DNA from: Candidatus Saccharimonadota bacterium
GTDB lineage: Bacteria > Patescibacteriota > Saccharimonadia > Saccharimonadales > Saccharimonadaceae
Reading direction: 5' to 3'
DNA length: 32,000 bases
Assembly (NCBI GenBank): GCA_016700015.1
Contig: CP064995.1
Span: 930,001-962,000 of the forward strand
A program made the position numbers and the translations under genes. The notes under the pieces are model-generated. The model searched no databases. It was not told where the DNA came from and worked only from the letters and a program-made list of their open reading frames with translations. The stretch's first letter is position 1; each line of letters opens with the position of its first letter. This document shows positions 1 through 32,000 of the stretch, one piece after another.

Positions 1-2
1 GC

Positions 3-101
3 GAAGCAGAGAAGGAAAAGATACTCGCTGATTTACTGGAGTATTGCGGGTTGGATACGTTGGCGATGGTCGAGATATATCGGAGATTACGTGAACAATG
101 A
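3..101 (+). CDS. 3' end of a CDS entering from upstream (partial); the tail resembles DUF2779-type nuclease-family C-termini
   Basis: Frame 3 is open from the window edge: EAEKEKILADLLEYCGLDTLAMVEIYRRLREQ*. The stop TGA (99-101) overlaps the next ATG (98-100) as ATGA. The family call rests only on my memory of the 'YCxLDTLAMV' tail, and only 32 aa are visible. Confidence 0.35.
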   Translation, partial: EAEKEKILADLLEYCGLDTLAMVEIYRRLREQ

Positions 102-706
102 GAGTAGCATGCCCTAGCTGTGGTTCGACAAACACGTGTCGCATTCAGTATGGCATGCCTGATTTCACCGAGAAGCTTGAGCGAGATGTTGAAGCCGGAA
201 AAGTTCACTTAGGCGGGTGTGTCGTATTAGGAGGTGACCCGAATCGTTACTGTAACAACTGCGAAATAGACTTCGATACCAATGCTACAAGTATTTATCT
301 CGACATCGACGGCGTGCTACTCGCAAATGAAAAAACCGCCGCTAATTATGCCAATGAATTCATTCAGACTGTTTTAGATCGGTATCCGTATACGACTTAC
401 TGGCTCACCACCCACTGCTGGAGGGGCGAGAATAACGCTAAGGAAGTTCTGAGCCCTTATCTGAGACCAGACATACTCCCACTACTCGATAAGATAAAGC
501 CGACCGAGTGGGGAGAAGAAAAGACTGACGCTATAGACTTCAGTAAGCCGTTTAAATGGTTTGATGACGACCTGTACGAAAAGGAGCTAGCGGTGCTTGC
601 GGAAAATAATGCACTTGAGAGCTGGGTAGAGATTGATTTATCTAAGGATCCTGACCAGCTCGCGCAGAGTATCTGTGACCTACAGAACGAGGCGTGGGCA
701 AAATGA
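98..706 (+). CDS. Zn-ribbon plus HAD-superfamily phosphatase-like protein
   Basis: 202 aa. The N-terminus has CPSCG...CNNC (a four-Cys zinc ribbon). It is followed by HAD motif I 'YLDIDGVLL' (DxDGV), 'WLTTHC' (motif II-like Thr) and an acidic 'WFDDD' near the C-terminus. ATGA overlaps occur at both ends (98-101 and 703-706). Confidence 0.6.
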   Translation: MRVACPSCGSTNTCRIQYGMPDFTEKLERDVEAGKVHLGGCVVLGGDPNRYCNNCEIDFDTNATSIYLDIDGVLLANEKTAANYANEFIQTVLDRYPYTTYWLTTHCWRGENNAKEVLSPYLRPDILPLLDKIKPTEWGEEKTDAIDFSKPFKWFDDDLYEKELAVLAENNALESWVEIDLSKDPDQLAQSICDLQNEAWAK

Positions 707-1194
707 AGAAACGAATCACGGATGACTACCTTGCGATTATCGACGGAGAGCCAAGTTTGCGCCAAGACCTATGGTTTTATATTCAGGTAGGTAAGATCGT
801 AGGTCAGGTCAACTCGATCGAGATGTACATAAATGGCGTCATCGCGAGTTACTACAGTAGGCAGGATATTGATTCCCAAGAAAGGTTGAAGAGGGATATC
901 GTCCAACCTATGACGCTTGACACTAAAATAGGTCTCGTGAAAAAGATAGCTATAAATCTCAGGCTTGGATTCTCGCGTCAGAATAAAAGTGATTTGTACA
1001 GATGGAAGGACATCAGGAACGTTGTAGCCCATGGAGTTCCTTTGCATGTATCTAGGCCGGACGACCCGATCGAACTCGTGTTGGTGTATAACAATGACTT
1101 CTATGACGTAGGTGTGCTCACTGAGGAGTTCTACGAAAGGCAGAATAGATTAACGAGCTACCTGACCTCCATCCAGGAGTCTATAGAAGATTAA
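703..1194 (+). CDS. HEPN-like protein (Rx4H motif, MtlR/DUF4145-like layout)
   Basis: The ORF track starts at GTG 694. I prefer ATG 703 because it forms an ATGA overlap with the upstream stop. '...KIGLVKKIAINLRLGF...DLYRWKDIRNVVAHG' contains R-N-V-V-A-H, which is the Rx4-6H HEPN signature, in the helix context typical of MtlR-like HEPN proteins. Confidence 0.55.
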   Translation: MKKRITDDYLAIIDGEPSLRQDLWFYIQVGKIVGQVNSIEMYINGVIASYYSRQDIDSQERLKRDIVQPMTLDTKIGLVKKIAINLRLGFSRQNKSDLYRWKDIRNVVAHGVPLHVSRPDDPIELVLVYNNDFYDVGVLTEEFYERQNRLTSYLTSIQESIED

Positions 1195-1324
1195 TCTTAG
1201 ATAGGCGAAAAGTTCACTTATCGTTTCTGGGGTGGCAAAATGGATCAATGTATGAAATGCCGTGCTCCTTCGTGAATATGTCAGCGATATATCACTATAT
1301 GTTATTGCGCGGAGGTTGAGCACG

Positions 1325-1353
1325 TTGTAATTGATAGCTTACGACTCTATAAT
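1325..1353 (+). promoter_or_regulatory. Sigma70-type promoter abutting ATG 1360 (leaderless)
   Basis: TTGTAA (1325-1330), a 17-nt spacer, then TATAAT (1348-1353). Only 6 nt (gagctt) separate the -10 from ATG 1360, and there is no SD. Confidence 0.55.
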
Positions 1354-1359
1354 GAGCTT

Positions 1360-1809
1360 ATGAGCAAGGGAAGCCCAGAGGATAAACGAAAACACCTGGA
1401 GATGATCCAGGCTGTTATATCGCGTATGGGCTCGAATTCATTTCTATTTAAGGGGTGGTCAATAACCATTATCGCCGCAGTTTCTGCGTTCGCAGGCAAG
1501 GAGAGCGACCACACTTTGATGCTCATTCCTGTCGTTTCAACACTTTTATTTTGGGCTATTGATGCTTATTATCTTATGAATGAAAGGGCATTTCGTAAGT
1601 TATACGAGAAAGTAGCGGCGACCGACCCAAGTGACATAGACTTCGCCATGACTCCCGCAAAAGAATATATCGGTTTCAAAAACTGGCTGAAGACGCTAAA
1701 GACCACGATTCTTAGTCTATTTTACGGTGTCGTGCTCATGTTATTGATATTCTTAATCTTCGCAATAAATAACATAAGCTTGGAGGTGTTGATACACTAT
1801 GGTGCGTAA
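1360..1809 (+). CDS. Small 3-TM membrane protein (candidate effector partner of the TIR-like gene; possibly SLATT-like)
   Basis: 149 aa. It has an N-terminal amphipathic helix (KRKHLEMIQAVISRMGSN) and three hydrophobic spans: ~WSITIIAAVSAFAG, ~LMLIPVVSTLLFWAIDAYYLM and ~ILSLFYGVVLMLLIFLIFAI. It overlaps the downstream TIR-like gene by 11 nt. Confidence 0.6.
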   Translation: MSKGSPEDKRKHLEMIQAVISRMGSNSFLFKGWSITIIAAVSAFAGKESDHTLMLIPVVSTLLFWAIDAYYLMNERAFRKLYEKVAATDPSDIDFAMTPAKEYIGFKNWLKTLKTTILSLFYGVVLMLLIFLIFAINNISLEVLIHYGA

Positions 1810-2290
1810 GGTATTTTTTAGTTTTCACTACAAACCAGATAATTGGCGTGCAGCACAGGTACGCAGTATCGGCGTAGTCGAAGGTAATAACCCTGTTTCT
1901 GATAACGACTGGGAGGACATCGCAGATGGTGGTGACGATGCAATTGAAAAATGGATAAACGACCAGATGTCTGGAAAAAGCTGCGCAGTAGTCTTGGTTG
2001 GGTCAAACACCGCTAATAGAAAATGGATAGACCATGAAATCAAGAAAGCTTGGAATGACGGCAAGGGAGTCGTCGGGGTGTATATCCATAACCTTAAGAA
2101 TAGTGCGGGCGATCAGTCGACAAAAGGCGCAAATCCATTCTCCGGTTTTAATATAGATGGCGTCGCCCTAGACTCGATTGTTAAGGCTTACGATCCGCCC
2201 TATACGACGAGCACTAACGTCTATGACCATATCAAAAACAACATCGAAGATTGGGTTGAAGAGGCGATAGAGATCAGGGGCAGGTACTAG
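1799..2290 (+). CDS. TIR-like domain protein (DUF1863 / ThsB-type)
   Basis: 163 aa. 'KVFFSFHYKPDNWRAAQV...' followed by 'CAVVLVGSNTANRKWIDHEIKKAWNDGKGVVGVYIHNL' matches the remembered PF08937 (MTH538 TIR-like) pattern, including the conserved Glu in 'WIDHEI'. An SD (GGAGGT, 1782-1787) lies inside the upstream gene. Confidence 0.75.
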   Translation: MVRKVFFSFHYKPDNWRAAQVRSIGVVEGNNPVSDNDWEDIADGGDDAIEKWINDQMSGKSCAVVLVGSNTANRKWIDHEIKKAWNDGKGVVGVYIHNLKNSAGDQSTKGANPFSGFNIDGVALDSIVKAYDPPYTTSTNVYDHIKNNIEDWVEEAIEIRGRY

Positions 2291-2765
2291 ACGTTCCAAG
2301 TGCGATTGTCTCGACCTGTAGGTTGGGATTATCTTTCCGTAGTATCATATATGGTCCGCCCGGTATCTTTCGTCCAATAATTTTACCTTCTCGTATCTGT
2401 TTTCGAATCGTGTGTACACTTACACCTAATTTCATTGCGAGGGTGGTGTCTGGTATAGATTTCTTGTGCCGCCAGTCGCCACAAAGCGACCCAGGTATCT
2501 TGCGTTTATTCACTGCATCCTGGCAATTCCTACATTTAAAGCCCCATTTATCAAACCATCCGTCCGTTTTATCCCATACACTCATGCCGCACAGCCCACA
2601 ATCTCGACCTTCACCTGCCATAGCGAATCCATTAGGTTCGTCTTTGAGTCGTGCAAAACGAGCCTTTTCCTTCTGGTCAATTTGTATCAAAATGTCCATA
2701 AAATCAACCAATCTTTGCCGCTCTTCCTCCGTGAATTCGTGCGGTTTTTGTTCCACTTTTGCCAT
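2274..2765 (-). CDS. Zn-finger plus helix-turn-helix DNA-binding protein (excisionase/MerR-like HTH)
   Basis: The start is taken at ATG 2765 (MAKVEQK...), preceded by AAGGAAGG 7 nt upstream; the longer 2918 start in the track has no such support. It has CGLCG...CRNC cysteines and a C-terminal 'LAMKLGVSVHTIRKQIREGKIIGRKIPG' HTH. Its 3' end overlaps the TIR-like gene's 3' end by 17 bp. Confidence 0.6.
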   Translation of the reverse strand: MAKVEQKPHEFTEEERQRLVDFMDILIQIDQKEKARFARLKDEPNGFAMAGEGRDCGLCGMSVWDKTDGWFDKWGFKCRNCQDAVNKRKIPGSLCGDWRHKKSIPDTTLAMKLGVSVHTIRKQIREGKIIGRKIPGGPYMILRKDNPNLQVETIALGTSSTCP

Positions 2766-2927
2766 ATTACTACCTTCCTTTTTCGCCTTATGAGACACTT
2801 TTGATTCTATACTTTTTGTGTCCCATTTGTAGCGTACAACCCCCGTAAACGAGTTCGCGACAGGTATGGGGAGCCAGGCATAAGCACTTTGCGCGAGCAA
2901 GGTGTTTTTGTTTTGCAAGGGATGCCC

Positions 2928-2933
2928 TATACT
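2928..2933 (+). promoter_or_regulatory. -10 box abutting ATG 2941 (leaderless)
   Basis: TATACT, then 7 nt (tccttat), then ATG 2941. No SD. Confidence 0.4.
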
Positions 2934-2940
2934 TCCTTAT

Positions 2941-3480
2941 ATGATTGAAGCGCGCGCATTTAAGATAGATATTGACTCTATAAGGTCCTTCCTCATCCAT
3001 GACGGTGCCGTGCTAAAAGGAAAGTATGAAATCATTGATACGATATATGCCAAAAAAGATGCGTCGGTCAGTCTCGGCGATGAATTTCTTCGACTTCGAG
3101 TAATGCCAAAAAATATTTGGGATGAGAAAGACGTGATAGTGTCAATTAAGCAAACGACACCGCGTAATATTGGTAAGGTGTCTGCGATTCCCGCCAGAGT
3201 GGAATTTGATAGCGAGGAAGATGCGGTAAAGTATGTTAATGATATCCATCTTAGCGAATATCAAAAGGACTTCACTTTCTCACGGGTGGGGTGGCAGTAT
3301 CTTCTGTCAAAAGGTGATGTTGTTGATCTTGAGATTATCGCGCCAGACTATACGAGCGTGGAGATAAAGTCCGATACGGATGATGGTATAGCAAAACTTG
3401 CAAAACAACTTGGAATCGATAGCGCATCATTTATAAGGGGGCCATCGGTTGTCGAAATAAAGAAGCTTTTGTTTTCTTGA
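2941..3480 (+). CDS. CYTH-like protein (class IV adenylate cyclase / triphosphate tunnel family), divergent N-terminal motif
   Basis: The start is taken at ATG 2941 (MIEARAFKIDID...). The layout follows CyaB/CYTH proteins: MIE-x-R-x-FK, DTIY, LRLRV, VEFDSEEDA, VDLEI, VEIKSD, then a C-terminal 'LAKQLGI...S..EIKKLL'. The canonical ExExK motif reads EARAFK here. Confidence 0.5.
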   Translation: MIEARAFKIDIDSIRSFLIHDGAVLKGKYEIIDTIYAKKDASVSLGDEFLRLRVMPKNIWDEKDVIVSIKQTTPRNIGKVSAIPARVEFDSEEDAVKYVNDIHLSEYQKDFTFSRVGWQYLLSKGDVVDLEIIAPDYTSVEIKSDTDDGIAKLAKQLGIDSASFIRGPSVVEIKKLLFS

Positions 3481-3506
3481 TTGTTGCAAGCTGCATCTGC
3501 TAGTGG

Positions 3507-3622
3507 GAGCCAAAAATAATAATCACTGAAGAGGTGATTTTTATTTTTGGCCAAATTTTTGATGAGTATCTATTTGAATTATGCAACTTATTTAATCCGT
3601 TCAGGGACTATCCTTTCAAGTT
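3507..3622 (+). repeat. Copy 1 of a ~116-bp direct repeat flanking the GNAT gene
   Basis: It aligns by eye with 4593-4709. Shared blocks are gagccaaaa-taa-aatca, ggtgatttttattttt, tctatttgaattatgcaacttattt and actatcctttcaagtt. The centre has diverged. Confidence 0.8.
3510..3550 (+). terminator. AT-rich hairpin inside repeat copy 1, candidate terminator of the CYTH-like gene
   Basis: ccaaaaataataatcac (3510-3526), loop tgaagag, then gtgatttttatttttgg (3534-3550). This is a 17-bp stem with one mismatch and a T-rich 3' arm. Confidence 0.5.
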
Positions 3623-3965
3623 CCCGAACGCTTCGTAGCATGTTCAGGACTTCAAGCTATACGAAAACAAGGTGTTTTGTCGTAGGATACTTCGAAAACT
3701 AGGACTTGAGCCGGTATTTCTACATGCAGACATTAGTAAAATTTTCAGTTAATTAGTGGCGATGCAAGGAAATTATCTGTGGAATGAATCACATACTCCA
3801 CTGGGTATGATAAGACAGCCATGCTTGCAGGTCACCTACGTGATGGATACCATTGATTTATATGAGTGAGAATTTAGTAACACGTGAGGTGGTTAGTCAG
3901 CGACGCGCAGCGGAGCTCGAAATCATCGCGGCAGCTTATTAGTGAGGGTCGCTTAACGGTACCTG

Positions 3966-4448
3966 CTATGCGCGTGGCGGTTCGTTGCTATTGATTAGCT
4001 TGATATATTCAGTGCAGTAGGGAGCGAAACCATATTTTTCATGGATTGACGCGGAAGGCCTGTTATTACTATAGATATTGGCTTTAACACGATCGACCTT
4101 CATGATGTCGCTTGCCCACGCTACAGCCTCTCGCATGAGAGTAGCACCAATACCCTGATTTCGAAACTTTGGGTCAACATATAAAGCCTCAAGTGTGCAT
4201 TCACGGTTGTGCGATGATAGATAATCTAAAACTGTAACAAAACTGTACTGGTATCCTACAATTTCTTTGTCTACAACCGCAATGATAACGCGGGCATCTG
4301 GGTTAGAGAGTTCGTTTGCATAGTGCCTATATGATTTATCATAATTAAAAATGAGTTCTGGTTCGTATGCTTTTGATTCATTTTGCAGCATCTCGCCCAT
4401 CTCAATAATAGTGGGTAGGTGGCTCGGGGTTGCTTCGATAATATCCAT
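3966..4448 (-). CDS. GNAT family N-acetyltransferase
   Basis: Motif A 'LYVDPKFRNQGIGATLMREAVAWA' and a C-terminal 'IHEKYGF'. I prefer ATG 4448 (MDIIEATP...) to the TTG at 4469 used by the track. Confidence 0.85.
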   Translation of the reverse strand: MDIIEATPSHLPTIIEMGEMLQNESKAYEPELIFNYDKSYRHYANELSNPDARVIIAVVDKEIVGYQYSFVTVLDYLSSHNRECTLEALYVDPKFRNQGIGATLMREAVAWASDIMKVDRVKANIYSNNRPSASIHEKYGFAPYCTEYIKLINSNEPPRA

Positions 4449-4454
4449 GGTAGT

Positions 4455-4460
4455 AATATA
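4455..4460 (-). promoter_or_regulatory. -10 box abutting the GNAT ATG (leaderless)
   Basis: On the minus strand: TATATT, then 6 nt (actacc), then ATG 4448. Confidence 0.35.
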
Positions 4461-4592
4461 GTAGCCCAATAAGCGTACTAGCTCAATAAATTATTATGAA
4501 CGATGATATTAAAATATAGACACAAAATGAGTTGTTGTGAGATCTAGTTCAACTGGCAATTGAGAATTTTTCTGAAGCTCGTCTAATAACGT

Positions 4593-4709
4593 GAGCCAAA
4601 ATAAGAATCATCGAATAGGTGATTTTTATTTTTGTCTAACCTCTCGTGCGAGTGTCTATTTGAATTATGCAAACTTATTTCATCTAGTATGAAACTATCC
4701 TTTCAAGTT
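4593..4709 (+). repeat. Copy 2 of the ~116-bp direct repeat
   Basis: See copy 1. It contains the equivalent imperfect hairpin (ccaaaataagaatcatc ... ggtgatttttatttttg) and the TATCCTTTCAAGT block. Confidence 0.8.
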
Positions 4710-4854
4710 TCTATCTAGATCTTTTCCGCACTATCTGTGTCGGCTTCTATAATCACTTCGTTTTGCCTATCACTTTTGTAGCGCCCTCTCGTCCAGTAGT
4801 GAATATCATCAAGGAGAGGAAATATTCTTTCAAGTACGGCCATACTATCCAAAA

Positions 4855-4863
4855 TGTTACAAT
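4855..4863 (+). promoter_or_regulatory. Extended -10 promoter abutting ATG 4870 (leaderless)
   Basis: TGtTACAAT, then 6 nt (acgact), then ATG. Confidence 0.5.
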
Positions 4864-4869
4864 ACGACT

Positions 4870-5621
4870 ATGCAAAAGATACTTATCACTGGGGGGTCGG
4901 GCGGGATTGGTTACGCGTTAGCGCGGGTCGCTGCAGCGCATGGTCATGACATCGTCCTCGCGGCACGGAATGTCGAGCATCTCGCGCTCGCTCAGCAAAC
5001 ACTGCAAAAAGACCACAAGATAAGTGTTGACATTAAACAAGCGGATTTATCAAAACCGGGCGCAGCACGAAAACTTTACGACGAGCTAAAGAGTGACGGT
5101 ATCGAGATACTCGTCAACAATGCCGGCTTTGGATTGGTCGGTGATTTTTTCAAAGAAGACATCGCCGATAACATAGACATGGTGCAACTAAACGCCCAGG
5201 CATTAATGGAACTGACGCACTATTTTGGTAATGATTTCATAAAGAAAAAGCGAGGGAAGATCCTGAATGTTGCGTCAGTCGCAGCATTTGTGCCCGGCCC
5301 GAAACAACCGGTGTACTATGCGACAAAGGCTTTTGTGAGAAGCTTCTCGCGAGCACTTGCTCTATGGCACCTCACGGCGTGACGGTGACAAACCTCAACC
5401 CCGGTGCGACAAAGACGAACTTTTTTGTGCGGGCAAAGGTGGGCACAAAAGAACGTGGCGTCTCCGCTGATGCGGTCGCTGAGGCGGCGTATGCAGCGAT
5501 GATGAGCGGAAAGTCAGAGATCACCTATGGATTCACAAACAAGATCCTTACTAACTTCCTCGTGAGGATTGCACCCTACCGCGTGCAAGCAGCACTAATC
5601 GACAAGAACTCTGAAGTATAG
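4870..5621 (+). pseudogene. Short-chain dehydrogenase/reductase (SDR) interrupted by a frameshift
   Basis: ORF 4870-5382 carries TGGSGGIG, NNAG and YYATK. ORF 5364-5621, in another frame, continues with APHGVTVTNLNPGATKTNF, the expected SDR continuation. The frames switch at ~5361-5366 ('gct cta tg gca'), where the usual 'EL' of 'ALALELAPHG' is missing. Confidence 0.75.
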
Positions 5622-5649
5622 TTGAAGTTGACCAATGAGATAGGGGTTC

Positions 5650-5658
5650 TGCTACTAT
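5650..5658 (+). promoter_or_regulatory. Extended -10 promoter abutting ATG 5665 (leaderless)
   Basis: TGcTACTAT, then 6 nt (atagcc), then ATG. Confidence 0.5.
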
Positions 5659-5664
5659 ATAGCC

Positions 5665-6177
5665 ATGCCCTCAACACTCATTATCATTCGCGGAAATTCG
5701 GGGAGCGGGAAGACGACTGTCGCCAAAGAACTGCGCAGTAGAATTGGTGACGGTTTGAGCGACAACACCCTGCTTGTCCAGCAAGATGTGCTGCGACGTG
5801 ACATGCTGCGAGAGCGCGATATGCTAGAGAAACGCTCGGTGATTGAGCTAATCGAATTGGTGGTAGAGTTCGGCCGTAGACAAGGGAGAACTGTGATACT
5901 CGAAGGGATACTTGCTACAAAAAAGTATGGTCCAATGCTTCAACAATTAGCCAGTCAGTTTGATGAAGCACATGTGTACTACCTCGACATACCGTTTGAT
6001 GAAACGCTGCGAAGGCACGCCACTAAACCAAATGCCCACGAATTTGGAGAAAAAGAAATGCGCGAATGGTGGAACGAGAAGGACTACCTACACATAGATG
6101 GCGAGAAGCTACTCGATAAATCTAAGAGTGTCGAAGATATCACTACTCAAATTATCGCTGATGTTGGTAATGCGTAG
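5665..6177 (+). CDS. P-loop kinase-like protein (AAA_33-type)
   Basis: Walker A 'GNSGSGKTTVAKEL' at the N-terminus. It is 170 aa, the size and layout of small nucleotide/antibiotic-kinase-like P-loop proteins. Confidence 0.7.
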   Translation: MPSTLIIIRGNSGSGKTTVAKELRSRIGDGLSDNTLLVQQDVLRRDMLRERDMLEKRSVIELIELVVEFGRRQGRTVILEGILATKKYGPMLQQLASQFDEAHVYYLDIPFDETLRRHATKPNAHEFGEKEMREWWNEKDYLHIDGEKLLDKSKSVEDITTQIIADVGNA

Positions 6178-6239
6178 CGGCTGCAGGGCGAGTTAGTGCA
6201 CCACATGGGATCGGGCAGGTATAAGCGCCAAATTGTTTA

Positions 6240-6248
6240 TGCTATGAT
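6240..6248 (+). promoter_or_regulatory. Extended -10 promoter abutting ATG 6255 (leaderless)
   Basis: TGcTATGAT, then 6 nt (gaagct), then ATG. Confidence 0.5.
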
Positions 6249-6254
6249 GAAGCT

Positions 6255-7025
6255 ATGACGAATATCACACACGCAGCAAAACAATCACTTCGAAAACTCA
6301 ATATCGCCGCCGCGGTGTTTCACCTAGCGCTAGCACTATTTGTGCTGTACTGCTCGAACTCGTTTTCACTGCCGGTGACAGCGACGTACCTGGCGGGCCC
6401 TCCTGGCTCAATGTATACAGACCCAGTCACGTTGTTTGATGTGCGAGTGGGTTACGCCGTAGCGCTGTTTTTGGGGCTGTCGGCATTTTTCCACGTACTG
6501 GTGGCATCGAAGGCGTTCTTCGGGCGCTATATTACCGGTCTTAGCAACACAATCAATGTGTTTCGTTGGGTTGAGTACTCGATCAGCTCGACACTGATGA
6601 TTTTGCTTATCGCGCAGATTACGGGGATTAGTGATTATGGCGCGCTTCTCGGCATAGCTGGGGTAAATGTATCGATGATCTTGTTCGGCTGGCTGCAAGA
6701 AAAGTATACGCGTCCAGGCTCACGTGAATGGCTGCCCTTTATATTTGGTTGTATTGCAGGAATCGTGCCGTGGCTTATCGTGCTTATTTCGGTACTATCA
6801 CCCAACTCGCCGTCTGACGCTACACCGCCAGCGTTTGTCTACGGTATTATTGTGTCGATATTCCTTCTGTTTAATTCATTCGCACTGGTTCAGTACAAGC
6901 AGTACCGAGCACTCGGAAAGTGGAAAGACTATTTGCGCGGTGAGCGTGCGTATATCGTACTAAGCTTCACTGCCAAAGCAGCACTGGCGATTCAGATCTT
7001 TGCCAACACGCTAATCCCGAACTAA
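6255..7025 (+). CDS. Heliorhodopsin
   Basis: 256 aa, 7 TM. Long blocks match what I remember of heliorhodopsin 48C12: NVFRWVEYSISS (E107), ILFGWLQEKYT, LPFIFGCIAGIVPW, FVYGIIVSIFLLFNSFALVQYKQY and YLRGERAYIVLSFTAKAALAIQIF (K241, codon 6975-6977). Confidence 0.93.
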   Translation: MTNITHAAKQSLRKLNIAAAVFHLALALFVLYCSNSFSLPVTATYLAGPPGSMYTDPVTLFDVRVGYAVALFLGLSAFFHVLVASKAFFGRYITGLSNTINVFRWVEYSISSTLMILLIAQITGISDYGALLGIAGVNVSMILFGWLQEKYTRPGSREWLPFIFGCIAGIVPWLIVLISVLSPNSPSDATPPAFVYGIIVSIFLLFNSFALVQYKQYRALGKWKDYLRGERAYIVLSFTAKAALAIQIFANTLIPN

Positions 7026-7066
7026 TAGTCTGGCAAGTTGTTGACATAGCATATTTTTCGATTGTC

Positions 7067-7075
7067 TGATATACT
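7067..7075 (+). promoter_or_regulatory. Extended -10 promoter giving a ~120-nt 5' UTR for the RRM gene
   Basis: TGaTATACT (7067-7075). A TTGACA at 7041-7046 is 23 nt upstream, so not at canonical spacing. An SD (gaaagg) lies before ATG 7202. Confidence 0.4.
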
Positions 7076-7201
7076 AGTGATAGCAAGTTATTCTACTCCT
7101 TAACCAAGCGTACAAGTGTGGCACCAAACTCATTTTATTCTCGGCTACTGCACTAGACCCTATCTCGCACAATATTAGCTGATAGAAAGGTTCATGTACC
7201 C

Positions 7202-7507
7202 ATGGCAACAAAATTATATGTAGGAAAATTGTCCTTCAATACCACAAATGATAGCTTGAACGCGCTGTTTGCGCAGTTCGGCACCGTAGTCAGTGCCGAA
7301 GTCGCTACCGACCGAGAAACTGGTCGCTCGCGCGGCTTTGGATTTGTCGAAATGGAAAACGACGCTGATGCACAAAAAGCGATTGAGACACTTGATGGTA
7401 AAGACTTTGAGGAGCGTACCATTGTGGTGAATATCGCTAAACCGCGCGAGGATCGTCCACGCCCACAGGGTGGCGGAGATTATCGTGGTGGCTTTGGTCG
7501 TCGCTAA
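7202..7507 (+). CDS. RRM-type RNA-binding protein with Gly/Arg-rich tail
   Basis: RNP-2 'LYVGKL', RNP-1 'RGFGFVEM', and a C-terminal 'GGGDYRGGFGRR'. Confidence 0.92.
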   Translation: MATKLYVGKLSFNTTNDSLNALFAQFGTVVSAEVATDRETGRSRGFGFVEMENDADAQKAIETLDGKDFEERTIVVNIAKPREDRPRPQGGGDYRGGFGRR

Positions 7508-7528
7508 TACCCAGGAGTATCAATACTC

Positions 7529-8026
7529 ATGTCACTCTATGTAGGTAGCTCAAAAAACGGGCATCGTGTTGAAGTTGACCTGGCAAGCTCGTACGCCGCC
7601 GAGGCAATCTCGCGGCACCCGCACCTGGTTACACTGGCTGGTGAGGCACTCCGAACCATCACACTAAACGGTGAGCGCGTCGTAGTGACACATGATATGC
7701 AGCACACTATCGGCTATGATTTCGTGATTGAAGCTGTCAACAGGGATAGTGTGTTTTATGCACAGCTAGCGAAGGAGACGGTGTATGTTCCCTTCACGAA
7801 AATCGATAAACCAATACCCACACAGTTGATAACGATGGTGTTTGTTCGTAGCCAACTCGACAAATGCTACTACGCAGACGATATTTACATGGGCACACCG
7901 AAGCCCGCGCTACCAGGCAGCCTTAACGAATCGTCTAAGAGTAAGCCCTATTGGCACAAGCACGCCTATATTTATGGTAATCAGCTCATAAAAGCGAGCA
8001 CGATTACGCGGACATCTCCGTACTAA
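7529..8026 (+). CDS. Hypothetical protein
   Basis: 165-aa ORF with an SD (AGGAG) upstream, 21 nt after the RRM gene. I recognise no motif. Confidence 0.5.
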   Translation: MSLYVGSSKNGHRVEVDLASSYAAEAISRHPHLVTLAGEALRTITLNGERVVVTHDMQHTIGYDFVIEAVNRDSVFYAQLAKETVYVPFTKIDKPIPTQLITMVFVRSQLDKCYYADDIYMGTPKPALPGSLNESSKSKPYWHKHAYIYGNQLIKASTITRTSPY

Positions 8027-8074
8027 GCGTCACCCCTAAATACTCGTCGACATTAGATTAAAGAAAGGACTAGT

Positions 8075-9073
8075 ATGATTTCATTTGTATGGCCACCTGG
8101 TGAGCCAATGCTTGGAGGTACCGGTGGTTCAGAGACCTACACGGCGGGGCACGTTCGTGAGCTGTTGCGGCGCGGTATCGATGCACAGGTGGTTACAATC
8201 GGTCATGGCATCAAAGACGGCCGTCAGGACTTTCGTGACGTGCCGTTTGTGTCGTTTGCAGACGAGAAGTCTATAGGTCAACTGGTCGGAACTGTGGTTT
8301 TTGTGAACAAAGCCTATCACGTTCCAACCCAACGCAAGTCGGCTATTATTCTACACTGTTCGATACCTAAGGTGACAGATCGACAACGGTATCAATCCTA
8401 TATTGTCGATAAGACAGTTATCGCCACCAGTGTCTACAGTGCGCAGCAATGGGCACTTTATCTCGATATACCGTATGCTCGTATCAATGTCGTCTTGCCA
8501 TTTGCCGACCCAAAGTATGGTGCTGTGATACGTCATAAGCCGTCAAAATATACGCGCATTGTCTATGCTGGCAGGCTACATCCCGAGAAGGGTATATACA
8601 CAATACTTGAAATGATGCACCAGCAGGACATGCAGAATCACGAATATCGACTAGCTATTGTTACAGCAGGACAGCACGTAGCGGTTGGTCGCGAGATTGC
8701 GCGTATGTTGCAAGGACATCCTTTTGCACGGCTTATTCCTGCAAAGAAATCGGTTAATGAGATGGCCGAACTACTCGCACACGTCGATGTACTACTCATG
8801 CCATCGGTGTTTGCTGAACCGTTTGGGATGCTTTCGATCGAAGCGCAGCATGCCGGGTGTCGTGTTGTTGCGAGCAATGTAGGGGGTTTGCCAGAAACCA
8901 ATTGTGGATTGCTCACTCTCGTTGAGCCGCGAAGCCCACTGGCTCTTATGACCGGTATCAAGCAAGCGCGTGCTCTCGGGAGCGCGACCAGAAGAGAGCG
9001 TGACCAAGCTAGGCGTGAATTTCGTCTTGATGATTCAGTTGACGGACTGCTGATGGCGTTGAAACACAACTAA
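8075..9073 (+). CDS. Glycosyltransferase family 4 (GT-B)
   Basis: N-terminal 'GGTGGSETY' and C-terminal 'EPFGMLSIEAQHAGCRVVASNVGGLPE' (EX7E-type motif). An SD (aaagaaagga) lies upstream. Confidence 0.85.
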   Translation: MISFVWPPGEPMLGGTGGSETYTAGHVRELLRRGIDAQVVTIGHGIKDGRQDFRDVPFVSFADEKSIGQLVGTVVFVNKAYHVPTQRKSAIILHCSIPKVTDRQRYQSYIVDKTVIATSVYSAQQWALYLDIPYARINVVLPFADPKYGAVIRHKPSKYTRIVYAGRLHPEKGIYTILEMMHQQDMQNHEYRLAIVTAGQHVAVGREIARMLQGHPFARLIPAKKSVNEMAELLAHVDVLLMPSVFAEPFGMLSIEAQHAGCRVVASNVGGLPETNCGLLTLVEPRSPLALMTGIKQARALGSATRRERDQARREFRLDDSVDGLLMALKHN

Positions 9074-9165
9074 TATTTTTATTATGTCAGCTATACTATA
9101 TACGCCAGCCAGAAAGTTTTGTATAACTAAGAGTACATATAACCATAGGAGGATGTTTGCATAAT

Positions 9166-9780
9166 ATGAGAGGCAAATTAAATATTACCAGTGTAGTCTT
9201 AGCTGTGCTTGTAGCAACTCTGGCGGTTATTGGCGCTTCATTTCCGGCTAGCGCTGCCGTAAAAGCACCCGCTAAACCTTCACTAACCGCAAGCTCCGTG
9301 TCAATTCTGCAGGGAGAGAGCGTGACCCTGAGCTGGTCGAGCCAGCGCGCATCATACTGTACACTCTTTCCAACTGGAAAAACGATTATGGGCTCGTCTG
9401 CGAGCTATACAATCAATAACCTAGTTGGCACAACTGGCTTTTATGTGACTTGTGTAAATAGTTCTGGAAGGGCGACTTCTAATGTCGTGACAGTATCGGT
9501 GGCGTCTTCAAATACACCCATGATTACCGCGTTCGTTGCGAGCCCAAGCTCCATCCTCTACGGAGAGTCAACCACACTTAATTGGTCCACGGTCAATGTT
9601 GTTGACGGGGACTGCTCGCTGAGCTCGCATGGGGTTTCGGGCCTTCCGGCGTCGGGTAGTTACACAACTGGACCACTTAAAGAAACGCAAACGTATACAC
9701 TAACATGTACTAATGGTTCGGGCACGTCTAGCCAGACCATTACTGTTTTCGTAGTTGATGTGATCGCACTAGGTTTCTAG
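9166..9780 (+). CDS. Secreted protein with two tandem Ig-like/Cys-pair repeats
   Basis: The start is taken at ATG 9166, 13 nt after AGGAGG at 9147-9152. Signal peptide ...ASFPASA/AV. The two repeats are 'SILQGESVTLSWSS...YCTL...YVTCVNSSG' and 'SILYGESTTLNWST...DCSL...TLTCTNGSG'. Confidence 0.7.
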   Translation: MRGKLNITSVVLAVLVATLAVIGASFPASAAVKAPAKPSLTASSVSILQGESVTLSWSSQRASYCTLFPTGKTIMGSSASYTINNLVGTTGFYVTCVNSSGRATSNVVTVSVASSNTPMITAFVASPSSILYGESTTLNWSTVNVVDGDCSLSSHGVSGLPASGSYTTGPLKETQTYTLTCTNGSGTSSQTITVFVVDVIALGF

Positions 9781-9812
9781 TATCACAAAATACCTCGCCC
9801 TGAAATTTGGCG

Positions 9813-11252
9813 CTACATCCAGCTGGTATGGAGTGGTCGGCCCTCGTCATACCCGGCTGTCGATTGAATGCCAATGATGGCATTTGCGCTAAATTCGTCG
9901 AGAGTTGCTGCGTCTGAATAGGTCATGGCGCTGCGTAGCCCTGAGGCGATTTTGTCGAGGATATCTTCTACCCCTGGGGCAGATGGGTCAAGATAGATGC
10001 GTGATTCCGAGATACCTTCCTGAAACAGTTCTTTACGGGCTTGATCAAACGGTGTTTCACGTGCATTACGATTTTTGACGGCACGATGTGATGCCATGCC
10101 GTAGTTAACCTTATACAGCCGCCCCTCATTATCGCGTATCATATCGGCGGCACTTTCGTGGGTGCCGGTGAGCCAGGAGGCAAACATAACTGAACTAGCG
10201 CCAGCCGCGAGAGCGAGCGCAACATCACGAGGGTGGCGAATGCCGCCGTCGGCAACGACGTGTTTGCCAAGGGAGCGAGCAGCCTGGGCGCACTCATAAA
10301 CAGCCGAAAACTGTGGGCGTCCGACGCCCGTCATCATCCTTGTTGTGCACATAGCACCTGGTCCAATCCCGACTTTGACGATATCGGCACCGGCATTCAG
10401 CAGTTCAGTGGTCGCCTCCGCAGTAGCGACATTGCCGGCAACAATCGGCACTGACGGCAGCGCGGCGCGGACGGCACCAATGGCATCAATCATCTTTTGC
10501 TGATGCCCATGGGCGGTGTCGATGACGATAATATCCGCACCGTGCTCGACAAGAAATTTTGCTTTAGCGACAACATCTCCATTGATACCAACCGCCACCG
10601 CAACAAGTAACCTGCCTTTTGCATCGAGTGCCGGTTTATACAAGGTCGAGCGCAGTGCAGACTTTTTTGTGGCACATCCTACTAGCTTGCCAGAACGATT
10701 GACAACCGGCACAAAGGTAAGTCGGTGCGTATCTAGTGTTGTGTAGATAGTGTCAGGCTTGGCAGTATCGCGCACTGTGATGAGATGGGTTTGCATGATA
10801 TCGCCAAGGCGGGTAAAACGGTCGAGACTACCGAGCATACGCTCGCTAACGACCCCAACAGGCTTACCATTCTCGACAATAATCGCATGACCATGCGACC
10901 GTTTTGGGATGAGGCTCAGCGCGTCATTGACGGTCTGAGTGCGGGTGAGTGTGATAGGCGTATCGAATACTGGGTGACACGACTTCACGTAACTAATCAT
11001 ACTTGCAAGCATATCGGGTGGCGTGTCTTGTGGGAGTACTGTGACGGCACCGCGCCGTGCGGTCACCTCGGCCATCCGTTTTCCCGCCACTGCCGTCATA
11101 TTTGAGACCATGATCGGTAGCGGTAGGGCTAATGGGTCGGGTGTTGTTAGGCTAACATCTTGGCGTGACGAAATGGTGGTTTTGCGTGGCACCAAAAACA
11201 CATCATTGTAGGTGAGTTCGGTTGTCGGTGGTTGGTCATGGAGAAACTGCAC
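9813..11252 (-). CDS. IMP dehydrogenase/GMP reductase family protein with a CBS pair (GuaB1-type)
   Basis: '[10 protein letters not shown]', the catalytic loop '[11 protein letters not shown]', '[21 protein letters not shown]', and the C-terminus '...[12 protein letters not shown]' typical of the GuaB1 subgroup. GTG start with GAGGA 8 nt upstream. Confidence 0.9.
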
Positions 11253-11367
11253 TCGGGTTATCCTCAGTTATATTATCTCAGTTCCTATTGTATCGAGTAT
11301 GCAATGATCTACAACCATAGACAAGATGGCAACTCTCTTATCAGTGGCGACGATAACACCTTTAGTA

Positions 11368-11373
11368 TACAAT
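11368..11373 (+). promoter_or_regulatory. -10 box close to ATG 11382
   Basis: TACAAT, then 8 nt (gaggccca), then ATG. The spacing is slightly longer than in the other cases. Confidence 0.3.
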
Positions 11374-11381
11374 GAGGCCCA

Positions 11382-12428
11382 ATGAGCACAGTTGTATTGC
11401 GGGATAAGGTTTTGCATGCAGTCGATGCGTATATCAAGCTACTTCTCCAACAGCGGCGTGACCGTGCTGTGAGTATTGGGCACTCATACGAAGCACTGTG
11501 GTCGCATACTAGTAATATGGTGATGAATGGCGGAAAACGGATCCGACCATACCTTACGTTTGTGGGGTATGGTGCGTATGATGAGCGACTGGTGCCAGTT
11601 GCGGCTGCTCAGGAACTCGCGCATGTCGCAATGCTAATGCATGATGATATCATCGACCAGGACGATGTCCGCAGAGGAGTGCCAAATATGAACGGCATCT
11701 ATAAATCGCTCTATGGTGGTTATCTCGATACACAACTCTCGACACATTACGCACACGCGGCGGCAATGCTAGCGGGCGATGCGCTGCTGTCTGAGGCCTA
11801 TCGTTTGGTGTATAGTGCCGGCTATGACCAGGCAGTGACGACACAGGTTGTCGCTCAACTTCATGAATCGATCTACGAAGTTATTGGCGGTGAATTGCTT
11901 GATGTCGAAGCCGGGTTTGTGACCGATACTGTGTTTGATCCGCTGATCGTCTATCGCTACAAGACATCGAGCTATAGTTTTATCGGGCCACTGCTGTCGG
12001 GCGCGTATTGTGCCGGTGTTGACGAGGCAACCATTGAAACACTTCGACAATATGCTATAAACGTCGGTATTGCGTTTCAAATCGAGGACGATTTACTCGG
12101 CGTTTTCGGTAATGAATCAGCGACGGGTAAGTCGAACGAAACAGATTTGCGAGAAGGCAAGTTGACCGCTCTTATCACCTATCACAGAGAAGGTATGAAT
12201 GATGAGCAGCGGCAACGGTTTGCCGTATTCGGCAACGCCGATGCCTCTTCGGCTGAGTTAGCTGCTCTTAGGGTAGATCTTGAAGCGTCGGGCGCGCGTC
12301 AAAAAACACGTCAGCTCGCTGAGCGATATTTCACTACTGCTATGCAGCACTTGCAGGCACTTGAGCCAGGGCCGCGTCGCACGGAACTAGAGCAGTTTAC
12401 ACGGCAGCTCAGAGGTAGGCAGGTCTAG
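11382..12428 (+). CDS. trans-Polyprenyl diphosphate synthase (FPP/GGPP synthase family)
   Basis: First Asp-rich motif 'MLMHDDIIDQDDVRRG'; second 'FQIEDDLLGVFG'; 'GKxxxxDLxEGK'. Confidence 0.9.
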   Translation: MSTVVLRDKVLHAVDAYIKLLLQQRRDRAVSIGHSYEALWSHTSNMVMNGGKRIRPYLTFVGYGAYDERLVPVAAAQELAHVAMLMHDDIIDQDDVRRGVPNMNGIYKSLYGGYLDTQLSTHYAHAAAMLAGDALLSEAYRLVYSAGYDQAVTTQVVAQLHESIYEVIGGELLDVEAGFVTDTVFDPLIVYRYKTSSYSFIGPLLSGAYCAGVDEATIETLRQYAINVGIAFQIEDDLLGVFGNESATGKSNETDLREGKLTALITYHREGMNDEQRQRFAVFGNADASSAELAALRVDLEASGARQKTRQLAERYFTTAMQHLQALEPGPRRTELEQFTRQLRGRQV

Positions 12429-12612
12429 CAACTCCGTACCTCATTGCCCTCACCAAGGCTCGTCAGCTGGTGTGCATGAGTATTTGTGTATAGGGATGCT
12501 CGGCTATATGGCGCTAGTGTTGACGCTCTGAGTAGGTGAAAGCATCGCACGGATTAAGGTTAAGTTGTAATAATCACAACGGTATGTACGTGACACTTGC
12601 GATCCGGACGCC

Positions 12613-12621
12613 TGCTATAAT
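12613..12621 (+). promoter_or_regulatory. Extended -10 promoter for the DUF1801 operon
   Basis: TGcTATAAT, followed by a short UTR with AGGAGG (12634-12639) before ATG 12644. Confidence 0.45.
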
Positions 12622-12643
12622 GAGGCTACCAACAGGAGGTGCT

Positions 12644-13075
12644 ATGAGTACATCGAGCGACATTAAAACCAAGCCAACTGACGTCAGTGTCGATGAGTTT
12701 ATCGACGCAGTAGCGGAGCCGCGCCGGTCAGAAGCCCGGCGGGTACTGGCAATTATGAGAGAAGTGACTGGGGTTGAACCAGTCATGTGGGGTTCGAGTA
12801 TGATTGGCTTTGGCAGCTATCATTATAAGTACGAGTCTGGTCGTGAGGGCGATATGCTCAAAGTCGGCTTCTCGCCCCGTAAATCCGCACTGGTACTCTA
12901 TGGACTGGTTTTCTACGACGAAAACGAACCAAACAACAAACTTCTCGAAAAGCTTGGTCCGCATACGCGCGGCAAGGGTTGCCTTTATATCAAAAAACTT
13001 TCCGATATCGATGAGTCGGTCTTGCGTACCATGATCAAAAATTCATATTCTCATACAACTTCAGCCGCATCATGA
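12644..13075 (+). CDS. DUF1801 (YdhG-like) domain protein
   Basis: The start at ATG 12644 has a perfect AGGAGG SD. 'PVMWGSSMIGFGSYHYKYESGREGD...GFSPRKSALVLY' is the remembered DUF1801 pattern. Confidence 0.8.
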   Translation: MSTSSDIKTKPTDVSVDEFIDAVAEPRRSEARRVLAIMREVTGVEPVMWGSSMIGFGSYHYKYESGREGDMLKVGFSPRKSALVLYGLVFYDENEPNNKLLEKLGPHTRGKGCLYIKKLSDIDESVLRTMIKNSYSHTTSAAS

Positions 13076-13410
13076 CAGTTGACGACTATATCGGACAATT
13101 CCACAGCGACGTACGTGAACGGCTTGAAACCATGCGCCGAACTATCCGTGAAGTTTCACCAGGCGCCGAAGAATCGATGGCCTATGGCATGCCAGCATAC
13201 AAACTACACGGTAAGCCGCTTGTTTACTTTGCTGGGTATAAAAACCACATCGGGTTCTACGCTACACCAAACGGTCACGAAACCTTCAAAACTGACTTTG
13301 CGAAGTATAAACAAGGCAAGGGTTCTGTGCAGTTTCCGCACGACCAACCATTGCCAGTCGATCTCGTGAGGCGAGTGGTTGTATATCGTGTCAAGCAATT
13401 AACAGTATAA
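13072..13410 (+). CDS. DUF1801 (YdhG-like) domain protein
   Basis: ATGA overlap with the upstream gene. 'VDDYI...LETMRRTIREVSPGAEESMAYGMPAYKLHGKPLVYFAGYKNHIGFY'. Confidence 0.8.
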   Translation: MTVDDYIGQFHSDVRERLETMRRTIREVSPGAEESMAYGMPAYKLHGKPLVYFAGYKNHIGFYATPNGHETFKTDFAKYKQGKGSVQFPHDQPLPVDLVRRVVVYRVKQLTV

Positions 13411-13421
13411 TAAGGAGGGAT

Positions 13422-13649
13422 ATGAAACAATCAGACAAAGTGTGTAGTTGCGAATACGACCACCACAGAAAGAGCAGGCGAAACTATAGCGGTAGCGGCA
13501 ACGCCGTCTACAGCCTTGGTGTGCTCGGTGCATTGGTCTACTATATCTCGACAGCCAGCGGTTTCTGGGTAGGCGTGCTCGGTGTGTTCAAAGCCATAGT
13601 CTGGCCAGCTTTTGTGGTATACGAAATAATGAAAATGCTGCAGATGTAA
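13422..13649 (+). CDS. Small membrane protein
   Basis: 75 aa, with an SD (AAGGAGGG) upstream. It has two hydrophobic spans: AVYSLGVLGALVYYI and FWVGVLGVFKAIVWPAFVVY. Confidence 0.6.
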   Translation: MKQSDKVCSCEYDHHRKSRRNYSGSGNAVYSLGVLGALVYYISTASGFWVGVLGVFKAIVWPAFVVYEIMKMLQM

Positions 13650-13650
13650 T

Positions 13651-14046
13651 ATGAGGGCGCAAGAAGGATATAGCGGTATGCCGCTTCTGCAAAAACTCGG
13701 CTACAAACCAGGAAAAATTTCGTATGTCGATAAGGTAGCACCGTATTATACCCACGTTTGTGACGACATAACACTTGGTGCGGCAGAGCCGTATGATTTT
13801 ATTCATATCTTCGTGAGAAACCATGACGAGCTTGTTCGTTCGTCTGGCCAAGCATTGCCGCTCCTGGCCAAGACGGGCAAATTGTGGGTGTCATGGCCTA
13901 AGCAGTCCGCCGAGGTTGCGACCGACCTGACCGGCAATACCGTCCGCGAATATATGCTGACTACTGGCCTTGTTGATGTTAAGGTTGCCGCCATCGACGC
14001 TACGTGGTCGGGTTTGCTGTTCGTCTACCGTGTCAAAGATAGATAA
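13651..14046 (+). CDS. DUF3052 family protein
   Basis: N-terminal 'GYSGMPLLQKLGYKPG' and C-terminal 'VDVKVAAIDATWSGLLFVYR', as remembered for DUF3052. Confidence 0.7.
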   Translation: MRAQEGYSGMPLLQKLGYKPGKISYVDKVAPYYTHVCDDITLGAAEPYDFIHIFVRNHDELVRSSGQALPLLAKTGKLWVSWPKQSAEVATDLTGNTVREYMLTTGLVDVKVAAIDATWSGLLFVYRVKDR

Positions 14047-14063
14047 CGCTCATCATGGCCAAC

Positions 14064-14072
14064 TGATATACT
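14064..14072 (+). promoter_or_regulatory. Extended -10 promoter abutting ATG 14079 (leaderless)
   Basis: TGaTATACT, then 6 nt (aggaca), then ATG. Confidence 0.5.
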
Positions 14073-14078
14073 AGGACA

Positions 14079-15380
14079 ATGAAGAATTTCTATCGTCTGC
14101 TAGTCAACACGCTCATCGCCAACGTCACGACAAGTTTTTTGTGGTTTGCGTTGACATTTTGGGTATATTTAGAGACAAAAAATGTTATGGCTACGGCAAT
14201 CATCGGCGGTAGCTATATGTTGATGCTGGCGGTCACCGGGCTATTTTTCGGAACATTGGTTGACCGCTTTCATAAAAAGCATGTTATGACGGTCGCATCT
14301 GCCATAACGGCACTTATGTACGGTTTAGGTGGCGCTATCTATGTATTTGTGCCTCATGAGCAGCTGCTTACAATAGGTGGTCCGTGGTTTTGGTTGTTTA
14401 CAACGATTATTTTGTGTGGCTGTATCGTTGAGAATAGCCGCAATATTGCCCTGAGTACCTGCGTGACAATTATGGTTCCTGAAGATAGGCGCGCGAACGC
14501 CAACGGGCTCGTCGGCATGGTGCAGGGTCTGGCTTTTATGATTACGTCGATATTTAGCGGGTTGGCCATTGGCTACCTCGGCATGGGTTGGACGCTGGTG
14601 ATTTCAATCGCACTGACAGTTTTTGCACTCATCGACTTGCTATTTGTAACAATCAACGAAAAACAGATCGTACACGACCCCAAACTCCAACAGAAACTGG
14701 TTGATTTCAGAGGCGCATGGTTGGCCATACGGGCCGTGCCGGGCCTGCTGGCACTGATATTGTTTGCAACATTTAACAATCTAGTCGGCGGGGTCTTTAT
14801 GACATTACTTGACCCATATGGATTGACACTTACCAGTGTGCAGATGTGGGGATTTGTCTATGCAATTTCGAGCCTCGGGTTTATGGTTGGTGGGGCACTC
14901 GTTGCTAAAATGGGGTTAGGTAAAAACCCGCTACGCGTACTATTGCTTGGTAACGTCGTCGTCGGGATCATTGGTTTTGTTATGGGTATCCGTGAGTCGT
15001 TGTGGTTACTCGCGGTCAGTATGTTTGCCTATATGTCGACGGTTCCAGTTATCGAAGCGGCCGAGCAAACGACATTGCAAAGAATCGTGCCGCTCAAAAA
15101 ACAAGGTCGGGTGTTTGGGTTTGGGCAAAGTGTCGAAGCTGCGGCCTCACCCGTCTCGGCCTACATGATTGGTCCGATTGCCCAGCTGTGGATCATTCCG
15201 TACATGGCAAGTCCCGAAGGCAAGGCGACCTGGGGCTGGCTGGTTGGGCAGGGCGAAGCGCGCGGTATGGCCCTTGTATTTATGGGTGCAAGTCTCATCA
15301 TGCTCATTGCAGCCCTCATGGCATTTCGATCGCGCGCGTATACGTCGTTGACTCACGAGTACAGGACGGATGAACGATGA
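14079..15380 (+). CDS. MFS transporter
   Basis: 433 aa with ~12 hydrophobic spans. 'GTLVDRFHKK' is the loop 2-3 motif typical of MFS efflux-type proteins. Confidence 0.85.
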   Translation: MKNFYRLLVNTLIANVTTSFLWFALTFWVYLETKNVMATAIIGGSYMLMLAVTGLFFGTLVDRFHKKHVMTVASAITALMYGLGGAIYVFVPHEQLLTIGGPWFWLFTTIILCGCIVENSRNIALSTCVTIMVPEDRRANANGLVGMVQGLAFMITSIFSGLAIGYLGMGWTLVISIALTVFALIDLLFVTINEKQIVHDPKLQQKLVDFRGAWLAIRAVPGLLALILFATFNNLVGGVFMTLLDPYGLTLTSVQMWGFVYAISSLGFMVGGALVAKMGLGKNPLRVLLLGNVVVGIIGFVMGIRESLWLLAVSMFAYMSTVPVIEAAEQTTLQRIVPLKKQGRVFGFGQSVEAAASPVSAYMIGPIAQLWIIPYMASPEGKATWGWLVGQGEARGMALVFMGASLIMLIAALMAFRSRAYTSLTHEYRTDER

Positions 15381-15485
15381 CTTTTTCGGTTTTCGACTGA
15401 TGACAGCGAGGCATCACTACGGGTATAAGTTACATGTGATATTACGAACGGTTACATAATAACAGAGGTAGCAAAAAGCAAATGG

Positions 15486-15514
15486 TTACATATTAGTATT
15501 TCTTGAGTTACAAT
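15486..15514 (+). promoter_or_regulatory. Promoter abutting ATG 15522
   Basis: TTACAT (15486-15491), a 17-nt spacer, then TACAAT (15509-15514), then 7 nt to the ATG. Confidence 0.45.
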
Positions 15515-15521
15515 TGAGGGT

Positions 15522-16676
15522 ATGATACATATACCGGCGCCAGCACACAATTCGAAACTGACTAAGCTCGTTGTCGAACTGAGTAGTCTCAAAGATCATG
15601 CAGTAAGCGGCACTACTCCTGTGTGGATATTTTTCGAGTTAAAAAATTTGTTTCATATCGTCGAGGCACTTTCTTCTGCGCGCATAGAGGGTAACCATAC
15701 GACACTTGCCACATTTGTCGAGAAAAAACTTGACAAGTCTGATACAAAAAACGAAAAGCTGATCGAGATATCTAATCTTATTGAGGCGCTCAGTTATATA
15801 GATGGCTCAATCAATGAGGCAGTGATAGATAAGGATTACGTGTTTGCACTACATCGCATAGTTGTACGCAATCTGAGCGTAGGAACAGGCTGCGAGGGCG
15901 ATAAACGGCCCGGTGCCTATCGGCGTGAAAATAGAGCTATTGCAAAGTCAAGCCTAGTGCTGCCACAACACTATGATGTCCCAGATCTGATGACAGAATT
16001 CTATGACTTTTTGCAACGCCCGGAGTTGCCCCAGGACGATTTGTTGAAAATTGCCATCGCGCATCACAGATTTGTACAGATTCATCCGTTCGGCAATGGT
16101 AATGGTAGGGTTGTGCGACTACTGACGTACGCCATGCTGTGCAAGAAAGGATATATAATCCCTGGTTCTGCCCGCTTATTTAATCCAACAGCAGTTTTTG
16201 CTGGAGATCGAGACAGGTATTATGAAAAGTTGAGCCAGGCAGACAAGGGGGATGACGCAAGCCTGGCAGCATGGTGTGAGTATGTCCTCGACGGGCTAAA
16301 AACCGAGGTTGAAAAATCTCAAAAGTTTGCAGATCACAAGTTTGTACAAGATAACATACTGCTGCCTGCCTTCAGCTGGGCATTAGAAAAAAATGTTTTT
16401 AGCGAGTTGGAATATAAAATTCTTGTACGCCTCGCGAGGAAATCCAGCATAAAAGCTGGCGATATTCGTGATCTGTGGCCGGCAGACTATTCTCACGTTG
16501 TTGTATCGAAACAACTACGCAAGTTGAGGCGGCAGGGGTTTATTACAACGCTTAAGCCCAAGGGGAGATCTTATGTTCTGAAGCTAACAGGCAACAAGGC
16601 AACCAGAGGGATATTAGACCAAATGGACGCCCAAGGTTTACTGCCGATTCGCGTAGACGATGTTGAGCATGTATAG
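15522..16676 (+). CDS. Fic family protein (class II-like, with N-terminal inhibitory motif and a C-terminal wHTH-like region)
   Basis: The Fic motif is 'HPFGNGNGRVVR', i.e. HxFx(D/E)GNGRxxR with Asn at the acidic position. 'SSARIEGN' matches the (S/T)xxxE(G/N) inhibitory helix. Confidence 0.88.
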   Translation: MIHIPAPAHNSKLTKLVVELSSLKDHAVSGTTPVWIFFELKNLFHIVEALSSARIEGNHTTLATFVEKKLDKSDTKNEKLIEISNLIEALSYIDGSINEAVIDKDYVFALHRIVVRNLSVGTGCEGDKRPGAYRRENRAIAKSSLVLPQHYDVPDLMTEFYDFLQRPELPQDDLLKIAIAHHRFVQIHPFGNGNGRVVRLLTYAMLCKKGYIIPGSARLFNPTAVFAGDRDRYYEKLSQADKGDDASLAAWCEYVLDGLKTEVEKSQKFADHKFVQDNILLPAFSWALEKNVFSELEYKILVRLARKSSIKAGDIRDLWPADYSHVVVSKQLRKLRRQGFITTLKPKGRSYVLKLTGNKATRGILDQMDAQGLLPIRVDDVEHV

Positions 16677-16700
16677 AGTTCGATGTTCCACACGAATTTT

Positions 16701-16961
16701 CTAGGTTTTCCAGCGCTCGAGATGGGGAAGTTGTTTTTGGGCTAGCCAGCGCATCAGTCGGCCGCTGCCATTTTCGACCAGCGCTTTGTCGACGATTGTT
16801 CTCATCTCATCGAGGGTGCAGTCGGGTCCAATAAACGTACCGTTTTCGTAGCAAAGGCTACACCATTTTTCACTCTTGGTGCCGTCTGCTTCTGTGCCAC
16901 GGCAGTCACCTGCTTTTTTGGTACTTAGCGGCATCCCGCAGCTTTGACATTGTTTGCTCAT
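16701..16961 (-). CDS. Zinc-ribbon domain protein
   Basis: 'CQSCGMPL...GTEADGTKSEKWCSLCYENGTF' is the putative zinc-ribbon family pattern. TATAAT and AGGAGG lie upstream on the minus strand. Confidence 0.75.
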   Translation of the reverse strand: MSKQCQSCGMPLSTKKAGDCRGTEADGTKSEKWCSLCYENGTFIGPDCTLDEMRTIVDKALVENGSGRLMRWLAQKQLPHLERWKT

Positions 16962-17055
16962 ATCATGTACCTCCTAAGGTAATTATACTCCTGGTAGGGT
17001 TGGCGCTAAACACCCACACCCATTAATGTATTATTAGGGGAAGGAGAACTTATTT

Positions 17056-17247
17056 ATGAAGAACGAAAAGAAATCAACTCAAAACACGGGGCCGCAAGTT
17101 GACCCGATTCTCGTCATCGGAATTGCACTCGTACCCATAGGGATTGCACTCGCGAGCAGCGAGGCGAAAGCTGCCGGTTATGTCTCTCTGTTTTTTGCGG
17201 CGGCCATGATGATAGGCTCTGTTGCAAAACAGGCAAAGAGAAAATAG
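17056..17247 (+). CDS. Small membrane protein
   Basis: 63 aa, with an SD (GAAGGAG) upstream and two hydrophobic spans. Confidence 0.45.
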   Translation: MKNEKKSTQNTGPQVDPILVIGIALVPIGIALASSEAKAAGYVSLFFAAAMMIGSVAKQAKRK

Positions 17248-17287
17248 AAATTCACAACTGGCTCGGGCATGGTTGGAAACACCAGAG

Positions 17288-17293
17288 TATACT
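17288..17293 (+). promoter_or_regulatory. -10 box abutting ATG 17300 (leaderless)
   Basis: TATACT, then 6 nt (gactct), then ATG. Confidence 0.4.
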
Positions 17294-17299
17294 GACTCT

Positions 17300-17824
17300 A
17301 TGAAGTATGTTGTATTATTGAGGGGTATTAATGTCGGTGGAAACCGCAAGGTGCCGATGGCGGATTTGCGGGCGGTTTTTGAAGGTATGGGGTTCGCTGA
17401 CGTAGTAACATACATAAACTCTGGCAATGTGGTTTTTTCGGCACAGACGGCTCCAGTAGCAAGTGCCATTAAAGCACGGCTGGAGAAAGCTTTTGGCTTT
17501 GACATCGATACGCTGGTGTTATCTCAGGCGGAAGTCGTATCTGTTGCGAAGGCTATCCCAGACGAATGGTTGAATGACGCGGAGCAAAAGAGCGACGTAC
17601 TGTACCTGTTTGCGGACATTGATTCGTCAGATATCATGAGCAGCATTGGCTTCCGCCCAGAGTTCGAAACAATCCATTACGTGCCGGGCGCACTCATCAC
17701 GAATGTGTCGCGCAAATACCAGTCAAAAAGTAGCCTGCTCAAACTGGTCGGCACGCCACTGTATAGGCGCATGACTATCCGTAACGTCACGACTGCCCGC
17801 AAACTTGCTGAATTGGTACAATAG
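17300..17824 (+). CDS. DUF1697 family protein
   Basis: The start at ATG 17300 gives 'MKYVVLLRGINVGGNRKVPMADLRAVFEGMGF..VVTYINSGNVVF', the canonical DUF1697 N-terminus. Confidence 0.85.
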   Translation: MKYVVLLRGINVGGNRKVPMADLRAVFEGMGFADVVTYINSGNVVFSAQTAPVASAIKARLEKAFGFDIDTLVLSQAEVVSVAKAIPDEWLNDAEQKSDVLYLFADIDSSDIMSSIGFRPEFETIHYVPGALITNVSRKYQSKSSLLKLVGTPLYRRMTIRNVTTARKLAELVQ

Positions 17825-17828
17825 CGTC

Positions 17829-18545
17829 ATGACAGCAGAAGACGTAGTGTCCGAAATGCAGAACTATGCTAGTGATGCCGATGCGGTGAATCTGCAATGG
17901 TTTTTCAAGACGGGGCCGGGGGAATATGGTGAGGGTGATCAATTTATCGGCGTACGCGTGCCGATGATTCGGAAGGTTTGCAAAGAGTTTCGGCAATTGT
18001 CACTTGCTGAGGTACAAAAACTCATCGAAAGCCCGTTTCATGAGCACCGCATGGCAGGGCTCATCATATTGACACTCCAATACCCGCGTGCGTCAAATCA
18101 AGCGAAAAATGACATACTTGACCTCTATATGCAGGAGCTAAAGAGGCGAAATATCAATAATTGGGACCTTGTCGACGTCACGTGTCGCCACATCGTCGGC
18201 GAACATGTGCGAGATAACCGTGAAGTGCTATTCGAACTTGCGAAGAGCGACAACCTCTGGGAGCGTCGCGTCAGTATCATCAGTACCTTTGCCTATATCG
18301 CCCATGGTGATGCGAGTACTTCGCTCGAACTGGCCGAACTGCTGTTGCATGACCACGAAGACCTGATGCATAAAGCTGTTGGCTGGACACTCCGCGAAGT
18401 CGGCAAACGCTGCGACGAGCAACTGCTGCGTGATTTTCTCGACCGTCATGCCCACGACATGCCACGGACTGCGCTACGTTACGCTATAGAGCACCTGCCA
18501 GAAATCGATCGGCAGTACTACTTGTTATGTAAAGATACTGCATGA
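17829..18545 (+). CDS. DNA alkylation repair protein (AlkD-like HEAT-repeat family)
   Basis: The start is taken at ATG 17829. 'NLQWFFKTGPGEYGEGDQFIGVRVPMIRKV' and 'HKAVGWTLREVGKR' are remembered signatures of this family. Confidence 0.8.
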   Translation: MTAEDVVSEMQNYASDADAVNLQWFFKTGPGEYGEGDQFIGVRVPMIRKVCKEFRQLSLAEVQKLIESPFHEHRMAGLIILTLQYPRASNQAKNDILDLYMQELKRRNINNWDLVDVTCRHIVGEHVRDNREVLFELAKSDNLWERRVSIISTFAYIAHGDASTSLELAELLLHDHEDLMHKAVGWTLREVGKRCDEQLLRDFLDRHAHDMPRTALRYAIEHLPEIDRQYYLLCKDTA

Positions 18546-18585
18546 GCTCGTGACAGTTGTCGCGCCGGTATGCATGGGTGGTGAT

Positions 18586-18601
18586 TGTGAGATCAGTCAC
18601 A
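18586..18601. promoter_or_regulatory. Perfect CRP/FNR-family-type palindrome TGTGA-N6-TCACA
   Basis: TGTGAgatcagTCACA. It lies 8 nt upstream of the TGgTATGAT box and 50 nt before ATG 18651. Confidence 0.5.
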
Positions 18602-18606
18602 GATAG

Positions 18607-18615
18607 TGGTATGAT
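18607..18615 (+). promoter_or_regulatory. Extended -10 promoter for the 18651-21256 operon
   Basis: TGgTATGAT. The UTR contains AAGGAGG before ATG 18651. Confidence 0.45.
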
Positions 18616-18650
18616 AGCTCTATAGGGCGAGTGCCCACAAAGGAGGCATT

Positions 18651-19796
18651 ATGGATTTGCTACTTTCTGTCTTACGCATGATTGGCGCGTCACTAATATT
18701 TGTGGTGGCTATCGGTAGCCTTGTGACGTGGGTTATGACGCGTGCCAAGCTGGCTCAGATGCGCGTAGCAGCACAGCAGCACAAGACGCAGCAAGATTTG
18801 TCTCAAGATGAGAAAAATCGACTTAATCGCCAATACAATCGTACGGCCACTATCAAGCGACTCAGCGGTATTACTACGCTCATCAGCGGGATAGTGGCGG
18901 TGGCACTACTTGCGCTACTAGTGATCATGCCATATCAGATGATGCAGTTTCTTGGCGTGCCCACTGCACTTACTCCCAGGGGCACCACCGGTTCGCAGCG
19001 TTCGGGTGACATTTCGGTTATGCAACAACGGTTTAAGGATGCACTGATGAGCCAAAATCAGCAGAATGTAGACGCCCTCGCTTGTGGTACGGGTGACGCG
19101 AATCCACTTGATATGTCGTTCCAGGCTGGCAAGTATGCGGTCGAGGCTATGGAAGACGTCACACTGACGATGAGTCGTGAAAAAAGCTCGACTGACCCCT
19201 ACAAATTTAATGTCAATGCCATTGCTGCCATCGCAGGAATGCGCTTTAAGTACACCTACGATGTCTATGCACGCAAAGACTCGTTTGGCAGCTTCTGTCT
19301 ACTAACAATGGGCGCAATCGTTGATCCAGTACTAGTTGGTGCGCGAAACGATACCTCATTGAAGCGGATTGACGGACTCGAAGTTGACCGAGAGACATGC
19401 GGGATTAACGCCGCTGCACTGCTTGACGGGGTCAAGCAGTTCTGGAAAGCACGGGTAGATACGGAGAAAAAGTACTACATAGACAACCCAATTGCGTCAT
19501 TTGCGCCACTGGCGTACTGTGCTCCTGGTAAACAAGAAGAGATCTATCGATTATTCGGTAGTGCTGATGCGGTTCGAGCGTATGACGATACCTTCGATAT
19601 CGGTAATTGGGATTATAGCGAGGCTGCAGTTAACGAGCCGGTTAGTTTTTCGAGCCGCCCATACTTCACGCCGAAAGCACTCGGTGACTATTCACCACAG
19701 ACAAAGTGGAAGCTCACCGGCACACTTGTGGCAGATGCTACCCAGCCTGGGCATTACGTACTGGGTGGTGTTAGCTATAGCGGGGTACAAAAATAA
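18651..19796 (+). CDS. Membrane protein (2 TM plus a ~270-aa extracytoplasmic domain), hypothetical
   Basis: 381 aa with a strong SD. TM1 is ~IGASLIFVVAIGSLVTWVM, followed by a charged Q/R-rich linker, then TM2 ~ITTLISGIVAVALLALLVI. Confidence 0.65.
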   Translation: MDLLLSVLRMIGASLIFVVAIGSLVTWVMTRAKLAQMRVAAQQHKTQQDLSQDEKNRLNRQYNRTATIKRLSGITTLISGIVAVALLALLVIMPYQMMQFLGVPTALTPRGTTGSQRSGDISVMQQRFKDALMSQNQQNVDALACGTGDANPLDMSFQAGKYAVEAMEDVTLTMSREKSSTDPYKFNVNAIAAIAGMRFKYTYDVYARKDSFGSFCLLTMGAIVDPVLVGARNDTSLKRIDGLEVDRETCGINAAALLDGVKQFWKARVDTEKKYYIDNPIASFAPLAYCAPGKQEEIYRLFGSADAVRAYDDTFDIGNWDYSEAAVNEPVSFSSRPYFTPKALGDYSPQTKWKLTGTLVADATQPGHYVLGGVSYSGVQK

Positions 19797-21256
19797 TGGC
19801 AGATCTATTCAGCGACAACACGATCAATGACGCAACAAATAGTGCGCGATCAAAGCGGCGTAGCATAGTAATGGTTGCAGGTGGGTTACTGACGGTAGCC
19901 CTTATTGTGGGCGGGCTACTGGTGTATCGTTCGTGGTACCAGAGCACACAGGGTACGAAGGCGACGTATCAGCAAGGTTTGATCGATCTCAGCGGGCTGA
20001 CGCGCGCGATTAGCGAGAAAAAACGTGATGACGTACTCGCTTACGCGTCTGGCCAGGGTCGTGAAGCACTGGCCCGCTGGTACGACAACATGCAAGTAAT
20101 TGGCTATAGTTATGGTGGTATGGTGTTCCAGCGGGATGGCTCACTCCAGTACTACGACCCTACAAGTACGAAGACCCATACGCTTGAGGTACTTGCGGGC
20201 ACCGCTAAGCCAGGTGCGATGAGCTTTGCTGCATTACCTGGAAAAACAATCGAACCCGCCGTTACCACAACCTCGACCTATCGGCTAACGATCAACACCG
20301 GTCCAAACTATCACGGTGGGTTTGTGATTACCACCATGGAGGGACTCGATAATCCGCCATGGGACAATGCCGACCTCGAATCAATCAAAGATGGTAATGT
20401 GACGGTTGTGGGTGTTAAAGGTACCGCAGACGCACTGCGCCAGGTGATGCCTGGTGCAAAGTTGGCTGCTGTGTTCTTTCAGCATTTATATAGTACGACA
20501 CAGCTCGATAATCTTAGCAGCAGCTACGTACGGTCGTATTTGATATTTGTCAGCCCCGATTTCAAAACCTACCAGAACTATTTCAAACGACCCGACGGTA
20601 AATACGCTGTCATCAGTGAATCACTGGCGGTGACCAATGTATTTCCGGCTATTGACATTGGCCAAGCATTCCGTGGCACATCGCTCGATGGCATTGCAGC
20701 ACCAAAGAATGCTGCCGGTAGCGGGGTTGCGGTGATGAGAGATGTGGAGGGGCTCAGGCAGTACAGTTACGGGCGTGATTTTGACTCATTTGTGGCCGGT
20801 ATCGCAGTGCACGAATGGACGCACCAGTATTATGAGTATTTCTCTACAATCGGCGCTCGTCCAAGAGTGTGCGCCATCGAGGGTATTGCTCGTATGTCGG
20901 ACGGTATGTTCACGCAGGGTGAGACAGACTGGCGGAAAGCTAATTTTGCAAACTATGCCGCACACCACACCAAGCCGATTTTTCCTGTGGCAGAACCAAG
21001 TCAGACGGAGATCTATGGCAGCGACGGCGCTGCATGGTATAGCACCTGCGCCTCACTGTTCTATTACCTTGCGAGCAAAGGCCACAATCCGTTCGAGGTT
21101 GCACGTGAGGTGTATCGCCAGGCCTCTCCAGTCCTAGCGGGAGGACTCGATGAGTCAACTAGTGTGTTCGAGCAGATCCCTGGGGTGACAGATACTAGTG
21201 CGCAGGCTGCACTGCGTGGGGGCTGGGATACATGGGTGCGCAGTTTTTATCATTAA
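19796..21256 (+). CDS. Membrane-anchored putative zinc metallopeptidase (HExxH, peptidase MA-like)
   Basis: Its ATG overlaps the upstream TAA by 1 nt (TAATG). N-terminal anchor ~IVMVAGGLLTVALIVGGLLVY. 'AVHEWTHQYY' (HExxH) is followed ~22 aa later by 'AIEGIAR', a gluzincin-type third-ligand Glu. Confidence 0.6.
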   Translation: MADLFSDNTINDATNSARSKRRSIVMVAGGLLTVALIVGGLLVYRSWYQSTQGTKATYQQGLIDLSGLTRAISEKKRDDVLAYASGQGREALARWYDNMQVIGYSYGGMVFQRDGSLQYYDPTSTKTHTLEVLAGTAKPGAMSFAALPGKTIEPAVTTTSTYRLTINTGPNYHGGFVITTMEGLDNPPWDNADLESIKDGNVTVVGVKGTADALRQVMPGAKLAAVFFQHLYSTTQLDNLSSSYVRSYLIFVSPDFKTYQNYFKRPDGKYAVISESLAVTNVFPAIDIGQAFRGTSLDGIAAPKNAAGSGVAVMRDVEGLRQYSYGRDFDSFVAGIAVHEWTHQYYEYFSTIGARPRVCAIEGIARMSDGMFTQGETDWRKANFANYAAHHTKPIFPVAEPSQTEIYGSDGAAWYSTCASLFYYLASKGHNPFEVAREVYRQASPVLAGGLDESTSVFEQIPGVTDTSAQAALRGGWDTWVRSFYH

Positions 21257-21278
21257 ATAATTTAAAAAGGGAGTGTAT

Positions 21279-21677
21279 ATGCGATATGTAATGCAACTAC
21301 TAGTAGCCGGTGGGGTCATGGGACTATTGGATTTTGTGTGGCTCGGCTACATTGCAAAGCGGCTGTACTACAGCGAAATGGGGAACATACTACTTGAAAA
21401 GTTCAACATGGTGCCAGCACTGCTATTTTACGTGATTTATGTCATTGGCGTGGTGGTATTCGTCATCAATCCCGCGCTGGCTAAGGGATCGCTAGCCTAT
21501 GCGGCTGGCTATGGTGCACTCTTTGGACTTGTTGCCTATGCGACCTATGATCTAACTAGTCTCGCGGTAGTCAAGGGATTTAGCACAAAGATTGTGGTGA
21601 TAGATATGGTGTGGGGGATGGCGCTGACAGCCGTTGTTGCATCAATCGCCTATCTCGTGGTGCACAAATGGTTTTAG
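21279..21677 (+). CDS. DUF2177 family membrane protein
   Basis: The start is taken at ATG 21279, 6 nt after AAGGGAG. 'LLDFVWLGYIAKRLY', 'YATYDLTSLAVVKGFS' and 'IDMVWG' match the DUF2177 pattern. Confidence 0.75.
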   Translation: MRYVMQLLVAGGVMGLLDFVWLGYIAKRLYYSEMGNILLEKFNMVPALLFYVIYVIGVVVFVINPALAKGSLAYAAGYGALFGLVAYATYDLTSLAVVKGFSTKIVVIDMVWGMALTAVVASIAYLVVHKWF

Positions 21678-22453
21678 GCGATATTTTACCTATGTTCGTG
21701 GCGGCATTGGTCGGGGCACTGTGCCTTCAGCTGCTGGCATATGCACAGTACCTCCGCCACAGCAGGGTCGACGTCGTCGATGTTGCTTGGGGGATGACGT
21801 TCGTTGCGGCGGTTGTTGCCATGCAGATCCACAGGCCCACACTTGCACCAAGCGTGCTACTGGTCGATGGGCTGGTACTGGTGTGGGCTGCCCGACTATC
21901 GCTCCATATTTACCAGCGTTTTGTGCGCACGAGCCGTCAGGACGAACGCTACACTACTCTGGTGGCGCGGTGGCCTCGGCGACATATGCGACTACAGGTA
22001 CTGACAAGGATTTTTATGGTACAGGCGCTACTTGCGGTCATGGTGAGTGCGCCAGTAGCCATAATTCATCATTACCAGCCGTCACTTACAACCTTGGTGT
22101 GGTGTGGACTGGTGATATGGACAGTGGGGTTTGTGATCGAAATGTGGGCCGATCGCCAGCTGACAGTCTTTTTACGTACCGCCAAGCCAGGTAGTCTAAT
22201 GCAGTCGGGGCTGTGGCGTTACTCTCGGCACCCGAACTATTTTGGCGAGATTACTATGTGGTGGGGTATTGCAGTGATGGCAGTCACCACGCCACTCTGG
22301 TTGGTCGGACTGATGGGTGCTGCTACGATTACAATTTTGATTTGCTATGTGTCGGGTATCCCACTTGCAGAGCAGCGCGCATCTGAAAAAAGAGAATGGG
22401 AAATATATCGAAAAACGACAAGTGTACTGGTGCCGCTACCGCGACGTGAGTAA
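21668..22453 (+). CDS. DUF1295 family membrane protein (steroid-reductase/ICMT-like fold)
   Basis: The start is taken at ATG 21668, a 10-nt overlap with the upstream gene. Signature 'GLWRYSRHPNYFGEITMWWG'. Confidence 0.8.
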   Translation: MVLGDILPMFVAALVGALCLQLLAYAQYLRHSRVDVVDVAWGMTFVAAVVAMQIHRPTLAPSVLLVDGLVLVWAARLSLHIYQRFVRTSRQDERYTTLVARWPRRHMRLQVLTRIFMVQALLAVMVSAPVAIIHHYQPSLTTLVWCGLVIWTVGFVIEMWADRQLTVFLRTAKPGSLMQSGLWRYSRHPNYFGEITMWWGIAVMAVTTPLWLVGLMGAATITILICYVSGIPLAEQRASEKREWEIYRKTTSVLVPLPRRE

Positions 22454-22464
22454 TGTGAAAATTA

Positions 22465-22491
22465 ATAGCTCGGTCTAATCGACCGAGCTAT
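22465..22491. terminator. Bidirectional hairpin terminator between convergent genes
   Basis: atagctcggtc / taatc / gaccgagctat. This is a perfect 11-bp stem with a 5-nt loop, between the stops at 22453 (+) and 22509 (-). Confidence 0.65.
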
Positions 22492-22508
22492 CTCTACACA
22501 ACCCTAGT

Positions 22509-22907
22509 TTAGCTGCCGAAGATTGTAAGGTAGTTTCCGTTGCCCCTATACATACGCGCACCGGCTATAGGAACATTTGGATCAACATTAGTCCATTTGA
22601 CTATAGGCCCACAAGACACTGCCTTCCCTGAGCTAGTATAATCGCTATCGGCAAGCGTACCTGGCCATGATTGACCAGACACCCTGAGTCGGATTTCGAC
22701 ACAGTAGCCATCGGTTTTTATATCATCAACCTCACCAAAAGCAAACCAGCCAGAAGGCCATGTATCATCAAAACCTATCCACGCAGCTCCCCAAGAGCTA
22801 TATTGCCATGGACTCCTCCATGCGCTTGCAGTGTCACCGCCAAATAGCGAGAAAGCCGTCATCAAAACGACAGCAAACACTAGTGTTAGTTTTTTATAAA
22901 GTTTCAT
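22509..22907 (-). CDS. Small secreted Trp-rich protein, hypothetical
   Basis: The start is taken at ATG 22907, 6 nt after AAGGAGGTG. Signal peptide MKLYKKLTLVFAVVLMTAFSLFGGDTASA/W. The mature part is rich in W, G and D. Confidence 0.65.
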   Translation of the reverse strand: MKLYKKLTLVFAVVLMTAFSLFGGDTASAWRSPWQYSSWGAAWIGFDDTWPSGWFAFGEVDDIKTDGYCVEIRLRVSGQSWPGTLADSDYTSSGKAVSCGPIVKWTNVDPNVPIAGARMYRGNGNYLTIFGS

Positions 22908-23020
22908 ACGCACCTCCTTGTTAGGTAGTTCCCACTATAGGATAGTAGAGCGAGCCACACAATTACAGAATAGCAACTAAAGATAAGAAAATGATGTTAT
23001 AAGTACAACAGTAATGATTT

Positions 23021-23302
23021 TTATCTACGAATATAGCCGTGTGCTGGTTTTGTGCGGTGCGGACACCCCGACCAGCAGCATGGGCGACGCTCGCCACGCG
23101 AGAGCTTGTCGATAGCAACATGTATGCGCCTAGTGCGGGTTTCGGGTTTTTTGGCTGATGTGATCCAGCAAATAAATTCGCTTCGGGCTAGAGGCGTGAT
23201 ATCGTTCCATGCATGGTGGAAACGCGCATCTGTGGTGAGCATGGCACGTAAGTCTTGGGGGATTCTGTGAATAGAACCTTGAGCGAGTGATCTGTCCTGC
23301 AT
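23021..23302 (-). CDS. YdeI/OmpD-associated (OmdA) family protein
   Basis: 'IPQDLRAML...AWNDITPLARSEFICWITSAKKPETRTRRI' is the remembered YdeI/OmdA pattern. Confidence 0.7.
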   Translation of the reverse strand: MQDRSLAQGSIHRIPQDLRAMLTTDARFHHAWNDITPLARSEFICWITSAKKPETRTRRIHVAIDKLSRGERRPCCWSGCPHRTKPAHGYIRR

Positions 23303-23309
23303 GGTACCG

Positions 23310-23315
23310 ATTTTA
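23310..23315 (-). promoter_or_regulatory. -10 box close to ATG 23302 (leaderless)
   Basis: On the minus strand: TAAAAT, then 7 nt (cggtacc), then ATG. Confidence 0.35.
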
Positions 23316-23369
23316 ACTCAAAGAATGCGTTATGAGAATGCGGCAGTGGTAATCGGGCAGGGTGGCACG

Positions 23370-23375
23370 TATACT
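23370..23375 (+). promoter_or_regulatory. -10 box abutting ATG 23382 (leaderless)
   Basis: TATACT, then 6 nt (attggt), then ATG. Confidence 0.4.
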
Positions 23376-23381
23376 ATTGGT

Positions 23382-23993
23382 ATGAGCGAGATTATATATG
23401 TGTTAACGAACGAAGCGATGCCAGGCTATGTAAAAATTGGCAAAACCACGACCAGCCTTGAGCAACGTATTCGCGAACTGAGCGCTTCGACCAGTGTACC
23501 GATGCCATTTACTGCTTATTATGCTTGTACCGTACATGATGCTGGATTTGTCGAGCACCAGCTTCATGACGCATTTGGCGATAACCGCACGAACCCACGA
23601 CGGGAATTTTTTGCGATCGATCCTGAACGCGTGGTGGCGGCGCTCAAGCTGGCGCAAATAGAAGACATCACACCGCGGCATGATATCGTCGACTCGCAGG
23701 AGGATCAACGGGCCCTGAATGAAGCCAGGCAAAAACGCAGCCGATTTAACTTCGATATGGTCAGTATTCCGCTTGGTGCCGAGCTACAGTTTAGTCGCGA
23801 TGAATCGGTCACGGCGCGCGTAATTGGTCGCACCGGGTCAGAAAGTATCGAATTTCGCGGTGCCCCTACTAGCCTTTCGGCTGCAGCTCAAGAAGTGCTG
23901 GGATACCAAAATGTGGTGTCAGGTACTGACTACTGGATGTACAAGGGCGAGACGCTTGATGAGCGCCGCCGCCGGATGGAAGAAGCCGAGTGA
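23382..23993 (+). CDS. GIY-YIG-like nuclease family protein (T5orf172/MUG113-type) with a C-terminal extension
   Basis: The start is taken at ATG 23382. 'IYVLTNEAMPGYVKIGKTT.SLEQRIRELS.STSVPMPF...REFF' is the T5orf172/MUG113 pattern. Confidence 0.75.
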   Translation: MSEIIYVLTNEAMPGYVKIGKTTTSLEQRIRELSASTSVPMPFTAYYACTVHDAGFVEHQLHDAFGDNRTNPRREFFAIDPERVVAALKLAQIEDITPRHDIVDSQEDQRALNEARQKRSRFNFDMVSIPLGAELQFSRDESVTARVIGRTGSESIEFRGAPTSLSAAAQEVLGYQNVVSGTDYWMYKGETLDERRRRMEEAE

Positions 23994-24061
23994 GATTATT
24001 GCTCGAAAGACCCGCTTACTACAACAATACTATATAAAGGGTAAGCGCTGAGCATCAAAAT

Positions 24062-24077
24062 TGTGACATTGATCACA
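24062..24077. promoter_or_regulatory. Perfect CRP/FNR-family-type palindrome TGTGA-N6-TCACA at about -42 of the lipid-kinase promoter
   Basis: TGTGAcattgaTCACA. 22 nt separate it from the -10 hexamer (24100-24105). Its centre (24069.5) is ~42.5 nt upstream of ATG/TSS 24112. Confidence 0.55.
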
Positions 24078-24096
24078 CCAATCTCGCCGCTCGTGG

Positions 24097-24105
24097 TGCT
24101 ATAGT
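24097..24105 (+). promoter_or_regulatory. Extended -10 promoter abutting ATG 24112 (leaderless)
   Basis: TGcTATAGT, then 6 nt (gcagct), then ATG. Confidence 0.5.
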
Positions 24106-24111
24106 GCAGCT

Positions 24112-24990
24112 ATGAAGGCAACTAATATACGACCGATTACCATTGTCGAGATTATTTATAATCCCAACAGTACTGGTGATGGTGAGAAAAATGCCCGCGA
24201 GTTTGCTGAAAAGCTAAAGAGCGTCGGGCTGACGGTGAAACTGCAACCCACCAAGCATGCGGGACACGCGGTGACACTGGCAAAAGCGTTTGCTGATGCT
24301 CATCCAAACGGGATGGTGATTTCATCGAGCGGCGATGGCGGGTACCACGAGGTTGTTAACGGTGTGCTTTCGTCGAAAAACCCCACGGTTGTGACGGGCG
24401 TTTTGCCAAGTGGCAATGCTAACGACCATTATCACTTTGTGCACCACGGCGATACGATCAAACGCATCGAACGCTCAGCCATAGATACGATTGATATAGT
24501 GCAGGTCACAACGAGCCAGTGGCAACACTCGGCCCACTCATACGTGGGGCTGGGCATGACGCCGCAGATCGGAGAGCAGCTCACGAAAGCCAAGCTCAAT
24601 ACCTGGGTCGAAGCGTGGTTAGTCATCACTCATTTGTTTCGTATTCGGTCTGTAAAACTGAAGATAGGCCGTAAAGTCAGACAGTACGACCATGTTGTTT
24701 TTAGTAATACCGGTCGAATGTCAAAGTATCTCACGCTTGCCACCGACGCGGCAATCGACGATGGACTGTTTGAGATAACCAGGGTGAAAGCGGGCTCGCT
24801 GGTAAGATTACTTGCACACATTTGGCAGGCGGTGACTCGACAAACTGACGTCACACCACGCGCTAACAGGTTTGATTTTACGGTACTGCGGGCAACCACG
24901 ATCCAGCTTGACGGAGAAGTCTATCCGCTGGCTGCTGGTGAGCGAGTGACTGTCGTCTGTAAGCGGCGAATGCTGAACTGTATCGTGTAG
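24112..24990 (+). CDS. Diacylglycerol kinase catalytic-domain family lipid kinase (YegS/BmrU-like)
   Basis: 'IIYNPNSTGDG', 'VISSSGDGGYHEVVNG' (GGDGT-type loop) and 'LPSGNANDH'. Confidence 0.8.
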   Translation: MKATNIRPITIVEIIYNPNSTGDGEKNAREFAEKLKSVGLTVKLQPTKHAGHAVTLAKAFADAHPNGMVISSSGDGGYHEVVNGVLSSKNPTVVTGVLPSGNANDHYHFVHHGDTIKRIERSAIDTIDIVQVTTSQWQHSAHSYVGLGMTPQIGEQLTKAKLNTWVEAWLVITHLFRIRSVKLKIGRKVRQYDHVVFSNTGRMSKYLTLATDAAIDDGLFEITRVKAGSLVRLLAHIWQAVTRQTDVTPRANRFDFTVLRATTIQLDGEVYPLAAGERVTVVCKRRMLNCIV

Positions 24991-25081
24991 TGATAGTGAA
25001 GCATTTAGGCCTGTGTGACGCGCGCGAGGTGTCCACAGTGGGGCTATGATATGATTAACAGGAAAAGGGAAAAATTGATCA

Positions 25082-26857
25082 ATGCGCAAGACGATCCAAA
25101 CTTCGATTAAAAAGATTTCACCGACTTCCAACCATGAGATCTCACAGTTAGTGTTTGCGCTTCTAGTCGTTTTAGTTGGTGTTGTTGTGTCGTACGTGAT
25201 GTCCATGGCTGTCGCACAGCAGTCGGTGCGTGATCAGCAGGCAGCGACTACTGCGCAAACGACAGCAGTACGGACCTATCTTACTACACAGCTCCACTCT
25301 TACGAGCAACTTCTTCATTCGGCATCGGCGGTGTTCGCAGTGCGGCCAGACCTAAGCAGGAATGAATGGCGTGAGTACTTACAGAAAAGCCGGACCTTTC
25401 AAGATTATCCAGCAATTCTTGGCATAGGCTATGCGCAGGTGGTAGCCGGAACAGATATTGCTCGTCACGAGCAGACTATACGTCAGGATCCTGGACTCGC
25501 CGACTATACTGTTCACCCAGTAGACCAACGAGACATGTATACTGCGATCGTGTATCTTGAACCAGCGAATGACAGCAATCGTAGAGCAATGGGTTACGAC
25601 ATGTTTTCCGAGCCGGTGAGGCGTATGGCGATGGAACATGCACGTGATAGTGCCAATGCAGCCATGACGGCTCCCGTGCGCCTTGTCCAAGACCAGGACG
25701 ATCCTTCCAAGACGGGTGTTCTATTGTACTATCCAATGTATCGCACCGTGACTGTCCCAACGACGATCGAAGAGCGTCGTGCAGCACTGACAGGCTATGT
25801 CTATATTGCAGTGCGCCCGAGCGATATCATAGCCAATACGTTTGCTTCTGAGGATAATTTACGAAATATGTCGTTTACTCTTAGTGATGTCGATACACAG
25901 CAAGTCACCTACCTTCAGACCCAACCAAGTAATGGATTGCGTGTAAAGTACGAAGATGACGCGCAAATGGCCATACTTGACCGCAACTGGCAGGTAAAGC
26001 TGGTGTCATACCAATCAGTTCTGCAGCGCTATACGGGTCCTGCGACTATTTTCCTACTTGGCGTTATTGTTAGTACGATTGCAGGGGGTATTATGTATAT
26101 TTTGCTAATCGCACGTCTCCGTCGTATTAGTAGCGACATGGACCAAGAAGTAAAACGGGCGAAGGATGATATTCTTGCTTTGACATCTCATCAATTGCGC
26201 ACACCAGCCAGTGGTGTTAAGCAGTACCTTGGTATGCTAAAGCAAGGCTTTATGGGACCGCTTACGACCGATCAGCAGCAGATAGCCGAAAAAGCCTACC
26301 ATGCAAATGAGCGACAGCTTGAGATTATTGACCAAATGTTGCATGTTGCCAAAGCCGACGCTGGTAAACTAAAAATGGTCATGACGGCAGTGACGGTCGC
26401 TCCACTTGTACACGAAGTACTCGAAGCCTTGGCTAGTGACATCCGCCGCAAAAAGATTACTCCCGTGCTTAGGCTGGCGCCATCAGCGACCGTGCACGGG
26501 GATGCGCGGTACGTCAGAATGATTCTCGAAAACCTGATTTCCAATGCCATTAAGTATTCGTATGACGATAGTTCGATTACTATCACTGTAAAGAAGCATC
26601 AGCGGAGCGTGGTTATTATCGTAGCCGACAAGGGAGTCGGTATCGCAGAACCTGATATCGCTAAACTATTTACAAAATTTGGCAGGCTAAGCAACGAACT
26701 ATCGGTAAAAGAAGGCGGTTCGGGCCTGGGTTTATTTTTGGCCAAGCTCCTCGTCGAGCGTCATCATGGCAAGCTACTTGTTGCTTCTAAGCTCGGCCGG
26801 GGGACGACGTTCACCTGCAGCTTGCCCAGTGTTGCCGCCGATTACCGAGGTGTATAA
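25082..26857 (+). CDS. Sensor histidine kinase with an extracytoplasmic CHASE domain
   Basis: TM1 ~LVFALLVVLVGVVVSYVM. CHASE-like blocks 'ILGIGYAQVV', 'YTAIVYLEP...NRRAMGYDMFSEPVRR' and 'TAPVRLVQD'. TM2 ~IFLLGVIVSTIAGGIMYILLI. H-box 'LTSHQLRTPASG'. HATPase 'NLISNAIKYS', 'DKGVGI' and 'GGSGLGLFLAK'. Confidence 0.88.
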   Translation: MRKTIQTSIKKISPTSNHEISQLVFALLVVLVGVVVSYVMSMAVAQQSVRDQQAATTAQTTAVRTYLTTQLHSYEQLLHSASAVFAVRPDLSRNEWREYLQKSRTFQDYPAILGIGYAQVVAGTDIARHEQTIRQDPGLADYTVHPVDQRDMYTAIVYLEPANDSNRRAMGYDMFSEPVRRMAMEHARDSANAAMTAPVRLVQDQDDPSKTGVLLYYPMYRTVTVPTTIEERRAALTGYVYIAVRPSDIIANTFASEDNLRNMSFTLSDVDTQQVTYLQTQPSNGLRVKYEDDAQMAILDRNWQVKLVSYQSVLQRYTGPATIFLLGVIVSTIAGGIMYILLIARLRRISSDMDQEVKRAKDDILALTSHQLRTPASGVKQYLGMLKQGFMGPLTTDQQQIAEKAYHANERQLEIIDQMLHVAKADAGKLKMVMTAVTVAPLVHEVLEALASDIRRKKITPVLRLAPSATVHGDARYVRMILENLISNAIKYSYDDSSITITVKKHQRSVVIIVADKGVGIAEPDIAKLFTKFGRLSNELSVKEGGSGLGLFLAKLLVERHHGKLLVASKLGRGTTFTCSLPSVAADYRGV

Positions 26858-26864
26858 TCAGGCT

Positions 26865-27761
26865 ATGAGCGCAGTTATTGAAATGCACGAGCTAACCAAA
26901 AGTTATGGACAAGCCCGAGGTATCAGCAAACTTTCCCTGCAAATCGAAGAGGGAGAAATTTTCGGATTTATCGGGCCAAATGGGGCTGGGAAAAGTACAG
27001 CAATTCGTACGCTCCTAGGGCTTATTAAACCGACTAGTGGTACTGCAACGATTTTTGGCAAAGACATCGTTACTCATGGTCCTGAAATTCGCGAAGAAAT
27101 AGGCTATTTACCAAGCGAGGTGTTTTACTATGACAACATGCGAGTGATTGATCTCCTGCGCTACTCGGCCAGCTTTTATCACAAACCAAGGCGAGAAATG
27201 GATGCTCGTATGAACCAGATCGCGAAGCTTCTCAATCTCGATCTTCATAGAAAAATCGATGATCTCAGTTATGGTAACAAGAAAAAAGTGGGCATTGTAC
27301 AAGGACTGCTGCATAGCCCGAAACTTATAATCCTAGACGAACCAACAGGCGGGCTTGACCCACTCATGCAGCAAACATTTTTTGATTTATTACGCGAAGA
27401 AAACAAACGTGGCGCGACGATTTTGTTCAGTAGCCATATTTTGAGTGAAGTTCAGAAAATGTGTGACCGTGTAGCCATCATCAAAGATGGCCGACTTGTG
27501 AAAGTTGAAAAAATGACCGAGCTTCGGAGTAATAATTATCTGCGCTGTCGCTTTGAACCTAGCGGCGAACTACAAAAAGCCACGCTGAAGCTGCCTGGAA
27601 TTAGCAATGTCCAAGTCACGGGGCGACAGGTAAGTTTCTTGTATCGCGGCGATGTGCATGTTGTACTCGGCCTGCTCGCTAGGCTGAAGCCACGTAGCGC
27701 CTGGATTGAAGAACCCGAGCTAGAGGAGATCTTCATGCATTACTACGAGAAAGCGCAGTAG
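26865..27761 (+). CDS. ABC transporter ATP-binding protein
   Basis: The start is taken at ATG 26865, 7 nt after the kinase stop. Walker A 'GPNGAGKST', signature 'LSYGNKKKV', Walker B 'LIILDEPTGGLD'. Confidence 0.9.
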   Translation: MSAVIEMHELTKSYGQARGISKLSLQIEEGEIFGFIGPNGAGKSTAIRTLLGLIKPTSGTATIFGKDIVTHGPEIREEIGYLPSEVFYYDNMRVIDLLRYSASFYHKPRREMDARMNQIAKLLNLDLHRKIDDLSYGNKKKVGIVQGLLHSPKLIILDEPTGGLDPLMQQTFFDLLREENKRGATILFSSHILSEVQKMCDRVAIIKDGRLVKVEKMTELRSNNYLRCRFEPSGELQKATLKLPGISNVQVTGRQVSFLYRGDVHVVLGLLARLKPRSAWIEEPELEEIFMHYYEKAQ

Positions 27762-27764
27762 CAT

Positions 27765-28568
27765 ATGAACGTGCTGCGTTTTGAGCTGCGAGCGGCTCGC
27801 ACCACGACAGCGTTGTGGATAGTTGCGATTTTGGCGCTGACATCGATGTACCTTTCGATTTACCCTGCTTTTAGCAGTGATGCCGATCAGCTAATAAAGA
27901 CACTTCAGCACATTCCAGCGGCCATGAATCATATTCTTGGTATGGGTGGTGACCTGCGGCTATTTAGTTTCTTTGGGTTTTTTGGCAATGTATTTCCGTT
28001 TGTCACCCTCATTGGCGCCATTCAAGCGACGGTAGTTGGGCTCGGTATTCTTTCCAAAGAGCCAGCTACCAACACGACTGATTTCTTGTTATCAAAACCA
28101 AAAACCCGCACTGCGGTGTATGGCGAGAAGGTAGCGGCGAGCTTAGGGCTATTAATTGTTACGGAAATTGTGGTCACTGTGAGTGCTTATATACTAGCAA
28201 AAGCATTCGGTTCGGGCGATATTGACGGAACACAATACTTGCTGTTCTGGGGAGCATTTGCGCTTATTCAATGGTGGTTTTTTGGCCTAGGGCTACTACT
28301 CAGTCAATTAGTGAGAAAACTTAAATCCGTAACACCACTCGCGATTGGGGTTAGCTTCGGATTTTTCCTGCTGGCAATTTTTGGCATGATTGTTGGTGAT
28401 GATGCAGTGCGCTGGATGACGCCGTTTCGATTTATCGATTATAAAAAAATCGTCACTGATAGCGCCTACGACCCGGCCCATATTGTCTATGGCATAACGC
28501 TCACTATCATTTTTGTGGGTATCAGCTACATTATCTACACCAGAAAGGATATTCCGGCTGCCATATGA
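27765..28568 (+). CDS. ABC-2 type permease
   Basis: 267 aa with ~6 TM, directly after the ATPase. 'FLLSKPKTR' is the cytoplasmic-loop motif shared with the next gene. Confidence 0.75.
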   Translation: MNVLRFELRAARTTTALWIVAILALTSMYLSIYPAFSSDADQLIKTLQHIPAAMNHILGMGGDLRLFSFFGFFGNVFPFVTLIGAIQATVVGLGILSKEPATNTTDFLLSKPKTRTAVYGEKVAASLGLLIVTEIVVTVSAYILAKAFGSGDIDGTQYLLFWGAFALIQWWFFGLGLLLSQLVRKLKSVTPLAIGVSFGFFLLAIFGMIVGDDAVRWMTPFRFIDYKKIVTDSAYDPAHIVYGITLTIIFVGISYIIYTRKDIPAAI

Positions 28569-29362
28569 ATCTATTTCACCGCGAGTTACGGTCTCATCGT
28601 GTCCACCTGATTGCGTGGAGTGTAGTCATGATTATTTTTATGTATATTAGTATGGCAAAGTATGCAGCACTGGCGACCGACGCAGCAGCTTCGCAGGACC
28701 TTCTGAAAGTATTGCCCTCAACACTCCAGGCTGTGTTTGGGATGACCGGTCTTGACCTCACTACAATTGCGGGTTACTACGGTATTTGCTTCATCTTCAT
28801 CGCAGTGATGCTTGCAATCCACGCTGGCATGTTGGGAGCGGACCTCGTGGCAAAGGAAGAGCGTGACAAAACCGCAGAGTTTTTGTATGTGAAGCCGCGG
28901 CAGCGGGCATTTTTGCTGACGATGAAGCTACTGGCCGGTGTGGTGATTATGGCTGTGTTATTTGCGGTGACGGCCGCTTCGACCTATGGCTCGATTGCGT
29001 CAGTGAACCAAGGGAGCGTACCTACCGCTGATCTTGTGCCGTTCCACTACGCCATTCTTGTCATCCAAGTGCTGTTCTTCAGTATTGGCGTAGGGTTTGC
29101 GGCTGTGCTGCGCCAACCAAAACGGGCAACAGTGGGTGTCGCTGCTCTGGTGTTAGTTTGCTACATCGCCGACGTGCTACAAGGGCTATCGGGTTCGTTT
29201 GCGTGGCTAAAACAATTGACACCACTCGGCTACTTTGCGGCCCGTGATATACTTGCCGCGAAGCAAGTTGACACTACATATGTAATGATCTCACTATTAC
29301 TCGCAGCCATAGTACTCATCATCAGTTATCTAAGCTTTAGCAACCGCGATTTGAAGATATAG
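28565..29362 (+). CDS. ABC-2 type permease (paralog of the upstream gene)
   Basis: ATGA overlap at 28565-28568. 265 aa with ~6 TM. 'FLYVKPRQR' is equivalent to the upstream 'FLLSKPKTR'. Confidence 0.75.
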   Translation: MNLFHRELRSHRVHLIAWSVVMIIFMYISMAKYAALATDAAASQDLLKVLPSTLQAVFGMTGLDLTTIAGYYGICFIFIAVMLAIHAGMLGADLVAKEERDKTAEFLYVKPRQRAFLLTMKLLAGVVIMAVLFAVTAASTYGSIASVNQGSVPTADLVPFHYAILVIQVLFFSIGVGFAAVLRQPKRATVGVAALVLVCYIADVLQGLSGSFAWLKQLTPLGYFAARDILAAKQVDTTYVMISLLLAAIVLIISYLSFSNRDLKI

Positions 29363-29373
29363 CAAGAAAGTGC

Positions 29374-29402
29374 TTGCGTATTACCTGTAAGTGCTGTATA
29401 AA
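29374..29402 (+). promoter_or_regulatory. Sigma70-type promoter abutting the mini-ORF, upstream of tRNA-Gln
   Basis: TTGCGT (29374-29379), a 17-nt spacer, then TATAAA (29397-29402), then 6 nt to ATG 29409. Confidence 0.5.
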
Positions 29403-29408
29403 AGGGGT

Positions 29409-29462
29409 ATGACTGCTATTCGTCATCAACAAATTCTCACGCACCGCCGAGCGGTTGTTTAA
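29409..29462 (+). CDS. Candidate leaderless 17-codon leader peptide (MTAIRHQQILTHRRAVV)
   Basis: The ATG sits at the same N6 distance from a -10 box as the ~15 other leaderless genes here. It contains tandem CAA CAA codons (29427-29432). Coding status is unproven. Confidence 0.3.
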   Translation: MTAIRHQQILTHRRAVV

Positions 29463-29494
29463 GAAGCTGTCGAAAACAAACAGAACATTAACCC

Positions 29495-29526
29495 GCCGCT
29501 CACTCGAAAAGAAGCGGCATTTTTTG
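29495..29526 (+). terminator. Intrinsic terminator-like hairpin plus T-tract between the promoter and tRNA-Gln
   Basis: gccgct (29495-29500), a 12-nt loop, then agcggc (29513-29518), followed by a T6 run (29520-29525). The stem is short (6 bp). Confidence 0.45.
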
Positions 29527-29556
29527 TTCCAAAATAGTAGCTCATGTATCGCTTAA

Positions 29557-29631
29557 TCGGGGGTAGACTAAGCGGTAGGTCACTTGCCTTTGAAGCAAGT
29601 AATGGAGGTTCGAAACCTTCCCCCCGAGCCA
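29557..29631 (+). tRNA. tRNA-Gln (anticodon UUG), CCA encoded
   Basis: Folded manually. Acceptor tcggggg/cccccga (U1:A72); D arm gact-aagcggta-ggtc; anticodon arm cttgc-ct TTG aa-gcaag; variable loop taat; T arm ggagg-ttcgaaa-ccttc; discriminator G, then CCA. Confidence 0.9.
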
Positions 29632-29683
29632 AACAACATTAGTGCGGTCTGTAAAGTACCGCAGGAAGAAATGAGGTGCCACC

Positions 29684-29941
29684 ATGGCAGAAGGACTATC
29701 ACTACACGGCAGGAAAGAGCGACTCGCAGATGCGACCGACCTTACATCCGACGAGCTTCGTATGCACCAAACAGAGCTGGAAGCTCAATTGGCTGAAGCG
29801 CGAGAGCGTAAGATCACGCGTTGGCAAGAAGCAATCCCTGGTCTGCTGGCACTCATTAGGTTTGAACTTGATATGCGCGACCTAGATTCGCTTGATGATG
29901 TAGGCGTAGAGATGCCGGTGCCTGAACTGGCTAGGGTGTAA
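29684..29941 (+). CDS. Hypothetical small acidic helical protein
   Basis: 85 aa, with an SD-like GAGGTG 6 nt upstream. The composition is coiled-coil-like (ELEAQLAEARERK). It is preferred over the overlapping Arg/Cys-rich frames 29584 and 29676. Confidence 0.4.
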   Translation: MAEGLSLHGRKERLADATDLTSDELRMHQTELEAQLAEARERKITRWQEAIPGLLALIRFELDMRDLDSLDDVGVEMPVPELARV

Positions 29942-30269
29942 CAGACGGAGCATCGACAGGGGTCGCACTGACAGGTGCGGCCTCTTTTATTGGCAAGGGG
30001 GCTACAGGCGCGCCACGAGCTTTGTCGCGCTCATTCATTTCGCGTAAGATGTTGCGCGACTCGATAATCGCTTTGTTGGCGCGCCATTTTTCGATAAGAC
30101 TGACAAGGTAAAGGAACGTAATGATAATGGAGATAATTGTCAGTGCAATCAGGTAAGGCATGAGTGGCTCTATCAAAGCTTTGACATCGAACATTGAGCT
30201 GAGCGAGCCTGACGAAGAAGAGTCTTTCGAGGCACTATCGAGGAGAGATTGAAGTGTTGCAGCATCCAT
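29931..30269 (-). CDS. Single-pass membrane protein with a Pro/Ala-rich tail, hypothetical
   Basis: 112 aa. TM ~LMPYLIALTIISIIITFLYLVSLI. A leaderless-type promoter lies upstream. Confidence 0.5.
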   Translation of the reverse strand: MDAATLQSLLDSASKDSSSSGSLSSMFDVKALIEPLMPYLIALTIISIIITFLYLVSLIEKWRANKAIIESRNILREMNERDKARGAPVAPLPIKEAAPVSATPVDAPSVTP

Positions 30270-30275
30270 ATACGT

Positions 30276-30284
30276 AGCATACCA
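30276..30284 (-). promoter_or_regulatory. Extended -10 promoter abutting ATG 30269 (leaderless)
   Basis: On the minus strand: TGgTATGCT, then 6 nt (acgtat), then ATG. Confidence 0.45.
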
Positions 30285-30290
30285 TAAACG

Positions 30291-31274
30291 CTATACAAAG
30301 TTTGCCGATACCGATTCGTTGTGGTAGATACTGCGGATGGCTTCGCCGACGAGCGGTGCGACGCTAATGACATCGATTTCCTCTGGCGGCATATGAGAGG
30401 GCAGTTTGAGCGTGTCGGTAACGGCCACTCGCGCGATTACTCCGCTGCTTTTGGCGTGCAGTAAGCGTTCTGTTGCAGGGTCAGATAGCACACCGTGGGT
30501 AGCGACGACAGTGACTTCCTTGGCACCTTGTTTTATGAGCGCCTCGGCGCCTTCGACGATCGTGCCTGCGGTATCAATCATATCGTCAATGACAAAACAG
30601 CGCATGCCAGCCACCTGCCCGATAATCGCCATAACCTCTGCTTTATTAGCGCCAGTGCGCATTTTGTCGATGATAGCCCGCGGTTTATTAAAGCGTGCCG
30701 CATAGCGACGGTTGAGTTTGGCACGGCCCGAATCGGGTGATACGATTACCACATCGTCCGGGTCACCGCCATCTATTAAACTGCGTAAATAATCCTGGAT
30801 GGCGGGGTGAGCGGGGATAGCAGTGTACTCTGTTGTAAAGTCTGCTAGAAAACCAGCCGATTGACCTGCGTGAGGATCGACTTCTAAAATACGGTTCGCA
30901 CCAGCCATCGCCAGAAACCGCATGGCGAGCGGACCCATATAGGATTCATGAGAATTATCGGGTCGATCGGCCCTACCATAGCCGCGGTAGGGAACGACAG
31001 CAGTAACATCTCGTGCTGAAGCGCGACGGGCAGCATTGATAATAGCTGCTTGCTCCACCAGATGTTCATTAACAGATGCACCGTGAGACTGAAACACAAA
31101 CACGTCTGCGCCACGTACTGTGGGTACCTCGACTTTAAGTTCGGAATTTGCAAAGCGAGTTAGCCGTACATCGTGGACGTGCAGATGCAGGTAATCACCA
31201 ACCTTTTTAGTGAATTCAGGGCTGTAGCTTCCGCTCAGCAAAACAGGTCGTGTGCGTATCTTACGTTCTTTCAT
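30291..31274 (-). CDS. prs: Ribose-phosphate pyrophosphokinase (PRPP synthetase)
   Basis: The start is taken at ATG 31274 (MKERKIR...). 'FANSELKVEV', 'VVPYRGYGRADR', and the PRPP-binding loop 'CFVIDDMIDTAGT'. Confidence 0.9.
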   Translation of the reverse strand: MKERKIRTRPVLLSGSYSPEFTKKVGDYLHLHVHDVRLTRFANSELKVEVPTVRGADVFVFQSHGASVNEHLVEQAAIINAARRASARDVTAVVPYRGYGRADRPDNSHESYMGPLAMRFLAMAGANRILEVDPHAGQSAGFLADFTTEYTAIPAHPAIQDYLRSLIDGGDPDDVVIVSPDSGRAKLNRRYAARFNKPRAIIDKMRTGANKAEVMAIIGQVAGMRCFVIDDMIDTAGTIVEGAEALIKQGAKEVTVVATHGVLSDPATERLLHAKSSGVIARVAVTDTLKLPSHMPPEEIDVISVAPLVGEAIRSIYHNESVSANFV

Positions 31275-31280
31275 ACCACT

Positions 31281-31289
31281 ACTATAGCA
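31281..31289 (-). promoter_or_regulatory. Extended -10 promoter abutting ATG 31274 (leaderless)
   Basis: On the minus strand: TGcTATAGT, then 6 nt (agtggt), then ATG. Confidence 0.5.
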
Positions 31290-31376
31290 GATAGACTTAT
31301 AGTGTAAAATAGACACTTAGTCAAATCAATTTGACGACGATGACTCCTATGGTGTATTGGCAGCCCATACCACTTA

Positions 31377-31385
31377 TGGTATGAT
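31377..31385 (+). promoter_or_regulatory. Extended -10 promoter for the 31417 gene
   Basis: TGgTATGAT. The UTR carries AGGGAG before ATG 31417. Confidence 0.4.
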
Positions 31386-31416
31386 GTACTACAAGTAAGC
31401 ATATAGGGAGATCTAC

Positions 31417-31980
31417 ATGGAGACATTTTCTGGGCGTGGCAGTCGCCAGCCAGTACCACACCGCGAACCAGCTACGCATCATGAACCCGAAATGGCAGTT
31501 CCTGAGCCTGCCGCACCACAGCATTCATACGTACCGCGTAGCCCACGAGTGACTGAAAAGGCCAAGAAGAGCTGGCTCATGAAGGCGGTTATAGTCGTTG
31601 TGCTCTTGGGCGTGCTTGCCGCAGGTGTTTGGGGATACAATACACTCACACAGGGTCAACTGATTGATACTGGAAAGTATCAGGCGGTATTCTTGACGAA
31701 TGGCCAGGTATATTTTGGCAAGCTAAGTCGAGTGAGCGGTGATACCTATAAACTTAACAAAATCTTCTACCTTCAGGAGAATCAGACTGCAAGTGATTCT
31801 AATAACCCACAGAAAACCAGTGCCACAAACACCGACGTACAGCTCATTAAGCTCGGCAATGAAGTACATGGGCCAGATGATCAGATGGTCATCGATAAAT
31901 CCCAAGTTCTGTTTTACGAAAATCTCAACAAAGATGGTAAAGTCAGCAAATCGATTGCTGAATACTACGCCAAGAAGTAG
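31417..31980 (+). CDS. Membrane-anchored hypothetical protein
   Basis: 187 aa. It has a Pro/His-rich N-terminus, a TM (~AVIVVVLLGVLAAGVWGY), and then a conserved-looking 'QAVFLTNGQVYFGKL...LIKLGNEVHGPDDQMVI' domain. Confidence 0.6.
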   Translation: METFSGRGSRQPVPHREPATHHEPEMAVPEPAAPQHSYVPRSPRVTEKAKKSWLMKAVIVVVLLGVLAAGVWGYNTLTQGQLIDTGKYQAVFLTNGQVYFGKLSRVSGDTYKLNKIFYLQENQTASDSNNPQKTSATNTDVQLIKLGNEVHGPDDQMVIDKSQVLFYENLNKDGKVSKSIAEYYAKK

Positions 31981-32000
31981 CGATGCTGCGCGAGCTAAAG

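Follow-up and report, generated by a model that had tools for sequence, protein, structure and literature searches.

The pair of overlapping genes at positions 1360 to 2290 of a 32,000 nt stretch of a Candidatus Saccharibacteria genome (GenBank accession number CP064995.1; coordinates 930001 to 962000; referred to here as the window) raises the question of whether it represents an undescribed defence system, as proposed in the initial annotation, or a member of a system that has already been catalogued. In the NCBI annotation the products of the two genes are labelled 'hypothetical protein' and 'TIR domain-containing protein'. They are named ThsF and ThsB here, and the features of the locus are as follows.

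1325 to 1353, forward strand: promoter-like site TTGTAA-17-TATAAT, read from the sequence and found in a consensus scan.
1360 to 1809, forward strand: thsF (ORF A), 149 aa, PADLOC PDC-M50A family, predicted three-transmembrane (TM) effector of type V Thoeris.
1782 to 1788, forward strand: Shine-Dalgarno-like GGAGGTG for thsB, inside the 3' end of thsF, read from the sequence.
1799 to 2290, forward strand: thsB (ORF B), 163 aa, TIR-domain (DUF1863/ThsB-type) predicted signal synthase.
2308 to 2329, forward strand: weak terminator-like hairpin with a poor T tract, from the consensus scan only.

The thsF and thsB reading frames overlap by 11 nt (1799 to 1809), and the GGAGGTG motif lies 10 nt upstream of the thsB ATG at 1799; the two genes are probably translationally coupled via this overlap. 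The hexamers TTGTAA (1325 to 1330) and TATAAT (1348 to 1353) are separated by a 17 nt spacer, and only the 6 nt GAGCTT lie between TATAAT and the ATG at 1360. The promoter, the overlap and the ribosome-binding site within the upstream gene were thus found as the initial annotation had described them. The ATG at 1360 is the earliest possible start codon past the upstream stop, and starting thsF at the next ATG would lose the invariant K9-E14 block.

In a consensus scan of the region 600 to 3600, the 1325 to 1353 site was the top promoter-like match (10/12 positions). However, four such sites were observed against a shuffle expectation of 6.2, so there is no excess of sites and the match is weak evidence on its own. 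Three diverged orthologous cassettes (L086, L087 and L088) also show the arrangement TTGNAA-17-TAnAnT-6-ATG in the same register; their flanking DNA has otherwise drifted yet the spacing between promoter and ATG has been kept, and this conserved layout supports a leaderless transcript. The distance of only 6 nt from the promoter to the thsF start implies an mRNA that is leaderless or nearly so, with the predicted transcription start of thsF placed from the position of the promoter. It is therefore probable that thsF and thsB are carried on one leaderless bicistronic mRNA from the 1325 to 1353 promoter. The hairpin begins 18 nt past the thsB stop codon, and a convergent gene (2274 to 2918, reverse strand) overlaps the end of thsB.

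Both gene products were compared with the PADLOC-DB v2.0.0 models, and the adjoining genes were found to match both component HMMs of the system PDC-M50. ThsF matched PDC-M50A with an E value of 7.9e-43 (residues 8-135 on profile positions 4-131 of 134), and ThsB matched PDC-M50B with an E value of 7.2e-63 (residues 1-160 on profile positions 1-159 of 162). PDC-M50 is a computational candidate that has been in PADLOC since 2023 with no description attached to it, and no mention of it was found in the literature searched.

What is likely to be the same system was described in a preprint of December 2025 by Yirmiya et al. (bioRxiv 10.64898/2025.12.03.692087), who tested type V Thoeris experimentally and named its three-TM effector ThsF. 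The TIR protein of the validated system of B. thuringiensis DAR 81934, the Table S1 sequence of which covers 251 of 252 residues, was identified by homology search as P0243 (100% identity), and the gene directly downstream (L084:3773-4198) encodes a protein of 141 aa. The window ThsF shares 40% identity with this protein over 136 residues (E 5e-38), the two align in hhalign with a probability of 100%, and the B. thuringiensis protein matches PDC-M50A, the same model as the window ThsF, with an E value of 1.8e-48. On these sequence comparisons, the A component of PDC-M50 and the validated ThsF are one family, and the 149 aa protein is a full-length homologue, and probably an orthologue, of ThsF. 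Among plasmid-borne relatives of the B. thuringiensis TIR protein, the closest, from a B. cereus plasmid, was set aside because it lies in a type I context with no ThsF.

The thsF-thsB pair of this Candidatus Saccharibacteria genome is thus very likely to be a type V Thoeris system, an anti-phage cassette of two genes, and the initial annotation was right to regard the pair as Thoeris-like. As the pair is already catalogued twice, as PDC-M50 and as type V Thoeris, the proposal that the system is undescribed fails, and the cassette reveals no new kind of system.

The window cassette and the B. thuringiensis system share a three-TM effector of similar length (149 and 141 aa) that matches the same PADLOC model, a two-gene operon, and a TIR partner with a catalytic Glu. 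However, the B. thuringiensis ThsB is a protein of 252 aa with an N-terminal extension and belongs to cluster 2734579397, whereas the window ThsB is a 163 aa DUF1863/ThsB1-like protein from another TIR clade. The gene order also differs, with thsF preceding thsB in the window and thsB preceding thsF in B. thuringiensis, and in the window cassette the two genes overlap by 11 nt. The hosts are a Saccharibacterium and B. thuringiensis, respectively.

Three hydrophobic segments were found in ThsF, at about residues 28-46, 52-70 and 117-136. The AlphaFold2 model of the monomer (pLDDT 88, pTM 0.76) is all-helical, with helices at 6-48, 51-87, 106-113 and 116-136. This predicted topology and the confident helical model agree with the published three-TM description, and with the three TM helices of the initial annotation. 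The residues that are invariant in the family (H12, Q17, R22, K31, W33, D68, E75, Y82 and W109) are all present in the window ThsF, and almost all are kept in the B. thuringiensis ThsF, the exception being position 12, where Y replaces H. Conserved K, R and H residues fall on the predicted cytoplasmic segments, consistent with the ring with basic pockets between protomers that was predicted for ThsF using AlphaFold3 (10.64898/2025.12.03.692087).

Searches of Pfam, NCBIfam and the PDB revealed no soluble domain in the window ThsF, and no relatives were found in the PDB using either single-sequence or family-profile searches. A Foldseek search of the PDB with the AlphaFold2 model likewise gave no match at E<=0.001, indicating that a solved homologue is absent. 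The Pfam matches of the window protein were all below threshold, namely 8xMP (PF24838; E 1e-3 over the full length), DUF3278 (PF11683; 1e-3) and DUF2270 (PF10028; 0.049). Among 24 family members, sub-threshold matches to DUF3278, DUF2270 and 8xMP were seen in 13, six and three, respectively. The DUF2270 score of the window ThsF is 13.7 bits and does not reach the cut-off of 25, and the validated B. thuringiensis ThsF matches only 8xMP (E 0.012) in current Pfam, with no match to PF10028. PF10028 was therefore rejected as a criterion for membership of type V, and the label neither discriminates nor disqualifies, as the validated ThsF itself falls below the threshold. The ThsF family comprises >4,000 clusters at 90% identity, and its best 120 matches carry no precomputed Pfam domain. 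As no Pfam gathering score was reached and these best matches are without domains, ThsF is effectively unmodelled in Pfam and NCBIfam.

The window ThsB matched Pfam ThsB_TIR (PF08937; 5.7e-28), PADLOC ThsB1 (1.1e-74) and PDB entry 8wcf (1.3e-43). It also matched the B. cereus ThsB (6lhy, 9b7d) with an E value of 2e-17 and about 34% identity. Glu80, in the motif WIDHEI, aligns with the position of Glu85 in the ThsB of B. cereus MSX-D12, and this column is conserved in 73/73 aligned sequences (100%), bearing out the earlier recognition of a ThsB-type TIR protein with a conserved Glu. Among the TIR proteins in Table S1 of Yirmiya et al., the window ThsB shares 60% identity with 2640566838, which is listed as 'DUF2270 - Type V' in cluster 2661146773. 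It shares 35-38% identity with the type XI ThsBs of the same cluster.

The pairing of ThsF with a TIR protein was examined in 80 GTDB loci spanning Saccharibacteria, other Patescibacteria, Bacteroidota, Verrucomicrobiota, Actinomycetota, Pseudomonadota and Bacillota, and a TIR gene was found within 300 nt of the ThsF homologue in 71 of these. The pair is thus conserved as neighbours in other genomes, and in many of the 80 loci the ThsF homologue is flanked by two or three TIR genes. The adjoining TIR proteins resemble, with up to 82% identity, six Table S1 clusters that include 'DUF2270 - Type V' rows. For four of the nine loci with no nearby TIR call, the gene next to the ThsF homologue was compared with Pfam, and three of these genes were found to encode other TIR-family domains (SEFIR/TIR_2, Roc-WD40-TIR_2 and CAP12/PCTIR TIR). 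The fourth (L057) encodes a protein with a TIR-like N-terminal motif. ThsF homologues are also present on conjugative plasmids and in free-living phyla.

The genes flanking the cassette were also examined. The G+C content is 41-46% over positions 1 to 5000 and 47-54% in most of the remaining window, and the low-GC island proposed in the initial annotation is present as a mild dip. However, the 'HEPN-like' (694 to 1194) and 'CYTH-like' (2902 to 3480) labels given to its neighbours were not borne out, as neither ORF gave a significant match in Pfam, PADLOC, NCBIfam or the PDB, and the convergent ORF (2274 to 2918, reverse strand) gave only a weak match to HTH_17. In close relatives (82-85% identical) the overlapping pair is kept and the flanks differ, and one of these cassettes lies among MmeI-type restriction-modification, Mrr and DUF3800 genes, in the setting of a defence island. 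The neighbouring ORFs of the window cassette were therefore excluded from the system, as the same two-gene cassette is carried in quite different flanks elsewhere.

The partners known from other Thoeris types were also rejected. No Pfam or PADLOC match to SLOG, Macro or SIR2 was found in the pair, as the initial annotation had concluded, and neither SIR2 nor SLOG was found among the 25 window ORFs scanned. The suggestion that the membrane protein might be SLATT-like was not supported, as no SLATT or Macro family was found at E<=1 in Pfam for the window ThsF and 23 relatives; SLATT effectors belong to a separate type, VII (10.64898/2025.12.03.692087). The type I system of B. cereus MSX-D12 has a homologous ThsB in which the catalytic Glu aligns, but its effector is the SIR2-SLOG protein ThsA, whereas the window pair includes a membrane-protein effector that is not an NADase. 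Type XI ThsBs are found in cluster 2661146773, as is the relative closest to the window ThsB, but type XI uses a HIT hydrolase as its effector, and the window cassette has no such protein. Types II (2TM-Macro) and VII (SLATT) follow the same logic as type V, in that a nucleotide made by a TIR protein activates a membrane-disrupting effector. However, the type II effector has two TM helices and a Macro domain, and the window ThsF, unlike the effectors of types II and VII, has no separate soluble sensor domain.

Two Bacillus type V systems protected against phage in experiments, whereas a Vibrio homologue did not in E. coli, and the ThsBs of both validated systems, which belong to two unrelated TIR clusters, made 3'cADPR (10.64898/2025.12.03.692087). 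When 3'cADPR was added to cells with the B. thuringiensis system it proved toxic, and defence was substantially lowered by Tad1, a 3'cADPR sponge, whereas added 3'cADPR was not toxic with the type V system of Bacillus sp. 1NLA3E (10.64898/2025.12.03.692087). As 3'cADPR alone is toxic and Tad1 reduces defence in the homologous validated system, ThsF is placed downstream of a diffusible signal.

By homology with the published system, the window ThsB would sense phage infection and convert NAD+ to a cyclic ADP-ribose isomer, and ThsF would form a ring-shaped homo-oligomer within the membrane. Positively charged signal pockets at the subunit interfaces would be formed by conserved basic and aromatic residues of the N-terminal helix (K9, K11, H12, R22, K31 and W33) and by residues of the cytoplasmic linker between TM2 and TM3 (E75, R76, R79, Y82 and W109). 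Binding of the signal is predicted to open or distort the ThsF assembly, breaching the membrane, and the cell would be killed or arrested before the phage cycle is complete, in an abortive infection.

A system with the type V architecture could also use another chemistry, with ThsB producing a signal other than 3'cADPR (another cADPR isomer or ADPR derivative) and the ThsF subclade tuned to that signal. The window ThsB is closest to TIR proteins of cluster 2661146773, and the type XI ThsBs, the only members of this cluster to have been assayed, produced none of the known TIR signals (10.64898/2025.12.03.692087). The response of the 1NLA3E system, which was not triggered by added 3'cADPR, points the same way, as does the finding that ThsF homologues partner TIR proteins of at least six different clusters as well as large TIR fusion proteins. 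However, both type V ThsBs that were assayed gave 3'cADPR, though they are from unrelated clusters, and the B. cereus ThsB to which the window ThsB is related is a 3'cADPR maker (10.64898/2025.12.03.692087). The retention of nearly all the invariant residues in the B. thuringiensis ThsF also argues for a common ligand class. A different signal is thus possible but on balance unlikely for the window cassette, and only tentatively can it be suggested that the ThsF-ThsB subclade of cluster 2661146773 may use a molecule other than 3'cADPR, possibly one shared with type XI.

The initial annotation also suggested that the TIR protein might act directly as an NADase. The TIR protein would then be the effector, depleting NAD+, and the membrane protein would be a sensor, an anchor or a regulator. 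Yirmiya et al. concede that a TIR effector of this kind is possible in unverified configurations (10.64898/2025.12.03.692087), and no ligand-binding domain of a known type was recognisable in the 149 aa protein using Pfam, the PDB or Foldseek. However, the toxicity of 3'cADPR alone and the effect of Tad1 in the homologous system stand against it, and the exchange of ThsF among many unrelated TIR clades is what would be expected if it were a shared effector rather than a dedicated sensor, making this reading very unlikely.

Members of the Saccharibacteria are episymbionts with small genomes, and this lineage of the host, together with the small size and three TM helices of ThsF and the weak match (E 0.032) of one family member to a three-TM holin family, could favour a role outside defence. 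The pair might then serve in lysis in the manner of a holin, work as an addiction module resembling a toxin-antitoxin system, or be used by the episymbiont against its host bacterium. Such a role is highly improbable, as the family occurs widely in free-living phyla and on conjugative plasmids, is seen in defence-island contexts and includes members that confer phage resistance in experiments (10.64898/2025.12.03.692087), and no phage structural or lysis genes were found beside the cassette in the window.

With the cassette assigned to type V, a Thoeris system joins the sparse defence repertoire known for the Saccharibacteria, and the link between PDC-M50 and type V Thoeris allows thousands of such loci to be named. 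The locus is, moreover, a compact example of a ThsB/ThsF pair from TIR cluster 2661146773. If the signal were one other than 3'cADPR, ThsF proteins would be minimal membrane receptors, with a ligand specificity that varies among ADPR-derived signals. If the proposed mechanism is correct, abortive-infection signalling by TIR proteins would operate in the ultra-small episymbiotic Saccharibacteria.

The cassette consists of two overlapping genes, with the following features.

1325-1330 and 1348-1353: promoter-like site, TTGTAA and TATAAT with a 17-nt spacer, followed by six bases and the ATG at 1360
1360-1809 (+): ORF A (thsF), 149 aa, read from the sequence
1782-1788: GGAGGTG, 10 nt 5' of the ATG at 1799
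1799-2290 (+): ORF B (thsB), 163 aa, with an 11-nt overlap with ORF A

The layout proposed in the initial annotation was present throughout, from the ORFs and their overlap to the promoter-like hexamers, the 6-nt gap to the ATG and the SD. The TTGTAA-17-TATAAT sequence was the top promoter-like match (10 of 12 positions) in a scan of 600-3600, and the scanned region held 4 promoter-like sites, below the shuffle mean of 6.2, so the match by itself proves little. Three orthologous cassettes, whose proteins are 82-85% identical, give stronger support for a promoter: they have unrelated flanks and diverged surrounding DNA, yet TTGNAA-17-TAnAnT-6-ATG is kept in register. The ATG at 1360 is the earliest start codon available after the upstream stop, and a start at the next ATG would remove the invariant K9-E14 block of protein A. 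As the promoter-ATG spacing is conserved and ATG 1360 is the first available start codon, leaderless transcription of thsF from a predicted start site is plausible, and translation of thsF and thsB is probably coupled via the 11-nt overlap.

The thsB product was found to match ThsB_TIR (Pfam PF08937; 5.7e-28), the PADLOC models ThsB1 (1.1e-74) and PDC-M50B (7.2e-63), and the B. cereus ThsB structures 6lhy and 9b7d (2e-17). Its Glu80, in the motif WIDHEI, falls in the alignment column of Glu85 in B. cereus ThsB and was invariant in 73 aligned sequences, bearing out the earlier description of a TIR-like protein with a conserved Glu. A close homolog over the full length (E 1.3e-43) is the 160-aa solved structure PDB 8wcf, deposited under the title 'Molecular chaperone Tir'; no paper citing it was found in the literature searched, and it could be a template for this ThsB clade. 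NCBI records identical to the pair, QQS21849.1 (A, hypothetical protein) and QQS21850.1 (B, TIR domain-containing protein), derive from a Candidatus Saccharibacteria MAG whose contig measures 1.01 Mb.

Hydrophobic helices lie at about residues 28-46, 52-70 and 117-136 of protein A, which gave no significant match in Pfam or NCBIfam, in keeping with the small three-TM protein without a recognisable soluble domain that had been reported. Only sub-threshold Pfam matches were seen, to 8xMP and DUF3278 (about 1e-3) and DUF2270 (0.049). The AlphaFold2 model is all-helical and confident (pLDDT 88, pTM 0.76), and neither a sequence relative nor a significant structural match was found in the PDB. A profile search placed A in a family of >4,000 clusters at 90% identity, the best 120 of which were essentially all unannotated, without a precomputed Pfam domain. 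Residues H12, Q17, R22, K31, W33, F64, W65, D68, E75, Y82 and W109 were invariant in 51 family sequences. Among the libraries tested, PADLOC PDC-M50A was the sole model recognising this family (7.9e-43 for A).

Type V Thoeris comprises ThsB and a three-TM effector annotated as DUF2270 and renamed ThsF (Yirmiya et al., bioRxiv 3 Dec 2025, doi 10.64898/2025.12.03.692087). In that study, two such systems were shown to defend, one from B. thuringiensis DAR 81934 and one from Bacillus sp. 1NLA3E, and the ThsB of each makes 3'cADPR in an infection-dependent manner. For the B. thuringiensis system, 3'cADPR added to cells carrying it was toxic and the Tad1 sponge lowered defence substantially, and ThsF was predicted by AlphaFold3 to assemble into a heptameric ring whose subunit interfaces carry basic pockets. 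TIRs that Table S1 of the study lists as 'DUF2270 - Type V' share 40-60% identity with B, and up to 82% with TIRs beside A homologs in the loci examined here. The validated B. thuringiensis ThsB sequence retrieved a protein (P0243) with 100% identity, and the gene directly 3' of it (L084:3773-4198) encodes a 141-aa product with 40% identity to A over 136 residues (E 5e-38). At the sequence level, this retrieval of the validated ThsB and its downstream gene is the decisive test of the link. As the 141-aa protein also matches the family profile (hhalign probability 100%) and PDC-M50A (1.8e-48), sequence comparison identifies A as a ThsF homolog, probably an ortholog, and PDC-M50 and type V Thoeris as one system. 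The DUF2270 label was unusable as a membership criterion, because neither A nor the validated ThsF, whose only Pfam match was 8xMP (E 0.012), reaches the PF10028 threshold in current Pfam.

The pair was examined in 80 loci from GTDB species representatives (Saccharibacteria, other Patescibacteria, Bacteroidota, Verrucomicrobiota, Actinomycetota, Pseudomonadota, Bacillota and others). A TIR of the window type lay directly 3' of the A homolog on the same strand in 53, and any TIR within 300 nt in 71, confirming conserved neighbours; TIR-A-TIR order or three TIRs were frequent among the loci with a nearby TIR. The nine exceptions included three with TIRs at about 650-850 nt, three with atypical TIR genes adjoining, L057 with a TIR-like motif, L074, where the contig ends before any downstream gene is readable, and L041, with a ParA-like/GH25 neighbour.

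Atypical TIR neighbours of ThsF homologs
L033:1529-3088: SEFIR/TIR_2 with a long C-terminal region
L057:4236-7355: TIR-like N-terminus fused to nSTAND1-WD40
L060:937-3972: WD40-Roc-TIR_2
L072:4488-5495: CAP12/PCTIR-type TIR

As such large or atypical proteins replace small ThsBs beside ThsF homologs in some genomes, ThsF can, the data suggest, be wired to NLR-like TIR sensors. On plasmids, A homologs and B. thuringiensis-type TIRs occurred in matching numbers per genus: 42 versus 43 in Klebsiella and 36 versus 36 in Escherichia.

The overlapping pair is retained in close relatives (82-85% identical) despite differing flanks, so that the cassette is a mobile two-gene unit to which the adjoining window genes do not belong. 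The flanks of two diverged orthologous cassettes are as follows.

L086, 1493-4231, 6715-7557 and 9198-9806: MmeI-type restriction-modification, DUF3800, S24 peptidase and Mrr genes
L088, 1-3694: HSP70-like protein, 612-aa unknown protein and AAA ATPase, possibly a defence module in its own right

Immediately 5' of the cassette, the window has overlapping ORFs at 98-706 (+; Zn-ribbon protein, weakly resembling HAD-like proteins, HAD_SAK_2, E 0.018) and 694-1194 (+; 166 aa, HEPN-like Rx4H motif RNVVAH), neither with a significant match in Pfam, PADLOC, NCBIfam or PDB, nor kept beside the cassette in relatives. Elsewhere, a short-chain dehydrogenase is apparently split between overlapping ORFs at 4870-5382 (+; 170-aa adh_short N-terminal part, E 2.4e-34) and 5364-5621 (+; 85 aa, different frame), probably by a frameshift, pseudogene formation or assembly error. 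Other genes encode a full-length heliorhodopsin (6255-7025, +; PF18761, E 9.9e-90, residues 12-253 on profile 1-242 of 242), an RRM-type RNA-binding protein judged from translation only (7202-7507, +), a Fic/DOC-domain protein (15522-16676, +; E 4.6e-17) and a T5orf172/MUG113 (GIY-YIG-like) protein (23301-23993, +; E 1.2e-16).

There is some chance, though well short of even, that the window ThsB makes a different signal. It falls in Table S1 cluster 2661146773, whose sole assayed members, type XI ThsBs with 35-38% identity to B, made none of the known signals, and one validated type V system was unresponsive to added 3'cADPR (Yirmiya et al.). Direct action of the TIR as an NADase is very improbable, and a role outside defence slightly more so: the epistasis seen in the published work, the way ThsF pairs interchangeably with TIR clades, and its occurrence in defence islands and on plasmids all speak against both.

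Matches to PDC-M50A and PDC-M50B mean that the pair has been catalogued as a candidate defence system since PADLOC-DB v2.0.0 (2023). The initial reading of a Thoeris-like TIR/membrane-effector pair thus stands, but not its novelty, as A is homologous to the validated type V ThsF and the system type is already described. The ThsF and ThsB identities, catalytic Glu, three-TM topology and conserved operon are established by homology. By analogy with the validated homolog, ThsB would sense infection and produce a cADPR isomer, and a ThsF membrane ring would bind it, possibly in pockets built from the basic, conserved helix at the N terminus and the TM2-TM3 linker on the cytoplasmic side, compromising the membrane and aborting infection. 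On this evidence, the cassette is identified as a Saccharibacteria member of a described, experimentally validated system type.

Follow-up and report, generated by a model that had tools for sequence, protein, structure and literature searches.

We asked whether the open reading frame (ORF) at positions 6255–7025 on the forward strand of the window, i.e., the whole 32,000-nucleotide stretch of DNA analysed here, encodes a genuine heliorhodopsin (HeR), what such a protein would do in its host and from where its retinal would come. An earlier reading made from the letters alone (the sequence-only reading) had called the ORF a HeR with a counterion at E107 and a retinal lysine at K241, in the numbering of 48C12. 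The overall best explanation is that the ORF encodes a canonical HeR serving as a light sensor or regulator, loaded with externally acquired retinal, a combination that we consider probable.

Family assignment and functional residues

The ORF starts with ATG, encodes 256 amino acids and falls in subfamily 1 (48C12-like). It matched the Pfam profile PF18761 over its full length (profile positions 1–242 of 242; 300.5 bits against a cut-off of 26.7; E = 1e-89) as well as the NCBIfam 'HeR' equivalog NF038020 (302.7 bits; cut-off of 100), and these matches were far beyond chance. A phmmer search of the PDB retrieved 48C12 (6su3/9ljj/6uh3) with an E value of ~5e-95. The alignment was gap-free across residues 10–255 of both proteins, with 155 of 246 residues identical (63%); therefore, the residue numbering of the window HeR is that of 48C12. 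The family assignment, the two key residues and the numbering given by the sequence-only reading were all upheld. It had also proposed alignment to 48C12 and TaHeR, which placed the Glu and the Lys correctly (48C12) and gave ~41% identity to TaHeR. No match to the Bac_rhodopsin profile was obtained for the window HeR, and its helix-G motif is SxxxK, not the DxxxK of type-1 rhodopsins.

Glu107, the Schiff-base counterion, is encoded by GAG at 6573–6575 (forward strand) within FRWVEYS, and Lys241, the retinal Schiff-base lysine, by AAA at 6975–6977 (forward strand) within SFTAKAALAIQIF; each aligned to the residue of the same number in 48C12. E107 was invariant in the Saccharibacteria (19/19) and actinobacterial (59/59) HeRs compared, and K241 was invariant in all 78 sequences. 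On helix G, the SxxxK motif reads S237-F-T-A-K241, and both its Ser and its Lys aligned to S237 and K241 of 48C12 and were invariant in the 78 relatives. The Ser of the HeR motif stands in place of bacteriorhodopsin Asp212. S76 and S111, which stabilise E107, were both present and invariant. The core retinal-pocket residues were identical to those of 48C12, with a single second-shell change (S113T), and, like the lysine and the counterion, all of them were invariant across the 78 sequences.

The list of functional residues was taken from Kovalev et al. 2020 (PMC7049168). The subfamily-1 set was identical to 48C12 at 16 of 16 positions, which comprise the cavity (H23, H80, N101, Y108, N16, E230, R104 and Y92), the barrier (L12, L96 and L227) and the E149 region (E149, Q216, Y226, W105 and Q213). 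F72, M115, N138, M141, I142, F206, W173, P40, P172, I170, F203 and N207 were also identical; N138, I170, F203 and N207 are fenestration residues, and P172 is the pi-bulge feature of helix E. Within the 48C12 clusters and dimer interface, Q247, S201 and D127 were kept, whereas Q26L, S242A, W246I and Y179S were changed, consistently in the subclade of the window HeR; K218R is a further difference. The extracellular polar cluster Q26/S242/W246 of 48C12 is thereby L26/A242/I246 in the window HeR, a co-varying swap found in 5 of 19 Saccharibacteria sequences (the same subclade) and showing almost no variation among relatives with at least 74% identity. The Q26/S242/W246 and Q247/S201 clusters and Y179/D127 have been described as structural, not catalytic, and dimer residues, such as Y179 (Ser in the window HeR), differ between groups (Kovalev et al. 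2020, PMC7049168).

An AF2 model of the window HeR (pTM 0.74) contained seven helices and a β-hairpin in the A–B loop (strands 41–44 and 58–61). Its TM-score was 0.89 to 6SU3, one of the structures (PDB 6SU3, 6SU4, 6UH3 and 9LJJ) of 48C12, which comes from a Lake Kinneret actinobacterial fosmid; the host of the window HeR is, in contrast, a CPR bacterium. The TM-score was ~0.81 to TaHeR from a Thermoplasmatales archaeon (PDB 6IS6) and only 0.5–0.6 to type-1 rhodopsins. TaHeR is archaeal, differs in the A–B loop, which needs gaps to align, and has a wider fenestration, with Phe172/Ala200 where 48C12 and the window HeR have I170/F203 (PMC7049168). Under an N-terminus-in model, 15 Lys/Arg residues lie on the cytoplasmic side and one outside, with K241 in the core, so that the inverted topology put forward from the letters alone agrees with this computational count. 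The same 'positive-inside, negative-outside' pattern was described for 48C12 (Kovalev et al. 2020, PMC7049168).

The ORF was intact in five independent assemblies, and dN/dS was ~0.07 over the diverged codons 1–100 compared with Candidatus Saccharimonas aalborgensis. Relatives retained 74–95% protein identity although third-codon positions were near saturation. The window HeR is under strong purifying selection. Judged by its sequence, the ORF is a canonical subfamily-1 (48C12-type) HeR of a Saccharimonas-like CPR bacterium. The survey of Chiriac et al. 2022 (PMC9166423) lists 80 HeRs from Saccharimonadia; they share the lineage and the SxxxK motif class with the window HeR, whereas their commonest motifs are SLVAK, SLIAK and SFVAK, in place of SFTAK.

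Closest relatives of the gene

The nearest named protein was the HeR of Ca. S. aalborgensis (CP005957.1; 95% identity), which carries the annotation 'conserved membrane protein of unknown function', and the other named matches came from Saccharibacteria or Saccharimonadales. The guess of a reduced CPR host was thus a sound one. The two HeRs have the same length, and all 13 substitutions lie within residues 5–97; the loci also have in common the RRM gene that follows HeR and the extended −10 element in front of it, whereas the gene content upstream and further downstream differs. Divergence was uneven along the gene: the 5′ third was 19% diverged at the nucleotide level, while the 3′ two-thirds were 99% identical. 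The tract of ~99% identity extends from 6579 to 7215, covering HeR codons 109–256 and the whole HeR–RRM spacer, with flanks of 81% and 89% identity. Third-codon identity to more distant HeRs was flat along the gene, indicating that the tract does not reflect synonymous constraint. A conserved RNA element was considered and rejected; Rfam returned only tRNA-Gln, the spacer folded no better than shuffled sequences (z = +1.6), and third-codon divergence was flat. The pattern identifies the tract as a recent recombination with one breakpoint inside the HeR gene.

In a TaHeR-rooted neighbour-joining tree, the Saccharibacteria HeRs grouped together in 37 of 60 bootstraps and the subclade of the window HeR in 60 of 60. 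The bootstraps were divided (34 of 60) on whether the Saccharibacteria clade nests within actinobacterial sequences, which bears on transfer from Actinobacteria.

Transcription unit

An extended −10 element, TGCTATGAT, lies at 6240–6248 (forward strand) and ends 6 nt before the HeR ATG, placing the transcript start at or near 6255. No Shine–Dalgarno sequence was present between this element and the ATG. The arrangement TGnTAnnnT, 6 nt, ATG recurred in front of HeR at ~16 of 18 Saccharibacteria loci that otherwise differ in the sequence preceding the gene; a simple sigma-70 scan, which requires a −35 element, did not flag the promoter. HeR therefore appears to start its own transcript as a leaderless mRNA, as the sequence-only reading had proposed. 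This promoter is well supported, but leaderless starts are habitual across the genome and not peculiar to HeR.

Upstream of HeR lies a P-loop kinase-like gene (5665–6177, forward strand; AAA_33; NCBIfam PRK06762 'hypothetical protein'), which has its own promoter of the form TGCTACTAT, 6 nt, ATG. Downstream, after a 176-nt spacer, lies a gene for a 101-amino-acid RRM_1 RNA-binding protein (7202–7507, forward strand) with the Shine–Dalgarno sequence GAAAGG. These identities are those named in the sequence-only reading. The SDR gene two genes upstream of HeR is frameshifted. No intrinsic terminator was detected after HeR; therefore, read-through into the RRM gene is possible.

Retinal supply in the window

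Pfam scans of the larger ORFs of the window, other than the ABC-transporter, PRPP-synthetase and a few small ORFs, returned no BCD/Blh, SQS_PSY, Amino_oxidase/CrtI or lycopene cyclase. Similarly, when crtB/I/Ye/Yf/Eb proteins of a related Saccharimonadales genome (a query set without Blh) were searched against all six frames of the window by tblastn, no match was obtained. The only gene of this kind that the sequence-only reading had pointed to, ~4 kb away, is a stand-alone trans-polyprenyl diphosphate synthase (11382–12428, forward strand; Pfam) 4.4 kb downstream of HeR, and its report of no blh or crt gene in the window agrees with both searches. The synthase was ~41% identical to the synthase heading the crtE-B-I-Ye-Yf-Eb operons of other Saccharimonadia; it is followed by DUF1801 genes and by no crt gene. 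Its chain length was not assigned by any NCBIfam equivalog at its cut-off.

The absence itself stands, whereas its reading as a peculiarity of this locus does not, since absence beside HeR is the rule in the family, blh being generally rare next to HeR genes (Chazan et al., bioRxiv 10.1101/2021.02.16.431466). Scavenging of retinal is likewise consistent with the absence of crt and blh within 32 kb, although the idea is not new, having been published for Saccharibacteria. In that work, members with type-1 rhodopsins lacked blh, the rhodopsins bound supplied retinal in no more than 30 s, and Actinobacteria were named as the probable source (Jaffe et al. 2022, PMC9296517). These type-1 rhodopsins (SacRs; PMC9296517) share the host phylum and the chromophore problem with the window HeR, whereas they are outward proton pumps of a different family and opposite topology. 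The host of TaHeR is also described as lacking a retinal pathway, its retinal being captured via the lateral fenestration (PMC9296517; PMC7049168).

Proposed function and alternative explanations

By analogy with characterised homologues, the window HeR would insert with its N-terminus inside and bind all-trans-retinal at K241. Upon illumination, the Schiff-base proton would move only into the internal His/water cavity, with no ion transport, and a long-lived photoproduct would act by direct contact to change how active a partner protein is. The role of the HeR would thus be that of a light sensor or regulator, not an energy converter. Retinal binding, the photocycle and the absence of transport are extrapolated from a homologue of 63% identity. 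Light-dependent modulation of a partner by contact, as in the regulatory HeRs of the same family (AbHeR with glutamine synthetase, TfHeR with photolyase and OcHeR with the OmrDE ABC transporter), is the likely model. The partners of those HeRs are encoded in the same operon, whereas the window HeR is a lone unit with no glutamine synthetase, photolyase or half-ABC exporter beside it. Taking the window together with what has been published on the clade, we infer that the cell may lack retinal synthesis of its own and that the apoprotein may be loaded with external retinal, most plausibly from actinobacterial hosts, entering laterally at the opening between helices E and F.

Two alternatives concern what the protein itself does. 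Like the viral V2HeR3, it could transport protons in a light-driven or light-gated manner and so help to energise the membrane. Parts of the literature state that some HeRs do transport protons, a CPR bacterium with few other routes to a proton gradient would benefit, and type-1 rhodopsins are used for energisation by Saccharibacteria (Jaffe et al. 2022, PMC9296517). However, the window HeR and 48C12 agree at every position of the Schiff-base cavity and of the hydrophobic extracellular half. The viral proton-transporting HeRs (subfamily 2, V2HeR3-like) typically have Glu at the L202 position and His at 162/166 and lack N138 and P172 (PMC7049168), whereas the window HeR has I202, F162 and C166 and retains N138 and P172. 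In addition, 48C12 itself is said to have shown no ion transport in the 2018 work of Pushkarev and colleagues. We find transport hardly credible here. The gene might also be decaying, or its apoprotein might have a light-independent role such as lipid binding, in dim habitats and in a cell without retinal synthesis. The closest described relative was obtained from activated sludge, where light is scarce, an origin that fits awkwardly with a purely photic role, and the frameshift in the SDR gene is fixed, so the region tolerates gene decay. Lipids were also seen at the fenestration in HeR crystal structures (Kovalev et al. 2020, PMC7049168; Chazan et al., 10.1101/2021.02.16.431466). The five intact assemblies and the low dN/dS speak against decay, and a chromophore-free role would not require the lysine, counterion and core retinal pocket to be invariant in 78 sequences; we give this alternative only a slim chance.

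The remaining alternatives concern where the retinal comes from and what the protein acts on. The cell might supply itself, with carotenoid genes and a means of cleavage (blh, an oxygenase that cleaves carotenoids, or a route yet to be discovered) elsewhere in its genome and nothing scavenged. The window covers only 32 kb of the genome, and complete crtE-crtB-crtI-crtYe/Yf-UbiA operons occur in at least three genome-sized contigs. Two of the three operons trace to Saccharimonadales (in part through shared synteny), one lies 7.9 kb from the HeR of its genome, and CrtI homologues were found in related clusters labelled Saccharimonadaceae and Microsaccharimonas. A retinal pathway not yet known has been argued for some HeR hosts (Chazan et al., 10.1101/2021.02.16.431466). 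However, the synthase heads the operon in 3 of 3 crt operons, whereas DUF1801 follows its homologue in the window. These operons combine a UbiA elongase with small cyclase subunits that form a heterodimer, a layout of the C50-carotenoid type. C50-carotenoid pathways, as in Corynebacterium and Micrococcus, do not yield β-carotene. A Lake Baikal report also bears on this layout. No BCD/Blh was found within 10 kb of the three crt operons, and rhodopsin-bearing Saccharibacteria genomes lack blh (Jaffe et al. 2022, PMC9296517). A weaker point is that the two complete S. aalborgensis genomes contributed no CrtI homologue to the best 120 matches. Self-supply is therefore a minority reading, but one that we take seriously. 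Much more doubtful is that HeR works with the adjacent kinase and/or RRM protein, either as the sender of a signal or under their control, which the sequence-only reading had in part suggested by naming the kinase as a possible partner. The three genes are adjacent on the same strand, the order AAA_33, HeR, RRM also occurs in Ca. S. aalborgensis, and characterised HeRs act on the products of neighbouring genes according to the literature. We searched 18 window proteins against 85 HeR loci by tblastn, inspected the contexts of the relatives at 95%, 83% and 77% identity, and clustered the genes within 7 kb of HeR at 24 Saccharibacteria-type loci; no consistently conserved HeR neighbour was found. 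Neither the kinase nor the RRM gene was present in the other HeR loci examined, including those of Saccharibacteria HeRs at 83% and 77% identity, and the HeR–RRM adjacency was kept only within the genus. Even in S. aalborgensis, the counterpart of the window kinase (86.5% nucleotide identity) is an AAA_33 gene 6.5 kb from HeR, and a different AAA_33 gene abuts HeR. The kinase and HeR genes each have an extended −10 promoter abutting the ATG, and the RRM gene has its own Shine–Dalgarno sequence after the spacer. Moreover, both families are missing from the recurrent HeR neighbours described in the literature (e.g., Chazan et al., 10.1101/2021.02.16.431466). The suggestion of the kinase as a partner thus did not hold up, and both neighbours are unlikely partners.

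Returning to the sensor or regulator with external retinal, its best genomic partner candidate would be an overlapping pair of membrane-protein genes, DUF2177 (21273–21677) and DUF1295 (21611–22453), together at 21273–22453 on the forward strand (Pfam) and 14 kb from HeR. The clustering missed DUF2177 because the window copy lies beyond 7 kb; a targeted search recovered it. The pair is directly downstream of HeR in one related genome (L012), and single members are next to or near HeR in two others (L011 and L024), i.e., in only 3 of ~20 related loci. DUF2177, DUF1295 and DegV are characteristic HeR neighbours, including in Patescibacteria (Chazan et al., 10.1101/2021.02.16.431466). [quoted passage not shown] An operon of HeR with such a partner was found in L012; in the window, HeR has its own promoter and is flanked by AAA_33 and RRM genes, which are absent from the published list. 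The DUF2177–DUF1295 pair is a better lead than the kinase or the RRM protein, and its products are candidate functional partners; however, any partner assignment here is weak because no neighbour is consistently conserved. A linkage to histidine kinases (Bulzu et al.) was also considered and rejected, as the sole histidine kinase of the window (CHASE-HisKA, 25082–26857) is 18 kb away, beyond the 10 kb used by those authors.

With the DUF2177–DUF1295 pair as partner, light may trigger a membrane-lipid or photo-oxidative-stress response. In Saccharimonas-type episymbionts, HeR would then be the light-sensing arm of such a module, functional only after retinal from an actinobacterial host is acquired, and would hence respond only when host contact and light coincide; we regard this extended version as improbable. 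If it were true, the genome of only ~1000 genes would possibly be the simplest system for finding a generic HeR partner.

Significance

The window HeR is genuine but entirely typical, and both the presence of HeRs in this lineage and the lack of nearby retinal genes are already described. It extends a catalogued set by a single sequence and leaves the question of HeR function where it was. C50-type carotenoid operons were seen in other Saccharimonadia. Such operons in related genomes caution that a lack of isoprenoid pigment pathways should not be taken for granted in every CPR rhodopsin host. The value of the locus lies in a textbook-conserved HeR in a ~1-Mb genome, with a complete close reference (Ca. 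S. aalborgensis) and no operon partner to bias interpretation, and with DUF2177 and DUF1295, two of the three families that show the most specific link to HeR, on the same contig. Therefore, this would be a reasonable low-complexity lineage in which to pursue the hypotheses of lipid remodelling or oxidative stress and of retinal obtained from the host.

Heliorhodopsin gene, key residues and fold

The heliorhodopsin (HeR) gene was found at 6255–7025 on the + strand, with an ATG start and 256 codons, as had been read from the sequence alone. The protein matched the Pfam Heliorhodopsin model end to end (300.5 bits) and scored 302.7 bits against the NCBIfam HeR equivalog model, whose cut-off is 100. 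In a search of solved structures, the top matches were three depositions of 48C12, the founding heliorhodopsin (E about 5e-95). The two proteins are 63% identical and align without gaps over residues 10–255 of each; i.e., the residue numbering is that of 48C12, as the sequence-only reading had stated. The counterion Glu and Schiff-base Lys proposed there were also recovered, as GAG at 6573–6575 (E107 within FRWVEYS) and AAA at 6975–6977 (K241 within SFTAKAALAIQIF).

We used the key residues singled out by Kovalev et al. 2020 (PMC7049168), who reported 48C12 structures at 1.5 Å, and read them off the HeR alignment. The window HeR is identical to 48C12 in the Schiff-base set (K241, E107, S237, S111, S76), the cavity (H23, H80, N101, Y108, N16, E230, R104, Y92), the hydrophobic barrier (L12, L96, L227), the E149 region (E149, Q216, Y226, W105, Q213), the retinal pocket (F72, M115, N138, M141, I142, F206, S112, W173, F162, C166) and the fenestration (I170, F203, N207). 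Nearly all of these residues are invariant across 19 Saccharibacteria and 59 actinobacterial HeRs. The differences are the extracellular polar cluster Q26/S242/W246, replaced by L/A/I in a co-varying swap typical of the subclade of the window HeR, together with Y179S at the dimer interface, S113T and K218R; judged from the alignment, they appear peripheral. The AlphaFold2 model (pLDDT 75, pTM 0.74) consists of seven helices and an A–B loop hairpin, with TM-scores of 0.89 to 48C12 (6SU3), about 0.81 to the Thermoplasmatales archaeon heliorhodopsin TaHeR and 0.5–0.6 to type-1 rhodopsins. Under an N-in topology, 15 Lys/Arg residues fall on the cytoplasmic side and one outside.

Relatives and a recombination tract

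The closest protein (95%) came from the complete 1,013,781-bp genome of Candidatus Saccharimonas aalborgensis, and the remaining named relatives were Saccharibacteria or Saccharimonadales HeRs. Therefore, the reduced CPR-type host that had been guessed conditionally is right. In a neighbor-joining tree rooted on TaHeR, the Saccharibacteria HeRs formed a single group in 37 of 60 bootstraps, with the subclade of the window HeR recovered in 60/60; actinobacterial sequences reached up to 67% identity. Two HeR contigs (L013 and L018) were binned in 'Burkholderiales' and 'Acidimicrobiia' MAGs, yet their HeRs were nested in the clade of the Saccharibacteria; mis-binning of Saccharibacteria contigs is the probable cause, not transfer.

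Identity to S. aalborgensis was uneven along the gene. Positions 6579–7215, which cover HeR codons 109–256 and the entire HeR–RRM spacer, are about 99% identical to 10325–10961 of its HeR locus (L086), with 3 differences in 447 nt and a dS of 0.06 in the HeR part. Identity drops to 81% in codons 1–108 (dS 0.96) and is 89% in the RRM gene. Against more distant HeRs, the third-codon divergence was flat along the gene. The tract therefore stems from recent homologous recombination between two Saccharimonas lineages, with a breakpoint beside the E107 codon. Around a small conserved core, the window and S. aalborgensis are set apart by large indels (window 8075–23000 against L086 11271–13500; L086 3641–9841). 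About 15 kb of window sequence is missing from the equivalent S. aalborgensis position; it encodes GT4, an Ig-like protein, IMPDH, a polyprenyl synthase, two DUF1801 proteins, MFS, Fic, DUF1697, a DNA-alkylation-repair protein, two large unknown proteins and DUF2177/DUF1295. For its part, S. aalborgensis carries an ATP-grasp gene beyond the RRM gene and, 5' of HeR, a seven-gene block (NUDIX/NrtR, GTP-cyclohydrolase-like, PRAI, cyclase, PRTase, HAD, AAA_33). Elsewhere in the window, at 1360–2290, a 149-aa predicted membrane protein without a family match is overlapped at its end by a ThsB-type TIR-domain protein (PF08937, 98 bits); the two could be an anti-phage defence pair.

Promoter and leaderless transcription

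The predicted promoter element TGCTATGAT (6240–6248) ends 6 bases before the HeR ATG, and no Shine–Dalgarno sequence lies between them. The arrangement TGnTAnnnT + 6 nt + ATG was found before about 16 of 18 Saccharibacteria HeR genes, where the upstream DNA is otherwise unalignable, giving the predicted leaderless HeR transcript good comparative support. TAnnnT ends exactly 6 nt before the start codon in 7 of 34 window genes (starts 1360, 4870, 5665, 6255, 14079, 24112, 29931), against ~0.6 expected from base composition; six of the seven have the TG extension, the kinase and SDR genes included, and a 7-nt spacing occurs at starts 15522 and 23021. With roughly a quarter of the window genes carrying a start-abutting hexamer, mostly TG-extended and without a Shine–Dalgarno sequence, leaderless transcription seems to be common in this genome, and such a promoter is not special to HeR. 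Since the kinase and HeR genes both carry the element, each appears to start its own transcript. For the RRM gene, a separate Shine–Dalgarno sequence follows a 176-nt spacer, and no terminator was detected 3' of HeR.

The SDR-family oxidoreductase gene (4870–5621) contains a frameshift near 5364–5382 that splits it into ORFs of 170 and 85 aa. Three independent assemblies, including that of a strain at only 99.0% identity, share the identical junction; therefore, it is a fixed disruption, not an assembly error.

Retinal supply and carotenoid genes

Pfam searches of the larger ORFs found no BCD/Blh, phytoene synthase, CrtI-type desaturase or lycopene cyclase in the window, and six-frame tblastn with crt proteins of a related genome gave no match there. 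The absence of nearby retinal-synthesis genes thus stood as claimed, but not the significance attached to it, because blh is generally rare beside HeR genes and co-occurs mainly when the genome has another rhodopsin (Chazan et al., bioRxiv 10.1101/2021.02.16.431466), because retinal scavenging has already been proposed in print (Jaffe et al. 2022, PMC9296517), and because 80 HeRs are already catalogued in Saccharimonadia (Chiriac et al. 2022, PMC9166423). Jaffe et al. found no blh in rhodopsin-bearing Saccharibacteria, observed uptake of added retinal by their type-1 rhodopsins within 30 s, and suggested Nanopelagicales Actinobacteria as its source. The window HeR is an unremarkable member of a known family, from a lineage whose HeRs are already catalogued, and its 'missing' retinal genes are typical and already discussed in print.

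A complete carotenoid operon lies 7.9 kb from a 77%-identical HeR in a Saccharimonadales MAG (L091, 8108–12951), encoding a polyprenyl synthase, phytoene synthase, CrtI, two small lycopene-cyclase-domain subunits and a UbiA prenyltransferase. This six-gene operon also occurs at L092 8107–12969 and L093 8205–13001, the three contigs being genome-sized (794–829 kb); L093 shares the gene order upstream of the operon with L091, and related clusters contain CrtI homologues labelled Saccharimonadaceae and Microsaccharimonas. The layout matches that of actinobacterial C50 carotenoid pathways, which bypass beta-carotene. For Patescibacteria, a Lake Baikal report has already described C50-type genes. 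The window polyprenyl synthase (11382–12428) shares the context of the first Asp-rich motif with the operon-leading synthases and is about 41% identical to them, compared with 42–56% among themselves; downstream of it come DUF1801 genes rather than crt genes.

Recurrent heliorhodopsin neighbours

An overlapping DUF2177–DUF1295 pair is located at 21273–22453, 14 kb from HeR. By targeted search in relatives, we found the pair directly 3' of HeR on the same strand in a Saccharimonadia locus (L012, 9892–11108), a DUF1295 gene abutting HeR (L011, 985–1761) and a DUF2177 gene 2.4 kb away (L024, 4714–5112). This pairing is consistent with published neighbourhood surveys. Across phyla, with Patescibacteria among them, Chazan et al. 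identified DUF2177 and DegV as the families of highest specificity for HeR neighbourhoods and DUF1295 as a frequent third, and suggested that they function in membrane-lipid remodelling and oxidative stress; in Kim et al. 2024, the ten recurrent operon partners include DUF2177, alpha/beta hydrolase and SDR. An alpha/beta hydrolase lies immediately 3' of HeR in the 83% relative, and in Chlamydomonas singlet oxygen induces DUF2177, DUF1295 and DUF1365 genes. DUF2177/DUF1295 is the best genomic candidate for a HeR partner and a better lead than the kinase or RRM protein; because of the 14 kb separation in the window, it is a lead, not a result.

A small OmdA/YdeI-family protein was also encoded 0.8–3.5 kb from HeR in 5 of ~20 Saccharibacteria loci (L010 1485–1805; L019 10781–11038; L016 11743–12003; L014 12316–12651; L086 13518–13916), and in the window at 23021–23302 on the − strand, 16 kb away. 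This recurrence may be due to common ancestry among four of these loci. Genes for DUF1801, a related family, are also found repeatedly close to HeR, in several loci of Saccharibacteria and Actinobacteria.

Alternative explanations and proposed mechanism

The genes flanking HeR are as first described, an AAA_33-type P-loop kinase-like gene (5665–6177) and an RRM_1 gene (7202–7507), and the kinase had been suggested as an interaction partner. The order AAA_33–HeR–RRM in S. aalborgensis resembles that of the window. However, the S. aalborgensis counterpart of the window kinase (86.5% nt) is a different AAA_33 gene 6.5 kb upstream; the one abutting HeR belongs to the seven-gene block, which the window lacks. 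The adjacency was absent in all other HeR loci fetched, including those of the 83% and 77% Saccharibacteria HeRs. Thus, the suggested link has no comparative support, and partnership with either adjacent protein is improbable. We consider a relic or light-independent protein similarly doubtful: the ORF is intact in five independent assemblies, and dN/dS is about 0.07 in the part diverged from the S. aalborgensis gene. HeR is a working gene of the 48C12 subfamily. Proton transport is not expected either, position 202 being Ile in place of the Glu of the proton-transporting viral group. Endogenous retinal synthesis in the host is unlikely, while ranking above these other alternatives; the carotenoid operon near HeR in the Saccharimonadales MAG calls for caution here, and no BCD/Blh gene occurs within 10 kb of any of the three such operons.

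The initial observation is therefore confirmed and its interpretation essentially correct: a Saccharimonas genome carries a conserved, constrained 48C12-type heliorhodopsin with a self-contained promoter. By analogy with characterised homologues, HeR would lie N-in in the membrane and bind all-trans-retinal at K241 with E107 as counterion. From context and the literature, the retinal would be acquired externally, with an actinobacterial host as the probable source, and would enter through the E–F fenestration, whose residues are conserved. Upon illumination, again by analogy with the characterised homologues, the Schiff-base proton would pass only to the internal His/water cavity, and the long-lived photoproduct may signal to a partner protein.
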